64,000 nt of DNA from Spirochaetia bacterium. Lineage in GTDB: Bacteria; Spirochaetota; Spirochaetia; SZUA-6; Bin103. The position numbers were made by a program, and so were the translations under genes. Shown in pieces: positions 1 through 64,000 of the stretch (position 1 is its first letter; every line of letters begins with the position of its first letter). The notes under the pieces are model-generated. The model did not search any database, was not told the origin of the DNA, and was given only the letters and a program-made list of their open reading frames with translations. Where the stretch lies: assembly GCA_965203905.1 (NCBI GenBank), contig CBDBDQ010000005.1, positions 5,664,001 to 5,728,000 on the forward strand, written 5' to 3'.

Positions 1-415
1 TTATTCTGAAGATGTAATACCTTCTCTCATTACCATGCACAGTCAGAATTGCACCTCTTTTCCCCTCAAACAACTGATAAGACCACCTGAATTCTCTTTG
101 AAGTTCCCAGTCGCCAGAGATTCCTTGAAATCTGTAAGGTGTCCCTGCCCCGCTGTGGTATCGGTAAAATCTTCCAATTTGATTATGATTGAATTCAACA
201 GTTCTGATATAAGATGAATCAAACTTAATGAGATCCCATCTTCCAATCAAAGGGATCTTTGAATCAGATAGTCTTGGAAGAACAATCGAGGAAATCCCGT
301 CAGTTAGACTCACACTCAAACCATCAATGGTAAGAGTAATTTCAGTTTCTCCTTCTGCAAAAGAAGGTAGTTGAATTGCAAAAAACAGTAGTAGTGCTGT
401 TAGTAGTTTTTTCAT
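1..415 (-). CDS. Secreted hypothetical protein, low GC, runs off the left edge (partial)
   Basis: Manual translation from ATG 415: MKKLLTALLLFFAIQLPSFAEGETEITL..., open to position 1, with a classic signal peptide. Absent from the ORF track because no stop is in the window. In-frame upstream ATGs at 439 and 514. Confidence 0.75.
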   Translation of the reverse strand, partial: MKKLLTALLLFFAIQLPSFAEGETEITLTIDGLSVSLTDGISSIVLPRLSDSKIPLIGRWDLIKFDSSYIRTVEFNHNQIGRFYRYHSGAGTPYRFQGISGDWELQREFRWSYQLFEGKRGAILTVHGNERRYYIFRI

Positions 416-586
416 TGTTTTGGGTTCTTGCAACCTCATTTTTCCATCCGTCCTTAGCAGCCGGGAGACGCTGGCTGCCAGGCGGCGGAATCTGGTAACC
501 ACGTGCTCGATCATCGCATGGCGGCTTAGCTCCTTCCCGGGATGCTCCCGCTGGTGGGTCGAGGCGGGCCGGACACCAAAGTCAGC

Positions 587-615
587 AGGCTACGGCGGCC
601 CCGGCTGGATGTCAA
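587..615 (-). promoter_or_regulatory. Sigma70-type promoter TTGACA-N17-TAGCCT
   Basis: Consensus -35, 17-nt spacer, near-consensus -10, pointing toward the AAGGAG RBS and the left-edge ORF. Confidence 0.6.
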
Positions 616-769
616 CCGCGCGCCCCTTTCTCTGCCCTCTCTGTGCGTCAGGTCGCCATCGCGCTCGAGCGGATCGTTCGGGGCAGCTCGTGGCCCGAAT
701 GGCCGCTGCTTTCGGCGCGGCTGCCTCAGGCCAGGAAGTCCGCTCCGTTGTCGCGAGGGAAAGCTGGGA

Positions 770-1564
770 TCACGAGTTACATGAACCGGCCATCCCCGCG
801 GCCGCACAGGCGGCGAAGAAATCCGCGTTCGACGCCGAAAATCCGTTCTGCTGTTCACACTCCCGAATCGCAATCTCGGTTGCAAGGCAGGTCTCCACCG
901 TGTCGGGATACTCCACTCCCATGGTCGCATCCCGAAGCAGGATCGTGTTGTAGCTGCGGCTGGCCATGGCCGGCATCCCGTAGTCGCGGTTGCGTATGCA
1001 CCAGTTGGTGGCAAAGCCGACGAAGAGCAGATGTAGAATGCGGCGCTCCGTGAGCAGGTCGTGCAACTGGTCCCCGGTGGAAATTACGAACTCGTGGTCG
1101 AGCACGTCGATGGCCGGCGACATGCCCAGGTCGGGTATGTCAGGAATCCCCGGGGGTTGACGGCGCGGCCCTCGATAGGCGGCATAGGCTCCCTCGCGGT
1201 GGCGGAATTCCGCAGGGGGCCATGCGGGATCCGGCCGCGGCTCGGGCGGTGTGTGGCGCTCGAGCTGGCGGAACTGTTCGGCCACGCCCGGGCTCGGCGC
1301 GTGCACCACGGTGATCCCGATTTCGCGGGCGTGCTGCAGTACCGGCGCCACCGCCTCCCGCGTCACCCGCGCGGCCCGTTCCAGCCAGCTTTCGATGAAG
1401 TGCGCGTTCCACACGTCCACCAGCACCAGGGCCGTCTTGTCCACCGGCAGCTCCATGGCGATCTCGCGCCGGATGAAGTGCTCCTCTCGGCAGGGCACAC
1501 CCTCCGGGGTACTGTCCTGAAAGTATCGAACCCGCAATCTCAGCGTCGCCATCGCATCCTCCAT
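770..1564 (-). CDS. Isochorismatase / cysteine hydrolase family protein
   Basis: ALVLVDVWNAH and VGFATNWC motifs, plus LLRDAT. Confidence 0.85.
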   Translation of the reverse strand: MEDAMATLRLRVRYFQDSTPEGVPCREEHFIRREIAMELPVDKTALVLVDVWNAHFIESWLERAARVTREAVAPVLQHAREIGITVVHAPSPGVAEQFRQLERHTPPEPRPDPAWPPAEFRHREGAYAAYRGPRRQPPGIPDIPDLGMSPAIDVLDHEFVISTGDQLHDLLTERRILHLLFVGFATNWCIRNRDYGMPAMASRSYNTILLRDATMGVEYPDTVETCLATEIAIRECEQQNGFSASNADFFAACAAAGMAGSCNS

Positions 1565-2395
1565 GGGCGTTGGTGCTCACCATCATCCGCCACGTCTCGT
1601 GCGTCAACACCTCCAGGCCGCGGTCGGGAATGTTCGTTGAACGTAACGTCTCGTTGCGCCAGTAGGAACGCTGGTGATACTCGCGGTAGAGGCATTCCTC
1701 GTCCGCAACCTGGGCGGCGCCGGCGACATATGCCAGGTGCAGGGACAGCCACCACATGCGCAGGTGCTGGTCTCCCTCCGGGCTTACGTGAGCCCCTTCC
1801 GCCTGGTAGGTGCCCCAGAACGGCTTTCCCCAGGCGCGCGCGGCCCCGCGGGCGTCGGCCACGAGCAGGGCGTTGTTGCTCTTGTTGAACTGTGACAGCC
1901 TGGCGGCCATCCCGGCTTCGTAGGCGCAACCGATCCCGATAGCCGAGAACAGCACCCACGGCTGCACCAGCGGATCGGCGCCGCGGGTGGCATCCGCCAT
2001 GCGTCGGAAGTAGGCGACGAAGTCGTCGTGGGCCGTACGCATCGTGCGCTCATTCTCGCGCGGTCGGTCAGCTCGCCGACCGTGAAGTCGAACTCGATCG
2101 ACCTGGTGGAGAACCTCACCTGGGAGCGGGCATCGCCCTCCAGTTCGAACAGGATGCCCCCGAGGCGGTACTGGGCGGTCGGCGGTTCCCAGTTCCACTA
2201 CGGCTGTTCCAACTCGACGAGAGTTTCACGGACATCACCGTAGTGGCCGCTGAAATCGATGAGCCAGGAGCGGCGTATCGTTCCCTGCTCTGCGCTGATC
2301 CCTCCATCCCAGGCGTACCCCGCGTGCTGCCAGGGATAGGGCGCATACTGCATGTAGTAGCCCTAGTGAATGCGGATCCTGTGGACGGCGCCCAT
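1565..2395 (-). pseudogene. Degraded gene of unknown function
   Basis: Frame from ATG 2395 has in-frame TAG at 2363-2365 and 2198-2200, then changes frame near 2050 into a protein-like segment (RTAHDDFVAYF...WWLSLHLAYVAGA). The 3' end is approximate. Confidence 0.55.
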
Positions 2396-2475
2396 GGGTC
2401 CGCTGCTCTACGGCGCCGCCGGTCCAGCGTGGGGCTGGGCCGCAGGCCAAGCCGCCGGGCGGCGGTTGCTGGACG

Positions 2476-3333
2476 TTAGCACGGCCACATGAGCGGCCAG
2501 TAGGGGCCGGCGAACGGCTGGCCGGGGCGGGCGTCGGGACCGAGGAACAGCATGTTCGGGTGGTATTGGCGGCTCTCCCGGTAGCAGGTGTCTCCCGGCA
2601 TCATGTGCGAGATAAGGCACAGGCGCGCGGCGTCGCTCAGGTTGGGGCCGGAGCCGTGCAGCGTGAGGCAGTGGTGGAAGCTCACCTCGCCCTCGCGCAG
2701 CAGGCACGGCTCGTCGATCCAGGCGCCACTGATCTCCTGCGTCGACAACCGCGCCTTCAGGCCCTCCAGGTCCTTCTTGCCGAAGTTGGCGCTGTCCTCA
2801 AGCAGGCCCCAGCGGTGCGAGCCGACGATGGTGCGCATGGCGCCGTTGCCGAGGTCGGTGTCCTGCAGTGCGATCCAGGCGGTGCACATGTTGCGGGAGC
2901 TGGAGCACTGCCAGTGGCCGTAGTCCTGGTGCCAGCCGATGTTGCCAGCGGTGACGTCGGTGCCTCGCACGCCGACGCCCGGCTTGATGACCGCCTGGTC
3001 GTGCCACAGGCGCACCTCCTCCACGCCCATGAAGCGGGCGCCGATGGCGCCCAGCAGCGGGCTGGTGGTCAGCGCACGGATCTCGTCGTTGAGCCAGAAC
3101 GCGTTGCACTGCTGGCGCACCGCGGTGGCATCCGGCTCGTCTCGAGGCGGTCCGTACTGCGACGGGATCGGGTGGTCGAAGTCACCCGCCCAGAGGCGCT
3201 CGTGGGCGCGCCGCAGCCGGGCGGTGGTGTGCTCGTCGAACAGCCTCGGGCTGCGCCAGTAGCCCCGCTCGCGGTACTCCGCCAGCACCGCTGCGTCAAT
3301 CAGCGTATCGACGTCGATCCCTTCGACTACCAT
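2476..3333 (-). CDS. Phytanoyl-CoA dioxygenase (PhyH) family Fe(II)/2OG oxygenase
   Basis: GWHQD, TAWIALQD, NGAM..GSH and distal LHGSGPN...R motifs. Confidence 0.9.
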   Translation of the reverse strand: MVVEGIDVDTLIDAAVLAEYRERGYWRSPRLFDEHTTARLRRAHERLWAGDFDHPIPSQYGPPRDEPDATAVRQQCNAFWLNDEIRALTTSPLLGAIGARFMGVEEVRLWHDQAVIKPGVGVRGTDVTAGNIGWHQDYGHWQCSSSRNMCTAWIALQDTDLGNGAMRTIVGSHRWGLLEDSANFGKKDLEGLKARLSTQEISGAWIDEPCLLREGEVSFHHCLTLHGSGPNLSDAARLCLISHMMPGDTCYRESRQYHPNMLFLGPDARPGQPFAGPYWPLMWPC

Positions 3334-3361
3334 GCCCGGACCTTACCGAATCGGCCGCCGG

Positions 3362-6076
3362 CTAGGCAAACTCGACCGTCACTTCGCGCAGCGATGGGGT
3401 GTGGCACCCGTCGAGGGAGGTGAGCGTGGCCTGGTACTGCAGCCAGCGCTGCGGCCCGCGGAAGTCCGCCACGGCGCCGGGCGCCCGGTAGGTGCTGCCC
3501 GGGCCGTTCGCTCCGCGCCACGGCGCCCGCTCCAGCTCCGCGCGTGAGCCGGCCCAGCGGAGCTGCAGCTCGACCGCGGTGCGCGGCGGGGTGCTCGCGC
3601 TCCAATCCACCCGCACCGGCCGCCTGCCGGCCAGCTCGTACACCGGGGAACGGTAGCGCTCGCACGGTTCGCGGGTGAACGCGTTGCCGAAGTCGCGCGG
3701 CGTGCTCAGGTGGGGGCCCATGCCGGGCAGGCGCGTGGGGTGAGCCAGGTCGAGCCCGTCGGGTCCGTTGCGGAACAGCAGGGAGTCCACGCGGTGCCCG
3801 AGGTCGGTGCGGTGGCACACGGCGAACACGTCGCGCCAGCCGTTGCCGGTGGTGTCCACCACCTGGAAGGCGCAGCTCGCGTCGCAGTCGATCACCGTCG
3901 GCCGGTCGTAGTCGATGCCGCCGGGGGTGCCCCAGTAGAGGTGCGCCGGCAGCACGCGACTGGACGGCGTGGAATAGGCCGGCACCAGCAGGTCCAGGTG
4001 GCCGTCGCGATTCACGTCGGCAACGGTCAGCAGGATGCTGGAAGCCTCCGTGCGGTGAAACTCGCCGCGCTCCTGGGAGTACCCTTCGGGGCCGCCGTAG
4101 AGAATGAAGAAGCCGCTGTCGATACGGGTGTAGTGGCCCATCAGCACCACGATCAGGTCCAGGCTGCCGTTGCCGGTGAGGTCGGCGCAGTTGATGGCGG
4201 CCACGTTGCCCGGCCCGCCGATGTCAAGGGGAATGCGGCTCACGCGCTGCGCGGAGAAACCCTGGGGACCGCCGTGATAGATGGCCAGGTAGCCGCGCAC
4301 GTCGTAGCAGATCACGTCCAGCCAGCCGTCGCCGTCCAGGTCGGCGACGCGGGCGTTGCCCTTGGTGTAGGTGGGCAGCGAGGTGCAGCGGGCGCTGGAA
4401 TAGCCCTCTGGTGAACCGTGATAGATCACGGACGAGGCGGCCATGGTGGCTGGCTTGTCATCGTAGGTGTAGGCCACCGCCAGCAGGTCGAGCCAGCCGT
4501 TGCGGTTGAAGTCGCCAACCTGCACGTAGTGCATGTTCTGGCCAGCGGCGCGCAGGTCGGTGTAGCGGTCCGCACGCAGGCCGTCCGGACCGCCGTGGAA
4601 CACGCGCAGACCCACGCGCGCGGTGCACACCAGGTCGGCATGGCCGTCCTGGTCGAGGTCGGCGACGATGTAGGTGTTGCTGCCGCCGGTGGGCAGCTCC
4701 TGGCGCCGCTCCGGGTCGAAGCGCCCGCCCGGCGCGCCCGGGTACACGTACACCGGGAACTCGGGATCGTTCTGCGAGGGGCCGGCCATGGTGTTGTTGA
4801 ACACCACCTCCGGACGGCCGTCGCCGTCCAGGTCGGCGGCGGTGCAGCCCATGGCGCCGCCGGTCGCCAGCCGCTCGACCCGCTGCGCCGAGAACCCCTG
4901 CGGGCCGTTCCAGTAGATCACCGACTCGGTGTCGTAGGAGCGGCCATCCTCGCGCCGCGAGACGATCAGGTCGACACGGCCGTCGCCGTCCAGGTCGGCG
5001 GCGTGCACCCAGGAGCAGTAGGTAAGAGGCAGGAGCTGGCGCACCCGGTCGAGGGCGTCCGCGGAGCGGATCTCAACCCCGCGCTGCGCCGCGATCAGCA
5101 GCTCGTCGCGTCCATCCCCATCCACGTCGGCGGCGGCGATGCGGGCGGCGCCCTCGGCGAACATCGTCCAGGTGCCCTCGATCGGCAGCACCGTACGCAC
5201 GTCGGGGGCGATGCGGCCGCCGCGGTTCCAGAAGATTCGTACCTGGTGGCCGCCGGAGAAGATCACCTCCTTCATGCCGTCGCCGTCCAGGTCGGCCAGG
5301 GCCACCTGCATGGCATAGCGGGTCGGCAGCCGCAGCGGAGCGTCCACCGCGAAGCCGCTGCCGCGCCGCCGATAGAGGAACGAGTCGGTGTGATGTTCGA
5401 AGCCGGCGCGGTAGTTGGCCACCACCAGCTCCAGCTCGCCGTCGCCGTCGATATCCTCGCACGCCACCGCCAGCGCTCCCACTCCGGGAATCGCGAACTC
5501 CGCGGTGGCATCTTCGAACACCCGTGGCGCGGTCTGCAGGTATACGTGCAGCGGGCGCGGCTCGCCGGCGTTGTGATGGTCCACCCACGCCGACGGCAGG
5601 ATCAGGTCCAGCAGCCCGTTGCCGGTCAGGTCGACGGCGGCCACGTCGTAGGCGCCGGCGGTGGGAAGCACGGCGCGCTCGCCGGTCAGCCCGGCGGGGC
5701 CGCCCCAGTACACGTAGGAGTCCAGTTCGGAGGTGACCCCGTTCTCGGCGTTGACCACGACCAGGTCGAGGAATCCATCGCCATCCACGTCGGCGGCATG
5801 GCTCATCCAGCCGCTGTCGTTGGTCAGCTCGCGCCTCCCCCACTCCGCGCCGGAAGCCGGCGGCTGGGTGTAGATCCAGGTGGGGCCGCGTTCGTCGTAG
5901 CCGTGGGAGTTGGGAAATACCAGGTCGACGTGGCCGTCGCCGTTCAGGTCGGTGCGATGGATCCACTCGACGGCGCCCGAGGCGGTCAGGTAGAGGTTGT
6001 CGCCGCCGTTGTCGAACTCGCCCTGCCGGAAGGCGGCGAGTCCGCCGTGGGTCCATCGCGGAGGCGACTCACCCAT
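3362..6076 (-). CDS. FG-GAP/VCBS repeat beta-propeller protein
   Basis: Many ADLDGDGxxDL repeats. Start placed at ATG 6076 because the track extension overlaps the tRNA. Confidence 0.88.
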   Translation of the reverse strand: MGESPPRWTHGGLAAFRQGEFDNGGDNLYLTASGAVEWIHRTDLNGDGHVDLVFPNSHGYDERGPTWIYTQPPASGAEWGRRELTNDSGWMSHAADVDGDGFLDLVVVNAENGVTSELDSYVYWGGPAGLTGERAVLPTAGAYDVAAVDLTGNGLLDLILPSAWVDHHNAGEPRPLHVYLQTAPRVFEDATAEFAIPGVGALAVACEDIDGDGELELVVANYRAGFEHHTDSFLYRRRGSGFAVDAPLRLPTRYAMQVALADLDGDGMKEVIFSGGHQVRIFWNRGGRIAPDVRTVLPIEGTWTMFAEGAARIAAADVDGDGRDELLIAAQRGVEIRSADALDRVRQLLPLTYCSWVHAADLDGDGRVDLIVSRREDGRSYDTESVIYWNGPQGFSAQRVERLATGGAMGCTAADLDGDGRPEVVFNNTMAGPSQNDPEFPVYVYPGAPGGRFDPERRQELPTGGSNTYIVADLDQDGHADLVCTARVGLRVFHGGPDGLRADRYTDLRAAGQNMHYVQVGDFNRNGWLDLLAVAYTYDDKPATMAASSVIYHGSPEGYSSARCTSLPTYTKGNARVADLDGDGWLDVICYDVRGYLAIYHGGPQGFSAQRVSRIPLDIGGPGNVAAINCADLTGNGSLDLIVVLMGHYTRIDSGFFILYGGPEGYSQERGEFHRTEASSILLTVADVNRDGHLDLLVPAYSTPSSRVLPAHLYWGTPGGIDYDRPTVIDCDASCAFQVVDTTGNGWRDVFAVCHRTDLGHRVDSLLFRNGPDGLDLAHPTRLPGMGPHLSTPRDFGNAFTREPCERYRSPVYELAGRRPVRVDWSASTPPRTAVELQLRWAGSRAELERAPWRGANGPGSTYRAPGAVADFRGPQRWLQYQATLTSLDGCHTPSLREVTVEFA

Positions 6077-6121
6077 GGTGGTCGCTCCGGGGGATGGCAG
6101 TCCGCGCCACGAACTGCCAAG

Positions 6122-6194
6122 AGCCAGAAAGGGGATTCGAACCCCTGACCTGTTCATTACGAGTGAACCGCTCTGCCAACTGAGCTATTCTGGC
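6122..6194 (-). tRNA. tRNA-Thr(CGT)
   Basis: GCCAGAATAGCTCAGTTGGCAGAGCGGTTCACTCGTAATGAACAGGTCAGGGGTTCGAATCCCCTTTCTGGCT folds to a cloverleaf with anticodon CGT; CCA not encoded. Confidence 0.96.
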
Positions 6195-6265
6195 AATGGC
6201 CCTAAGATAATGCATCCGCGGCCAATGAGGAATACGCCGACCCGGCAGCCCCGGCAGCGGCGCGG

Positions 6266-7108
6266 TTATGACGGCCGCCACGCGCCGTCGTAGCCGGTAT
6301 AACCCTCGGTGTAGTGCTTCAGCCGGTCGGGCAGGCGGTCGATCAGCGCCCGCGCCGACTGCGGGAGCGGCCACGGGGCGTCGATCCGCCACGCCTTGGG
6401 ACGGAACCCGATGCCGCACGAGTAGCGGCGTTCGCGGGTCGCCATGTTGACGTGGAAGGTGCGGTCGGCGAAGCAGAGCAGGTCCCCCGGATCGGCGCTC
6501 ACCGCGACACAACCGGGTACGTCCATGTCCGTGCAGGGATCGTCCGCGCCGAGCCGGCGCATGCTGTTCCCGTTGTTGATGAGCTGGAAGCCCTCCGGCT
6601 GCCAGTCCGGAAGGTGCGACTGCTCGATCACGGCCAGGCCGCTGCGCTCCGGATCGCTGCCGTTGAGGTAGAACCAGAGGCCGCTCGGGAGCGGGAACCG
6701 GTTGAGGACCTGGTTCGCGTTCTGCGGTTCGCCCTCGAGATGGCCCTGGAAGTCCATGTGCCAGGCGCCCATCCCCTCGCCGGGAGTGCGCAGGATCGCC
6801 GCCGAGCGGTGCAGGCACAGCTCCCGCGTGCCGTTCACGGCGCAGATGAAATCCCAGTAGGGCGCGTGATCCACCAGCGTCCAGACCGGCTGGCTCACCT
6901 CCGCGAACGCCATGTGGTACTTGTTGGAAGCCGGGGGCAGCGAGCGCTCGGGATCCAGGTGCCGATCGATCGAGTCCTTCAGATCCTGCACCAGCGCAGG
7001 ACCGATCATGCCGCGCAGCACGCAGAAACCGTGGCGTTCGAGACATGCGAATGCCCCCGCGTGGTCGTGCGGCTCGAAGTGGTAACGGTATGAGGGGTTG
7101 TTGGCCAT
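6266..7108 (-). CDS. PhyH family Fe(II)/2OG oxygenase
   Basis: GFCVLRG, WHMD, PGDLLCF..TFH and RRYS motifs. Confidence 0.85.
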   Translation of the reverse strand: MANNPSYRYHFEPHDHAGAFACLERHGFCVLRGMIGPALVQDLKDSIDRHLDPERSLPPASNKYHMAFAEVSQPVWTLVDHAPYWDFICAVNGTRELCLHRSAAILRTPGEGMGAWHMDFQGHLEGEPQNANQVLNRFPLPSGLWFYLNGSDPERSGLAVIEQSHLPDWQPEGFQLINNGNSMRRLGADDPCTDMDVPGCVAVSADPGDLLCFADRTFHVNMATRERRYSCGIGFRPKAWRIDAPWPLPQSARALIDRLPDRLKHYTEGYTGYDGAWRPS

Positions 7109-7114
7109 GGTACC

Positions 7115-7957
7115 TCAGTCGTTGCTCTTCTCGGCGCCCGCGATCGAGCGGTCGGGAAGGGTGTAGTCCATCCAGGCGGTGAGCGCCTTCTGTTGCGGGG
7201 TGAAGCGGCGCCGGATCGAGGGCGGCATCCAGTAGTGGCGGGCATTGTGGTAGTCGGTCATGTAGGAGGCGGCCCGCAGCCGCTCGACGTGGTTGTACTG
7301 CAGCGCGGTGCGCCGGCGCGCCGTGGTCTTGGGAGCGCCCGAGTGTACCAGCGCCTCGGTGAAGAGCAGCACGTCGCCAGGCTCGCCGGTGACCTCCAGG
7401 GCGCCCGGGGTATCCAGGCCGGCCATTCCCCAGCGCTTCAGGTCCAGCCTGAAGTTCTTCTTGTGCGAGCCGGGTATCACCGCCAGGCAGCCGTCTCCCG
7501 GATGGTTTGGCGTCAGCATGGTGACCACGTTCAGCATCGGGGAGCGGATCTTGCCGTCGCGCACCGAATAGTCCTCGGGCGGCAGGCCGTGATGCCAGTG
7601 GGTGGCCCCCCGCCCGGGATACTTGGAGATCGACCAGGTGTTGATCAACTGCGGCCGGTCCATGAACTCCTCGAGATAGGGCAGATATCCCGGGTGAGCG
7701 ATCAACCGGTCGAACACGGGATCGAGCCGCGGCAGGCCGTTGAGGCGCACCTGGTGCTCCATCCAGCGGTCCTTGGTGAAGTACGCGTTGGTGACCACCG
7801 GCAATCCTTCCGCCCAACTCTCGTCGTGCTCGATGGCCTCGTTGGCCACGACAGCCTCATCCAGCGCCGCTACCAGTTCGGGCTCGATCGCGCCCCGCAG
7901 GATCAGAAACCCCTGCAGGTCGAACAGGAATCTTTCGTCGTCCGTTACCTCATGCAC
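7115..7957 (-). CDS. PhyH-fold oxygenase with HxG motif (tandem copy B)
   Basis: FDLQGFLIL, WHHG, VIPGSHK, FTEALVHSG..RRT; GTG start. Confidence 0.88.
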   Translation of the reverse strand: MHEVTDDERFLFDLQGFLILRGAIEPELVAALDEAVVANEAIEHDESWAEGLPVVTNAYFTKDRWMEHQVRLNGLPRLDPVFDRLIAHPGYLPYLEEFMDRPQLINTWSISKYPGRGATHWHHGLPPEDYSVRDGKIRSPMLNVVTMLTPNHPGDGCLAVIPGSHKKNFRLDLKRWGMAGLDTPGALEVTGEPGDVLLFTEALVHSGAPKTTARRRTALQYNHVERLRAASYMTDYHNARHYWMPPSIRRRFTPQQKALTAWMDYTLPDRSIAGAEKSND

Positions 7958-7963
7958 CGTTCC

Positions 7964-8824
7964 TTACCTCGCGTCGGGAGGGTCGTTGCTCTTCTCGGCG
8001 CCCGCGATCGAGCGGTCGGGAATCGTGTAGTCCATCCAGGCGGTGAGCGCCTTCTGTTCCGGGGTGAAGCGGCGGCGGATGGAGGGCGGCATCCAGTAGT
8101 GGCGGACATTGTGGTAGTCGGTCATGGCGGAGCCGGCCCGCATCCGCTCGACATGGTTGTACTGCAGCGTGGTGCGCCGCCGTGGCGAGGTCTTGGCGGC
8201 GCCGGTGTGCACCAGTGCCTCGGTGAACAGCATCACGTCGCCGGGCTCGCCGGTGATCTCGACGGCGCCCGGCGTGTCCATGCCGGCCGCTCCCCAGCGC
8301 TTCAAGTCCAGCTTGAAATTCTTCTTGTGCGAGCCCGGAATCACGGCGAAGCAGCCGTCACCCGGGTGGTTGGGCGTGAGCATCGTGACCACGTTCAACA
8401 TCGGCGAGCGAATCTTGCCGTCACGTACCGAGTAGTCCTCGGGAGCCAGACCGTGATGCCAGTGGGTAGCTCCCCGGCCGGGATACTTGGAGATCGACCA
8501 GGTGTTGACCAACTGCGGCTCGTTCATGAACTCGTGGAGATACGGCAGATACCCGGGGTGAGCGATCAGCCGGTCGAACACGCGATCGAGCCGCGGAAGG
8601 CCGTTGAGGCGAACCTGGTGCTCCAGAAACAGGTCCTTGGTAAAGAGCGGGCGATGTTGGACCACCGGCAGTCCTTCCGCCCAACTGTCGTCGTGCTCGA
8701 TTGCCTCGTTGGCCACCACGGCCTCATCGAGCGCCGCCACCAGGTCGGGCTCGATCGCGCCGCGCAGGATCAGAAAGCCCTGCAGGTCGAACAGGAATTT
8801 TTCGTCGTCGGTTACCTCATGCAT
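7964..8824 (-). CDS. PhyH-fold oxygenase with HxG motif (tandem copy A)
   Basis: Near-identical to 7115-7957; ATG 8824 (MHEVTDDEK). Confidence 0.88.
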   Translation of the reverse strand: MHEVTDDEKFLFDLQGFLILRGAIEPDLVAALDEAVVANEAIEHDDSWAEGLPVVQHRPLFTKDLFLEHQVRLNGLPRLDRVFDRLIAHPGYLPYLHEFMNEPQLVNTWSISKYPGRGATHWHHGLAPEDYSVRDGKIRSPMLNVVTMLTPNHPGDGCFAVIPGSHKKNFKLDLKRWGAAGMDTPGAVEITGEPGDVMLFTEALVHTGAAKTSPRRRTTLQYNHVERMRAGSAMTDYHNVRHYWMPPSIRRRFTPEQKALTAWMDYTIPDRSIAGAEKSNDPPDAR

Positions 8825-8902
8825 GGTTCCACCGGTAAGGCAGGATGGCACGGAACCGTACCGGCGGCAACGCGTGCGCGAAGCCGACTGACGGCGCCAT
8901 GA

Positions 8903-9808
8903 TCAACGTTCGCGGCGCGCTGCCAGCAGGGCGCCGGCGGTGGCCAGGACGACGCCCGCAATCGCCAGGGCTTCCACCCGGTCGCCGCGCAGCATCACGC
9001 CCAGGAGCAGCGCCACCACCGGGATCAGGTAGGTGATGAACGAGGCGCGTATCGAGCCGACCCGTCCCACCAGCGTGCCCATGATCCAGTACGCGGCGCC
9101 GGTGCCCAGCAGGCCGGCGGCCAGCACCGCCAGCAGCGACGGCCAGGCGAACCCGGAGCCGGTCAGTCCGATCAGGCCGTAGGGCGCGGTCCACAGCGAG
9201 GCCAGCGCCAGCATGCGCGCCATCACCGGCAACGCGCCGTAGCGCTGCTGCAGCGGAACGGCGAGGTTCACCGCCACGCCGTAGCACAGGGTGGCTCCCA
9301 GGATCAGCCCCACGCCGGCGGCGCTGCTGCCGCCACCGGCCGCCGACGACTGCGCGATGGCGCCGACCCCGACGAAGCCCAGCAGCAGGCCGGCCAGTTG
9401 CACCGGTCGCGGCACGCGGCGCAGCAGGCCGGTGGCGACCAGCGCGGCGAAGATCGGCATCGCTCCGTTCAACATGCCGGTGAGCGCCGAGTTCACCCAC
9501 TGCTGGGCGAACGGGAAGATGGTGAACGGCAGCGCCACCCAGAGGAACGACAGCACCACGACCCGTGGCCGGTCGGCGCGCTGGAGCGGCCGCCGCGCCG
9601 CGGGGACCAGCCACAGCAGCGCCGCACCGCTGGCCACCCGCAGCAGCGTGATCAGGCCGGGCCGGAACGCCTCCAGCCCGACGTCCATCAACAGGAACGA
9701 GGCGCCCCAGATCAGCGAGATGGCGCAGAACAGCGCCCATTCCGCGGCGCTGAACGGCCCCTGGTTGGTGCTCGCCGCCGTGCTCAGGATGCGCCGCGGC
9801 GTGGACAC
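8903..9808 (-). CDS. DMT/EamA family transporter
   Basis: About 10 hydrophobic helices; LIWGASF and YLIPVVALLLG motifs. Confidence 0.9.
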   Translation of the reverse strand: MSTPRRILSTAASTNQGPFSAAEWALFCAISLIWGASFLLMDVGLEAFRPGLITLLRVASGAALLWLVPAARRPLQRADRPRVVVLSFLWVALPFTIFPFAQQWVNSALTGMLNGAMPIFAALVATGLLRRVPRPVQLAGLLLGFVGVGAIAQSSAAGGGSSAAGVGLILGATLCYGVAVNLAVPLQQRYGALPVMARMLALASLWTAPYGLIGLTGSGFAWPSLLAVLAAGLLGTGAAYWIMGTLVGRVGSIRASFITYLIPVVALLLGVMLRGDRVEALAIAGVVLATAGALLAARRER

Positions 9809-9846
9809 CGGTGCCCTACGGTCGCCGCGGCGCGCCGATCCCGGCC

Positions 9847-10776
9847 TCAGCAGAGTCCCAGCTCTTTGAGGAGCGGGGGCAGGTGCGACTTCTCCTCGTC
9901 GCTGAGGGGTCGCAACGGGGCGGACACCGTATCGTGCTCGATGATGCCCAACAGCTTCAGCGCCGCCTTGAGGCCCGAGAAGCTGGCGGCGTGCGTGCCC
10001 CCACCGCGGCCGAGCTGGGTCGCCCGGGTGGCGGCAAGCAATTCACCGTGGTGGCGGAGTGCGGCCGCGGCGTCGCCGCGCGCTCCCGCTTCCCAGGCCG
10101 AGGCCACGCTGCGCGGCACCAGGTTGGCGATTCCCGGAATCACGCCGTGCGCGTCGATGCCCGCCATTGTGATGCGCCAGACGGAGCCGACGAAGCGATA
10201 CAGGTCGAGCCCGCGGTGGCGGCACAGCATCGCCAGTTGGGCGAACGCCTCGCCGGCGCCGGAGCTGTCCTTCACCCCCACCACGGTGCCGTCGGCCGCC
10301 AGCTCCGCGATGGTGGCCGGCTCCACCGTGAGCTTCACGGTGGACGGGATGTTGTAGACCCACAGCGGGTGGTAACAGCGCTCCCGGACGGCGCGGAAGT
10401 GGTCGCTCAGCTCGGCCTGGGAGTGGCTGTAGTAGTAGGGCGGCGTCGCCGCAACACCTTCCAGCGGGCAGTCACGCAGCGCGGCCGCGGCGCAGGCGGC
10501 GGCGCGCGTGGCCGGGGCGGAGATGTTGCCGATCACCGGCACCCGGCCGCCGGCTTCCTCGGCCACGGTCTCGATGACCAGCCGCCGCGCCGGCTCGTCC
10601 AGCGCCGCGAACTCCCCGGTGGTGCCGGCGGCCCAGATGCCGTGCACCCCGTTCTCCACCAGGTAGTTCACCAGGCGGCGCAGGGAAGCCACGTCCACCG
10701 TCTCGTCGGGTGTGAGGGGGGTCAGGATCGGCACGATCACGCCGCGCAGCGGCTGTCGGTCGTTCGGTTGTTTCAC
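9847..10776 (-). CDS. DapA-family class I aldolase
   Basis: GTTGE, PPYY, YNIP and GVKDSSG (Schiff-base Lys). Confidence 0.9.
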   Translation of the reverse strand: MKQPNDRQPLRGVIVPILTPLTPDETVDVASLRRLVNYLVENGVHGIWAAGTTGEFAALDEPARRLVIETVAEEAGGRVPVIGNISAPATRAAACAAAALRDCPLEGVAATPPYYYSHSQAELSDHFRAVRERCYHPLWVYNIPSTVKLTVEPATIAELAADGTVVGVKDSSGAGEAFAQLAMLCRHRGLDLYRFVGSVWRITMAGIDAHGVIPGIANLVPRSVASAWEAGARGDAAAALRHHGELLAATRATQLGRGGGTHAASFSGLKAALKLLGIIEHDTVSAPLRPLSDEEKSHLPPLLKELGLC

Positions 10777-10863
10777 GTGTTGCTCCTTTGCACTTTCGCA
10801 TCATCGACCATCCTGGTCGAGTAGCTCAACGGTGCGCTATCGTTCGCGGAGCGTGGGTCGCTC

Positions 10864-11577
10864 GTGAACATCATCCTGTTCTCCAGCACGGCACACCGGC
10901 AGACTCTGGTGCGTACCGATCCGCGGGCGCGCCACCTGCTGGAGGTGCTGCGCTGCGGCCGCGGCGACGAGTTCCGCGCCGGAGTGATCGACGGGCCGAC
11001 CGGTACCGGTTCCGTGCTTGCCATTGGCGAGGAGCGGCTGGAGCTGGCCTTCCGCTGGCACGGCACCGCCCCACCGCTGGATGACATCACCCTCATCGTC
11101 GGCCTGCCGCGGCCGCCGAGCGCGCGCAAGATCCTGTACCAGGCGGCCGCCCTCGGCTGCCGCGAGATCCGCTTCGTGCACACCGCGAGCAGCGATCCCA
11201 ACTACGCCCGGAGCCGGCTCTGGACCACCGGCGAGTGGCGCCGTCACCTGCTGGACGGGCTGCAGCAGTCGGTGGCCACCGCGTTGCCGGCGGTGACCTG
11301 CGGCACTCCCCTTCGCAGCACGTTGCAGCAGCTTCCCCCGGACGCCGCTGCCGTGGTCCTGGACAACGCCCGGAGTGTGGACCGCCTCGGTGCCTGCGCG
11401 CTGCGCCTGCCGCTGGTGCTGGCCCTCGGGCCGGAGCGAGGTTGGACCGATGCGGACCGCGACCTGTTGCGGCGCCATCGTTTCATCCCGTGTACACTGG
11501 GAGAGCGGGTCCTGCGCGTGGAGACCGCGTGCGTGGCCGCACTGGCGATCGCGAAGTCCAAGCTGGGCGCGATGTAA
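10864..11577 (+). CDS. rsmE: 16S rRNA m3U1498 methyltransferase
   Basis: HLLEVLR N-terminus; SPOUT motifs LGPERGW and LGERVLRVETA. Confidence 0.9.
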   Translation: MNIILFSSTAHRQTLVRTDPRARHLLEVLRCGRGDEFRAGVIDGPTGTGSVLAIGEERLELAFRWHGTAPPLDDITLIVGLPRPPSARKILYQAAALGCREIRFVHTASSDPNYARSRLWTTGEWRRHLLDGLQQSVATALPAVTCGTPLRSTLQQLPPDAAAVVLDNARSVDRLGACALRLPLVLALGPERGWTDADRDLLRRHRFIPCTLGERVLRVETACVAALAIAKSKLGAM

Positions 11578-11593
11578 GGGAGGTGCCGGGTCG

Positions 11594-12379
11594 ATGGCCG
11601 ACACACTGACCACAGAGCAGCGGGCGGGGTTCGAAACCGACGGCTACCTGGTGCTGGAGGGACTGCTGGACGCAAAGGAGTGCGGCCTGCTGCGGGCGGA
11701 GGTGGATCACCTGGCGCAGCGGCGCGCCGCGGGCGAGCAGCCGCTGATCGTTTCCTATCCGCGGATGGCGCTGCTCACCTCGCATCCGCCAACGATGACC
11801 CCGGTGCAACAGCTCATGGGCGGAGAGTTCGCCATGCACCACATCCACGCCTCGCGCCACGACGCGGGCCAGGAGGGCGTGCCCTGGCACCAGGACTACG
11901 AGCAGTATCCGCAGACCAACCGCTCCCACTTGATGGTGCACGTGTTCTACTACCTGAACGGTCTCAACGGCGAGGTGGGCGACCTGCTGCTGGTGCCGCG
12001 CTCGCAGCACAGCGTGATCGCGCGCGATGCCCTGCACCTCTTCGGGACCGAGGACCTTCCCGGTTCGCTGACGGTAGACCGGCTGGCGCCCGGTTCGGCC
12101 ATCATTGTCCACTCCGCGTTGTTCCACGCCCGGCGCGCGAAACCGGGCGGCGCCGGCCAGCCGCGCTACTTCATCGATATCTCCTATTGCCGGAACGGCA
12201 TCCTCTGGCCGGGCTACCCGCGCATGGACCTGATCAACGCCAAGGCGCTGGAGATGGGCGCCGACCGCGGCGGCCGCTACGCGTTCCTGTACGACGCCAG
12301 CCACTTCTTCGAGCAGGCACCGCGGCGCGAGCGACTGCAGCGGGCGGCGGGGAGCCTGGTGCTGGATCTGGGTGAGTGA
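11594..12379 (+). CDS. PhyH family Fe(II)/2OG oxygenase
   Basis: FETDGYLVL, PWHQD, HSALFHAR; ATG 11594 after GGAGG. Confidence 0.88.
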   Translation: MADTLTTEQRAGFETDGYLVLEGLLDAKECGLLRAEVDHLAQRRAAGEQPLIVSYPRMALLTSHPPTMTPVQQLMGGEFAMHHIHASRHDAGQEGVPWHQDYEQYPQTNRSHLMVHVFYYLNGLNGEVGDLLLVPRSQHSVIARDALHLFGTEDLPGSLTVDRLAPGSAIIVHSALFHARRAKPGGAGQPRYFIDISYCRNGILWPGYPRMDLINAKALEMGADRGGRYAFLYDASHFFEQAPRRERLQRAAGSLVLDLGE

Positions 12380-13137
12380 CGATGGCCACCCCGAAATGGC
12401 ACGAGCTGACCGCAGTGGTGACCGGAGCCGGGCGCGGCATGGGCCTGGCGTTTGCTCGCGAGCTGGCCGCCCGCGGCGCCACCGTGGCGCTGTGCGACGT
12501 CGACCCCTCCCTGCTGGCGAGCGCAGCCGAGGAGCTGCGCAGTGACGGCCGGCGAGTGCTGGCGGAGCCGGTCGACGTGGCGCTGGAGCAGCAGGTGGCC
12601 GGGTTCGTGGAACGGGTGGCGGCCGCGACCGGCCGCATCGACATCCTGGTCAACAACGCCGGCATCCATCCCCTGCACACCATCGACCAGATCGACGCGG
12701 CCGAGTGGGACCGGGTGCTGGCGGTCAACCTGCGGAGCTGCTTCCTGTTCAGCCGCGCGGTGCTGCCCGGCATGCGGGCGCGCGGCTTCGGCCGCATCAT
12801 CAGCGTCGCCTCGGAAGCGGGCAAGGCCGGCGGCACCATCGCCGGGCTCCACTACGCCGCCTCGAAGGGCGCGATCCTCGCCTTCACCCGTAACCTCGCC
12901 CGCCAGGAGGGAACCAACGGCGTGACCGTGAATGCCATCGCACCGGGCCGCATCGCCACCGCCATGGCCGGCGCGGTGTCACCGGAAGAGAACCAGGTAT
13001 TCATCGACCGCAGCGCGGTCAAGCGGCTCGGCGAGCCGGCGGAAGCCGCGCACGCGGTGGCGTTCCTGGCCGATCCCGCTTCCGGCTTCATCACCGGCGA
13101 GACCATCAACGTCAACGGCGGAACGCTGATGGACTAG
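12376..13137 (+). CDS. SDR family oxidoreductase (FabG-like)
   Basis: TGAGRGMG, NNAG, YAASK, VNAIAPG. Confidence 0.92.
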   Translation: MTMATPKWHELTAVVTGAGRGMGLAFARELAARGATVALCDVDPSLLASAAEELRSDGRRVLAEPVDVALEQQVAGFVERVAAATGRIDILVNNAGIHPLHTIDQIDAAEWDRVLAVNLRSCFLFSRAVLPGMRARGFGRIISVASEAGKAGGTIAGLHYAASKGAILAFTRNLARQEGTNGVTVNAIAPGRIATAMAGAVSPEENQVFIDRSAVKRLGEPAEAAHAVAFLADPASGFITGETINVNGGTLMD

Positions 13138-14095
13138 CCGCCGGAGCGCGCATGTCGCAGTCCCAGCGAACCACGTATGATGCGAATCTCGGTCGCCCGA
13201 GTTGGTTGGTGAGCTGCTTGTTTTCGTCGTAGAGCTGCGAAAGCCCCCAGGCGACGCCGCTTCCGTAGCTCGTGTTGTCGAAGGCATCGGCACTGAACAC
13301 TCCCGGATCGCTGATGTGCGCAACAATGTCGGCCGCCTTCTCGAATCGGTACCCGTCCGGGCTGTAATAGACCGCTCGATCCGGCGGTTTTTCGTCGGCA
13401 ATCAGCGCGACCCCTTCCCGGTGCGGCCAAACGCACCCGGTATGCCCGCAGAGAAGCGGACTACCGTTCCACCGTTCGAAGGGTCCCGTCGGACTCTCCG
13501 CCACCGCGAGGCCGATCAGGCACGGGCTCCGCATACTGGTCCTGCCCTTGTAGTACATCCAGAACCGACCATCTCTGACGATCACGCACGGGTCGTCGAT
13601 GAGGTGCGCGTCGAACGAGAAGCCGTCGAGGGTCGGACTCAGGACGGGCCCCCCTGCTACATGTCTGAAGGGTCCTTCGGGGCTGTCGGCCAGCGCCACG
13701 CCGATGTGCTTTTCGTTTATCGGCACTCCGGTATGGGCGCAGAAGTACAGGTAGTACCTGCCATCGTGACAGACAACAGCAGGAGCGTGTTTTCCCTCGC
13801 CGTGCCACGCCGCCTGATCACTGTCCTCGAGCACCTGCCCGTGTTCCGACCACGAAACGCCGTCGGCCGAGGTGGCCAGCCAGATCTTGGTGCAATTGCT
13901 GGTCCGCCACGTGGTCATCCAGCTCTCGTCGTGCGCGTACCGCGTGTACCAGACGTGGTAGCGGTCGCCGATCTGCATTATGTTGCTCGGGTCCTGGTAC
14001 ACGATCACGGGGTCTCTCCCTATCCCGCTGACGGCACGCACCGTGAACCGTGCTGCGCTGAGCTCGGGCGGGATCTGCCAGGGAGTGTCTCTCAT
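13112..14095 (-). CDS. Five-bladed propeller glycoside hydrolase, GH117-like (GH43 clan neighbours)
   Basis: QDPS..YHVWYT, WLATSADG, DDPC..MYYKG, GHxxCVWP, YSPDG..FE and WGLS motifs. Confidence 0.75.
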   Translation of the reverse strand: MRDTPWQIPPELSAARFTVRAVSGIGRDPVIVYQDPSNIMQIGDRYHVWYTRYAHDESWMTTWRTSNCTKIWLATSADGVSWSEHGQVLEDSDQAAWHGEGKHAPAVVCHDGRYYLYFCAHTGVPINEKHIGVALADSPEGPFRHVAGGPVLSPTLDGFSFDAHLIDDPCVIVRDGRFWMYYKGRTSMRSPCLIGLAVAESPTGPFERWNGSPLLCGHTGCVWPHREGVALIADEKPPDRAVYYSPDGYRFEKAADIVAHISDPGVFSADAFDNTSYGSGVAWGLSQLYDENKQLTNQLGRPRFASYVVRWDCDMRAPAASPSAFRR

Positions 14096-14104
14096 TGACC
14101 TTGG

Positions 14105-14132
14105 TGGCGGGAGCCTCAGCAGGCTCCCGCCA
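14105..14132. terminator. Perfect 12-bp stem-loop after the SBP gene (terminator or mRNA stabiliser)
   Basis: TGGCGGGAGCCT-CAGC-AGGCTCCCGCCA. Confidence 0.6.
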
Positions 14133-14157
14133 TTTCCGTGTCAATCGCCAACGCTCG

Positions 14158-15795
14158 CTACATCCACTGGGCTTCGTAGCCCTTTTGCAGCAGCTCAAGA
14201 TAGCGGGACAAACCGATTTTTTCGAGCTCGCTCAAGTACCCATCCCAATCCTCGTCGAGATCTAGAGCACCGGATATGAATTTTACTACACTTCCGCGTG
14301 CGTAATCGTATAGCGCTACTTCGAGCTCCGCCCGTTCAATCGCATCTTCGGCGTCCATGAACAACGGTGGGACCAGGTTGTCCACGCGATACTTGTCATA
14401 CGCCCACGTCGCGTGCAGCAGAATCTTCTCGTGGGCCCAGGTTCCAGTATCGACCAAACTGGTCTTGTAGTAGCCCGTAGAGTACCAGTTCCAGGCGTTT
14501 CTGACGCCGCCGCTTTCTTTTGATTCGCCGGGCGGAAAGCGGGACCACACCGCCGGCGTGCCGTCGATCCCTACCTCACCTGGTTCAGCCAGTCGATAGC
14601 CGACTCCTTCCACTCCTTCGAATTCCCAGAAGCCGACGTCCTTGTAGATGCCGCCGTTCGATGCCCGGAGGTAGAATCCCTCTGCCCATCTGAACGCGAC
14701 CTCGGGGATCTCGCTGATACTCGTTATCGTCATGGTAAAGCCGATACCAGGAATGTAGTAAGGTGCCTGCCGCGACCCGGAAGGACCTTGCAACGGGTCC
14801 AGCCACGTGTACTGCAGCTTGGTGTCTTTCGACAAATCCAGCCAGCCCAAGTGCATGGATTGCAGCGACCCGATCCTTGCCCCATCCGGGTGTTCCGACG
14901 TACTCTTGATCTGTTGCCAGCCTTGCACGAAAATCTCGTTATCCACCAGACCGTCGTCCCACAGTCTCTTCAGATACCTCAAACCTTCCCGATACTCGGG
15001 CTTGACGAACGGTACGGTGACCTTGCCGTCCTCCAGCACGGCCCGCTTCAAGCTCGGGCTCGTGGTAAACGGATTGATCAGAAATCCGTCTACTTCGGCA
15101 AACCCATTAAAGCCCATCCCGGATAGCGGAATCTCATCATTCGGATCACCGTTGCCGTTGGCGTCATGCTCCTTGAACGCCTTCAAGACCTGGTAGTATT
15201 CCTCGGTGGTCGTGGGTTTATCCAGGCCGAGATTGTCCAGCCATTGCTGGTTGATCCACATCTTCTGCCCGTAATCTCCGTGGCTGCTCTCGGTGGTGTT
15301 GAAGAACGCATAGATGTTGCCGTCGGGTGCGGTAATCTTGCGCTTCACATCAGGATCGAATTCGAACGTCTTCTTGATGCCGTAGCCGAGCTCGTCAATC
15401 ATCTCATTCAACGGCACGAACAAGCCCTGGCTGCCGTACAGCAGTATCTGGTCCTGCGAGAAATTGTGTACGAACACATCCGGTAAATCCGTCTGGCTGG
15501 CAAGCATCAGGTTTACCTTTTGGGCCGCGTCCTGCAGCACCACCTGCCAGTTGACATCCACTCCGGTGAGTTCCTCGTACCAGTTGAGCACCCAGATGTC
15601 GTCAAAGGACTGCACCGCTCCCCAGTTGTTCCTGGTAGTCAGCACCTCCAGGGTTACCGGCTCCTCGACTATCGGGAACTCTCCAGCGGGCGTTACCGTG
15701 ACTGCCCGCGCCGCCATCCCCTCTTCCTGGGCGGCGGCAAAGGCGAACCAACAGCACGCCAGCAACACGCCACAACTTAGTGGTCGCTTCATCAT
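14158..15795 (-). CDS. Carbohydrate ABC transporter substrate-binding protein (LplA-like)
   Basis: Signal peptide, FPIVEEPVTL, PDGNIY, WINQQWLDNLGL..PTT, DANGNGDPNDEIP. Confidence 0.92.
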   Translation of the reverse strand: MMKRPLSCGVLLACCWFAFAAAQEEGMAARAVTVTPAGEFPIVEEPVTLEVLTTRNNWGAVQSFDDIWVLNWYEELTGVDVNWQVVLQDAAQKVNLMLASQTDLPDVFVHNFSQDQILLYGSQGLFVPLNEMIDELGYGIKKTFEFDPDVKRKITAPDGNIYAFFNTTESSHGDYGQKMWINQQWLDNLGLDKPTTTEEYYQVLKAFKEHDANGNGDPNDEIPLSGMGFNGFAEVDGFLINPFTTSPSLKRAVLEDGKVTVPFVKPEYREGLRYLKRLWDDGLVDNEIFVQGWQQIKSTSEHPDGARIGSLQSMHLGWLDLSKDTKLQYTWLDPLQGPSGSRQAPYYIPGIGFTMTITSISEIPEVAFRWAEGFYLRASNGGIYKDVGFWEFEGVEGVGYRLAEPGEVGIDGTPAVWSRFPPGESKESGGVRNAWNWYSTGYYKTSLVDTGTWAHEKILLHATWAYDKYRVDNLVPPLFMDAEDAIERAELEVALYDYARGSVVKFISGALDLDEDWDGYLSELEKIGLSRYLELLQKGYEAQWM

Positions 15796-15920
15796 CTCTT
15801 CCTCCTGTGGAATAGACAGATCGTTCGTGAGCCATTAAAGCTCACGGGTGGTTCAGTCCGACAACCCGGACTGTACAGGTTTCACCGGAAACTCATGTAC
15901 TCATCGTCGCCACCCCCAAA

Positions 15921-16820
15921 TCAGCCCTTGATCGCACCCAGCATTACGCCCTTGACGAAGTACCGCTGAATGAACGGGTACAGCATCAGCACCGGCACGC
16001 TGGCCACTATGATAAGCGAGAATTTCAGCAGATCGGCAAGTCCCTGGCGCCGCGTCAGCTCCTCGATGCTCTCGGAAGCCATTTCGGTAACGTCAACTTG
16101 ATTGAGCACCAGTATTTCCCGCAGTATGAGCTGTAAAGGATACAGGTCTCTGGTACTCAGGTAGATGAATGCTGAGAAAAATGCGTTCCAGTGGGAAACC
16201 GCGTAGAACAGTGTCATAACAGCAATGATCGCCCCCGACAGGGGCACCACTACGCTGACCAAAAACCGAAAGTCACTACAGCCGTCTACCTTCGCCGCCT
16301 CCAGCAGCTCGTCCGAGATATTCGTTTGAAAATAGGTTCTCATCATAATCATGAAAAACACGTTCAGAGCTGGCGGAATGATCATCACCCACCTGGTATT
16401 GATCATGCCCAGGCGATTGATCAACAGGTAGGTAGGGATCAAGCCTCCGCTGAAGAACATCGTAAAGGCGAAGATGAACATGAAAATTCCGCGGTAGCGG
16501 AAATCCTTGCGGGACAACGGATAGGCGGCGAGAACGGTTACCACGAGATTCACGATGGTGCCGAAAAAGGTATAGAAAATCGTATTGCCGTAGCCGGTCA
16601 ATATGTAGCCATTCGAAAACACCGCTCGGTATCCGGCAATGGAAGGCTCCACCGGAAGCAACCATACCTTGCCACTGAGGACCGCGCTGGTGGAGCTGAA
16701 GGAGGAGCTCAGCACGTACAGCAGCGGATACGCCACGGCGCCAAATACAACGACAGAGAAGATCAGGTTGCAGGCGTCAAAGATCCTGTCAGCGCGGGTC
16801 GGACGCAAGGCGCTGGCCAT
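15921..16820 (-). CDS. Carbohydrate ABC permease (LplC/MalG-like)
   Basis: FSGGLIPTY, ELLEAAKVDG (EAA loop), YPFIQRYFVKGVMLGAIKG. Confidence 0.93.
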   Translation of the reverse strand: MASALRPTRADRIFDACNLIFSVVVFGAVAYPLLYVLSSSFSSTSAVLSGKVWLLPVEPSIAGYRAVFSNGYILTGYGNTIFYTFFGTIVNLVVTVLAAYPLSRKDFRYRGIFMFIFAFTMFFSGGLIPTYLLINRLGMINTRWVMIIPPALNVFFMIMMRTYFQTNISDELLEAAKVDGCSDFRFLVSVVVPLSGAIIAVMTLFYAVSHWNAFFSAFIYLSTRDLYPLQLILREILVLNQVDVTEMASESIEELTRRQGLADLLKFSLIIVASVPVLMLYPFIQRYFVKGVMLGAIKG

Positions 16821-16828
16821 GGGCTAGC

Positions 16829-17803
16829 TCACCACAGACTGGTGGAGGAGACGCGCCGTGCCACCTGGTTCACCGAAATCAGCAGAAAGAAGTTGATGAT
16901 GGCGTTGAACAGACCGACCGCGGCGCCAAATGAATAACGCGGTATGGAACCCGCCAGTCCCACTTTGTAGACATAGGTCGCGATTATTTCCGAGGCCTCC
17001 AGATTCACCGTATTCTGCAGTAGAAATACCTTCTCGAAGCCGAGGCTCATTATTTTGCCTACGTCCAGGATCAGGAGGATGACGATGGTCGGTGCCAGTC
17101 CCGGCAGATCGATGTGGAGGATGCGTCGCACCTTGTTGGCACCGTCGACGATTGCTGCCTCGTACAGGGTAGGATCGATGGCGGAGAGCGCCGCCAGGTA
17201 GATGATGGTGCCCCAACCGGCGTGCTGCCAGATATCCGTCCAGACGTAGATGGAGCTGAAGTAGCGCGGTTCGGCGAGGAACACGATGGCCTCGCCGCCG
17301 AGGGCTTCGATGATTCTGTTGGCGACACCGGTCTTGGCGGAGAGAAACTGCAAGATGATGCCGACCATTACCACCGTCGATATGAAATGAGGAGCATAGG
17401 TGGTCATCTGCACCGTCTTCTTGAGCCTGACGTAATCATTGTTGTGCAGTGACAGCGCGAGAATGATCGGCACCGGAAACCCGGCGAGTAGACTGTACAG
17501 GCTGATGACCAGGGTATTGCGCAGTATTCTGGTGAACTGGTAGGAGCTGAAGAGATTCTCGAAGTGCTGCAGGCCGACCCACGGACTACCCCATATACCC
17601 TTCATGGCCAGGAAATTCTTGAATGCAATCTGGGCGCCATACATGGGAACATAGTGAAATATGAGGATGTAGGTGACGGGAACCAGTAGCATGAGAAAGA
17701 GCTGGCGATTCTTTTTCAGCTCGTAAACTAGAGAATGCCGTGATCGAGGTAGATGGTTGCTGGATGAGGCCGTGTTACCGGCCTGTTCTTGGGGTTCAAC
17801 CAT
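16829..17803 (-). CDS. Carbohydrate ABC permease (LplB/MalF-like)
   Basis: GSPWVGL, PHFISTVV, LYEAAIVDGA, TYVYKVGL. Confidence 0.93.
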   Translation of the reverse strand: MVEPQEQAGNTASSSNHLPRSRHSLVYELKKNRQLFLMLLVPVTYILIFHYVPMYGAQIAFKNFLAMKGIWGSPWVGLQHFENLFSSYQFTRILRNTLVISLYSLLAGFPVPIILALSLHNNDYVRLKKTVQMTTYAPHFISTVVMVGIILQFLSAKTGVANRIIEALGGEAIVFLAEPRYFSSIYVWTDIWQHAGWGTIIYLAALSAIDPTLYEAAIVDGANKVRRILHIDLPGLAPTIVILLILDVGKIMSLGFEKVFLLQNTVNLEASEIIATYVYKVGLAGSIPRYSFGAAVGLFNAIINFFLLISVNQVARRVSSTSLW

Positions 17804-17972
17804 GCTCGGTACTCGTCACTCGCTAGGCTTGGCGTCTCCACGTCGGTACTGTTCACCGAGGGATTGGTCCAGGTTTCAGCGGGAAGCGTACGCTAACTCA
17901 GGCGGGCGCGCAAGGGTGGCAGCGGTGGGTCGCGGCAATGGCGCGACACCGACCGGCGGCGGTTTACGGGAG

Positions 17973-18710
17973 CTAATGCGGCCTGGTGCCGGGTACTGCC
18001 GGTGCCGCCAGACCGTCCAGCATCAGGGTGGCGAAGGTGTCGCCGAGCCGGTCTCCGGTCTGCAGCAGGTTCAGGGTCTCCTCGTCGCCGATCTGCGCCA
18101 GCACCTCGAGTCCCAGCAGGATGGCGTACACCAGGCGTGCCGCCGCGGGAACGTCCACCGCGCGCATGGCACCGCCGGCGATGGCGGCGTGCAGGCCCCG
18201 TTCCGCTTTCTCGATTCCCGGCTGGAACAGCTCGTCACGGACGTGGCCGGCCAGTTCGCGGTCGGCGAGGATGGAGGACAGCAGCGCGAAGAAGGTACGC
18301 ATCTGCGGATGAGCGCCGCGCACCCGTACGTTGATGGCGCGCCGGTAGCGCTCGTACAGGTCGGTAGTACCGTTACCGCCGCGCTCCACCTGCACCGCCC
18401 CGATCACCCGCGACAGGACTCCGAGCAGCAGTTCCCGCTTGCTCGCAAAGTGGTGATAGAGCGCACCCTCCGACAGCCGCGCCGCGGCGGCGATCGCCTT
18501 GGTGGTGGCGCGTTCGTAGCCGCGTTCGGTGAAGACGCTGGCAGCGGCATCGAGGATGTGTTCGCGCTGGGCGGCGGCGCGCCCGCGCTGCGGAGCATGC
18601 GCGCGCTGCGCAGCAGACGCAGGGGGCTTTTCCATACTTCCATATCGGCCGACCGAGCGCACAGCTTGAGCGCGAGCGAGCGCTCGGAACCGGGCCGCGC
18701 GCTTGCTCAC
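17973..18710 (-). CDS. TetR/AcrR family regulator
   Basis: ILDAAASVFTERGY..TT..IA..A..SEGALYHHFASK HTH; start may be ATG 18635. Confidence 0.88.
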   Translation of the reverse strand: MSKRAARFRALARAQAVRSVGRYGSMEKPPASAAQRAHAPQRGRAAAQREHILDAAASVFTERGYERATTKAIAAAARLSEGALYHHFASKRELLLGVLSRVIGAVQVERGGNGTTDLYERYRRAINVRVRGAHPQMRTFFALLSSILADRELAGHVRDELFQPGIEKAERGLHAAIAGGAMRAVDVPAAARLVYAILLGLEVLAQIGDEETLNLLQTGDRLGDTFATLMLDGLAAPAVPGTRPH

Positions 18711-19706
18711 CTACCCGTTGGCGCCTTCCGGAGCGAGCAGCTCCTGCGGGATGCGCCCGTGCAGCACGTCGATCACCCCCTGGGCCACCTGTTCCGACAC
18801 CGCCGCCATCGCCTCCGTGGTGAGTCCGCTCAGGTGGGGGGTGATGAGGGTGTTGGGCGTGCGGGTGAGCGGGTGATCGACCGCCAGGGGCTCTTCCTCG
18901 AACACGTCGAGGGCGGCGCCCGCCAGGGTACCCTCCTGTAGCGCGCAGCTCAGCGCCGTCTCGTCGATCACCCCGCCGCGGCAGGTGTTGATCACCCGGC
19001 AGCCGGGTTTCAGCCTGGCGAGCGCAGGCGCATCGATCATGTAGCGCGTCTCGGCGGTGAGGGGGACGTGCAAGGTCACGAAATCGGCGTCGGCGAGCAG
19101 CTCCTCGAGGGTGTCGACGAAGGTCGCCGGGCCCGGGTACGCGGTGCGGTCGACGTAGGGATCGTAGGCGAGCACGCGCATCTCGAGGCCGCGCGCCTTG
19201 CGCGCTACCCGCGTACCGATGCGCCCGAGGCCGATGATGCCGAGGGTCTTGCCGGACACCTCGATACCGAGAAACTGCTCCTTCCGGTAGGGCTGGGCGC
19301 TGCGCAGCGTGGCATCGGCGCTGCTGGTGTTGCGCGCCAGCGCGAGCAGCAGGCCGAGTGCGTGCTCGGCCACGGCATTGGAATTGGCCCCGGGGGTGTA
19401 GATGACCGGCACCCCGCGCCGCGCCGCCGCCGCGCAGTCGATGTTGTCGAGACCGGCGCCATGCTTCGCCACCAGCCTGAGGCTCGGCGCCGCCGCGAGC
19501 TCCGCGTCCCGCACCGGAAACAGTCGCACCACCACGGCGTCAACGGTGGCGAGCCGGCCGCGCAGGCACTCCGTATCGGTGGCACCGGGAGGGCCGTCGC
19601 GCCACGGGACGATGCAGGTGCAGGCGGACTCCAGGATGCGCAGGCCGGAGGCGCCGATCGGTTCGGTGATCAGGACGGTAGGGAGTTCGGTTCGGTGATT
19701 AGTCAC
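18711..19706 (-). CDS. D-2-hydroxyacid dehydrogenase (SerA-like catalytic core)
   Basis: GAGLDNID, GLGRIG, INTCRG, LDVFEEEP, ITPHL; GTG 19706 after GGAG. Confidence 0.9.
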   Translation of the reverse strand: MTNHRTELPTVLITEPIGASGLRILESACTCIVPWRDGPPGATDTECLRGRLATVDAVVVRLFPVRDAELAAAPSLRLVAKHGAGLDNIDCAAAARRGVPVIYTPGANSNAVAEHALGLLLALARNTSSADATLRSAQPYRKEQFLGIEVSGKTLGIIGLGRIGTRVARKARGLEMRVLAYDPYVDRTAYPGPATFVDTLEELLADADFVTLHVPLTAETRYMIDAPALARLKPGCRVINTCRGGVIDETALSCALQEGTLAGAALDVFEEEPLAVDHPLTRTPNTLITPHLSGLTTEAMAAVSEQVAQGVIDVLHGRIPQELLAPEGANG

Positions 19707-19772
19707 AATAACTCCAATTTGCTCGATCAACAGTCCGCAAGACTTGGTTAGATGAGGCGGTCTTGATGCACT

Positions 19773-20828
19773 CTACTCGTGGTCTGGGCGAGCCTGTTGA
19801 TAGAAACGTCGCGTACGACGGATCATGGTCTCGAACAGACCAGGAAGTTTATCCTTCACCATTGTCATAGGGACAACTGAAAATGCTCTATGGACCAGTG
19901 TCTCGGCTGTCACTTGGATCTGCTTTAGAACCTCGATTCTTGAATGAATCGAAATCGGAACCTGTTCGGGAGCTAGTACAAAGATCCACGAGTTTCTCGT
20001 GGGAGCACTTCTGCGCTTGTCGTCTGTCCACTCTAGACCAGCAAAGTGAGGTGCCCAACTCTCCCACACAGATTCGGGAAGTCCAAGTACCACCCCGGCA
20101 CAGCGGTCTTGACCAGAAAGACCGAACTTAAGTATGAGCTGATATATGGTTCGCTTAAAGACGTTGGCAATATTCGGACCTTCTATCTTGCGTCCTAACC
20201 ATGTCTGATTATTCTCCACTTGCTTTCCGAATTCATCAACATGTAGATCGACAGCAGCCTCCAGTGCACGTACGGCATGCCGATAGCTTCCATGGAAATC
20301 CATTGTTTGGATCTCAAGGATACCGTAGCGCTTCAGAAGCAACCAATCGTGCTTAGCGTTGCACTCTATGATCGTGACATCGAAGGAGATCTCCGGGGTA
20401 GTTGATGACCCTGTGACATTCAACTCGCCACCAAGCTTGTCTTGGAAAAAAATATAAATTGTTTCTTTGGAAGCACGCTCAAGGATGTAATTCCGACGGC
20501 TTTCGTCTTGCAGATGCACCACTGGAAAAACGGGTATTTCTTGTCTGTTGTCCGAGAATATCTTGCGCGTTACTTGGTGGATGACTGGTCGCTCCAGAGC
20601 TCTGTATGGGCAGACGATCCAGTCTCTGATGCCTGATTTTGTCGTAGAAACAGTGCAGACACCGGCACTATTGGGACTCTTGATGCAGGCTGTCGGTGTT
20701 TCGAGTGCGTCACTAAGGAAGGGACATCTCTTTTGCTGAAACAGACGGATTGCATCCGAGGAACAAGACACGGATGGAAAGAGACGCACGCCGTACCACT
20801 CCGAGATAAAGTTCGACGTAGTGCTCAT
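19773..20828 (-). CDS. NotI-family type II restriction endonuclease
   Basis: CPF..C.K..GVC..WIVCPYR Cys4 motif, EIQTMDFHGSY, GPNIANVFKR; lower GC. Confidence 0.8.
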   Translation of the reverse strand: MSTTSNFISEWYGVRLFPSVSCSSDAIRLFQQKRCPFLSDALETPTACIKSPNSAGVCTVSTTKSGIRDWIVCPYRALERPVIHQVTRKIFSDNRQEIPVFPVVHLQDESRRNYILERASKETIYIFFQDKLGGELNVTGSSTTPEISFDVTIIECNAKHDWLLLKRYGILEIQTMDFHGSYRHAVRALEAAVDLHVDEFGKQVENNQTWLGRKIEGPNIANVFKRTIYQLILKFGLSGQDRCAGVVLGLPESVWESWAPHFAGLEWTDDKRRSAPTRNSWIFVLAPEQVPISIHSRIEVLKQIQVTAETLVHRAFSVVPMTMVKDKLPGLFETMIRRTRRFYQQARPDHE

Positions 20829-21898
20829 TCGCCGCCAAGGAACTTGTCAGCAAGCTCGAAGCCCACGGCGTTACGGCCTGTCTCAGCGGCACACCACAAG
20901 GCAGATCCGGTGCCACAGAATGGATCTAGGACAAGACCGTCTGGCGGACTCGAACTTAATATCCGAGGTCTGATCAGCTGGATTGGAAAAGTAGCCGAAT
21001 GACCGTTTCTTCCCGGCCGAACGTTGCACTTGACCACGTCCAACTCATACTCCTCGACTTCAGAGAGATCGTAGTAGTACTTTGCCCTTCCTTCCTTGGG
21101 GCGTTTCACGAAATGAAAAAAATGTTCGTGCGCAAGACGTAGCCGATCTTTCTCTGGACGAGGCGGCACATTAGGCTTAAACCAGATCAGGTCGTTGCGC
21201 AATATCCATCTCTCGTTTTCCATCGCGATGGCAAACCGAGATGGAACCAACAATAATTGTTTTTCCTGGAGGTAGCGACCCATTGGAGTCCGCCTGCGAA
21301 TGCGGTCGTTGTTGCCGAGTCCTTGTCGACCGTCATCTCTGATGCTCGCCCACCTGGCAAAGTAGGTGTCGCCGACATTCACCCATATGCTTCCGTGGTC
21401 TTTGAGCTTCGTCATGGCCTTGGAGAAGAACGCCACAAGATGGTCCACGTACCACTCGGGAAGTGGCTCTAATCCGAGTACTCCACCATTTTTTTTGTAC
21501 CAATCCCACGGTGGTGAATCTCGATGGCCAGTCTCTTCTTCCCACGCATCAAGGATATGCCAGTTGTGTTCTAACCCATATGTCCGTTGCCCCCAGTAGG
21601 GAGGACTGGTAATGATCAAATCCACCGAAGCGTCATCGATCTGCTCGATTAGATGAAAGGCATCTCCTTTGCGGATCTGGCACCGTGCATCTCCTCCTTG
21701 TGGATAGTTTCGCAATGAAGAGTCAGGAACCGAGTCTACTTCAGCTGCCGGATCTACGAACACATCGAAGTGTAGTTGGCGGTCCGCAATGCGCTGCGGA
21801 GTGGAAAGACCGGGAGGGTAAGAAATTGGAGCATGCTCGCCTGCCTCAGCGGCCGTCCTCGTGGGGCCCGCCTCAGGGCCTTTCCCAGGATTCTTCAC
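20825..21898 (-). CDS. N4-cytosine DNA methyltransferase (beta class)
   Basis: ITSPPYW precedes VLDPFCGTGS; HSATFP; ATGA overlap with the endonuclease. Confidence 0.9.
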   Translation of the reverse strand: MKNPGKGPEAGPTRTAAEAGEHAPISYPPGLSTPQRIADRQLHFDVFVDPAAEVDSVPDSSLRNYPQGGDARCQIRKGDAFHLIEQIDDASVDLIITSPPYWGQRTYGLEHNWHILDAWEEETGHRDSPPWDWYKKNGGVLGLEPLPEWYVDHLVAFFSKAMTKLKDHGSIWVNVGDTYFARWASIRDDGRQGLGNNDRIRRRTPMGRYLQEKQLLLVPSRFAIAMENERWILRNDLIWFKPNVPPRPEKDRLRLAHEHFFHFVKRPKEGRAKYYYDLSEVEEYELDVVKCNVRPGRNGHSATFPIQLIRPRILSSSPPDGLVLDPFCGTGSALWCAAETGRNAVGFELADKFLGGE

Positions 21899-22145
21899 CC
21901 GGATATTCCTAGACCCATCGCTTCATCTCTTGAACCTGATGTCCGATCACCTGGTTGCCCGGGGTACCCTGCGGGTGTGCACTCTGGTGGCTTGATAGCG
22001 TCGCACATGGAATCAGGTGACATAGTAACCCGCCGATGGGCGGTGGACAACTCATTTGGTCTTTGGAGGTCTTGGAGTGCCACCTTGAAGGTTCCACCTT
22101 ACGACCGCGGATCACCAAGCACGATCCAGGGTACTCTATAGCCAC

Positions 22146-23210
22146 GTGCTGCCCAACCCGTCGATGTTCGGCTCTGCCCTCTCCGACCTGCTGACCGGCT
22201 CCGGCAACAAGCGTGAGCGGCCCGACTTTCGGCAGTCGTTCTACCTCGCCCTGGCCAAGGTGCTCGGTGCCGCGGCGTGGATCGACGGGCCGATCAACCA
22301 GGCCGAGGTCAACGTCGTCAAGAGCCTGCTCAACGAGCTGTCGCCGCGGCTCACGACGCGCGAGCTGCAGCGGGTGCAGCGCTACCTGGCCGAACCGGTA
22401 CCGCGGGAACACTGGACCGAGTTGCTGGCCACGCTCAGCGAGTTCACGCGGCGCCGGGCGCGGCTGCAGTTCGCCCTGGAGCGCCTGCAAGCCCTGCTGG
22501 ACGCCGACGGGACACCCACCCAGGCGGAGAACGACCTGTATCACCAGGCGCAGACCCTGCTGGGCTGGCGCGACCTGGAGCGCGGCCCCGCTACGGGCGG
22601 TGATGCGGCGGATCCGGCCGTAGCGGAGCCGGAGAGCGCGAACCAGCGGGACCGCGCGCCTGCCGAGGCTGCCGCCGTGCCGTCCGCGGGCCAGGCGCCG
22701 GCCGCCGCACACGAGGACCCTGAGCCGGGACCGGCCGAGGGAGGCATTCGTCTCGGAGACCTCGATCCCGAGCGGCGCACGACCGCATCCCCGGCCTTCG
22801 TCGACCGGGTGCTCGCAGCAGCCGCGGCGCGGCTTCCGGGGAGCGGCGGCGGCAGGTACCCGCCGCGCAAGCTGGCGGTGCTCGCGGCCGCGCTGGCGCA
22901 CGTCACCATGCGCCGCGCCGCCACCGAGGGCGAGGACGCGGAGCTGGTCGGCTTCGCGGCCGCCGTCAGCGGCGTGGACGACGCGGCGGCGGAGGCGGTG
23001 GTGGAAGCGGCGCGCGAACAGCCGGCGACCGGTGCGGAGCTCGCCGAGCTGGCTGCCGAACTGGGCGTCTTGACCAGTCCGGTGGAGATCGCCGCGCTGG
23101 CCAAGCTGCTCAATGCCATGGCCGACGGCGAAGCCGCGCTGCGCCGTCTGCGAGGCCTGGCCCGAATGGCTGAGCGACCGCGGCCCGGCGACCGCGCCGG
23201 CCGCACCTGA
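22146..23210 (+). CDS. TerB-like domain protein
   Basis: AAAWIDGPINQAE and LLDADGTPTQAE TerB metal motifs, a low-complexity linker, then a second degenerate helical domain. Confidence 0.7.
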   Translation: MLPNPSMFGSALSDLLTGSGNKRERPDFRQSFYLALAKVLGAAAWIDGPINQAEVNVVKSLLNELSPRLTTRELQRVQRYLAEPVPREHWTELLATLSEFTRRRARLQFALERLQALLDADGTPTQAENDLYHQAQTLLGWRDLERGPATGGDAADPAVAEPESANQRDRAPAEAAAVPSAGQAPAAAHEDPEPGPAEGGIRLGDLDPERRTTASPAFVDRVLAAAAARLPGSGGGRYPPRKLAVLAAALAHVTMRRAATEGEDAELVGFAAAVSGVDDAAAEAVVEAAREQPATGAELAELAAELGVLTSPVEIAALAKLLNAMADGEAALRRLRGLARMAERPRPGDRAGRT

Positions 23211-23266
23211 CCGCGCGAACCGGGCGGACCGGAGACATCGCGGATCGCGGAGCGGATGCCTCTGCC

Positions 23267-24451
23267 CTACTCGGCGTCGGGCAGGCTGCGCAGGATCTCG
23301 TAGCAGGCGCCGAGCGGATGGTAGTCGGTCTTGCTCGGCGGGCTCTTCTTGTCGTCGTAGCGTTGCCCGCTGCGATCCAGCACCCGGTACCAGGCACCGT
23401 GGGTGTGATCGACGAAGTAGCGGTCGGCGTAGTCCCAGGCGCGATCGTACCAGTCCCAGTAGCGTGCCTCCCCGGTGCGGGCGGCGAGCACCGCGGCGGC
23501 GGCTACCGTCTCCGCCAGCACCCAGTAGTAGCGGTCGGTGTCGAGAATCGTGCCGTCGGGGGCGAAGGTGTAGTGCATGCCGCCCCGCTCCTCGTCCCAG
23601 CTTCGCTCCAGGGCGGTATCGAACAGGCGCCGCGCGGTCTCCGCCTGCCACGGCTCGGGCCGGTGCCGCTCCAGGATCAGCAGCAGCTTGCTCCACTCCA
23701 CGAAGTGGCCGGGCAGGTAGCCGTAGGGACGGAACAGGTTCTTGGGATCGTCGCGGTTGTACTCCCAGTCGTGCTTCCAGTCGGTGGTGTAGTGCTCCCA
23801 CACCAGCCCCTGCGCCGGCGCCGCCAGCTCGACGCAGACGCGCCGCGCCAGGGTATGGGCGCGCGCCAGGTAGCGCTCCTCGGCCGTGGCCTCGAACGCG
23901 GCCAGCATCGCCTCGCACATATGCATGTTGGCGTTCTGGCCCCGGTACGGGGAGACGGCGCTCCAGTCTCCCGCCGCGATCTCGTCGGCGTAGAGCCGGG
24001 CGTCCGGCTCCCAGAAGCGGTCTTCCAGCAGGTCGTGAACCGAGCCGGTCACCGCGGCGGCGCCCGGCATCCCTACCCGTGCCGCCATCGCCGCCGCCAG
24101 CAGCACGAAGGCGTGGCCATAGCAGTGGCGGGCGCCGTCCTCCACCCCGCCGGCCCCCAGCTCCCAGGCGTAGCCGCCGTCCGGCTGGCGGTGCGCGGAC
24201 TGCAAGAACTCGATGCCGTGAGCGGCCGCGGAGCGGTATTCGTCGCGCTCGAACAGCTCGGCCGCGACCGCGTAGTTGAACACGAAGCGGCAGGTGCCCA
24301 CCAGGTGCTTGGTGTCGCGGTCGTAGATGGTGCCGTCGTCTGTGAACTGGTTGATATAGCCGCCGCGCTCGCGGTCGATGCAGTCCGGATGATAGAAATC
24401 GATGATCCGCTGTATGTGATCGCGGAGCACCTGGGGGTCGCGGTAGTTCAT
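23267..24451 (-). CDS. AGE-family sugar epimerase/isomerase (YihS / mannose isomerase-like)
   Basis: YGHAFVLLA, YRGQNANMH, PGHFVEW, YWVLAE, KTDYH; ATG 24451. Confidence 0.9.
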   Translation of the reverse strand: MNYRDPQVLRDHIQRIIDFYHPDCIDRERGGYINQFTDDGTIYDRDTKHLVGTCRFVFNYAVAAELFERDEYRSAAAHGIEFLQSAHRQPDGGYAWELGAGGVEDGARHCYGHAFVLLAAAMAARVGMPGAAAVTGSVHDLLEDRFWEPDARLYADEIAAGDWSAVSPYRGQNANMHMCEAMLAAFEATAEERYLARAHTLARRVCVELAAPAQGLVWEHYTTDWKHDWEYNRDDPKNLFRPYGYLPGHFVEWSKLLLILERHRPEPWQAETARRLFDTALERSWDEERGGMHYTFAPDGTILDTDRYYWVLAETVAAAAVLAARTGEARYWDWYDRAWDYADRYFVDHTHGAWYRVLDRSGQRYDDKKSPPSKTDYHPLGACYEILRSLPDAE

Positions 24452-24465
24452 CGCATGCCCCTGCG

Positions 24466-25233
24466 TTACTGGTTCTTGCCCACGACACCGGGCTGATGCT
24501 GGTTGGCGCCCATCAGTTGCCGCACCAGCTCCGATGGGTTGTCCAGGTCCGCCAGTTGCGCGCGCATGTCCTCCTGGGTCACGTAGATGGGCCGGATGAA
24601 CATCCCCAGCAGGGCACTGCGCGGCGCGTTGGAGGTGTTGGGACGGGCGGTGTGCCAGGTCGCCCCGTGCATCACCATCACGCTGCCGCGAATCCCGGTC
24701 AGGACCTCGGCGTCGGGGTTCCACTCGGAGGCGGTCTCCGGCGCCGGCCGATGCCCCTTGCGGTGGCTGAAAGGGACGAGCCCGGTGCCTCCGTTCTCGG
24801 CCGAGAAGTCGTTCAGCATCCACATTGTCTGTCCGCTGATGCGGTCGCTCGGCCACGGCTGATTGAGCCGCTGATAGGGCCAGTCGGGATGCCAGCCGTA
24901 GCGGTTGTAGCCGGGATACGTGGTGTTGGCGGTCCACGTGGCGCAGATCACGTCCGGGTCGAGGTAGCGCCGCCAGATCGCCACGATCAGGGGATGGGTC
25001 AGCAGCTCCAGGAAGATCGGGTGCTTGACCGCAATCCGGGCCACCCGCTGGGTCCTCCTCTCGCGGCTCGTTTCATCACCCTCATCCGCCAGGATGCGCT
25101 CCAGGATGGTGCGCGCCCGGTCCGCCTTCTCTACCGGGATCACCGACGGGATGACGCAATACCCGCGTTCGTCGATCTCGGCGATGATTCCCGCAACGTC
25201 GTGACCACCGTTCGACCCGTTTTCCGCACTCAT
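24466..25233 (-). CDS. PhyH family Fe(II)/2OG oxygenase
   Basis: GYCVIP, GWHPD, DFSAENGGT..VPFSH, TWH..N...R; ATG 25233. Confidence 0.88.
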   Translation of the reverse strand: MSAENGSNGGHDVAGIIAEIDERGYCVIPSVIPVEKADRARTILERILADEGDETSRERRTQRVARIAVKHPIFLELLTHPLIVAIWRRYLDPDVICATWTANTTYPGYNRYGWHPDWPYQRLNQPWPSDRISGQTMWMLNDFSAENGGTGLVPFSHRKGHRPAPETASEWNPDAEVLTGIRGSVMVMHGATWHTARPNTSNAPRSALLGMFIRPIYVTQEDMRAQLADLDNPSELVRQLMGANQHQPGVVGKNQ

Positions 25234-25303
25234 GCCCTGCTCCCTCTCCAGTCTCCGAAGTATACCCAACCCGCGGCGCTTCCTGGACCCACCGCCAGCG
25301 CGC

Positions 25304-25390
25304 CTACTCGTACAGGAAGCACTTGATGAGAACCCCGTCCACCTCGACGTCCTGCGGCATCTCCTGCCGGCACTTCTCCATCCCCTCGGG
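25304..25390 (-). pseudogene. 3' remnant of an oligopeptide ABC ATPase (OppD/F C-terminus)
   Basis: PEGMEKCRQEMPQDVEVDGVLIKCFLYE* resembles the Cys-rich oligo_HPY tail; the upstream gene is absent. Confidence 0.45.
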
Positions 25391-25497
25391 ATTGAATCTG
25401 CGGAGCACGTAAGGCCCGATGTTCGTGTTGTCACGAATCGGGATCTTGGCTAAACTTCGGCCATACCAACTACTTGGCGCGCAGGAGGATACTGGAC

Positions 25498-26544
25498 ATG
25501 GCCGAAGCCGACCTCACGGGGCAAGCGGTACGGGGCCCCAAGGCACGCGGAGAGTGGCAGCCGGAGTCGCTGCCGAAGCCTTCGCCGCTGTTTACCTGGC
25601 CGCTCAAGCTGGTTCCGATCCTGAAGATGCTGTTCGGGCACGACGGCTTGCTGTGGCCGAAGAACGCCGTCTACATGGGGATTGCAGTCGTCGCGTGGCT
25701 GTTTTTCACTCCCGACCTGTCACGCACCGGCACCTTCGCGGTGGGCTGGATCGCAGAGATCTATCTGCGCAACGCGGCACTGTTGCTGGTGATCGCGGGC
25801 GGCCTGCACCTGCGGCTGTACGTCAAGCGTGCCCAGGAGCAGCGCTACAAATTCAACCCGCGCTGGCTGATGTCCGACAGCAGGGCGTTCCTGTTCGGCA
25901 ATCAGACGCGCGACAACATCTTCTGGAACTTCGCCAGCGGGGTCACCATCTGGACCGGCTACGAGGCCGTGACGCTGTGGGCCTACTCCAACGCGATCAT
26001 CCCCTACGTGGACTGGGCCAGGCACCCCGTCTACTGCGTATTCATGATGGTGTTCATCCTGCTGCTGCGGCAGGCGCACTTCTACTGGACCCATCGCCTC
26101 ACGCACTGGAAGCCGCTGTACAAGGCCGCGCACTACCTGCACCACAAGAACGTCAACATCGGGCCGTGGTCGGGCCTGTCGATGCACCCGATCGAGCATC
26201 TGCTCTACTTCTCCGGGGTACTGCTGCACTGGATCATCCCCTCGCACCCGCTGCACGCCATCTTCCACCTGGTGCACACCGGCCTCAGTCCGGCGGCCGG
26301 GCACGCCGGCTTCTACAAGTTCGAGATCAACGACAAGCACGTGATGAGCAACGGCGGGTACTTCCACTACCTGCACCACCGCTACTTCGACTGCAACTAC
26401 GGCAACGAGGGGGTGCCCCTGGACAAGTGGTTCGGCAGCTTCCACGACGGGTCTCCCGAGGCGCACAAGGCGATGCGCCAGCGCAAGCGGTCGCTGGGCA
26501 AGCGCGGGGCTCCGGTGGCCCTGGACGCGGTCCACAACGAGTAG
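25498..26544 (+). CDS. Sterol desaturase / fatty acid hydroxylase family
   Basis: His boxes HRLTH, HYLHH, GH, HYLHH; NYG..LDKWFGSF; AGGAGG RBS. Confidence 0.9.
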   Translation: MAEADLTGQAVRGPKARGEWQPESLPKPSPLFTWPLKLVPILKMLFGHDGLLWPKNAVYMGIAVVAWLFFTPDLSRTGTFAVGWIAEIYLRNAALLLVIAGGLHLRLYVKRAQEQRYKFNPRWLMSDSRAFLFGNQTRDNIFWNFASGVTIWTGYEAVTLWAYSNAIIPYVDWARHPVYCVFMMVFILLLRQAHFYWTHRLTHWKPLYKAAHYLHHKNVNIGPWSGLSMHPIEHLLYFSGVLLHWIIPSHPLHAIFHLVHTGLSPAAGHAGFYKFEINDKHVMSNGGYFHYLHHRYFDCNYGNEGVPLDKWFGSFHDGSPEAHKAMRQRKRSLGKRGAPVALDAVHNE

Positions 26545-26552
26545 GGCGCACT

Positions 26553-26577
26553 AGCCGGCGCGGTCGACGCGCCGGCT
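26553..26577. terminator. GC-rich stem-loop
   Basis: AGCCGGCGCG-GTCGA-CGCGCCGGCT, no U-tract. Confidence 0.4.
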
Positions 26578-26642
26578 CACCAAGACACGACACGCGGCGT
26601 GACCCACGCGACTTCAACTGAAGCGCCGCACCCGCCAGCGCG

Positions 26643-27503
26643 GTGACCGGGGCTGCCCTGACCGGCAGCACCGCGGTCGTCACCGGAGCCAACTCCGGGG
26701 TCGGCCGCTCGGTCACCGAGCTGCTGCTGGCGGCCGGCGCCGCGGTGACGCTGGTGTGCCGTGACCGGCAGCGCGGTGAACAGGCGTTGGCCGAGATGGA
26801 GGCCGCCCATCCGGGTTCGGTCGCGACGCTGGAGACCGCCGACCTCGCTGCATTCGAATCGGTACGCGAGCTTGGCGGGCGCCTGCACCAGCGGCTGGCG
26901 CGGATCGACATCCTGGTGAACAACGCCGGTGCGTGGCGCAACCGGCTGGAACTGACCGGCGACGGATTCGAACGCACCCTGGCCACCAATCACCTGGGCC
27001 ATTTTTTGCTCACCCATCTGCTGCTGGAGCGGCTGCAGGACGGCGCACAGATCGTAAACGTCAGCTCCGAGGCACACCGCAGCGCCGACCTGCGCCGCGC
27101 GCCGCTGGAAGAAATCGTGCGCGGGCGGGCGTGGAAGGGAGGATTTCGGGCTTATGCCGACTCCAAGCTGGCCAACCTGTTGTTCACGTTGGAGGCGGTG
27201 CGCCGGTGGGAGGGAACCGGAATCACCGTCAATGCGCTGCACCCCGGGGCATTGGCAACCCGCATCTGGAACCAGAATCCCGGCGCCTTCGGGTGGCTGT
27301 TGGGATTGGTGAAGCTGTTCCTGCGCAAGCCTCAAGTCGGCGGTGAGGCGGTGCTGTGCCTGGTCGAGCAACCGCCGCAGGACCGGGTCTCGGGACGCTA
27401 CTTCAGAGTGAAGACGGAGTCCGCGCCGATCGAGCAGGCCCGTGATCGCGAACTGGCCGCCGCGCTGTGGGAACAGAGCGCGGCGTGGACCGGGCTCGCC
27501 TGA
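26643..27503 (+). CDS. SDR oxidoreductase (retinol dehydrogenase-like)
   Basis: TGANSGVG, NHLGHFLLT, YADSKLAN, LHPG. Confidence 0.9.
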   Translation: MTGAALTGSTAVVTGANSGVGRSVTELLLAAGAAVTLVCRDRQRGEQALAEMEAAHPGSVATLETADLAAFESVRELGGRLHQRLARIDILVNNAGAWRNRLELTGDGFERTLATNHLGHFLLTHLLLERLQDGAQIVNVSSEAHRSADLRRAPLEEIVRGRAWKGGFRAYADSKLANLLFTLEAVRRWEGTGITVNALHPGALATRIWNQNPGAFGWLLGLVKLFLRKPQVGGEAVLCLVEQPPQDRVSGRYFRVKTESAPIEQARDRELAAALWEQSAAWTGLA

Positions 27504-27519
27504 CGCGACCGGGGGCTCA

Positions 27520-28378
27520 ATGCGGCCGAAGGTGGCGGTCCTCGGCGCCGGCGCGATGGGATCCCTGTTCGGCAGCCAGCTCGCCGAGGGCGGCCTGGAC
27601 GTAACCCTGATCGACATCTGGCGCGAGCACGTCGACGCCATCAACGACGGCGGCCTGCGCATCGTCGGGCATCGCGGCGAGCACCGGGTGCACGTTGCCG
27701 CAACCACCGACCCCGCCGCCCGCGGGGCCGCGGACGTGGTGCTGGTGCAGTGCAAGGCCGCGAGCACCACCGCGGCCGTGCGCAACGCCCTCGACGCCGG
27801 CCTGTTCCGCGACGACACCGTGGCCATCAGCTTCCAGAACGGCCTCGGCAACGAGGAGATGATCGCCGCCGTGCTCGGCACCGAGCGCGTGCTCGGTGGC
27901 GTTACCGCCCAGGGGGCCAGCATCGAGGCGCCCGGCTGTATCCGCAGCTACGCCGACCTGCCCAGCCAGATCGGGGAGATGGAGGGCGGCGCCAGCGAAC
28001 GCGCCACCGCCATCGCGCGCGCCTTCAGCGAGCATGGCCTGGAGACCACCGCCAGTGCCCACATCCGCCACGACATCTGGAAGAAGCTGATGGTCAACGT
28101 GGGAATCAGCGCCATGTCGGGCATCACCAAACTCACCATCGGCGATGCGGTCGCCATCCCGGAGTTGCGCCGGATGGGCTACGGCGCGGTAGCGGAGGCG
28201 GTCCCGGTGGCGCAGGCCGACGGTGTGGAGCTGACCCACGAGGAGAGCCGCGAAGTGCTGGACCTGGTGATCGGGCGCCGTGGTCGCCCGCGCCGAAAGT
28301 TACGGGATCGAGACCCCGATCAACGCCACGCTGGTGGCGCTGGTGAAGGGACTGGAGTCTCACTACCTGGCGCGCTGA
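27520..28378 (+). pseudogene. panE: Ketopantoate reductase family, internal deletion and frameshift
   Basis: GAGAMG, QCKA, FQNGLGN, WKKLMVN. After LDLVIG (about 28273) the C-terminus GAVVARAESYGIETPINATLVALVKG lies in another frame and the SM..D...RxTE segment is missing. Confidence 0.75.
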
Positions 28379-28387
28379 CCGCTACGC

Positions 28388-29374
28388 ATGAGTGTGCACC
28401 TGCAGGAGCATCTCGACACCGCGAGCGCGCCACTGGGCGTGCCGCCGCTGGCTGCAATGCGCGACGCCCTCGTTACCGGCTTGGCGGCCAACTACCGGGA
28501 CGTTCGCGTGGAGGTGAAGCCGTGCCCCGACTTGCGCGCCGTCGGCTGCGCCTGGCCCGGCCTCGGCGGCGCGTCCTGCATCGTCGACATCGGCGGCGAG
28601 CCGTACGCCCACAACCCGCGCTACCGCGACGTCCGCTTTGCGGTGACGGAGTTGCAGCACCGCATCGGCAGTGATGGCGGCCGCGTGCTCGGAGCCGGCA
28701 TGGCCTGCCCCGCCGCCATCGACGGCCACTGCGGCGAGGTGATCGCCAACCTGGACCCGCGCGGGCCGGACGCCTCGCGGGTGGCGCGCGTCGCCCCGGA
28801 CGGGAGCTGCGTGGTGGAGCCCTACCGCGCCGCGCTGTTCGCCGGGCTCGCCAACCTGTACGTCAGCGACGGAGCACCGGGGCCGGTGCTGGAGATCGAG
28901 GTGAGCCACCGCATCGGCGCCGAAGGCTCCCTGCCGCAGGCCCTGCGCGCGGCGCTGGCGCCGCTGGCAGCCGCCGGTGACGGCCCGGTCGCGCTGGGCG
29001 GCGTGTTCCAGCTACTCGCCGGCCAGGTCCGCTGCCACGTGATGCCCGATTACGACTGCATCGACCACGCCTACTACGATGTCGAACGAGAGGAGGTCGT
29101 CAGCGAGTTCCTGCGCTTCTACGAGCCGGTCGGCCCCGGGCTGCTGTGCTTCTCCGTGCTGTGGACCGGCGACCCCACCGGCGGCGCGCTGGACCTGCGC
29201 CCGTCGGGAGAGCACACCCATTGCTACCACCCCACCGATCCCGGTCTGGGCGGCCACTACCACTTCGACGTGACCCCTGAGGCGGTGCACTGCCGCGGCT
29301 GGTTCGCGCCCGCCGAGGCGGTCTACCGGGTGGGCAACATCTACGCCCGGCTGCGCAAAGCGTCCCGCGCGTAG
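28388..29374 (+). CDS. DUF1907 / C11orf54 (PTD012)-like Zn enzyme
   Basis: CPDL, GAG, LGGVF, HVMPD, EHTH...GGHYH.D.TP, F.PAE.VYR. Confidence 0.8.
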   Translation: MSVHLQEHLDTASAPLGVPPLAAMRDALVTGLAANYRDVRVEVKPCPDLRAVGCAWPGLGGASCIVDIGGEPYAHNPRYRDVRFAVTELQHRIGSDGGRVLGAGMACPAAIDGHCGEVIANLDPRGPDASRVARVAPDGSCVVEPYRAALFAGLANLYVSDGAPGPVLEIEVSHRIGAEGSLPQALRAALAPLAAAGDGPVALGGVFQLLAGQVRCHVMPDYDCIDHAYYDVEREEVVSEFLRFYEPVGPGLLCFSVLWTGDPTGGALDLRPSGEHTHCYHPTDPGLGGHYHFDVTPEAVHCRGWFAPAEAVYRVGNIYARLRKASRA

Positions 29375-29377
29375 CAG

Positions 29378-30047
29378 TTACACGCCAGCCGCGGACCAGA
29401 AGTGAGTGATCACTCCGTAACGCGGAATATCGGTGGCGTTGCCACCGGCGTAATGCAGCGTGCGGCAGTGGTGAAAGGTGGCATCGCCCGGCTCCAGGGT
29501 CACCGCCACGGCCTTGCCGCTATCGGTCGTAGTGGCCAGGGCGCCATTGATCTCAGAACGATCCGCGATCGAATAATGCTCCTGGATCGGGCCGAGATGG
29601 CTGCCCGGAATGAACTGCATGCCGCCGTTCTGCTCCCACGCCGGGGTCAGCGCCAGCCAGCAGGTCACCGCGCGGTCGGAGCCGTTGCGATCCTGCCAGT
29701 AGCCGGCGTCCTGGTGCCAGTCGGTCTCGGCCGGATAGTGCGCCGGCTTCATGATGAGCTGATCGTACTGGTACGCCGCTTCCGGCCCGATCAACTGGCG
29801 GGCGGCCGCCAGCGCATGTCGGAAGTAGGCATGGTCGCGCCAGTACGGCATTGTGCCGCGACGGATTGGCGAGTTGCACCATCGATCCCTTGACCCGCCG
29901 GTCGCCGAACGCCGGCACCTCGATATCGCCGCGCAACGCCCGGTCGTAATCCGCCAGCAGCTCCCTCACCTGCCCCGCGTCGATCAGTCCCTTGACCACC
30001 ACGAACCCGTCCCGCCGAAACGCGGCTACCTGTGGTCTCGACAGCAC
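29378..30047 (-). pseudogene. PhyH family oxygenase split by a +1 frameshift
   Basis: The N-part FRRDGFVVV joins the C-part (DWHQD, IPGSH, HHCRTLH) if one A is removed from CACAATG near 29852. Confidence 0.75.
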
Positions 30048-30305
30048 GGGGTTACTCCAGGTCCGGCAATTCTGCGCGTGGCGGCAGCACCGCGATGGTG
30101 CGCGTCGGGGCCGCGACGCTTGGCCGCTCCGAGTTTGGTGGCGTGGCGCGCCGTGTTTTCATGGTGGCCATGCGCAAGGGTAGCTCGCCGTCGGCGGCGC
30201 GACAAGCTGACTCCGCAGGCAGTTAGGCTCGCGGCCCTACCCTCGCCCGTGTACTGGTTGTCTCCGGCAACGATGGTCGGATAGTCTCGGGGAGAGAGGT
30301 GGGGA

Positions 30306-30800
30306 GTGGCGGACCAGACTCGGCAGAAAAGTGCGTGGCCGCTGATTTTCACGTATCGAGGCAACCTGTTCGGCCATCGATATATCGCTTCCGTATCCGC
30401 AGTCAGTCGCGTTCTGGCCATTCAGGAGGATGACGGGATCTGGCTGAGCGGAGTTCAGCCGGGAGGTGTCGCGGCTGGTGGGAATGATGTGCGGGAAGCA
30501 TGCGCGGCGTACCGGAAGGCGTTCGTCGGTGTCCTGGCGGACATCGCATCGTCGGTCGGCGACTTTCCCGCGTTCCAGGCGGAAGCTGCCCGAATGCTGG
30601 CGGAACGCGACGAAGCGGCGTTCGAGGATTGGACCGCGGCCGTGGAAGCCAACCGCAGTAACCGGCTCGACTGGACACAGATGCAAAGCTACCGGTGAAG
30701 CCCGCGGCCATCACGCCGTCGATGACCGTGACGTTGAGGACCGAGATGACACCCGCCGACAACCTGATCGACGACGGGTACAATGGCGCGCAATCGGCTC
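30306..30800 (+). CDS. Hypothetical protein with a HicB-like region, probably frameshifted near 30675
   Basis: EDDGIWLSGVQPGGVAAGGNDVREA resembles the HicB N-terminal pattern. The protein-like continuation DAKLPVKPA... is in another frame after GGACACAG. End is approximate. Confidence 0.5.
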
Positions 30801-30835
30801 ACGGCGTACAAGCCCGAGAGTCGGGAGCAGGTGTC

Positions 30836-31294
30836 ATGGCTCACCCCGGCGAGCCGGTGTACGACAGCATCTCGGCATTGATCCTTGGCCGCTTCGGAGA
30901 AGTGGAAGCCGTCGCCGTGCGGGTCGCGACCGCGTTCGACGAAGGCTTCGGCGCCGAAGTAAACGGACGTGTCGCGTCCAGCGCATGCTCAAAGGGTTCG
31001 GGCTGTCCGCTTGGCCGGGCTTCGATCTGCTTTCTATCCACGCCACCGGCGAACGCCGCTGTATCGCGGTAGAGGGCCGCGCCGGCAGCGGCAGCGTCGA
31101 AGTCAGCGACAACGAATGGGCCCAAGGCATGTAACCTGCGCAACGACTACTGGCTCTACGTCGTGTACGATTGCGCAACGCCGGGCCTGCGTTTGCTCCG
31201 AGTACGGGATCCGTTCGCCCGGTTGCTTGTAGGAAGCCGGAAACTGCTGGCGCACACCGTGCCCCCAAGCGCAGTTATGGAGGCAGCAGTGTAA
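30836..31294 (+). pseudogene. Remnant of a DUF3883 (NO VEIN-type) nuclease C-terminus, as found on SNF2 helicases
   Basis: WPGFDLLS..ERRCIAVEGRA..VSDNEWA / ACNLRNDYWLYVVYDCAT..RVRDPF spread across several frames. Confidence 0.7.
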
Positions 31295-31296
31295 CT

Positions 31297-31785
31297 ATGG
31301 CGAAGCATACCATATATGTCGAAACCTCGATCGTCTCATATTTGACGGCTCGGCCCACGAACGATCTGTTAGCTGCTGCATGGCAGAAGGCCACGGTTGA
31401 CTGGTGGGAGACACAGAGAAACAGGTTTGATCTGTATACGTCTGATGTTGCCGTAGCAGAGGCGGGAGAGGGCGATCCGCAGGCTGCCCGGAGACGCCTC
31501 GAACCCTTGTCCGGCATTCCTGTACTGGTGATCACCGAATCGGTCATCAAGTTGTCCAAGGCACTCATTCGTGAGAAAGCCCTGCCTGCAAGGGCTCAGA
31601 ATGACGCCCTTCATGTTGCGGTTGCTGCCGTCCACAACGTTGACTATCTATTGACGTGGAACTTTCGGCATCTCGACAATGCCGAAACGAAACCGATTAT
31701 GCGGAGCGTGTGCACGAAGTATGGGCATACCATACCGGAAATATGCACGCCTCAGGAACTAATGGGAGTAACCGAGGATGGCTGA
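31297..31785 (+). CDS. PIN-domain (VapC-like) nuclease
   Basis: IYVETSIVSYL, DALHVAVA, DYLLTWNFRHL, ICTPQEL. Confidence 0.88.
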   Translation: MAKHTIYVETSIVSYLTARPTNDLLAAAWQKATVDWWETQRNRFDLYTSDVAVAEAGEGDPQAARRRLEPLSGIPVLVITESVIKLSKALIREKALPARAQNDALHVAVAAVHNVDYLLTWNFRHLDNAETKPIMRSVCTKYGHTIPEICTPQELMGVTEDG

Positions 31786-31972
31786 TGAGATTATCACGGA
31801 ACTCTGGAGGATAAAGGACTGCATCGCCAAAGAACAAGGGTATGATATCGAGAAGCTCGTTGCTTACCTGCTATCCAGAGAGCGCCCTGCGGGACAGCAG
31901 GTCGTGGATCTTAGCACACCAAAACGTGCGGCTGATCGAGACGCACGGGGAGATCGTCGCTCAGCACGTTGA
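31778..31972 (+). CDS. Small PIN partner protein (putative antitoxin)
   Basis: MADEIITELWRIKD.IA...GYDI; overlaps the PIN stop; GAGG RBS. Confidence 0.7.
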   Translation: MADEIITELWRIKDCIAKEQGYDIEKLVAYLLSRERPAGQQVVDLSTPKRAADRDARGDRRSAR

Positions 31973-32039
31973 TGCTCCAGATGTTGACAGGAGCTCCAAG
32001 GCGGATTGCTACAGAGCGTGCCGCACGGGCATGTTTCTT

Positions 32040-32237
32040 CGCGGCTTCATCGAGCGCCAGCGCAGTTACGACACGCTGCCACGGCATCGTTTGCAGCATC
32101 CGCACGAACAGTGCAGGTCTGTCGAGATGGCCCACCCGTTCGCGACGGCCGCGTAGGACCTCGGCTACAGCCTCCGGCCGGTAGCGGTAGTCCCACACGA
32201 TCGTTTTCGCGGTACGGGTCAGTTCCGGGTCGTCCAC
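32040..32237 (-). pseudogene. Truncated hypothetical gene
   Basis: GTG 32237: IVWDYRY.PE...VLRG....GHLDR..LFVRMLQ..PW. This resembles partners of AbiEii-type nucleotidyltransferases (recollection). Coding character is lost after about 32040. Confidence 0.4.
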
Positions 32238-32300
32238 TTCCTCAGTGTAGTACCAATCGGTGAGGCCTGCCAAAGTAATGTAGCGGGCCTCGGCGGCTCT

Positions 32301-33311
32301 TCACGGCATCTCCCGCACGGGGCGGCTGTTGCGTGCAGGACGCGTGGCACCGAGCGCCACGACGTTGTCGACGGCGATCGTCGCGTTCTCGGGGAGCATC
32401 GTTTCGCCCTTCTGGGCACCGAGGGCGGCGATGCTGGAGACGCCATTCAGCTTGTCGGTGGCTTCGACCGCGTCCAGGTCGCGGTAGTAGTCGAACCAGG
32501 GGAGGCCTGCCTCGGCGTAGCGGGCGGCGGTCGGGGGCTCGGTAGGCGGGCGTTCGCCGGTGATTGCCTGCCACTGCCGGGAGTTGACGATGCTCACGAA
32601 GCAGCGGCTGGCGTGGCGCTGGTCCCAGGCGTCCAGGCCATACGGATCGTCGTAGATCTCCTGCCGCATGCGCCCGCCGGGCGCCAGGCCCATCTCGCAC
32701 TGTTCCATTGGAGCTTGTGTGGCCTCCGCCATGGAGTACACACGCTTCAGTCGCTTCTTTGCCCGCTGCATTTGTTCGTAGCGCTCGCGCTTCATGGGAA
32801 AGGCGATGATCTGCAGGCCGCCGTGCTCGGCAGCGCCGGTGAGCTGCTCTTCGACGGTATAGCCGGCGCCAAGCGGCATGGCCACGAACTGGCGGATCAC
32901 GCCCTTTTCGACGCAGTAGCCGTCCAGCCACGGCTGTTCCGGCACGACCAGGTAGTCCTGCGGGTCGCGGTTGAGCCGCTCGGTCCAGGCATCGCCGGTC
33001 ACGGCGCAGATCTTGCCGGTGGCGACCTTGATCGCGAACGGATAGCCGCTCGCTCCGCCAAAGCTGAGCCACATCGCCTCGGCCTGATGCATCGGCAACA
33101 GCACGCCGCCACGGCGCAGCCAGGCGTCCGGAAGCCGGTCCGCGTAGTCGTCCGCGTGGCGCAACGGGAAGCTGCCCAGACCCGGCGGCAGCGGGTAGTC
33201 TGCGCCGTCGTCTGGAATCCGCAGCGTGCGCTGAAAATCGAGCGAGCAGGTCGCGTCCGGGTGGACCTCCGGGAATCGGAACGTGAGCCGGTCGGATTCG
33301 AGCGTAATCAT
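32301..33311 (-). CDS. Uncharacterised conserved protein (FQRTLRIPDD / LPPGLG.FPL family)
   Basis: Intact 336-aa ORF with QAEAMW, QDYLVVPEQPWLDG, RQFVAMPLG.GYTVEEQLTG, MGLAPGG..RQEIY.D and GLPWFDYY blocks. Confidence 0.8.
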   Translation of the reverse strand: MITLESDRLTFRFPEVHPDATCSLDFQRTLRIPDDGADYPLPPGLGSFPLRHADDYADRLPDAWLRRGGVLLPMHQAEAMWLSFGGASGYPFAIKVATGKICAVTGDAWTERLNRDPQDYLVVPEQPWLDGYCVEKGVIRQFVAMPLGAGYTVEEQLTGAAEHGGLQIIAFPMKRERYEQMQRAKKRLKRVYSMAEATQAPMEQCEMGLAPGGRMRQEIYDDPYGLDAWDQRHASRCFVSIVNSRQWQAITGERPPTEPPTAARYAEAGLPWFDYYRDLDAVEATDKLNGVSSIAALGAQKGETMLPENATIAVDNVVALGATRPARNSRPVREMP

Positions 33312-33342
33312 CTGTCTGGTACCCTCCATACCTTCGAGTTGC

Positions 33343-33696
33343 TCACCAGTCACCGTCGCGTACCTCACGCACGACGCGCAGGATGGCGTGATCCGGCGCC
33401 TCGCGGAGCTGGCGCAGCAGCTCGGCAAACAGCTTCGGCCGCCGGCGGATGATCTCCTGCAGATCGCTGGAGACCTTCCCGCCGAGCGCCAGCAGCACGT
33501 CTGGATCCTCGCCCAACTCCCGCGCCAGCCGCTTGGTCGTCGCTTCCGACGGCGGAGCTACGTCACCCCGCTCTATCTTGCTCAGATAGGCCGGCTCCAC
33601 GCCCACTCGCTGCGCCACCTGACGCAACGAGTAGCGGCGGTCGCTCTCCCGCAGTCGCTCTCGGGTCTCTCTGACGGTGACTCCAAAATGAGTCAT
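33343..33696 (-). CDS. XRE-family HTH transcriptional regulator
   Basis: SLRQVAQRVGVEPAYLSKIERG..PPS; ATG 33696. Confidence 0.9.
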   Translation of the reverse strand: MTHFGVTVRETRERLRESDRRYSLRQVAQRVGVEPAYLSKIERGDVAPPSEATTKRLARELGEDPDVLLALGGKVSSDLQEIIRRRPKLFAELLRQLREAPDHAILRVVREVRDGDW

Positions 33697-33719
33697 GTGT
33701 AGTAAACATAACACACATG
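33694..33719. promoter_or_regulatory. Inverted-repeat operator over the HTH start and -10
   Basis: CATGTGT-N12-ACACATG enclosing a minus-strand TATGTT. Confidence 0.55.
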
Positions 33720-33779
33720 GGCCACCGTGGCAACCGGCTACCTGCCTTGCACGGCGGTCACTGGCGGCAATGAGCCGCA

Positions 33780-34038
33780 GCAGTAACGCGAGCAGACCGC
33801 TACGCACGTCGCGCAGGTACTCCCGCACCAGCTCCGCGCGCAGGTCCTCTACCCGCGCCTGCAGTGCTCTGCGGTCATCCCAGGGCACCCGCGCCGTGGT
33901 CTCGAGCAGCGCCTGCAGCATGCCGTTTGCCTGGGCATCGACGGTCTCCGCCCCGAGGCGAATCCACTCCACGCGGACGGACTCCACGACGCGACAGTGG
34001 AGCAGATCGTCGAGATTGATGGGCAGGATGTGGCTCAC
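33780..34038 (-). pseudogene. Internally deleted AlbA_2 / ATP-binding protein remnant
   Basis: MSHILPINLDDLL..VES.RVE is fused directly to WIRLGAETV...VPWDDR...VREYL; the AlbA_2 core and the C-terminus are missing. Confidence 0.55.
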
Positions 34039-34075
34039 CGTTTCTCATTGTCGTCGCCGGCGAGCGCGTTGACAA

Positions 34076-35398
34076 CTATCGCGGTCCGCTGCCAGTGAAG
34101 CGCAGCCCGTCGGGAAGGGAGTACAGCGGGATGTTCAGCACCCGGGCGTCGCGCTTGAGGTTCGAAAGGGTGCTGCGGACCAGCAGCGGCGGGGCGAACT
34201 GGGCGTCGAAGGAGCGCAGGGTCTTGCTGCGCGGATTCACGCCGGCCTTCACTTCCAGCGGCACGATCTCCCCTCCCCGCTCCAGCAGGAAGTCGACTTC
34301 CGCTTTGCCCCCCGAGCTGCGCCAGTAATGGAGCTCGCCCGCCGTCGCCGCGGCCAGTTGTTGCGCCACGTAGTTCTCGACCAGGGCTCCCCGGTACTCC
34401 GAGAACAGGCGGTCACCGTAGACCAGAAGCTGCGGCGCGGCGCCGGCGAGTGCTCCAAGCAGGCCGACATCCAGGGCGTACACCTTGAACGAGCGCCGGT
34501 CCGCGTAGCCGCGCAGCGGCAGGCGGGCCGTCTCGACGCCGAACGCCCGCAGGATGAGGCCGGCGCCCTCCAGCCACACGATGGCATCCTCATAGTCGCG
34601 CGCCCGCGCGCTCGGCTGGATGGCCGAGAAGATGAACTTCCTGTTCTCGCGTGCCAGGTGTCGTGGCAGCGACTCCCAGACCGCGATGATACGGGGCACC
34701 TCGCGCGCCGGGGCGTGCTTGGCGAAGTCGAGCACATAGGCATCGAGGACCGCCTGCTGCACGGCGCGCACGGCCGCTACGTCGCGGTTGGCCGCGTAGT
34801 GGACCACTGCCTCGGGCATTCCGCCTACGAAGTAGTAGGCGCGCAGCAGGTCGAGCAGTGCATGATGGAACGCCTCCGGAAACGGCGCGAGCACGGCATG
34901 TTCCTCGACCACGCTCCGGTAGCGTCCCTCGCCGAGCGCGTCGAGGAACTCGAAGAAGGTCATGGGATGGAGATCGACGAAGTCCACCTTGCCGACCGGG
35001 AACGAACGGGGTGTCGACAGGGCGACCCCGAGCAGCGAGCCGGCGGCGGCAACATGGTACTGTGGGGCGTCCTCGGCAAAGTACTTCAGGGAATTCAGCG
35101 CCGCGTTGCAAGCCTGGATCTCGTCGAGGATGATCAGCGAGCGTTGCGGTAGAATCCGCGCCCCCGCGAAGATCGACAGGTCGCGGACGATGCGCTGGGG
35201 ATCCAGGTCCCGCTGGAACAGGCTGGCGAGGTCGGGCGTCTGTTCGAAGTTGAAATAGTGACTGGCCGCGTAGCGTTCCCGGCCGAACGCCCGCAGCAGC
35301 CAGGTCTTGCCGGTCTGGCGCGCGCCGCGCATGAGCAGCGGCTTGCGCGTCGGCGCGCCCTTCCAGGCAAGCAGGCGTTCGTGCGCATCACGCTTCAT
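34076..35398 (-). CDS. AAA_14 ATPase with DUF4143 domain
   Basis: GARQTGKT, ILDEIQ, AAGSLLG, GGMPE, DVGLL, EVDF..PLEVKAG. Confidence 0.92.
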   Translation of the reverse strand: MKRDAHERLLAWKGAPTRKPLLMRGARQTGKTWLLRAFGRERYAASHYFNFEQTPDLASLFQRDLDPQRIVRDLSIFAGARILPQRSLIILDEIQACNAALNSLKYFAEDAPQYHVAAAGSLLGVALSTPRSFPVGKVDFVDLHPMTFFEFLDALGEGRYRSVVEEHAVLAPFPEAFHHALLDLLRAYYFVGGMPEAVVHYAANRDVAAVRAVQQAVLDAYVLDFAKHAPAREVPRIIAVWESLPRHLARENRKFIFSAIQPSARARDYEDAIVWLEGAGLILRAFGVETARLPLRGYADRRSFKVYALDVGLLGALAGAAPQLLVYGDRLFSEYRGALVENYVAQQLAAATAGELHYWRSSGGKAEVDFLLERGGEIVPLEVKAGVNPRSKTLRSFDAQFAPPLLVRSTLSNLKRDARVLNIPLYSLPDGLRFTGSGPR

Positions 35399-35433
35399 AG
35401 GTGACAACAATAGACCGAAACCGGCCGACCCAC

Positions 35434-35489
35434 CACGTTATTCGGATGAATTTTAGCCTATTACGGCGATTTTACGTCCGAATAGCGTG
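35434..35489. repeat. Imperfect 17-18 bp inverted repeat upstream of the AAA gene
   Basis: CACGTTATTCGGATGAA ... TTACGTCCGAATAGCGTG. Confidence 0.6.
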
Positions 35490-35610
35490 AAGGCTGAAGA
35501 GCGTTCTCTGCTGGAGCGCTGAGTAATCGTGCGGCTGACCGCGCCGGAACCGGCTATCGCCAAGGTGAGCTCATCCCGAGATGACCACGGTCTGGCCGGC
35601 TGGAGTCAGG

Positions 35611-35639
35611 TTGACCGTAGAGGCATTCCGTGCCAATAT
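35611..35639 (+). promoter_or_regulatory. hicAB promoter TTGACC-N17-CAATAT
   Basis: Spacing and position 12 nt before the hicA ATG. Confidence 0.5.
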
Positions 35640-35651
35640 ATGCACGTGGCG

Positions 35652-35839
35652 ATGGTTGAAACGAGGACCAGCGACCTCCGGCGCCGACTGCTGAAGGACG
35701 GTTGGTACTGGATCGCCACGGAGCCGACCACGACATCTATCGGCACCCGACGATCATGGGCATCATCACGTTGCCCCGCCACCGACGTGTCTCGGTCGGG
35801 GTGGCGCGGTCGATTGCCAAGAAAGCCGGCTGGTCGTAG
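35652..35839 (+). pseudogene. hicA: HicA toxin with a 1-nt deletion
   Basis: LLKDGWY / DRHGADHDIYRHP....TLPRH....GVARSIAKKAGW; frameshift near 35709. Confidence 0.8.
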
Positions 35840-35863
35840 GGCGGATCGAGGGGGATTCACACC

Positions 35864-36250
35864 ATGAGCAGATATCCGGCCTGGATCGACGGTGAGCAAG
35901 GCGCCTATGGCGTCTCGTTCCCGGATCTTCCCGGCATCGTCGCCATGGGTACGACGGTGGACGAAGCGTTGCTGCATGCCGAGGAAGCACTACGCGACTA
36001 CGTGATCGAGACCGAGAAAGACGGCGAGCCGATCACGCCGCCGACCAGTATCGAACACGTCGATACGCCCGATGGATCTACTCTGGTTTCCGTTCCCTTG
36101 ATCCGCCTGTCGGGCCGCAGTGTGCGCGCGAATCTCACGCTCGATGAGGGCGTTGCAGCGTTCATCGACGGCGAAGCGCGACGCCGCAAGATGACCCGGA
36201 CAGCCTACGTCGAGTGGATGGCGCGACGAATCGCTCAGACCGGCGGATAG
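35864..36250 (+). CDS. hicB: HicB antitoxin
   Basis: YGVSFPDLPG..AMG.T.DEA..HAEEAL plus a C-terminal ribbon-helix-helix (RANLTLD). Confidence 0.9.
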   Translation: MSRYPAWIDGEQGAYGVSFPDLPGIVAMGTTVDEALLHAEEALRDYVIETEKDGEPITPPTSIEHVDTPDGSTLVSVPLIRLSGRSVRANLTLDEGVAAFIDGEARRRKMTRTAYVEWMARRIAQTGG

Positions 36251-36253
36251 CGC

Positions 36254-37327
36254 CTATCGCGGACGGCTTCGGTTGCGAGCACCGGTGCGCAGCGCCTCGC
36301 GCAGCGCCGGCAGGTAGGTCCGGCTGACCGGCACGAGGTGATCGCCGGTCACGCGCACCATCGTGCGCCCGTCACGCCGCACCGTTGCCTCCAGGTGGCG
36401 GAGAGCCACCCAGTAGGAGCGGTGCACTTGTATGCCGAGGTCGCCGAGTTCGGCGACTGCGGTCCCCAAGTTCATCAATAGGAGACATGAGCCGCCGGTG
36501 GTGTGGACCTCGACGTAGTGGTCGTCCACCGTGACATAGATGATGTCACGGCTCACTGTCGACGACAGCCGGTCGTAGAAACGCGCCTGCCGAGCGGTGG
36601 GCTGGGGTCCGGTAGATGGCTCGGAGCCGTCGCCCGCGTGTTCCCCGGCGGTGCTCCGCGCCGGCGGCTCCGTCGTGACGGGCGTGCCGGGGCTGTCCGG
36701 TGGTGGGCGGTCGCCGGCGAAAGCCGCATCGCGCGCCGCGGGACCGTCGCCCGGGATGGCCTCGCTTCCGCTATCGGCGGCGGATGGGAGGTGTGGGTCG
36801 CCCGCCGGCGCGTCCGCTCCCGACGGCGAGCGGTGTCCGCCAGGGGTCGGGCCGGCGCGCCTGATCCGCTGGAACACGATGTAATGGAAGAAAAGCGTGC
36901 ACACCGCGATCACGATGGTGACGGTCAGGTAGATCGCTCCAAGGGTGGCGCTGCCCGCCTGGTGCGGCCGGAAGAGCGTGTCGGCGGTGTGCACCGCCGT
37001 CGTACACACCATGCCCTCGAACAGCACCGCCGCCGCGACCGCCGGCACTATCTCCACCAGCGAGCGGGAGCGCGTCACGTAGAGCGTTACGGCCGCGGTC
37101 GCATAACAAAGCGGAAACGTCACCACGGCGGACAGGCCCCAATACAGGAGCCGGGACAGCGGCCGGAGGTCAGCGGACGTGCCGAGCGGGCCGAAGATGG
37201 TCATCGCCGCCACGAACAGCGCAATGGTGATCCATGCGATGGTAATCGTGCGCGCCCTCAGGAACTCGCGATAGGCGTCCCGCCACCGCCCGCGCTCCGT
37301 CGCTGCGCTTCGGATGCGGTTCGGCAC
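36254..37327 (-). CDS. Membrane-anchored LytTR DNA-binding protein
   Basis: Four TM segments, a Pro-rich linker, DDHYVEVHT, QVHRSYWVA, VPVSRTY. Confidence 0.88.
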   Translation of the reverse strand: MPNRIRSAATERGRWRDAYREFLRARTITIAWITIALFVAAMTIFGPLGTSADLRPLSRLLYWGLSAVVTFPLCYATAAVTLYVTRSRSLVEIVPAVAAAVLFEGMVCTTAVHTADTLFRPHQAGSATLGAIYLTVTIVIAVCTLFFHYIVFQRIRRAGPTPGGHRSPSGADAPAGDPHLPSAADSGSEAIPGDGPAARDAAFAGDRPPPDSPGTPVTTEPPARSTAGEHAGDGSEPSTGPQPTARQARFYDRLSSTVSRDIIYVTVDDHYVEVHTTGGSCLLLMNLGTAVAELGDLGIQVHRSYWVALRHLEATVRRDGRTMVRVTGDHLVPVSRTYLPALREALRTGARNRSRPR

Positions 37328-37389
37328 CGACTTGCCTACCCCATGCCTCGGACGCGCGGAGTGCGAGCACCGTCGGCGGCGGTCCCGAT

Positions 37390-37424
37390 TACGTGAGTTG
37401 CACGGCTGCCGTGCGAGTCACGTA
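37390..37424. promoter_or_regulatory. 35-bp dyad between the divergent regulators
   Basis: TACGTGAGTTGCACGGC-T-GCCGTGCGAGTCACGTA (15/17 matches). Confidence 0.55.
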
Positions 37425-37528
37425 GTTCCCGTGAAGCTCGCGAATCTGGCATGTCAACCACGTATCAGGGTAGTGAAAACCGCCCGGCCGTCAAGGTAGG
37501 TATACGTTGCGCGGGAGGGAATCAGTCG

Positions 37529-38665
37529 ATGACCGACACGCAGAACGGGCAGGGGAGTCCCAACGCTCTGGGTCCGGGGCGGTTTCTGCATCCATGGGTC
37601 ACGGAAGCGGCGCCGCGGGCGAAGTCCTGCGACGCGGGGCGAGTAAGTCAGCTCCGCCCCGGCGCAGGCCGCCGGCGTCCGCCGGTCGCAGGTGCCGGCC
37701 CGACCAGAGCGAGGTGGCTGCAACCTGACAACCGGCGTGTGCTGATCGTCGATGACGATGAGGGCATCCACGACGACTTCACCGAGATCCTGTTGCCGCG
37801 CGCGGCGAGGGCGAACGACGATCTGGCGACGGCCTTCGTGGGACGGGAGGAGCGTCAGGGCGACTTTCTGCCGGACTTCGAGTTGCTGCATGCGTGCAGC
37901 GGCGAGCAGGCGTACGAGATGGTGCGGCGGGGCCGCGAGTCGGGCCGGCCGGTGGCCGCCGCCTTCGTGGACATCGGCATGCCGCCCGGCATGAACGGTG
38001 TGGATACGATCCGGCGGATGCGGGCAGTCGATGCGGAGGTCGAGATCGTCCTCATGACCGCGTACACGGACAAGTCGCTGTCGGCGATCGTCGGCGACAT
38101 GGAGTTGCTGCACAAGCTGTTGTACCTCAGGAAGCCGTTTGCCCGCGAAGAGATCCAGCAGATCACGCTGTCGCTGGTGGAGAAGTGGAACGTGGCGCGG
38201 GAGCTGGCGGAAAAGCAGCGGCAGCTTGTCAGCAGCCACGGGTGGCTGGCGACGGTGCTGGACGCCGCCGGAGACGCGATCGCCATGTACGACGTGAGCG
38301 AGCGTCTGGTGTTCGCAAACCGCTCTTACGAAGATCTGGTGGGCGCAAGCGAAGCCGAACTGCGAGAGATGGGGCCGCAGGAGGTGGCCGCGTACGTCCG
38401 GCAACGGCTCCGGGAGCTGCGCCTGGATGATGCCGGACGTGGGTTCTTCATCGTCGTCGTCGACGGCGCGGTAGAGCCGGTCGGTGTGCAGACGATGCCG
38501 GAGCAACGCCTGTTCCAGCGCTCGCAGACGCCGGTGCGCGACGAGCGGAGAAGCGTGATCGGCGACCTGTACGCGTACCGGGACGTGTCCGCGGCGATCG
38601 AGGCGGAGCGGATGAAGGCGGAGGTGGTGCGCCTGCGCGGCGAACTGGTGACCGCCGATGGGTGA
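37529..38665 (+). CDS. Response regulator receiver plus PAS domain, no output domain
   Basis: VLIVDDD, FVDIGMPPGMNG, MTAY, LRKPF, then PAS (DAIAMYD..LVFAN...YRDVS). Confidence 0.8.
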   Translation: MTDTQNGQGSPNALGPGRFLHPWVTEAAPRAKSCDAGRVSQLRPGAGRRRPPVAGAGPTRARWLQPDNRRVLIVDDDEGIHDDFTEILLPRAARANDDLATAFVGREERQGDFLPDFELLHACSGEQAYEMVRRGRESGRPVAAAFVDIGMPPGMNGVDTIRRMRAVDAEVEIVLMTAYTDKSLSAIVGDMELLHKLLYLRKPFAREEIQQITLSLVEKWNVARELAEKQRQLVSSHGWLATVLDAAGDAIAMYDVSERLVFANRSYEDLVGASEAELREMGPQEVAAYVRQRLRELRLDDAGRGFFIVVVDGAVEPVGVQTMPEQRLFQRSQTPVRDERRSVIGDLYAYRDVSAAIEAERMKAEVVRLRGELVTADG

Positions 38666-38808
38666 CGGCACAACGGGCTGAGCCGCGCTGCATGTTCAAC
38701 GTGGCGCGTCGTTCCAGAAGGCGGGACCGGCTCGTGCTCGCGGTATCTCCCACACCTGGCGGCTCTCGCGCGTTGTGCAACTCGGTCTGATGCAACCGGT
38801 TACCTAAA

Positions 38809-38833
38809 GGAGGCGGCGTGTAACGCCGCCTCC
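38809..38833 (-). terminator. Intrinsic terminator of the ABC operon
   Basis: GGAGGCGGCGT-GTA-ACGCCGCCTCC followed by TTT on the minus strand. Confidence 0.7.
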
Positions 38834-38861
38834 CGCGATCGAATTGGAGTGAACGCTCGCT

Positions 38862-40520
38862 TTACAGCGGGCGGACCGGGTGGCCGGTGCCGCGGTCGTG
38901 GGGGCGCGGCGTGACGCCGCCGGTGCCTTCCAGGAACTTGTCCAGGTTCTCCTGCCAGATCTCCATCAGCCGCGGCAGGCCGATCGAGTTCAGGTCCTCC
39001 TGGAACTGGTCCCACTCCTCGTCGGCACCGCCCTCGGTGATCCACCGGGCGAGGGTCTTCTTCACCAGCGCCTGAATGTCAGGCAGCATCGCCTGCTCCT
39101 CGTTGATCTGCGCCGAGGAAAGCATCGGGCGCGGCCAGTACATCTCCGGCCACTGGTCGGAATAGGTGTCGTACTTCACCGTGCCGCACATCTCCGCGGC
39201 CTCGAAGATGAACATGTTCAGGTACATGTCGTTGTCGATCGAGGTGATGAACCCGGGTCCGATCGTCTCCAGGTCACGCCACTCCGACAGCCCGAGGCCC
39301 TCCGGGGTCGGCGCCACGCCGTAGGTGCCGTCTTCGTTCTCGATCACGCGTACGCCGAGCGGCCCCTCCATGGTGGTGAGGCTGTTGAGCGGATCGTACC
39401 AGTAGTCGATCCAGCGCATCACCACCTCGGGGTGCTCGGTGGCGGCGGTGATCGGCGCGATTCCGCGATCCCAGGAGAAGCGGTAGTTGGCCTTCGGCTC
39501 GTAGCCGGGTGCCTTCAGCGCCGGCAGGTACTCCCAGTCCAGCCAGCGGGTGGTGTCCACGCTGTTCTGCGCCCACCAGTCGTTGAAGCTGAACAGTTGG
39601 TCCTGCTTGAACTTGGCAACGTATCCGCTCCAATCGTGGGAAAACACCTCCGGATCGATCAGTCCCGCCTCCCACAGCCGGTGCAGGTACTTCGCCGTGT
39701 CCTTGAAGCCCTCCTGCGTCGGCGCGTAGACTACGTTTCCGTCCTCCACCATCATCAGGTCGCGGCTGTCACCGAAGCCTTCCTCCACCGGCAGGCCGTG
39801 CGCCCAGAAAAAGGTGCTCATGCCCTGAGCACAGTTGCCGAAGTTGAACGACAGCGGGATCTCGTCCGCCTCGCCGTTGCCGTTCAGGTCGCCGGCGTTC
39901 TTTACCGCCATCAGCAGCTCGTAGTACTCCTCGGTGGTGGTCGGCACCTCGGCGCCGAGCTCATCCAGCCACGGCTTGTTCAGGTAGGTCAGCGGACACG
40001 TGGTGGTCCAGCTTCCCTCGTTGAGCTTGAACAGCGCGTAGATGTTGCCGTCGGACGCGGTAATGAACGGACGCAGCGTGGGTTTCTTGTCGAATATCGC
40101 GGTCACGTTGGGAGCGAACTGGTCGATCAGGTCGTTCATCGGCAGGAACGCGCCCGCCTCGCCGTTGCTGACCACGTTGAAGTCGCTCAACGGCGCCCCA
40201 AACGTGTCCGGCAGGTCCCCCGCCGCCAGCATCAGGTTGGTGCGCTCGACCCATGCATCGCCGGGCACCGCGATCCAGTCGACGTCGACCCCGGTAATCT
40301 CGCGCGCCTGCTCCGGCACCATCATCTCGGAGGGATCCTTGACGTGGCTGGCCCATTTCTGCCACACCACGCTGATGGTTACCGGCTCGTCGACAATCGG
40401 GTAGCCGGTGGCGTTGAAGCCGGCGGCTTCGGCGGCGGCCGCCTCCTCCTCACCCGAGGCAAAAGCCGCGGCGGTCACCGCCAGCAACAGGCCGGCGGAC
40501 AAGGCGAACATTCGTAGCAT
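38862..40520 (-). CDS. Carbohydrate ABC substrate-binding protein
   Basis: AFASGEEE leader, GYPIVDEPVT, DGNIYAL, DLNGNGEADEIP. Confidence 0.92.
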   Translation of the reverse strand: MLRMFALSAGLLLAVTAAAFASGEEEAAAAEAAGFNATGYPIVDEPVTISVVWQKWASHVKDPSEMMVPEQAREITGVDVDWIAVPGDAWVERTNLMLAAGDLPDTFGAPLSDFNVVSNGEAGAFLPMNDLIDQFAPNVTAIFDKKPTLRPFITASDGNIYALFKLNEGSWTTTCPLTYLNKPWLDELGAEVPTTTEEYYELLMAVKNAGDLNGNGEADEIPLSFNFGNCAQGMSTFFWAHGLPVEEGFGDSRDLMMVEDGNVVYAPTQEGFKDTAKYLHRLWEAGLIDPEVFSHDWSGYVAKFKQDQLFSFNDWWAQNSVDTTRWLDWEYLPALKAPGYEPKANYRFSWDRGIAPITAATEHPEVVMRWIDYWYDPLNSLTTMEGPLGVRVIENEDGTYGVAPTPEGLGLSEWRDLETIGPGFITSIDNDMYLNMFIFEAAEMCGTVKYDTYSDQWPEMYWPRPMLSSAQINEEQAMLPDIQALVKKTLARWITEGGADEEWDQFQEDLNSIGLPRLMEIWQENLDKFLEGTGGVTPRPHDRGTGHPVRPL

Positions 40521-40583
40521 TGGTTCCTCCTCTGCTCTTTCGGTTCGGATGCTCCGATCCTAACAGGGCTCCGATCCCCTAAG

Positions 40584-41552
40584 CTACCCTTTCAGAGATC
40601 CGATCATCACCCCGGTCATGAAGTAGCGCTGCAGGAACGGGTACAGCAGCAGGATCGGCGCCGAGGCGACCACGATGGCGGAAAACTTGATCAGCTCGGC
40701 CAGCATCTGGATCTCCGCGAACTCGCGCGGGTCGCCGGTGAACATCATCTCCGAGAGGCGGGCGCGCAGCAGGATGTCGCGCAGCACCATCTGCAGCGGG
40801 TACTTGTCGGGATCGTTGAGGAAGATCAGCGCCTCGAAGAAGGCGTTCCAGTGGAACACGCCGTAGAACAGCACCTCCACGGCGATGATCGCGGGCGAGA
40901 TCGGCAGCACGATCTGAAAGAAGAAGCGGGCCGTGCCACAGCCGTCCACACGCGCCGCCTCCAGCAGCTCGTCGGGAATGGTGGTGGCGAAGAAGGTGCG
41001 TGCGATGATCAGGTTGACCACGTTGACCGCGGTGGGCAGCACCATGGCGCCGAGGGTGTCGAGCAGCCCAAGGTTGCGCACCACCAGGTAGAGCGGGATC
41101 AGGCCGCCGTTGAACAGCATGGTGAACACGATGAATCCGGTAATCAGGTTGCGGCCCTTGAAGTCGCGCCGCGACAGGGCGTAGCCGGCGAGCACGGTGA
41201 GGGTGACGTTGAGCGCCGTGCCGACCCCGGTGTAGATGAAGGTGTTGCGGTAGCCGATGAGGATGTTGGGATCGCGAAACACCCGGGTATAGCCCTGCAG
41301 GGTGATCCCGCGCGGGTACCAGGTCACCTTGCCGGTGCTTACCAGGCTCGGTTCGCTGATCGAGGAGATCAGCACGAAGTAGAGCGGGTACACCAGTGAC
41401 ACCAACACCAGCGCCAGGATGGCCAGGTTGACGGCGTCGAACACCCGGTCGGGGGCGCTCGGCTGCGTCCGACCGCGGCGCCGCGGGGCGCTCTCCAGGA
41501 CGTGGTCGAGCGCCTGCCCGGCGCCGCCGCTGCTCAGCTCGCGGTCTGCCAT
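40584..41552 (-). CDS. Carbohydrate ABC permease (LplC-like)
   Basis: FNGGLIPLY, ELLEAARVDG, YPFLQRYF; ATG 41552. Confidence 0.92.
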   Translation of the reverse strand: MADRELSSGGAGQALDHVLESAPRRRGRTQPSAPDRVFDAVNLAILALVLVSLVYPLYFVLISSISEPSLVSTGKVTWYPRGITLQGYTRVFRDPNILIGYRNTFIYTGVGTALNVTLTVLAGYALSRRDFKGRNLITGFIVFTMLFNGGLIPLYLVVRNLGLLDTLGAMVLPTAVNVVNLIIARTFFATTIPDELLEAARVDGCGTARFFFQIVLPISPAIIAVEVLFYGVFHWNAFFEALIFLNDPDKYPLQMVLRDILLRARLSEMMFTGDPREFAEIQMLAELIKFSAIVVASAPILLLYPFLQRYFMTGVMIGSLKG

Positions 41553-41571
41553 CGTGCCCCTGCCCCTGCGC

Positions 41572-42537
41572 CTACCACAGGCTGTTGCCGGTGACCCGCT
41601 TGGAAACCTGGTTGACAAGCAGAATCAGCGCCAGGTTGATCACCGCGTTGAACAGCCCGACCGCCGCCGAGAAGCTGAACTGCGCCGCGAGCAGCCCCTG
41701 CTTGTAGACGTAGGTGGGGATGATCTCCGAGGCATCCATGTTGAGCTCGGTCTGCATCAGGAACGCCTTCTGGAAGCCGATGTCCATGAGCCGCCCGACG
41801 CGCAGTATCAACAGCACCACGGCGGTGGGCACGATGCCGGGGATGTCGATGTGGATGATGCGCTGCAGCTTGGTGGCGCCGTCGACGATCGCGGCTTCGT
41901 GCAGCTCCGGGTTGATGGTGCTGAGCACCGCCAGGTAGATGATGGCCGCGAAGCCGCTCTCCTTCCAGATCTCGGTGCCCACGTAGACGTGCCGGAACCA
42001 GGCGGCGCTGCCCATGAAGTCGGTCGCACCACCGCCGAAGAACATGATCAGGCGGTTGACCACGCCGTTGGTGGGCGACAGGAACAGGAAGATCATGCCG
42101 ATGAACACCACCATCGAGATGAAGTAAGGGACGTAGGAGGCGGTCTGCAGGGTCTTGCGCAGCAGCGGGTAGTCGACCTGGTTGACCATCAGCGCGAAGG
42201 CGATCGGCACCGGGAACGCCGCCACCAGCACGTACACGCTGATCAGGATGGTGTTGCGAATCAGCAGCTCGAAGAAGTAGGAGTTGAAGAACCGTTCGAA
42301 GTGGGCGAAGCCGGCCCAGGGGCTGCCCAGGATGCCCTTGATCGGGGTGAAGTGCTTGAACGCGATGGTGGCCCCGTACATCGGCCAGTAGTGGAAAATC
42401 ACGAAGTAGAGGACGGTCGGCAGCACGAACAGGTACAGCACCCAGTTCTCGCGCAGGTAGCGCACCATCGTGTGCCCCCGTGTTGCCGTAGTCTGGAAGT
42501 CCTGGCCGGCAGGCGATTGCTGGATATCGGTTGCCAT
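41572..42537 (-). CDS. Carbohydrate ABC permease (LplB-like)
   Basis: GSPWAG, PYFISMVV, LHEAAIVDGA; ATG 42537. Confidence 0.92.
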   Translation of the reverse strand: MATDIQQSPAGQDFQTTATRGHTMVRYLRENWVLYLFVLPTVLYFVIFHYWPMYGATIAFKHFTPIKGILGSPWAGFAHFERFFNSYFFELLIRNTILISVYVLVAAFPVPIAFALMVNQVDYPLLRKTLQTASYVPYFISMVVFIGMIFLFLSPTNGVVNRLIMFFGGGATDFMGSAAWFRHVYVGTEIWKESGFAAIIYLAVLSTINPELHEAAIVDGATKLQRIIHIDIPGIVPTAVVLLILRVGRLMDIGFQKAFLMQTELNMDASEIIPTYVYKQGLLAAQFSFSAAVGLFNAVINLALILLVNQVSKRVTGNSLW

Positions 42538-42566
42538 CGTGTTCCGCTCAGCCACGCTCGGCCGTG

Positions 42567-42595
42567 ACGCTAGCACGGGTCCGGTCAGCGGTCAA
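42567..42595 (-). promoter_or_regulatory. Promoter TTGACC-N17-TAGCGT for the ABC operon
   Basis: Consensus match and spacing. Confidence 0.55.
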
Positions 42596-42633
42596 CCATT
42601 CTGACCGAACCGCCTGAGGCTCCTCCGCGTGAT

Positions 42634-42662
42634 TTGAAAACGTTTGTCGTTTTGGTTAACAT
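42634..42662 (+). promoter_or_regulatory. Promoter TTGAAA-N17-TAACAT for the PIN pair
   Basis: Consensus match and spacing. Confidence 0.55.
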
Positions 42663-42683
42663 AAAGACACAGAGACCCCACGG

Positions 42684-43199
42684 ATGATCGTAGCCGACGC
42701 TTCTCCCTTGATTGCCCTTGCCAAGCTTGCGCGCATGACCCTTTTGAGGGATCTGTACGGCGAGGTGATCATCGGATCTACGGTCGAGGCGGAAACGGTC
42801 ACCGCCGGCCGAGCTGTTCGCGCTCTTGGCGTGGAGCAGATCGAGGCCGCCCTGGCAGACGGCTGGTTGCAGACGACGCATTTGAGTGCGCACGAGGACA
42901 GCCTGATGCAACGCTTCGTGATCCATTCGCGTTTGGACCGCGGCGAGGCCGAGTCGATCGCCCTCGCGACCGCACGAGGCCTGCCGCTCATCGTGGACGA
43001 CAAGGAGGCGCGCGCGGTAGCCTCCGCGGCAAGCGTCGCGCATGTCGGTACGGCCGGGGTGCTGCTGGAAGCGTGTTTGCGGCGGCGCCTTGAATTGGGA
43101 GAGTTGGAGGCCATCATTCGGGATCTCACTCGGATCCTGTGGCTGTCTCCGGCGGTCGTGGCCGAAGTACTGAGACTCGCGCGGGAGGCAAGACCATGA
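42684..43199 (+). CDS. DUF3368 PIN-domain protein
   Basis: IVADASPLIAL, LDRGEAESIALA, IVDDKEAR, GTAGVL. Confidence 0.88.
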   Translation: MIVADASPLIALAKLARMTLLRDLYGEVIIGSTVEAETVTAGRAVRALGVEQIEAALADGWLQTTHLSAHEDSLMQRFVIHSRLDRGEAESIALATARGLPLIVDDKEARAVASAASVAHVGTAGVLLEACLRRRLELGELEAIIRDLTRILWLSPAVVAEVLRLAREARP

Positions 43200-43516
43200 A
43201 GAACGACCAGATGGTAGGCACCCGGCTCCCGATGGACCTGGTCCGGGAACTGGAGCTGATCGAGGGTGTCGAGCAATCCGACCGCTCAACCACGGTGCGC
43301 CGGTTGCTTTCGAACGCGATCGGACAGTGGAAGCTTGATCACTACGCCCGGCTCTATGGCGAGGGAAAGCTTACCTTGGCACGAGCAGCGCGCGAGGCCG
43401 ACGTTTCCCTGTGGGAGATGATGGAGCACACACGGGCCAGCAAAATAGCCGTCCAATACGGCCTCGAGGACCTTCAGCAGGACCTGAGTATCATTCGACG
43501 CGGCTTGCAACGATGA
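43196..43516 (+). CDS. UPF0175 family antitoxin-like protein with N-terminal RHH
   Basis: VGTRLP..DRSTTVRRL; LYGEGKLTLARAAREA; ATGA coupling. Confidence 0.8.
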   Translation: MKNDQMVGTRLPMDLVRELELIEGVEQSDRSTTVRRLLSNAIGQWKLDHYARLYGEGKLTLARAAREADVSLWEMMEHTRASKIAVQYGLEDLQQDLSIIRRGLQR

Positions 43517-43663
43517 TCTGACCGGTCGCTACGGCGGCGGAGTGCGTTGCCAGGGATCGCCGGTGCGTTGCTGCCAGCGCGCGCCAGGTCGCAGACGTGG
43601 CGCAACGGCTGCCTGGTGGGCGGCGGTTGACACGGGTGCATGGCAGTAGCGACGGTATGTGCC

Positions 43664-44698
43664 ATGAGTGAGACCGCGCCGGAGCCCGGCGGCGCCGCCT
43701 GGCATGCCCAGGTGGAGGAACCGGTGATCGATGCCGAGCAGCCGCTGATCGATCCCCATCACCACTTCTGGCTGCCGGAGCACGACTCGCCCTGGGGCAG
43801 CTACGAGCTGGACGACCTCTGGGCCGACACCGGCTCCGGCCACCGGGTGGTCAAGACGGTGTTCATCGAGTGCCATGCCCACTACCGCACCACCGGGCCG
43901 GAGCATCTGCGACCGGTGGGCGAGACGGAGTGGGTGGCGGGCATCGCCCGGGAGAGCGCCGCCGGCAGCGCCGGGCAGGCCGCGGTGGGCGGCATCGTCA
44001 GCTTCGCCGACCTGCGCCTGGGGGAGCGCCTGGGCGAGGTGCTCGACGCGCACGAGGAAGCGGGCGCCGGCCTGTTCCGCGGCATCCGCCACGCCGGTGC
44101 GCGCCACCCGCAGCCGGATGCGTCGTACCGCACCCCCGCGCGGGGGGCACCCGCGGGCCTGTTCCTGGACAGCGCCTTCCAGGAGGGAGTACGGCTGCTG
44201 GGCCGGCGTGGCTACACCTACGAGAGCTGGCACTACCATACCCAGCAGCGCGACTACCGGGAGCTGGCGTTGGCGGCGCCCGATGCCACCATAGTCGTCG
44301 ACCATCTCGGCTACCCGCTCGGCACCGGCCCGTTCGCCGGCCGCCTCGACGAGGTGTTCGCCGCCTGGAAGCCCGTTATCGCCGCGCTGGCCGAGTGCCG
44401 CAACGTGTTCTGCAAGCTGGGCGGCCTGGCGCAGCCCGACAACGGCTTCGCCCTGCACACCGCCGCGCGACCGCCCACCTCCGACGAGCTGGTGGCCCTG
44501 CAGGGGCACTGGTACCGGCACGCCATCGAGTGCTTCGGACCCGAGCGCTGCCTGTTCGAGAGCAATTTCCCGGTGGACAAGGTGTCGGTCTCCTACCGCG
44601 TGCTGTGGAACGCCTTCAAGAAGCTGGTGGCCGAGTTCAGCGCCGACGAACGGCACGCGATGCTCTACGGCACCGCCGCCCGCATCTACCGCCTGTAG
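43664..44698 (+). CDS. Amidohydrolase_2 family protein
   Basis: IDPHHHFW, FRGIRH, VVDHLG, FGPERCLFESNFPVD. Confidence 0.9.
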   Translation: MSETAPEPGGAAWHAQVEEPVIDAEQPLIDPHHHFWLPEHDSPWGSYELDDLWADTGSGHRVVKTVFIECHAHYRTTGPEHLRPVGETEWVAGIARESAAGSAGQAAVGGIVSFADLRLGERLGEVLDAHEEAGAGLFRGIRHAGARHPQPDASYRTPARGAPAGLFLDSAFQEGVRLLGRRGYTYESWHYHTQQRDYRELALAAPDATIVVDHLGYPLGTGPFAGRLDEVFAAWKPVIAALAECRNVFCKLGGLAQPDNGFALHTAARPPTSDELVALQGHWYRHAIECFGPERCLFESNFPVDKVSVSYRVLWNAFKKLVAEFSADERHAMLYGTAARIYRL

Positions 44699-44754
44699 CG
44701 CCACGCGCCGTACTCGCCGCCGGCGCTGACCCTGCCGTCAAGGTCATGTGCCCG

Positions 44755-45573
44755 TCAGCTCTCGGTGTAGGTGGCGGTGGCTTCGCGGAACTCGGTCATC
44801 GGGCACCGCGGCGGCGTGCCGACCGGGTTGTGCCGCCAGCGGTCGGTGCCGCGTGCCCAGAACGCCTGGAACATCGGCCACTCGCGCAGGTCGCAGCGCA
44901 CTTCGCCCGCCGAGTAGCGCATCGTCAGCCCGCAGCGCAGCCGGTTCGAACGGTTGGGTTGAGAGCCGTGTACGATACGATCGTCGTGGAGGCTCATCTC
45001 GCCGGCGGCCAACTCCAGGAACACCGCCTCGCGCGGGTCGACCTGGCCGGCTTCGAGTTGCAGCGGCAGCACTGCCTTGCGGTCGTGCAGCGCGCCGTGC
45101 TGCAAGTGCCCCAGGGTGTGGGAGCCGGGAATCACCTGCATTGCCCCGTTGTCCCGGTCGGAGTCGGCGAACGCCAGCCAGGCGGTCACCGAACGGTGCG
45201 GCCGCAGCGGCCAGTAGAAGGCGTCCTGGTGCCAGGGGGTGAGCTTGCCGTCGCCGGGATCCTTGGCGAAGAACTGGGTGCCCCACAGGTAGAAGTCGGG
45301 CCCGAGCAACGACTCTACCCGGTCCAGAATCGCGGCGGCGGTGCACAGCTCGTACAGCTCGCGGTCGAATATGTGCCACCAGTCCATCTGCTGGGTCGAC
45401 GCACCCGCCGGCAGCAGCGCGCGCAGCCGCCGGAACAGCCGCCCCAGGCCCCCGGTCTCGGCCGCCGGCACTACCGGCACCGGGCACAGGTAGCCGCGAT
45501 CGTGGTACTGGCTCACCTGCGCCGCGCTGAGGGCGGTGGAGCGCGGCAGGCTGATTGCCTTCGATTCACTCAT
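44755..45573 (-). CDS. PhyH family Fe(II)/2OG oxygenase
   Basis: PWHQDAFYW, VIPGSH, SLHD..IVHGS.PN...RCG. Confidence 0.9.
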   Translation of the reverse strand: MSESKAISLPRSTALSAAQVSQYHDRGYLCPVPVVPAAETGGLGRLFRRLRALLPAGASTQQMDWWHIFDRELYELCTAAAILDRVESLLGPDFYLWGTQFFAKDPGDGKLTPWHQDAFYWPLRPHRSVTAWLAFADSDRDNGAMQVIPGSHTLGHLQHGALHDRKAVLPLQLEAGQVDPREAVFLELAAGEMSLHDDRIVHGSQPNRSNRLRCGLTMRYSAGEVRCDLREWPMFQAFWARGTDRWRHNPVGTPPRCPMTEFREATATYTES

Positions 45574-45695
45574 CGGTAGACGCTCCCGGCACTCGCCGTG
45601 GTCCCCGTCATGCTACCGCGCCACGGCCGAATACGCAAACCAACACGCAGCGCCACTGGTCCGCGACGTGCGGCTCCGCTATACTCGGATGTCGC

Positions 45696-46529
45696 ATGGA
45701 CTCGCCAACCTTCAACGCCGGTCACTCCGCGCCCGACCCGCAAGCCGGTGAGCCCGCGGCGAAGCCGGACCGGACGCCGGCCGGGGTACTCGCGCCGCCC
45801 ATCCTGGGCATGCCCCATGCCACCGCAGTCGCTGGGCCGGCCGGTGCCGCTACGCGGTCCGCGGCGCTCGGCGTCGACGTCGAAACCCTGGTGACCGAGG
45901 ATGATACGCCGGTGGACAACATGCCCTCCGAGAAGCAGCAACGGCTGCTCACCGAGCCGCTGTACAGTTCCTGGTCGGGGCCGGGAGCCGGGCGCACGTT
46001 TCTGGCGGCGGCCAACGTGGGGGTGTTCCCGGAGCCGCGCAACCCGGCGATCGTGCCGGACGTGTTCGTGAGCCTGGACGTGCAGGTGCACGAGAATTTC
46101 TGGGACAAGGCGCACCGGTCGTACTTCGTGTGGGAGTTCGGCAAGCCACCGGAACTGGTGGTGGAGATCGTGTCGAACCAGAAGGGCAACGAGGTGGGGC
46201 GCAAGCGGCAGCGGTACGCGGAGATGGGAGTCGGGTACTACGTGATCCACGATCCGCTGCATCAGGTGATGGACGATGAACTGCGCATCTACCGGTTGAG
46301 GAGTGGGAGCTACAAGCGCCGGGAGTCGCACTTGTTTCCTGAGTTGCGGTTGGGTCTGACGCTGTGGGACGGGGTGTTCGAGGCGGTACGGCACCGGTGG
46401 TTGCGCTGGGTGGACGAGCACGGCGCGTTGATTCCGACGGGTCGGGAGCGTGCCGATGAGCAATACCGGCGCGCCGAGCGCTTGGCGGCGCTGCTGCGGC
46501 GATCGGGCATCGACCCCGAGCAGGAGTGA
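45696..46529 (+). CDS. Uma2 (DUF820) family endonuclease
   Basis: TEDDTPVDN, VPDVFVSL, GKPPELVVEIVS, YYVIHDP, coiled tail RAERLAA; start uncertain. Confidence 0.88.
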   Translation: MDSPTFNAGHSAPDPQAGEPAAKPDRTPAGVLAPPILGMPHATAVAGPAGAATRSAALGVDVETLVTEDDTPVDNMPSEKQQRLLTEPLYSSWSGPGAGRTFLAAANVGVFPEPRNPAIVPDVFVSLDVQVHENFWDKAHRSYFVWEFGKPPELVVEIVSNQKGNEVGRKRQRYAEMGVGYYVIHDPLHQVMDDELRIYRLRSGSYKRRESHLFPELRLGLTLWDGVFEAVRHRWLRWVDEHGALIPTGRERADEQYRRAERLAALLRRSGIDPEQE

Positions 46530-46581
46530 GTACGCCGGTGCGGCAGCCGGAGGATTCCCGCACCCCGGCGGGAGACTCTTC

Positions 46582-47406
46582 ATGACCGACGACGAAAAAT
46601 ACCTGTTCGACCTCAACGGCTACCTGGTGGTGCGTGACGCGCTGTCGCCCGAGGATATCGCTCTGGCCAACGCCGCCATCGACCGGCACGCTGGCGAGAT
46701 CCGCGAGCGGGTCGGAGAGGACTCGCTCTCCGGCGGCTCGGCGGCGCTGCGGGGCAGCACCGGCCGCGGCGACCTGGCGGGGGCGCTGATGTGGGAGGAC
46801 CCGTACGGGCGCCCGTTTCGCGACATGCTGGTGAATCGCAAGGTCGTGCCCTACCTGCACGAGCTGCTCGGTCCCGGCTTCCGGCTCGATCATAACCTCG
46901 GCATCCTCACCATGCGCAGGGGCGCGGAGGGGCACGTCCTGCACGGCTCCTCCGGTCCCGGCTTCGACCGCCATCAGTACTACATCGTACGCGACGGCAA
47001 GATGCACAACGGCCTCACGGTGGTCGCCTTCCAGCTCACCGACATCAACCCCGGCGACGGCGGCCTGTGCCTGGTTCCCGGCAGCCACAAGGGCAACTTC
47101 CCCTGCCCCGCCGCCCTGCGCCGCGGCGAGGCGCACCAGGAATTCGTCAAGCAGATCACCTGCAGGGCCGGGGACTGCGTCATCTTCACCGAGGCGGTCA
47201 CCCACGGCTCGCTGCCGTGGACCGCCGCCCACCAGCGCCGTACCGCCCTGTTCCGTTTCTCCCCCGGCAACCTGGCCTACGTCCCCCACGCCTGGCCGGC
47301 GGAGATGCTGGCCCTGATGACCCCCGAGCAGCGCCTGGTGATGGAGCCCCCCTACCACTCGCGCCTGGACCGCCCCGTGCTGGAGCTGGACAGCCGCCGC
47401 GCGTGA
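46582..47406 (+). CDS. PhyH-fold oxygenase with HxS motif
   Basis: YLFDLNGYLVV, LHGS, LVPGSHK, FTEAVTHG..RRT. Confidence 0.88.
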   Translation: MTDDEKYLFDLNGYLVVRDALSPEDIALANAAIDRHAGEIRERVGEDSLSGGSAALRGSTGRGDLAGALMWEDPYGRPFRDMLVNRKVVPYLHELLGPGFRLDHNLGILTMRRGAEGHVLHGSSGPGFDRHQYYIVRDGKMHNGLTVVAFQLTDINPGDGGLCLVPGSHKGNFPCPAALRRGEAHQEFVKQITCRAGDCVIFTEAVTHGSLPWTAAHQRRTALFRFSPGNLAYVPHAWPAEMLALMTPEQRLVMEPPYHSRLDRPVLELDSRRA

Positions 47407-48864
47407 CCCCGCCGACGCACCCGTACGACCTGCTGGTGGTGGGCGGCGGCGCCGGCGGCTTTGCGGCCGCCCTGGCCGGCGCCCGGCGCGGGGCGCGCAC
47501 GGTGCTGGTGGAGAGGAGCGACACCCTGGGTGGCAACGCGGTGCGCTGCGGCGTGAACTGCTGGGAGCCGGGGGCGGGCGGAACCGGCATCCCGTTCGAC
47601 CTGTACCGCCGCCTGCGGCGCATCCCCCATGCCATCGGCATCTACTCCTTCGGCCGCCACGGCTGCTGGTACGACCCGCAGCGCGAACCCTATCGCTTTC
47701 CCGGCGGCGAGCAGCTGATCGACGCCTCCGGCCGTTACCTGGACACGCTGCGCCGCCACGGCTCGCGCGGACTGCCCGCGGACGAACAGTTCTGCCGCCG
47801 CCACTGGCACGGCGTGCCGTTCGAGCCGGAGGCGATGCACCTCGCGATGTGGGAGCTGCTGGAAGAAACGGGGAACTGTCGCGTGCTGCCGCAGAGCTCC
47901 TTCACCGAGGTGGAGACGGATGCCGGCCGCATCACGGGGGTGACCCTGGACCACGGCTGGCGGGTAGCAGCGCGGACGGTGGTGGATGCGACCGCCGACC
48001 TGCATCTGTGCGCCGCCGCCGGCTGTGCCCTCACCAGCGGCCAGGAGCCGCGTTCCCGCTACGCCGAGCCGGACGCCCCCGCCGAGCCGAGCGACCGCAT
48101 CAATGGGGTGTCGTTGATCTACCGGGTCGCCCGTTGCGACCCACCCGGGGTCGAGCCGCTCCCGGCCGCCATTCCCCAGCATTGCTGGTGGCGCGACCCG
48201 GAGGCCGGCTTTCCGTGGACCTCCATTACCCAGTATCCCAACGGCGACCTCAACCTGAACATGCTGCCCACGATGGAGGGCGCCGAGTTCCTGCGTCGCG
48301 GCTACGGCGACGCCTACGCCGAGTGCGAGCGCCGCGCGCTGGCCCACTGGCACGATTTGCAGCGCCGGTTCGCCGAGTTCCGGCGCTTTCGGAGGACCTG
48401 GACGGCACCGGGGCTGGGGGGTGCGCGAGTCGCGCCGGGTCGTCGCCGAGTACGTGCTCACCGAGCACGATCTGCTGGCCGGCCTGAGCGGGCAGGATCA
48501 TTCCGACATCATCTGCATCGCCGACCATGCCATGGACACCCACGGCAGCCACGGGCGGCCGTGCGGTGAGCTGCGCGAGCCCTATGGCGTGCCCTTTCGC
48601 TGCCTGGTCCCGCGCGGCTTCGGCAACCTGCTGGTGGCGTGCCGCGGGGCCGGCTTCAGCGCCCTCGCCGCTTCCAGTTGCCGCCTGACGCGCACCATGA
48701 TGCAGCTCGGGCAGGCCGCCGGCACCGCGGCCGCGCTGGCGCGCAAGCGCGACCTGCCGGTGGTCGAGGTGCCCGCTCGGGAACTGCGGGCGGCACTGGC
48801 GGAACAGCACGTCCAGCTTTCCCATCCCATGAGCGAGGAGCTGCACCGCCACCTCGCCGGCTAG
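47403..48864 (+). pseudogene. FAD-dependent oxidoreductase (FAD_oxidored family), frameshifted in a G6 run
   Basis: VVGGGAGG..AA, VDATAD; ...APGLG / VRESRR, YGVPFRCLVP..NLLVACR joined by removing one G at 48416-48421. Confidence 0.8.
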
Positions 48865-48904
48865 CCCGGTCTGGCGCCGAGGGTTTGCGCGCGTCCCGAC
48901 GGGG

Positions 48905-49800
48905 TAGTGCGTCAATTCACTTTTTATGGAATTGACATAAGAAAATAGGTAGGAAGAGTGAGCGCCGACGAGATAGACAGGATGGTAAGAGCGGCTCACC
49001 GGAGGCTAAAGGAGTCGCGCCGTCGAGTCGCCTGCCTGGGCGGCGGTCCACGCCGCCTCCAGATTCTATGAACGACAGAGCCCGCGCGCCGCACAGTGGC
49101 GCCGAAAAAACGCGGCCGGCGCCCCTGCGCGGAACTCTGCTGCGGCTGCTGCAGGACGCATGGGTAAGGGAGCAGCGGCTGATTAATGCCTTGCCGACTC
49201 GAGAGCGAACGCGCCGCGGCACGCTCGATAACTGGTCTTGCCGCGATGTGGTCGCACACATCGCCGCTTGGCGGCGTGAGGCCGCTACTCAGCTTGAGCG
49301 TGTCAGCAGCGGTGCCGCAGGATCCGACATCGAAATCCAAGCGTTCAACGACAAGATGTATCTGGAACATCGAGATCAAAGCTGGACGACGATCAAGCGG
49401 GGCGCCAAGCTCAGTTATCTCGCGCTACGGGCACAGACCGAGCAGCTCTCCGACGACCAGCTCAGCCGCCCGGCAGGACTGTCCGGGCGAAACTGGAGTC
49501 CGTGTCAGCTCATCAAGGTCGATGGCTACGATCACCCTATGCGGCACATGGCAAGTCTCTATCGCACACTTGGGAATCGCGCGGAGGCCGACTCTATAGC
49601 GACAGCAATCGCACACGGCTCGCTCGAACTCGCGACGGCCTGCGGTGCTTAAAGGTGCCCGTCTGTAGTCGGAGACCGCACAGTGACAACGGACGCAGAC
49701 GCTCCTTTATCGAGAGGGTTCAGGGCGATGCCGTCTTTGTGAGGGGCACCTACGCAGTAGACGCACTTACCCCTCCTACCTAAAGCAAACTGACGCACTA
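48905..49800. mobile_element. Non-autonomous inverted-repeat-bounded cassette (IS630-like ends)
   Basis: GGGGTAGTGCGTCA (48901-48914) and TGACGCACTACCCC (49791-49804); less GC-rich interior; no transposase. Confidence 0.65.
49068..49652 (+). CDS. DinB-superfamily four-helix bundle (ClbS/DfsB, DUF1706-like)
   Basis: WSCRDVVAHIAAW, FND..Y...RDQSW, LSDDQL, DHPMRH. Confidence 0.75.
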   Translation: MNDRARAPHSGAEKTRPAPLRGTLLRLLQDAWVREQRLINALPTRERTRRGTLDNWSCRDVVAHIAAWRREAATQLERVSSGAAGSDIEIQAFNDKMYLEHRDQSWTTIKRGAKLSYLALRAQTEQLSDDQLSRPAGLSGRNWSPCQLIKVDGYDHPMRHMASLYRTLGNRAEADSIATAIAHGSLELATACGA

Positions 49801-49862
49801 CCCCCGGCTACCCCCGGCGGTCGCGGAGTGACACCGGCCCGCGCATGCGGGATGATGGAGGG

Positions 49863-51143
49863 GTGACCGTAGAACTGGTGGCAATCGGCTCCGAGCTGCT
49901 GCTCGGACAGATCGTGGACAGCAACTCGGCGTGGATGGCGCAGCGTCTGGCCGAGGTAGGCGCCGACCTGTATCGCAAGACTACCGTGGGCGACAACCTG
50001 GAGCGCATGGCAGACGTGCTCGACGGCGCGCTGGGGCGGGCGGACTGCGTGATCACCGGCGGTGGGCTGGGGCCCACCGAGGACGACCTCACCCGGCGAG
50101 CGGTGGCGCAGGTATTCGGGCGTCCCCTGGAACGCCACGCCGGCGCGCTGCGCAACCTGGAGCAGCGGTTCCGCGCGCGCGGCTTCGTGCTGACCCCGAA
50201 CAACGAGAAGCAGGCGCTGCTGCCGGCGGGCGCCACCCTGGTGCACAACCCCAACGGCACCGCCCCCGCATTCATCGTCGAGGATCGGCGTGGCACCGTG
50301 ATCAGCCTGCCGGGGGTGCCGTTCGAGATGAAGTGGCTGATGGAGCACGAGGTGGTGCCCTACCTGCGCCGCCGCTGGGGCCTCGACACGGTGATCCACC
50401 ACCGTGTGCTGAAGGTGGGAGAGCTGGGCGAGAGTGCGGTGGACCACCGCATCGGCGCCATCATGACGGAGTCGGCCAACCCCAAGGTAGGCGTGCTGGC
50501 GCGTCCGGGGCAGGTGGACGTGCGCATCAGCGCCCGCGCCGACTCGGCGGCCGCGGCGCGGGCGCTGATCGCGCCCACGGAGGCGCGCGTGCGCGCCGCC
50601 CTGGGCGACCACGTCTTCGCCACCGACGCGGAGACCCTGGAGAGCGTCGTGGCGGCGGCCCTGACCCGGCGCGGCTGGCGCGTGGCCAGCTACGAGGACC
50701 GCACCGGCGGCAGCGTGGCGGCGGCCCTGCGCGAGGCGGCCGGCGAGCGCTTCGTGGAGGGCCGCGTCGTCGCCACCGAGACCGGCCGCGCGCGGCTGGC
50801 GCAGGCCGGCGGCGAGGGGGCAGAGGCTTCCGGCGCTGCGCTGGCGGCGGCCATGGCGCGCGCCGTGCTCCGGCTCAGCGACGCCGACCTCGCCGTGGCG
50901 GTACACGCGGCCGACGCCGCCACGGACGCGGCCACGGAGGGCGCAGGAGCCGAGATGGCCGGTGCCGCCACCATGGCGGGCTCCGCCCAGCCCCAGAACC
51001 TCGGCCCGGGCAACACCTGGCTGGCGGTGGTCGGGGCCGCGGGGGAGCACAGCCACCACCTGGGAATCGGCGCGCGCGGCCAGGTGGACCGGCGCCGGGT
51101 GGCCGTCGCCGCCCTCAGCCTGCTGCGCAGAGCGCTGCTCTGA
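49863..51143 (+). CDS. cinA: Competence/damage-inducible protein A
   Basis: IGSELLLGQIVDSN, TGGLGPTEDDLT, NPNGTAP, LPGVPFEM; C-terminal domain degenerate. Confidence 0.88.
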   Translation: MTVELVAIGSELLLGQIVDSNSAWMAQRLAEVGADLYRKTTVGDNLERMADVLDGALGRADCVITGGGLGPTEDDLTRRAVAQVFGRPLERHAGALRNLEQRFRARGFVLTPNNEKQALLPAGATLVHNPNGTAPAFIVEDRRGTVISLPGVPFEMKWLMEHEVVPYLRRRWGLDTVIHHRVLKVGELGESAVDHRIGAIMTESANPKVGVLARPGQVDVRISARADSAAAARALIAPTEARVRAALGDHVFATDAETLESVVAAALTRRGWRVASYEDRTGGSVAAALREAAGERFVEGRVVATETGRARLAQAGGEGAEASGAALAAAMARAVLRLSDADLAVAVHAADAATDAATEGAGAEMAGAATMAGSAQPQNLGPGNTWLAVVGAAGEHSHHLGIGARGQVDRRRVAVAALSLLRRALL

Positions 51144-51195
51144 TCCCGGCCGGCGGCAACGAGCGCGGCCGCGGCGTGCTAACATGGTGGCCGCC

Positions 51196-52050
51196 ATGAC
51201 TGACACACCTGACGACCGTGGCGGGCCGCTGAGCGGCGCCGAGGTGGCGGCGTACCGGCACGACGGCATCGTGGTGCCGCGCCACGCGCTGCCGGCCGCG
51301 CAGCTTTCCTCGTTGACGGCTGCGCTGGACCGGCTGCTCGCCGACAACCCCGGCGTGCGCCCGGAGAAGCTGGTCAGCGCACATATCGAGCGCAGCGCGG
51401 AGGGCGTCAAGGGGAACCGCGTGTTCCTGGAGATTGCCCACCACGCCGCGGTGCTGGACGCGGTGGAGCAGCTCATCGGCCCCGACATCATCCTGTGGGG
51501 GTGCCAGGTATTCTGCAAACCCGGCGGCGACGGGATGGAGGTGCCGTGGCACCAGGACGGCCAGTATTGGCCGATCCGGCCGCTGGCTACCTGCACCGTC
51601 TGGATCGCGATCGACGCCAGCAGCACCGAGAACGGCTGTCTGCGGGTCATCCCCGGCTCGCATCACCGCCACCAGTTGCGCAGCCACCACCGCAGCACGC
51701 GCACCGACGTGGTGCTCGACCAGGAGCTGGACGCGGACGCCTTCGACGAGACGGCGGCCCGCGACGTGGAGCTGCAGCCCGGCCAGATGTCGCTGCACGA
51801 CGTGTACCTGATCCACGGCTCGCATGCCAACTCCTCGCCGCGGCGCCGCGCCGGGCTGGCGTTGCGCTACATGCCGGCCAGTTCCCACTTCGACCGCGGC
51901 CTGCTGCAGCCCGGTTCCTCCACTTCCACCTACGTCGTCGACTTTTCGCAGCGTCCGATCTGGCTGGTGCGCGGCGTCGACCGCAGCGGCAGGAACGACT
52001 TTCGGATCGGACACGATTCAGGCACGGAAAGGAGCAAGCAAGATGAGTGA
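51196..52050 (+). CDS. PhyH family Fe(II)/2OG oxygenase
   Basis: PWHQDGQYW, VIPGSH, SLHDVYLIHGS..N...RRAG. Confidence 0.9.
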   Translation: MTDTPDDRGGPLSGAEVAAYRHDGIVVPRHALPAAQLSSLTAALDRLLADNPGVRPEKLVSAHIERSAEGVKGNRVFLEIAHHAAVLDAVEQLIGPDIILWGCQVFCKPGGDGMEVPWHQDGQYWPIRPLATCTVWIAIDASSTENGCLRVIPGSHHRHQLRSHHRSTRTDVVLDQELDADAFDETAARDVELQPGQMSLHDVYLIHGSHANSSPRRRAGLALRYMPASSHFDRGLLQPGSSTSTYVVDFSQRPIWLVRGVDRSGRNDFRIGHDSGTERSKQDE

Positions 52051-52813
52051 ACTTGGTGCGGCGGCACAATTGTATACGGTCCGGGATTACACCCGGACGG
52101 CGGAGGGAGTTGCCGAGACCTTGCGCCGGGTACGGGCCATCGGCTACCGGGCGGTGCAGGTGTCCGCGTTCGGACCCGTCGATCCCGAGGAAGTGGCCCG
52201 GCTGGCGCGCGTGCACGGGCTGCAAATCGCGGCCACCCACTTCGATTGGGACGAATTCCGCACCGATCTGGAACGGCTGATCGACGTCCACCGGCTGTGG
52301 GGCTGCCGCCACGCGGCCATCGGGGGACTGCCCCAGGAATACTACGTTGCCGGCGGCGCGGCCCGTTTCGCCGCCGAGCTGGCACCCATCTCCGAACGGC
52401 TGGCGGCCGCCGGCATCGATTTCTCCTATCACAACCACAATCACGAGCTGGTGCGCTACGGGGACACCACCTGGCTGCACCAGGTGTACGCGGCGGCGCC
52501 GCCGGAGCATCTCAAGGCGGAGCTGGACTTCTACTGGCTGACGGCCGGCGGCGCCGACCCGGCGCAGTGGGTCAGCGACCTGGGCGCACGCCAGCCGATC
52601 GCTCACTTCAAGGATATGGTGGTGATGGCCGACCGCACCCAGCGGTTCGCCCCGGTCGGTGCCGGCAACCTCAACTGGCCGCGCATCGTCGCGGCGTGCC
52701 GGGCTGTCGGGGTGGAATGGGCGATGGTGGAGCAGGATCAGACCTACGGCGCCGATCCGTTCGACGAGTTGGCGCTAAGCTTCCGCAACCTGCAGGCGAT
52801 GGGCATCGACTGA
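52043..52813 (+). CDS. Sugar phosphate isomerase/epimerase (AP-endonuclease-2 TIM barrel)
   Basis: AQLYTVRD, YHNHNHE, ELDFYW, HFKD, MVEQD. Confidence 0.9.
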   Translation: MSELGAAAQLYTVRDYTRTAEGVAETLRRVRAIGYRAVQVSAFGPVDPEEVARLARVHGLQIAATHFDWDEFRTDLERLIDVHRLWGCRHAAIGGLPQEYYVAGGAARFAAELAPISERLAAAGIDFSYHNHNHELVRYGDTTWLHQVYAAAPPEHLKAELDFYWLTAGGADPAQWVSDLGARQPIAHFKDMVVMADRTQRFAPVGAGNLNWPRIVAACRAVGVEWAMVEQDQTYGADPFDELALSFRNLQAMGID

Positions 52814-52819
52814 CCCGGG

Positions 52820-53476
52820 ATGATCGACCACCTGGTGTACGGAGCGCCGGAACTGGCGTCCGCGGTGGCACGGCTGGAAGAACTCCTCGGAGTAGCGGCG
52901 GCAGGCGGCGGCCGCCACGAGGGCCGCGGCACGCACAACGCATTGCTCGCCCTCGGCGCCGACACCTATCTCGAGGTCATTGCGCCGGACCCGTCCCAGC
53001 CGGCACCCTCCGGGCCGCGTCCGTTCGGCCTGGATCACCTCACGGAGCGCCGCCTGGTGACGTTTGCGGTGCACGCCGCGAACCGCCCGGCGGACCTGGA
53101 CCACCAGAGCGCGCCGCGGCAACTGGAACGGTGGCGCCGACGGGCCCTGCAACACGGGTACGACCCGGGACCGGTCAAGACCGGCGGCCGCCGCCGGCTG
53201 GACGGCAGCGAGTTGAGCTGGCACCTGTGTCAGCACCTCGAGCTGCCGTTCGGCGGAGCGGTGCCGTTTCTGATCGACTGGGGGCCGACGCGATCGCCGG
53301 CGTTGACGGCGCCGGCCGGTTGTCGCCTGCTGGAGCTGGAAGTCGGTCATCCGCAACCGGAGGCGGTGCGCGCCGCGCTGCGGGCGCTGGGAGTGGCGGT
53401 GCCGGTGCGGAGCAACCCGGCGCCCCTGCTGCAGGCCACGCTGACCACGCCGCGTGGCCGGGTCGTGCTGGCCTGA
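52820..53476 (+). CDS. VOC / Glyoxalase_3 family protein
   Basis: IDHLVY, GGRH..GTHNALL, YLEVIA, PFLIDW. Confidence 0.88.
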   Translation: MIDHLVYGAPELASAVARLEELLGVAAAGGGRHEGRGTHNALLALGADTYLEVIAPDPSQPAPSGPRPFGLDHLTERRLVTFAVHAANRPADLDHQSAPRQLERWRRRALQHGYDPGPVKTGGRRRLDGSELSWHLCQHLELPFGGAVPFLIDWGPTRSPALTAPAGCRLLELEVGHPQPEAVRAALRALGVAVPVRSNPAPLLQATLTTPRGRVVLA

Positions 53477-53495
53477 GCCGCCGGCCGTTTCTGGG

Positions 53496-54635
53496 CTACA
53501 GCGGCGCCGAGCCGGGAGCCAGGTGGCGGTTGACCACCTCCTCGTTCAGCTCCACCCCCAGCCCCGGGCCCTGCGGCACCACAAATCGTCCATCGCGCAC
53601 CAGCGGCCCGGGCCCGCGCAGCAGGTCCCAGCGCCATGCCACCTGATCGGCATGGTAGGGCAGCTCCATGCTGTTCAGGTTGCGCACCGCGGCACACACG
53701 TGGGCACTCGCCACCAGTCCCAACGGCGAGGTGATATTGTGGGCGACAAACGGCAGGTAGTAGAGGTCGGCCAGGTCGGCGATCTTCTTCGCCTCCCCCA
53801 CTCCGCCGGTAGCCGCCACGTCCACGTGCACCAGGTCGCACGCCTGGCGCTCGATCAGGCGGCGGAATCCGTCGCGGCGATAGAGCCACTCACCGGTGCA
53901 GATCGGGATCGGAGTGCTGCCCGTTACCTTGGCCAGGGCGTCGACGTTCTCCGGCGGCACCGGGTCTTCCAGGAACATCAACGCGAACGGTTCCAGCCGC
54001 TGTGCGAGCAGGATTACGTCCCGCACGTGATAGATACCGTGACAGTCGATGGCCAGGTCAACGGCGTCGCCCAGAGCGCCGCGGGCAGCGCCAACGAGGC
54101 TCGTCATACGTGACAATTCAACCAGGCTCAGACCCCGGGCGACCAAATCATGGCTCGCTTCGTCAGCGGCATGATCGATGTCGAACTTGATCGCATCGAA
54201 CCCTTCGGCGGCCGCCTCGCGCGCGCGTGCGGCCCAACTCTCCGGCGTGTTCGCCATGTCGACGCCCCGCCCCACATCTGCGTAAAGACGGATTCGGTCG
54301 CGATAAGCGCCCCCCAGGAGCTGGAAAACCGGCACCCCGAGTGCCTTGCCCTTGAGATCCCACAGCGCCGTCGCAACGCCGCCGATAGCTCCCACCAGCA
54401 TTCCCCCGGAGGAATCGCCGGTGGTACCGGCCAGGAGCCGGTTCTGGAGCGGTTCCACATGCAGCGCGTTCTCTCCGACCAGCAGCGGCGCCAGGCGCCG
54501 TTCCACCAGTTCCGGAATGCCTGCGCCCGGGTGCGCTTCACCGGTTCCGATCAGGCCGCTGGAGCTCTCCAGGCGCACGTAGTTCCAAGTCTTCGAACCC
54601 TTTACGGATATGGTCTTGACCGCGGTGATAGTCAT
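53496..54635 (-). CDS. Mandelate racemase / sugar-acid dehydratase family
   Basis: ALWDLKGKALGVPV.QLLGG, IDCH, FLEDP, TGE, AHN, GPGLGVE. Confidence 0.9.
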   Translation of the reverse strand: MTITAVKTISVKGSKTWNYVRLESSSGLIGTGEAHPGAGIPELVERRLAPLLVGENALHVEPLQNRLLAGTTGDSSGGMLVGAIGGVATALWDLKGKALGVPVFQLLGGAYRDRIRLYADVGRGVDMANTPESWAARAREAAAEGFDAIKFDIDHAADEASHDLVARGLSLVELSRMTSLVGAARGALGDAVDLAIDCHGIYHVRDVILLAQRLEPFALMFLEDPVPPENVDALAKVTGSTPIPICTGEWLYRRDGFRRLIERQACDLVHVDVAATGGVGEAKKIADLADLYYLPFVAHNITSPLGLVASAHVCAAVRNLNSMELPYHADQVAWRWDLLRGPGPLVRDGRFVVPQGPGLGVELNEEVVNRHLAPGSAPL

Positions 54636-54677
54636 GCTCGGTCACCCAGGATAACATATCCGCCGGGCTATTCCGAA

Positions 54678-54826
54678 CATGTCCAGCAGACGAACCTGGC
54701 GCACCGGTTCCATGGTCTCTGGCGCCACGGTGTGGCCTTGCGCACTAGTCTGAAATCATGTCCGGCAGACAATCAGGTGCATCGATTTTCATGGTCTCCG
54801 GCATCACGCAGTGGCATTGCGTACTA
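54678..54826 (+). repeat. Two imperfect 70-bp direct repeats (period 79)
   Basis: 54678-54747 and 54757-54826 share CATGTCCrGCAGAC, CATGGTCTCyGGC, CACG, GTGGCmTTGCGyACTA. Confidence 0.8.
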
Positions 54827-55127
54827 TGCGTAATCCTCCGGCGGCTCTCGCCGGGTCCCGGCGGTCGCGGGAAAAGCAGGAATTGCCATCGCAAACCGCT
54901 TGACTAATTCCATGCGATGCACGTTATTGTATGGCGATTCATGACAGCGTGCACTCTTGAACTTGCCGCACGGAGTTCCCCGCCAGTCCGCTCCCAAGTT
55001 GCACTTGGGCGCAGGGCTTGGGGAACCGGTCACGCAGGAACGGGTCACGTCGTGATCCGCCCTGAACAGGGCACGGGTTCACCATGGGGGTGCTCTGCTG
55101 AAATCAGTTACCCAGTAGGAGGCTTAC

Positions 55128-55388
55128 ATGCCACGTTTCTCGATTCGCCTGGTCAAAGAGGTTAAGGAGCAGGGCGTCACTGACGCGCTGATCGAGAAGT
55201 ACGAGAAGTACGTTCAGCGCATCGACGGTAATTCGGTGGGCCAGTTGAAGTTCCGCGAGTCCGAGGACATCTCGCTCGCCCGCGAGGCACTTCGCCAGGC
55301 CGGCAATAAGCTCGGCCGTGATCTGATTATTCGGCGCCCGCGGGGTGTCGAGAACGTTCTGGAGTTCCGCCTCCGGAACCCGGAATAA
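55128..55388 (+). CDS. Small charged hypothetical protein (86 aa)
   Basis: Strong AGGAGG RBS, coding-like codon usage, isolated by long intergenic regions. Confidence 0.75.
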   Translation: MPRFSIRLVKEVKEQGVTDALIEKYEKYVQRIDGNSVGQLKFRESEDISLAREALRQAGNKLGRDLIIRRPRGVENVLEFRLRNPE

Positions 55389-55863
55389 CCCGGCAAACTA
55401 CTTTCTTTACCGAGCGTCCGCGACGGTATCTGCGTCGCCCCGTCACCGTAGACGCGTGAGTTACGACGCCCCGCCGGAGCCGCTGGCGGGTCGCCGCGGA
55501 CGCTAGTTCCTTACCTATCCCGGCATCAGGAGAGCGTGCTGAGCGCGTGCATTGGGGGCACGCGTGGAGTCCGATCGATGGCTTGACCAGACCCAACGTC
55601 CCGAAACGGAGGGCCGTTGCACGAGTTGTGCCCGCACCGTTCCGGGTTAGAAGCCGGAGTGAGAGATCGGTCGCGCCGGGACCCCGCGAATTGGTCGTTG
55701 GTGCGACCCGTTGTTCATTTGGGATGTCCTAAAGTAGTATCCTGTAGGTGCTCGTGTCCCGGTTCGGGCGGCGTGCTTGGCGGGCCGTGGTGGTGGCCCG
55801 GTGCGACAGCCTGTGCGGGGCCGCCGGCCCCGGGCGCATCCGGTTGCCGGGAGGGAAGCAGGA

Positions 55864-56577
55864 TTGATTTCGATTCGCAACGTCACCAAGGTGTACCGGA
55901 GCGGCACTACGGAAGTCGCCGCGCTGCGTGGGGTCAGCATGGAGGTGAAGCGCGGCGAGTTTCTGGCCATCGCGGGACCATCGGGCTCCGGCAAGTCCAC
56001 GTTGCTCAACCTGATCGGCTGCCTCGACGCGGCCACCACCGGGGACGTGCTGATCGACGGCCAGGCGGTGTCGGGCCTGAACCGCAAGCAGCTCGCACTG
56101 TTCCGGCGTCACCATCTCGGTTTCGTGTTCCAGTCGTTCAATCTGATCCCGGTTCTCAGCGCGTACGAAAATGTCTCGTTGGCACTGTCGCTGATCAACC
56201 GAGACGCCCGCGAGGTGCGCACCCGGTGCCTGGAGATGCTGGCGGAAGTCGGGCTGCAGGAGATGACCGGGCGCCGCCCGGGCGAGCTTTCCGGCGGCCA
56301 GCAGCAGCGGGTGGCCATCGCCCGGGCGCTGGTCAAGGAGCCGCAGATCGTGCTGGCGGACGAGCCTACCGCCAACGTCGACTCCGAGACCGGCGAGGGG
56401 CTGCTGGAGTTGATGCGGCGCCTCAACCGTCAGTTCCGCACGACCTTCATCTTCTCCACCCACGACGCCATGGTGATGGACTACGCGGACCGGCTGGTGC
56501 GGCTGCAAGACGGCCGCATTGCCGGTGACGAGAGCCGGACCGAGGCCGCTTCCGGCGCGGCGGAAGCGGGGATCTGA
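55864..56577 (+). CDS. ABC ATPase (LolD/MacB-type)
   Basis: GPSGSGKS, GFVFQSFNL, LSGGQQQR, LADEPT; TTG start. Confidence 0.92.
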   Translation: MISIRNVTKVYRSGTTEVAALRGVSMEVKRGEFLAIAGPSGSGKSTLLNLIGCLDAATTGDVLIDGQAVSGLNRKQLALFRRHHLGFVFQSFNLIPVLSAYENVSLALSLINRDAREVRTRCLEMLAEVGLQEMTGRRPGELSGGQQQRVAIARALVKEPQIVLADEPTANVDSETGEGLLELMRRLNRQFRTTFIFSTHDAMVMDYADRLVRLQDGRIAGDESRTEAASGAAEAGI

Positions 56578-56583
56578 GCGGTC

Positions 56584-57927
56584 ATGGCCGCGTCCCCTTC
56601 GACAGCCCTGGCGCCGGCGTCGCGCGCGCTGCGCCCCGCACCCGCGGGCGGCAGCGACCTGAAGTTTCTGCTCCTGCTGGCATGGAAGAACCTCAGCCGT
56701 CACCGGCGCCGCACGGTCATCACCGCCGGCGCCCTGGCGGTCAGCGTCGCCATGTTCATCTTCATGGACTCGATGCTGCGCGGCATCGACACCGAATCAC
56801 AGCGCAACCTGGTGTGGTACGAGACCGGCGCCGGGCGCGTCGTCAGCGCCGCGCAGTACCGCGACCTGCAGAAGGTCGAGCTGCAGCACGAGATCGTCGA
56901 CTATCGGCCGCTGGGCGCCTGGTTGAGCGAGCGTGGCGTGGCCAACACGCCGCGCATCAGCTTCACCGGCGAGCTGTTCTTCGGCGAGGGCGCACTGCCG
57001 GTGCGGCTGGTGGGCATCGATCCGGCCAGCGACCCGCGCGTGTTCCGGCTGCCCGAGGCGCTGCTGCCCGGCGGCGAGTTTCTCACGGCCGGCGTCCCGG
57101 GTCTGATTCTGGGAGCGTGGATGAGCGAGGACCTGGGAATCACCGTCGGCGACTTCGTGGAGGTACGCACGCGGACCCGCCACGGCGCCATGCAGACGCT
57201 GGAGCTGGAAGTGGTGGGCATCCTGCTCAGCCCCAACCCGACCCTCAACCGCGGCGTGGGATTCCTGCCGCTCGACGTGGTCCAGTACGACCTCGACATG
57301 ACGGGAGTCACCGAGATCGCCCTCGGCGCGTTGCGCAGCCCCTTGGGGCGCTCGGTTCCGGTGCCGTCCGGCGCTGCCCTGAAGCGCGCGCTGGAGCGTC
57401 TCAACGGCGACCTTGCGGGGGTGGCGCCCGGCGTCACCGCCGCCGGCTGGCCGCAACTGGCCCCCGACTACCTGGCGCTGGTGGAGTCCAAGCAATCCAG
57501 CAACGGCGTGCTGCTGTTCCTGATCTTCCTGATCGCCTCCGTCGGCATCTCCAACACCATGCTGATTGCGGTGTACGAACGGATCCGCGAATTCGGGATG
57601 ATGCGCGCGCTGGGCATGGACGACGCGGCGATCCGCGCCACGATCGTGTTCGAAGCCGGTGCCATCGGGCTGCTCGGATCCCTGGCCGGATTGGCCGTGG
57701 GTGCCGCGGCTACCTGGTGGCTGGTCAACTGGGGCATCGACATGAGTGGGCTGTACGGCAACGTCAACATCGGCTACCGGGTCACGGGGATCTTTCGCGG
57801 GGCCTGGAATCCGGGGATCATGCTCACGGCGGTGATCTTCGGGGTGGCGGCGAGCATGGCGATCGCCCTGCTGCCGGCACGCCGGGCGCTCAGGCTCGAC
57901 GTGGTGCAATGCCTTCGCTACGAGTAG
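56584..57927 (+). CDS. FtsX/MacB/LolC-type ABC permease 1
   Basis: LAWKNLSRHRRRT, NTMLIAVYERIREFG, PARRA. Confidence 0.9.
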   Translation: MAASPSTALAPASRALRPAPAGGSDLKFLLLLAWKNLSRHRRRTVITAGALAVSVAMFIFMDSMLRGIDTESQRNLVWYETGAGRVVSAAQYRDLQKVELQHEIVDYRPLGAWLSERGVANTPRISFTGELFFGEGALPVRLVGIDPASDPRVFRLPEALLPGGEFLTAGVPGLILGAWMSEDLGITVGDFVEVRTRTRHGAMQTLELEVVGILLSPNPTLNRGVGFLPLDVVQYDLDMTGVTEIALGALRSPLGRSVPVPSGAALKRALERLNGDLAGVAPGVTAAGWPQLAPDYLALVESKQSSNGVLLFLIFLIASVGISNTMLIAVYERIREFGMMRALGMDDAAIRATIVFEAGAIGLLGSLAGLAVGAAATWWLVNWGIDMSGLYGNVNIGYRVTGIFRGAWNPGIMLTAVIFGVAASMAIALLPARRALRLDVVQCLRYE

Positions 57928-57934
57928 CGGTCGC

Positions 57935-59233
57935 ATGAAGCTGTGGCGCATCGCCCTGCGCAACGTGGCGCGCAACAAGCGCCGCTCGCTGCTGTCCGGC
58001 TCCGCCATCGCCGTGGCGACACTCTCCGTGGTGCTGATGTTCTCGCTGCTCAGCGGGATGCTCGGCGACCTGGTGGCCACCACCCTGACCTACGACAGCG
58101 GTCACGCGCGGGTACGCCACGCCGAGTACGCCCGCTACGAGACCCTCAGTCCCGTGCACCTCGCGGTAACCGGCGCCGGCGCCCTGGCAGCGCGGCTGCA
58201 GGAGCTGCCGCAGGTGACCGGCGTGCTGCCGCGGGTGCGCTTCGCCGGCGCCATCTACCGCGAGGAGCGCAACCACGGTGCCTTCGGCCTGGGCCTCGAT
58301 TTCGACCGTGAGATCGAGGTGGCGCGCGCCAGATTGCCGCAGATGAGCGGCAGCGGCGCCGGTGCCGCCTCCCTGGAGGAGTTCGCCCGTGCCTGGCAGC
58401 TCGCCGTGCACGGCGGCGGCCTGCCACGCGCCGGCGAGCGTGAGCTGCTGATCAGCGCGGCGCTGGCCGAGGAGCTGGGACTCGCCGTGGGCGACAAGCT
58501 GACGATCCTCACCCGCACCGCGCTGCTGAGCACCCAGGCGTGGACCTTCACGGTGAGCGGCGTGATCGGGTTTCCGATCGGGGGCATGCGGCGCCTGCTG
58601 CTGGCGCCGCTGGACGTGGTGCAGCGTTTCCTCAAGCTGAGCGCGGGCGACGGCGTGACCGAGATTCTGCTGTACACCGGCAGCGAAGAGGAGGTGCCGG
58701 CGCTCACCGCCGCCCTGGCGGAGGCGCTCCCGGAAGGCGATCCCGGTCTTGCGGTGCAGGCGTGGAGCGAGACCAACCCGCTGTTCTCGATGATGCAGGT
58801 GGCCACCCGGATCTATGACATCATCGCGCTGTTCTTCTTCCTGCTGGCCACCACGGTGATCGTCAATACCACCATGATGGTGGTGTTCGAGCGCATGAAG
58901 GAGATCGGCACGATAGCCGCGCTGGGGATGACCGGAACCCAGATCTCGCGCCTGTTCTTTCTCGAGGCGCTGTTCATCGGCATGGCCGCGGCGCTGGCCG
59001 GCGTGGCGCTGGGCGGCGCCATCGTGCTGCCGCTGTCGCAGGTCGGCCTGGACTACAGCGCCGCCATGGAGGGAGTGGAGCTGAACATGTCGGACGTGCT
59101 GTACCCGCGGCTCAGCGCGCGCTCCACCCTGCTGGTGTTCTGCTACTCCATCGCGGTGACCGCCGCCGCCTCCTACTGGCCGGCGCGCAAGGCGGCCCGG
59201 CTGCAGCCGGTGGAGGCACTGCGCGCCACATGA
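57935..59233 (+). CDS. FtsX/MacB/LolC-type ABC permease 2
   Basis: ALRNVARNKRRS, VFERMKEIGT, PARKAARLQPVEALR. Confidence 0.9.
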   Translation: MKLWRIALRNVARNKRRSLLSGSAIAVATLSVVLMFSLLSGMLGDLVATTLTYDSGHARVRHAEYARYETLSPVHLAVTGAGALAARLQELPQVTGVLPRVRFAGAIYREERNHGAFGLGLDFDREIEVARARLPQMSGSGAGAASLEEFARAWQLAVHGGGLPRAGERELLISAALAEELGLAVGDKLTILTRTALLSTQAWTFTVSGVIGFPIGGMRRLLLAPLDVVQRFLKLSAGDGVTEILLYTGSEEEVPALTAALAEALPEGDPGLAVQAWSETNPLFSMMQVATRIYDIIALFFFLLATTVIVNTTMMVVFERMKEIGTIAALGMTGTQISRLFFLEALFIGMAAALAGVALGGAIVLPLSQVGLDYSAAMEGVELNMSDVLYPRLSARSTLLVFCYSIAVTAAASYWPARKAARLQPVEALRAT

Positions 59234-59237
59234 GTCG

Positions 59238-60485
59238 ATGATCACACCGCTGTTGCGGCTGGCCCTGCGCAACCTCGGCCGCCACCGCCGGCGCACGGCG
59301 ATCACCGCCGCGGCCCTGGCCGCCGGGGTCGCGCTGTTCATCTTCATGGATTCGATGTTGCGCGGGATGGATTCCGAGTCGCAGCGCAACCTGGTGTGGT
59401 ACGAGACCGGCGCCGGCCGCATCGTCAGCAGCGCGCAGCACGCGGAGCTGGAGCGTCCGGCACTGAAGCACGAGATCGTCGAGTATCGGCCGCTGCTCGA
59501 CGCGCTGGCGGCGCGCGGGGTGGCCGCGGCGCCCCGCATCCGCTTCGCCGGCGAGCTGTTCTTCGGCGAGGGCTCGCTGCCGCTGCGCCTGGTGGGTGTC
59601 GACCCGACGCTCGATCCCGAGGTGTTCCGGCTGCCCGGGAGCGTGCTTCCCGGCGGCGAGTACCTCGCGAGCGGGGTACCGGGACTGCTGCTCGGCGCCT
59701 TGACGGCCGCCGACCTGGAAATCGCCGTGGGCGACTTCGTCGAGGTGCGCACCCGGACCCGCCACGGCGCGGTGCAGACCCTGGAGCTGGAGCTGGTGGG
59801 TATCGTGAACAGCCCGAACCCCACCATCAACCGGGGTGTCGGCTTCCTGCCCCTCGACGTAGCCCAGTTCGACCTCGACCTGGACGGGGTCACGGAGATC
59901 TCTCTCGGCACGCAGCGCACCCGGTTCGGAGGTCCCGTCGAACGCGAGATCCGGCGCCTGAACGAGGACCTGGCAACCACCTTCCCCGACGTGGTGGCGG
60001 TAGGCTGGACCGACCTGGCGCGGGACTACCTGGCGTTGCTGGAGTCGGACAGCGCCGGCAACAGCATCATGCTGTTCCTCGTCTTCCTGATCGCCGCGGT
60101 GGGCGTGTCCAACACCATGCTGATCGCGGTGTACGAACGCATCCGCGAGTTCGGCACGCTGCGTGCCCTGGGCATGGACGACGCCGCGATTCGCGCCTCC
60201 ATGGTGCTGGAGGCGGGAGCGATCGGCCTGCTGGGGTCGCTGGCGGGGGTGGCGGCCGGTGCCGTCGCCACCTGGTGGCTGGTGACCTGGGGCATCGACA
60301 TGAGCGGATTGTACGGCGACATGAACATCGGCTACCGGGTGACCGGGATCTTCCGCGGTGCCTGGAACCCGGGCACCATGGTGGCTGCCGTGTGCTTCGG
60401 GGTAGCGGCCAGCATGGCGATTGCCCTGCTGCCGGCGCGCCGCGCGCTCAAGCTCGACATCGTGCAGTGTTTGCGCTACGAGTAG
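59238..60485 (+). CDS. FtsX/MacB/LolC-type ABC permease 3 (paralogue of permease 1)
   Basis: Long identical stretches with 56584-57927. Confidence 0.9.
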   Translation: MITPLLRLALRNLGRHRRRTAITAAALAAGVALFIFMDSMLRGMDSESQRNLVWYETGAGRIVSSAQHAELERPALKHEIVEYRPLLDALAARGVAAAPRIRFAGELFFGEGSLPLRLVGVDPTLDPEVFRLPGSVLPGGEYLASGVPGLLLGALTAADLEIAVGDFVEVRTRTRHGAVQTLELELVGIVNSPNPTINRGVGFLPLDVAQFDLDLDGVTEISLGTQRTRFGGPVEREIRRLNEDLATTFPDVVAVGWTDLARDYLALLESDSAGNSIMLFLVFLIAAVGVSNTMLIAVYERIREFGTLRALGMDDAAIRASMVLEAGAIGLLGSLAGVAAGAVATWWLVTWGIDMSGLYGDMNIGYRVTGIFRGAWNPGTMVAAVCFGVAASMAIALLPARRALKLDIVQCLRYE

Positions 60486-60562
60486 CCGCCGGCGCCGATG
60501 CCGCCGGCTTGGACAGGCCGCGACCGGCTTCGGTACCCTGCATGGAAGAAGGGGTGTTTTTG

Positions 60563-61318
60563 ATGATGCAGACCCGGCGATGGGCCCGCGGCGGCATGTT
60601 GCCGTCGCTGTTGTTGCTGACCGGCGCCGTTTCCCTCGGCGCCCTGACCGGTGCGGAAGTGATCGAGCGGATGGAGCGCAACGAGCGCCACTCCTCGGTG
60701 CACTCCACCGGCTCGCTGCAGATCAGCGACCGGTTCGGCACCCGCACCAAGACCTTCATCTCCACGGCGGTGGGCGACGACCGCTCCCTGCTGGAGTTCA
60801 CCAACCCGGAGGAGGCGGGGCAGAAGATCCTGCGCCTGGATGACGAGATCTATCTCTACTTCCCGGAGGCGGAGGAGGTGATCCACCTGCAGGGCGCGGC
60901 GCTGCGCGAAAACGTGCTCGGTTCCGACTTCTCGTACGAGGACATGACCGGCGAGAGCAGCCTGCTGGACGACTACGAGGTGGAGCTGGAGGGCACCGAG
61001 CCGATCGACGGCCACGACTGCTATCGGCTGCGCCTCACCGCGACCCGGCGCGACGTGGTGTATCCGATTCAGGTGGTGTGGATCGACGCCGAGCAGTTCG
61101 TCACTCGCCGCGTCGAGCAGTTTTCCCGGCGCGGCCGGCCGCTGAAGGAGATGATCATCTCCGACTACCGCGTGGTGGGAGACAAGCTGATCCCGGTGCG
61201 GCTGGAGATGTCCGACCTGATGAAGAAGGACTCGCGCACGGTGTTTCTGATCGATGCCATCGAGGTGGACATCGCGGTGGACGAGAGCCTGTTCTCCCTG
61301 GAGGAGCTGACTTTTTGA
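60563..61318 (+). CDS. LolA-like outer-membrane lipoprotein-sorting protein
   Basis: Signal peptide, EFTNP..G.K.L, LGSDFSYED, FS...L. Confidence 0.85.
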   Translation: MMQTRRWARGGMLPSLLLLTGAVSLGALTGAEVIERMERNERHSSVHSTGSLQISDRFGTRTKTFISTAVGDDRSLLEFTNPEEAGQKILRLDDEIYLYFPEAEEVIHLQGAALRENVLGSDFSYEDMTGESSLLDDYEVELEGTEPIDGHDCYRLRLTATRRDVVYPIQVVWIDAEQFVTRRVEQFSRRGRPLKEMIISDYRVVGDKLIPVRLEMSDLMKKDSRTVFLIDAIEVDIAVDESLFSLEELTF

Positions 61319-62502
61319 ATCCTCGACGCGGCGAAAGGACGGTCGCGCGCGGCGCGAGGACGCTCGCGCACAGCGTTAGGACGCTCGCAACGTCGCTCCT
61401 GATAGGGCTGCTGGCAGCCGGCCTGGCGGCCGCGGATCTGCGCACCGCCGTGACCGTGGAGGCACTGCTCATCGGGCTGTCCGATCCGGACGCTGCGGTG
61501 CTGCTCGGCGCCGGCGGCAGTGCCCGGCTCGATGTGACGGCGACCGGCAATCGCGACGTGCGCGGCCGCCTCAGCCTGAACGCCGACCTGCGGCGGGAGG
61601 CGGGCGTGGATGCGGGAACGGCGTCGACCGTCGAGGTGGAGCGCGCCTTCCTGCGGGCGCGGCTGCCGGGGTTCCGCCTCACCGCGGGAAAGACGCGGCT
61701 GGCCTGGGGCCGGGGCCGCTTCTTCAACGCCGGCGACATCCTGTTCGGCCAGACGCCGGCGTTCGCGGCCGGCGCCGGCGAGTTCCTGACCGCCACCGAC
61801 TGGCTGCTGGCGGCGTACGTGCCGCTGGGCCGCCTGTCGTTCCTGGAGCTGGTGGCGCTGCCTCCGCTGGAGCCACTCGCCATCGGCCGTACCGACGCCG
61901 GCGGCCGTGCCGTGGTGCGCCTGGGAGAGCTGACGGTGGAGGGCGGATACCTGTACGCCGCGGCGGACGCGGCCACGCAGGGGCGCGAGCATCGCGGCTA
62001 CCTCAGCCTGAAGGGGGCGCTCGCCGGCGTCGACTGGCATCTGAGCGGCGGCACGGCGTTGCCCGCCACGGCCGGCGCCGACCTGCGCCGGGCCGCCGAG
62101 CGCCGGCTGCTCCTTACCGGTGGCGGCCTGGGATTCCTGGACCTCGGGCCGGAGGCCGGCGTCGTAACGGTGCTGCTCGAAGCCGGCGTCCGTCCCTGGC
62201 GGGCGTGGGACGACACCGCTCCCGCTCCGGCCGCGACGCTCGACCACTACGGCGTGTACCTGTTTCCCGAGCTGGGCTACCGTCCGGCCGACGCGTGGAA
62301 CCTGTCACTGAGCGGTGTGCTGTCTCCGGTCGACGGCTCCGGGGTCGCCGCCGCCGGCGCCACCTGGAACATCCTGCAAGGGCTTACGCTCGGCCTGTAC
62401 ACGGCCGTGATGTTCGGCGAGCGGGAGGATACCTTCGCCTGGGAGCGTTCGGGCGCAGTGGCCACTACCCTGCTCGCCCGCTACGTGTTCGGCTCCTCCT
62501 AA
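61315..62502 (+). CDS. Putative outer-membrane beta-barrel protein
   Basis: Signal-like segment, ERAFL, AGKTRLAWG, amphipathic strands, terminal YVF; start uncertain. Confidence 0.65.
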   Translation: MNPRRGERTVARGARTLAHSVRTLATSLLIGLLAAGLAAADLRTAVTVEALLIGLSDPDAAVLLGAGGSARLDVTATGNRDVRGRLSLNADLRREAGVDAGTASTVEVERAFLRARLPGFRLTAGKTRLAWGRGRFFNAGDILFGQTPAFAAGAGEFLTATDWLLAAYVPLGRLSFLELVALPPLEPLAIGRTDAGGRAVVRLGELTVEGGYLYAAADAATQGREHRGYLSLKGALAGVDWHLSGGTALPATAGADLRRAAERRLLLTGGGLGFLDLGPEAGVVTVLLEAGVRPWRAWDDTAPAPAATLDHYGVYLFPELGYRPADAWNLSLSGVLSPVDGSGVAAAGATWNILQGLTLGLYTAVMFGEREDTFAWERSGAVATTLLARYVFGSS

Positions 62503-62611
62503 CGGCGTCGCTATCGGCCCAGCCGGGCCTACCGTACGGAATTCTTTCGGAGGGTGCCGCTGACGCGCCGTCCTACTATCGGCGGCGCTACCGGTGAGGT
62601 ATCCTGACGGC

Positions 62612-62935
62612 ATGGTTCATGTAATCGTCACCATGCAGGTGGAAGCTGGCCGCATGGCGGAATTTCTCACCGTGGCGCGCGAGCTGGCAGCGCTGGTGCG
62701 CGCCGAAGCAGGCTGTCTGCGCTACGAGTACACCGTGGACACGCCGTCCCCGCTCGCCATTCAGGAACCGATCGACGATCACCGGGTCACCCTGATCGAG
62801 CAGTGGGAGTCCGACGCCGCGCTGGAGGCTCATACCCGGGCGCCGCACATGAAGGAGTATGGTCCGATGCTGGCAGCTCTGCGTACCGGTGCCGTCAGCG
62901 CCCGCGTCACCCGCCCACTGCCAGACGATGAGTAG
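62612..62935 (+). CDS. ABM-domain putative quinol monooxygenase
   Basis: VRAEAGCLRY, IEQWES.AALEAH..APH. Confidence 0.88.
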   Translation: MVHVIVTMQVEAGRMAEFLTVARELAALVRAEAGCLRYEYTVDTPSPLAIQEPIDDHRVTLIEQWESDAALEAHTRAPHMKEYGPMLAALRTGAVSARVTRPLPDDE

Positions 62936-63863
62936 TACGCAAGGCCGACTCGGGCTGAGCGGGGTCATCCCGGCAACGTTCACGCCGTTTCGACCCGATG
63001 GCTCGCTGCACCTGGCGATGATCGCGCCGCTGGTGGAAAAGCTGATCGGCGATGGCGTCGGCGGGCTCTTCATTCTCGGCACCACCGGCGAGGGCAACCT
63101 GATGACCGTGCAGGAGCGCAAGGCCGCGGCGGAGGCGTTCATCGCCGCGGCGGCGGGACGGGTGCCGGTACTGGCGCACGTCGGCCACGCCAGCCTGCAC
63201 GCGGCCCGCGATCTTGCCGCCCACGCCGCCGCGGCGGGAGCGGACGCTCTGGCCGCGTTGCCTCCCTACTACCACAAGCCCGACTCGATCGAGGCCGCGG
63301 TGCGGGTCCTGGAATCGATCGCTGCCGCCGGCGGCGGCTTGCCGCTGCTCTACTATCACATCCCCCAGATGAGCGGCGTTGCGCTGGAACCTGCCGCGTT
63401 GCTGGAGGCCGCCGCCGAGCGAGTACCCACTCTGGCCGGAATCAAGTTCAGTCAGAACGACGTCACCCAGTTGGCGGCCTGCCGTGCGGCCGCCGGCGGC
63501 CGGTTGCAGGTGATGTGGGGAGTGGACGAATCGCTCCTCGCCGGCCTTGCCGCCGGAGCCAGGGGTGGGATCGGCAGCTCGTACAACTACGCAACGCCCC
63601 TGTACGCGCCGGTGCTGGGCTACGCGGCCGGGGATGGCGCGACCACGCTGGCTGCGGCGCAGACCGCCCAGGAGCGCTCGCGACGCATGCAGAGCCTGAT
63701 CAACGGCCGGGGCGGAGTCGCCGCGGCCAAGGCGCTGATGCCGGCCCTCGGCGTCGACTGCGGCCCTACCCGCCTGCCGCTGCTCTACCCCGATGCCGGC
63801 GCGCGCGCGGCGCTGCACCGGGAGCTGCGGCGGCTCGGCTTGTTCGACTGGCTGGGGCACTGA
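62928..63863 (+). CDS. DapA-family aldolase, N-acetylneuraminate lyase-like
   Basis: GTTGEG, YHIP, GIKFS, GVDE, GIGSSYN, CGPTRLP. Confidence 0.85.
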   Translation: MSSTQGRLGLSGVIPATFTPFRPDGSLHLAMIAPLVEKLIGDGVGGLFILGTTGEGNLMTVQERKAAAEAFIAAAAGRVPVLAHVGHASLHAARDLAAHAAAAGADALAALPPYYHKPDSIEAAVRVLESIAAAGGGLPLLYYHIPQMSGVALEPAALLEAAAERVPTLAGIKFSQNDVTQLAACRAAAGGRLQVMWGVDESLLAGLAAGARGGIGSSYNYATPLYAPVLGYAAGDGATTLAAAQTAQERSRRMQSLINGRGGVAAAKALMPALGVDCGPTRLPLLYPDAGARAALHRELRRLGLFDWLGH

Positions 63864-63885
63864 GGCGACCTTGGGGAGCGGACTC

Positions 63886-64000
63886 GTGGGCCGCATGGCG
63901 CGTGGCTACCTGGCGGTGTTGCGGGTGGTGGCGTTTGTCGGTGCCGTGGTACTGGGAGCGGCCGCCTGCGGGGTCGTCATTGCCGTTCCCCTGTGGCTGC
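63886..64000 (+). CDS. Membrane protein N-terminus (partial)
   Basis: GGAG RBS, GTG start, hydrophobic open frame to the window end. Confidence 0.5.
   Translation, partial: MGRMARGYLAVLRVVAFVGAVVLGAAACGVVIAVPLWL

Follow-up and report, generated by a model that had tools for sequence, protein, structure and literature searches.

We propose that two adjacent genes in the 64,000-nucleotide (64-kb) stretch of Spirochaetia DNA analysed here, referred to throughout as the window, probably encode active Fe(II)/2-oxoglutarate (2OG) oxygenases in which the carboxylate ligand of the iron has been relocated, and that these enzymes, A and B, would perform oxygen-transfer chemistry and are unlikely to be halogenases. 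Sequence conservation across the family, a predicted structure of A and analogy to the hygromycin B orthoester synthase HygX all point in this direction. The iron would be held in a rearranged 2-His-1-carboxylate site made up of His122, His205 and, putatively, Glu201 (numbering of A), with Gly124 only filling the position vacated by the canonical Asp, as a 2026 review describes for HygX (PMC13374393). The two genes and their iron-site motifs are placed as follows.

7115..7957, (-) strand: paralogue A, a PhyH-family Fe(II)/2OG oxygenase with H-x-G and E-x3-H (280 aa, GTG start; Pfam PhyH 66.2 bits)
7964..8824, (-) strand: paralogue B, a tandem duplicate of A (286 aa, ATG start at 8824; Pfam PhyH 68.6 bits)
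7586..7594, (-) strand: H122-H123-G124 of A, the proximal His ligand and a Gly at the canonical Asp position (from the translation; His in 51/51 and Gly in 50/51 family members)
7343..7357, (-) strand: E201-A-L-V-H205 of A, the proposed relocated carboxylate ligand and the distal His (Glu 51/51, His 51/51; aligns with 'EALMH' of HygX)
7310..7312, (-) strand: R216 of A, within RRRT, presumed to bind the C5 carboxylate of 2OG, a role that we take from general knowledge of the PhyH family (Arg 51/51)
8450..8458, (-) strand: H-H-G of B (from the translation)
8207..8221, (-) strand: E-A-L-V-H of B (from the translation)

Two tandem genes and their proposed iron-site residues

A and B are recent duplicates, 88% identical and with the same residue at 245 of 286 alignment columns, and their H-x-G motifs are therefore not independent occurrences. 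The dN/dS between them is approximately 0.20, which indicates purifying selection on both; for B, a longer GTG-start ORF extends to 8851. Both belong to PF05721 (PhyH; cut-off 22 bits) and cover positions 1-212 of the 213 in its profile. The AF2 model of A (pLDDT 91.5) returned at least 500 Foldseek matches in the PDB at E <= 0.001, all of which, among the matches listed, are 2OG oxygenases, and relatives in the ESM Atlas fell only into clusters named 'phytanoyl-CoA dioxygenase family'. The double-stranded beta-helix fold found with AF2 and Foldseek, in combination with a proximal His, a distal His and an Arg conserved over 51 family members, likewise places both proteins within the PhyH family.

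In an alignment of nine PhyH sequences from the window, the triad column reads HHG in A and B and WH.D in the other seven, just as a sequence-only reading of this DNA had observed. That reading described these nine genes correctly, but it overlooked a tenth, in which the canonical Asp is also absent (LHGS) and E-x3-H is present; one of the ten is frameshifted.

2476-3333, 6266-7108, 11588-12379, 24469-25449, 29378-29851, 44755-45573, 50962-52050: the seven window PhyH genes with WH.D (nine-sequence alignment)
46582..47406, (+) strand: a third, divergent member of the proposed relocated-carboxylate clade, LHGS … EAVTH … QRRT (Pfam PhyH 63.7 bits; 35% identical to A)

The earlier placement of Gly at the position of the ligand Asp is confirmed by HMMER, which aligned the Gly of H-x-G with the Asp of 'WHSD' in EctD (4mhr), a solved ectoine hydroxylase, and with the Asp of 'WHRD' in EvdO1 (4xbz). 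With Gly at +2 in all but one of the 51 family members, and Ala in that one, the H-x-G motif in the family is not a matter of chance. His122, Glu201, His205 and Arg216 are each invariant (51/51), among them the distal His of EALVH and the Arg of RRRT that had already been recognised as retained, and the basic residues R77, K112, K166, K210, R249 and R251 are invariant or nearly so. Across 163 PhyH ORFs drawn from the surveyed loci and the window, Glu occupies position -4 from the distal His (E-x3-H) in every one of the 86 that carry H-x-G; approximately 69 carry H-x-D with a distal His, and position -4 is Glu in 6 of these and Asp in 3. A substrate-binding or second-sphere role for Glu201 would also fit its conservation.

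A set of 113 diverse representatives, each no shorter than 200 aa, contains 67 with the exact pattern of H-x-G, E-x3-H and R, and other rows combine A, S, N or P at +2 with an acid (E or D) at -4. H-x-D occurs in a single representative, which has Gly at -4. Three more (P0193, P0260 and P0269) combine H-x-G with Gly at -4 and thus carry no acid at either position, which suggests that true 2-His sites may exist in the wider clade. The sequence-only reading had named two candidates for an alternative third iron ligand that would speak against halogenation, namely the neighbouring His and the 'ED' of PEDY. Neither is conserved: the position of His123 is N in 17, H in 15, S in 7, A in 6 and R in 6 of the 51 members, while PEDY has Glu at its E position in no more than 26 of 51 members, and its D position is E in 29, D in 18 and Q in 4. 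The anticipated alternative ligand nevertheless appears to exist, and comparison of sequence and fold points to Glu201.

Gene neighbourhoods and spread of the family

B, A and the PhyH gene at 6266-7108 are separated from their neighbours in this series by 6 nt each, and all three are co-oriented with two genes upstream of B.

6266..7108, (-) strand: canonical H-x-D PhyH gene (WHMD), which follows A after 6 nt and probably shares its operon (Pfam PhyH 33.1 bits)
8903..9808, (-) strand: EamA-family transporter, upstream of B (Pfam EamA 87.5 bits)
9847..10776, (-) strand: DHDPS/DapA-family protein of the class I aldolase family (Pfam DHDPS 175 bits; below the dapA equivalog cut-off of TIGR00674, 150 vs 206)

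This arrangement had been correctly described beforehand, but as a module it hardly recurs in the related loci surveyed. We retained 80 loci of 306 genome hits; greedy ORF calling in the high-GC loci picked antisense ORFs and was replaced by tblastn of the window neighbours and GC3-weighted calling. Of the 80 related loci, just one (L001, from a near-identical MAG) repeats the aldolase/EamA neighbourhood, and by tblastn it is also the only one with a homologue of the DHDPS-family gene; in L017 the gene immediately upstream of the family member is a different DHDPS-family gene. A homologue of the PhyH gene at 6266-7108 accompanies the family member at 4 of the 80 loci. More frequent over the 80 loci are a sulfatase cluster (22), SDR genes (19) and enolase-superfamily genes (10). 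In the GC3-weighted table of 27 close-orthologue loci, from which L001 and L015 dropped out because no gene was called there, the three genes on each side include another PhyH gene in 14 loci, ABC transporters in 7, enolase-superfamily genes in 6, Zn-ADH in 4, GDSL in 4 and sulfatase in 3. Many of the genes flanking the orthologues have no connection with sugars: they encode Opp-type transporters, peptidases, amidohydrolases, AMP-binding enzymes or thioesterases, or belong to mobile elements. The neighbourhoods are heterogeneous and point to no single substrate.

The family itself is conserved, often in tandem duplicates. A profile search recovered 415 clusters (50% identity) at E <= 1e-10, and relatives occur in MAGs labelled Poribacteria, Latescibacterota, Spirochaetia, Gemmatimonadota, Trueperaceae, Planctomycetota, Opitutales and Chloroflexota, representing at least eight groups. 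PhyH is reported, in a study of sponge-associated Poribacteria, to be the most abundant Pfam family of that lineage, with mostly unknown function (Kamke et al., 2014; PMC3909097). The ten PhyH genes of the window and the many relatives from Poribacteria MAGs are reminiscent of that expansion; the available portion of the account singles out no H-x-G/E-x3-H subgroup, and, unlike the Poribacteria system, the closest relative of the window is L001, from a MAG labelled Spirochaetales.

HygX, halogenases and the likely chemistry

Searched alone against solved sequences, A matched EvdO1 best (E 1.5e-7) and HygX next (1.6e-6); the family profile placed HygX first (1.3e-12) and aligned its 'NEALMH' with 'sEALvH' of the family. 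The top five Foldseek PDB matches of the model of A are all HygX chains (E 9e-17 to 1e-15). HygX, from Streptomyces hygroscopicus (4XC9/4XCA/4XCB/4ZPI), shares the PhyH-like double-stranded beta-helix fold, and 'GSHK' is conserved both in it and in the family of A and B. According to the 2026 review (PMC13374393), HygX has an H-X-G…E-X3-H motif with a relocated acidic residue, and its product is an orthoester, not a halide; two further papers (PMC8234114; PMC11611013) name HygX, in the parts available, with no account of its ligands. A and B have the motif so defined, pairing Gly at the canonical carboxylate position with E-x3-H at the distal His. A 56-residue query around H-x-G yielded only chance matches among PDB sequences (E >= 1); neither it nor the family profile aligned the H-x-G stretch of HygX, and the probable equivalence of the two H-x-G motifs rests on what the review states and on the similarity of the fold as a whole. 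The contexts differ as well: HygX belongs to an aminoglycoside biosynthetic cluster of actinomycete producers, whereas A and B lie among catabolic and transport genes, in a family spread over many uncultured lineages.

EctD and the orthosomycin oxygenases EvdO1 and AviO1 belong to the same Pfam family and are the next-best sequence matches. Position -4 is Ile in EvdO1, which has the canonical WHRD, and Cys in EctD, which has WHSD, a pattern reciprocal to that of A and B; for AviO1 (chain 4xaa) the match covers the C-terminal half only, so the motif falls outside the compared part. A and B are not equivalent to EctD, since the NCBIfam ectoine hydroxylase model, with its cut-off of 336.5 bits, gives them only 27 and 32, nor to PhnY-type enzymes (methylphosphonate hydroxylase, 16 bits against 500).

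If a protein carboxylate occupies the iron, no dedicated halide site is left and oxygen transfer would be expected. The reaction would be either a hydroxylation or an oxidative C-O reaction of the HygX kind, with oxidation coupled to the decarboxylation of 2OG bound by Arg216. The gene neighbourhoods suggest that the substrate may be an imported organic compound under catabolism, possibly a carbohydrate, a sugar acid or another carbohydrate-derived compound, and a role for A and B in natural-product biosynthesis is unlikely.

The sequence-only reading had instead taken A and B for free-standing radical halogenases, that is, carrier-independent enzymes with two His on the iron, a halide at the Asp site and, by implication, Glu201 otherwise employed. 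A small residue (Gly or Ala) does replace the triad carboxylate in the Fe(II)/2OG halogenases SyrB2, CytC3, WelO5 and BesD, as it does in A and B, HXG/A serves as a mining motif for non-haem iron halogenases in a preprint (PMC12871659), and the three wider-clade representatives that lack both acids are in keeping with such a site. Yet we consider halogenation very improbable here. A and B differ from these halogenases in keeping the invariant Glu of E-x3-H, which aligns with the HygX motif that is said to hold the relocated acid. The match to TIGR01762 ('chlorinating enzyme') is weak and partial, at 22.3 and 21.5 bits for A and B where 226.3 is the cut-off, the family profile finds CytC3 only at E 0.67, and no halogenase appears among the Foldseek matches listed (36 rows of ranks 1-50). 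The absence of NRPS genes nearby, which had been noted before, holds: no NRPS, PKS or carrier-protein domain and no biosynthetic-cluster context was found in the 48 window ORFs scanned or in 134 neighbour ORFs from the 27 orthologue loci. Moreover, H-x-G enzymes that are not halogenases exist, namely HygX (PMC13374393) and AspH, another H-x-G…H enzyme, which hydroxylates (PMC10947486). Of the suggestion that the genes form an undescribed module for halogenation or other non-canonical oxidation, the halogenation is not supported, and what stands is an enzyme not described before, whose iron site is non-canonical and which may catalyse some other oxidation.

A HygX-type site could also serve non-hydroxylating chemistry on a sugar-like substrate, such as oxidative cyclisation, C-O bond formation or cleavage, or the removal of sulfate esters or ethers in glycan catabolism. 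HygX, the best fold match among those listed, is the only characterised enzyme with the motif and performs an oxidative cyclisation on an aminoglycoside (PMC13374393). Genes for sulfatases, glycoside hydrolases, sugar ABC transporters and enolase-superfamily proteins are found repeatedly in the vicinity of family members, and the conserved basic residues would suit an anionic substrate. We nonetheless regard this outcome as rather unlikely: identity to HygX is only about 21-23%, sequence cannot tell the reaction outcome, neighbourhoods vary widely, and no glycosyltransferase or orthosomycin/aminoglycoside cluster was found around A and B (the window neighbours being EamA, DHDPS-family, PhyH, SDR, GH43 and ABC transporter genes). 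That A and B are catalytically dead or merely metal-binding relics, as the abundance of PhyH copies in the window and the one frameshifted copy might hint, is scarcely credible when both His, the Glu and the 2OG-binding Arg are invariant, dN/dS is as low as stated above, and identity stays at 66-81% between MAGs labelled as different phyla. The preferred reading remains that of active oxygenases with a relocated carboxylate.

Implications for halogenase mining and for the PhyH clade

A and B are not promising as new halogenase candidates. H-x-G is widely used to flag radical halogenases (PMC12871659), and this clade carries it with a compensating E-x3-H. Since the whole clade pairs the two, the H-x-G flag alone would give false positives, and an added filter that requires no Glu or Asp at -4 from the distal His would drop them.

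A and B instead appear to fall within a large clade of PhyH-like oxygenases that is uncharacterised and in which the carboxylate ligand is relocated. A more speculative and still less probable proposal is that the clade performs HygX-like non-hydroxylating oxidation on sulfated or acidic glycans that come from the host or from seawater, for example by cleaving a sulfate ester, ether or glycosidic bond; if true, this would constitute an undescribed 2OG-dependent route in glycan catabolism. The family contributes to the unexplained expansion of PhyH that is reported for Poribacteria (PMC3909097), and its substrate, once found, would indicate what these uncultured bacteria feed on.

Paralogues A and B and their gene set

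Five genes of the same orientation (-) span 6266-10776, among them the tandem PhyH paralogues A (280 aa) and B (286 aa):

9847-10776 (-), DHDPS/DapA-family gene (Pfam DHDPS, 175 bits)
8903-9808 (-), EamA transporter
7964-8824 (-), paralogue B, matching Pfam PhyH across the entire domain
7115-7957 (-), paralogue A, likewise matching the entire PhyH domain
6266-7108 (-), third PhyH gene, with the canonical H-x-D

Gaps of 6 nt separate B from A and A from the third PhyH gene, the GAGG-type ribosome-binding sites of these closely spaced genes fall within the preceding gene, and the three most likely form a single transcript. A and B agree in 245 of the 286 columns of their alignment; dS is 0.36, dN 0.07 and dN/dS 0.20. 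This points to a fairly recent duplication with purifying selection on both copies. A tRNA-Thr (CGT) at 6121-6194 (-), directly downstream of the PhyH operon, overlaps the opening codons of the longest FG-GAP ORF (3362-6157, -), whose real start is probably further in.

A probable relocated carboxylate

The sequence-only reading proposed A and B as candidate free-standing radical halogenases on the basis of an H-x-G motif, and its account of the motif is borne out. Both proteins carry W-H-H-G where seven other PhyH proteins of the window carry W-H-x-D (nine-protein alignment), and both retain the 'RRRT' Arg as well as the distal His. The structural alignment it had proposed as a check likewise places Gly at the Asp position: HMMER pairs this residue (Gly124 in the numbering of A) with the ligand Asp of solved enzymes, namely that of 'WHSD' in ectoine hydroxylase (4mhr) and of 'WHRD' in EvdO1 (4xbz).

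The family (the close H-x-G/E-x3-H relatives of A and B) is large, with 350 matches in a 90%-clustered database and 306 relatives in genome contigs, from which 80 loci were kept. Across a 51-sequence alignment (48-88% identity), His122, His205 and Arg216 are invariant, position 124 is Gly in 50 sequences and Ala in one, and all 51 have Glu201, which precedes the distal His by four residues in 'E-A-L-V-H'. Two other candidates for the third ligand were rejected: His123 is not conserved (N17/H15/S7/A6/R6 of 51), and for the 'ED' of the PEDY motif no more than 26 of the 51 sequences have Glu as the first residue, while the second varies (E29/D18/Q4).

The 80 loci and the window yielded 163 PhyH ORFs. 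H-x-G occurs in 86 of them, every one with Glu four before the distal His (position -4), although these are not independent events because they belong mostly to one family; some 69 of the 163 combine H-x-D with a distal His, and there -4 is Glu in six and Asp in three. Searching 1.84 billion representatives with the family profile gave 2130 proteins at E <= 1e-3; 415 of these reach <= 1e-10 and 46 reach <= 1e-30. Those of the 150 listed representatives that are 200 aa or longer, 113 sequences when the window's third member is counted in, were aligned to the family model: 67 have H-x-G, E-x3-H and R, in others A, S, N or P stands two after the proximal His (+2) together with E or D at -4, and just one has H-x-D, with Gly at -4. 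These ORF and representative patterns (86/86 and 67/113) mark H-x-G as a clade-wide trait accompanied by a compensating acidic residue. Three of the 113, all from outside the window (P0193, P0260 and P0269), have Gly at both +2 and -4 and an acidic residue at neither, and in two of them, of about 500 aa, the domain is C-terminal; provided that the alignment holds, they would make better true 2-His candidates than the window genes.

The window contains ten PhyH genes (starts or ends at 2476, 6266, 7115, 7964, 11588, 24469, 29378, 44755, 46582 and 50962), of which the tenth had been overlooked:

46582-47406 (+), tenth PhyH gene, 35% identity to A
46939-46950 (+), L-H-G-S at its triad position
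47191-47205 (+), E-A-V-T-H ahead of its distal His

With L-H-G-S at that place the canonical Asp is missing, and the identity to A together with both motifs makes this gene the window's third member, a divergent one, of the relocated-carboxylate clade. Separately, the PhyH gene at 29378-30060 (-) seems frameshifted, profile positions 53-257 (the C-terminal two thirds) and 11-94 (N-terminal) lying in different frames; this reflects either a pseudogene or an error in the assembly.

Nearest solved proteins and predicted chemistry

With A as sole query against solved proteins, EvdO1 ranks first (E 1.5e-7), followed by HygX (1.6e-6); with the family profile HygX comes first (1.3e-12), its 'NEALMH' matching the family's 'sEALvH' column for column. 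For a confident AlphaFold2 model built from the 51-sequence alignment (pLDDT 91.5, pTM 0.90), HygX chains take the first five places in a Foldseek comparison with the PDB (E 9e-17 to 1e-15, TM 0.61-0.71), ahead of AsqJ, PrhA, FtmOx1 and other oxygenases of that kind. The reaction of HygX is an orthoester formation that turns hygromycin C into hygromycin B, and a 2026 review describes the enzyme as having an H-X-G…E-X3-H motif with a relocated acidic residue (PMC13374393). This arrangement is exactly that of the window proteins; the HygX ligands are given after that review, and the HMMER alignments never paired the H-x-G stretch of HygX with the family. The canonical relatives EvdO1 and EctD have the reciprocal pattern, H-x-D with Ile and Cys, respectively, at -4.

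The halogenase assignment is disfavoured by the E-x3-H Glu in 51 of 51 sequences, by the HygX-like motif and by the search scores. A and B reach 22.3 and 21.5 bits with the NCBIfam chlorinating-enzyme model (TIGR01762), against a cut-off of 226.3; the halogenase CytC3 scores only E 0.67 with the family profile; and no halogenase appears among the 36 matches listed for Foldseek PDB ranks 1-50. A and B are thus probably not halogenases. H-x-G is in general not sufficient for halogenation; AspH is described as a hydroxylase with H-x-G…H (PMC10947486).

In the mechanism we propose, Fe(II) would be bound by His122, His205 and, presumably, Glu201, and 2OG would chelate the metal, Arg216 holding the 2OG distal carboxylate. 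Hydrogen would be taken from the substrate by a ferryl species arising on activation of O2. With a carboxylate on the iron and no site for halide, rebound would then lead to hydroxylation or to a C-O outcome like that of HygX.

Neighbourhoods, distribution and implications

The DHDPS/EamA 'module' into which A and B had been placed did not prove to be conserved. By tblastn, both genes recur in one of the 80 loci, L001, from a record labelled Spirochaetales MAG; this locus is 95% identical and syntenic across its full 6.3 kb, and the downstream H-x-D PhyH gene is found again in four. The commonest neighbour clusters in the 80 loci are sulfatase (22), short-chain dehydrogenase (19) and enolase-superfamily (10).

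Genes within three of the family gene on each side, 27 close-orthologue loci
Other PhyH genes, often tandem copies: 14/27
ABC transporters: 7/27
Enolase-superfamily: 6/27
Zn-dependent alcohol dehydrogenase: 4/27
GDSL hydrolase: 4/27
Sulfatase (plus one FGE-sulfatase): 3/27
Amidohydrolase_2: 3/27
DHDPS-family (L017): 1/27

The same scan contained no NRPS, PKS or carrier protein. An alpha-galactosidase-like hydrolase adjoins the family gene in four Spirochaetia loci, and neighbours unrelated to sugars also occur (peptidases, AMP-binding enzymes, thioesterases, ADP-ribosylglycohydrolase, mobile-element and toxin-antitoxin genes), so the neighbourhood is heterogeneous. In L005 and L018 the family gene has AbiEi/AbiEii-type toxin-antitoxin genes a few genes away, and in L010 the AbiEi-type gene alone; transposase or integrase genes flank it in L008 and L014.

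The window itself carries two sets of sugar-type ABC transporters, a glycoside hydrolase of family GH43, a GlcNAc 2-epimerase, an enolase-superfamily protein, SDRs and another DHDPS-family gene. Such a setting is indicative of the breakdown of imported compounds of organic nature, with carbohydrates or sugar acids as possible examples, and less of natural-product biosynthesis; the substrates of A and B are possibly of this type. A 931-aa FG-GAP repeat protein is encoded in the window as well. Elsewhere lies a low-GC island at 19773-21898 (-), with GC 0.52 compared with about 0.68 in its surroundings, which is possibly an acquired restriction-modification unit:

20825-21898 (-), N6/N4 DNA methylase
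19773-20828 (-), 351-aa ORF without a Pfam match

Orthologues (L001-L029) share 66-81% protein identity across at least eight phylum or order labels, in MAGs labelled Spirochaetia, Poribacteria, Latescibacterota, Gemmatimonadota, Trueperaceae, Planctomycetota, Opitutales and Chloroflexota, and tandem copies occur in several loci (e.g., L008, L024, L026, L027, L029), which suggests horizontal spread and repeated duplication. The window's ten PhyH genes in 64 kb resemble the expansion in Poribacteria, where PhyH is reported as the most abundant Pfam family (>1.9% of genes), with function mostly unknown (Kamke et al., 2014; PMC3909097).

The family is uncharacterised, and in the literature searched, which covered few subscription journals, no paper singles out an H-x-G/E-x3-H group outside HygX. 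A and B are most likely PhyH oxygenases with a HygX-type site rather than a new class of halogenase, and the main practical lesson is that H-x-G by itself is an unsafe flag in halogenase mining.
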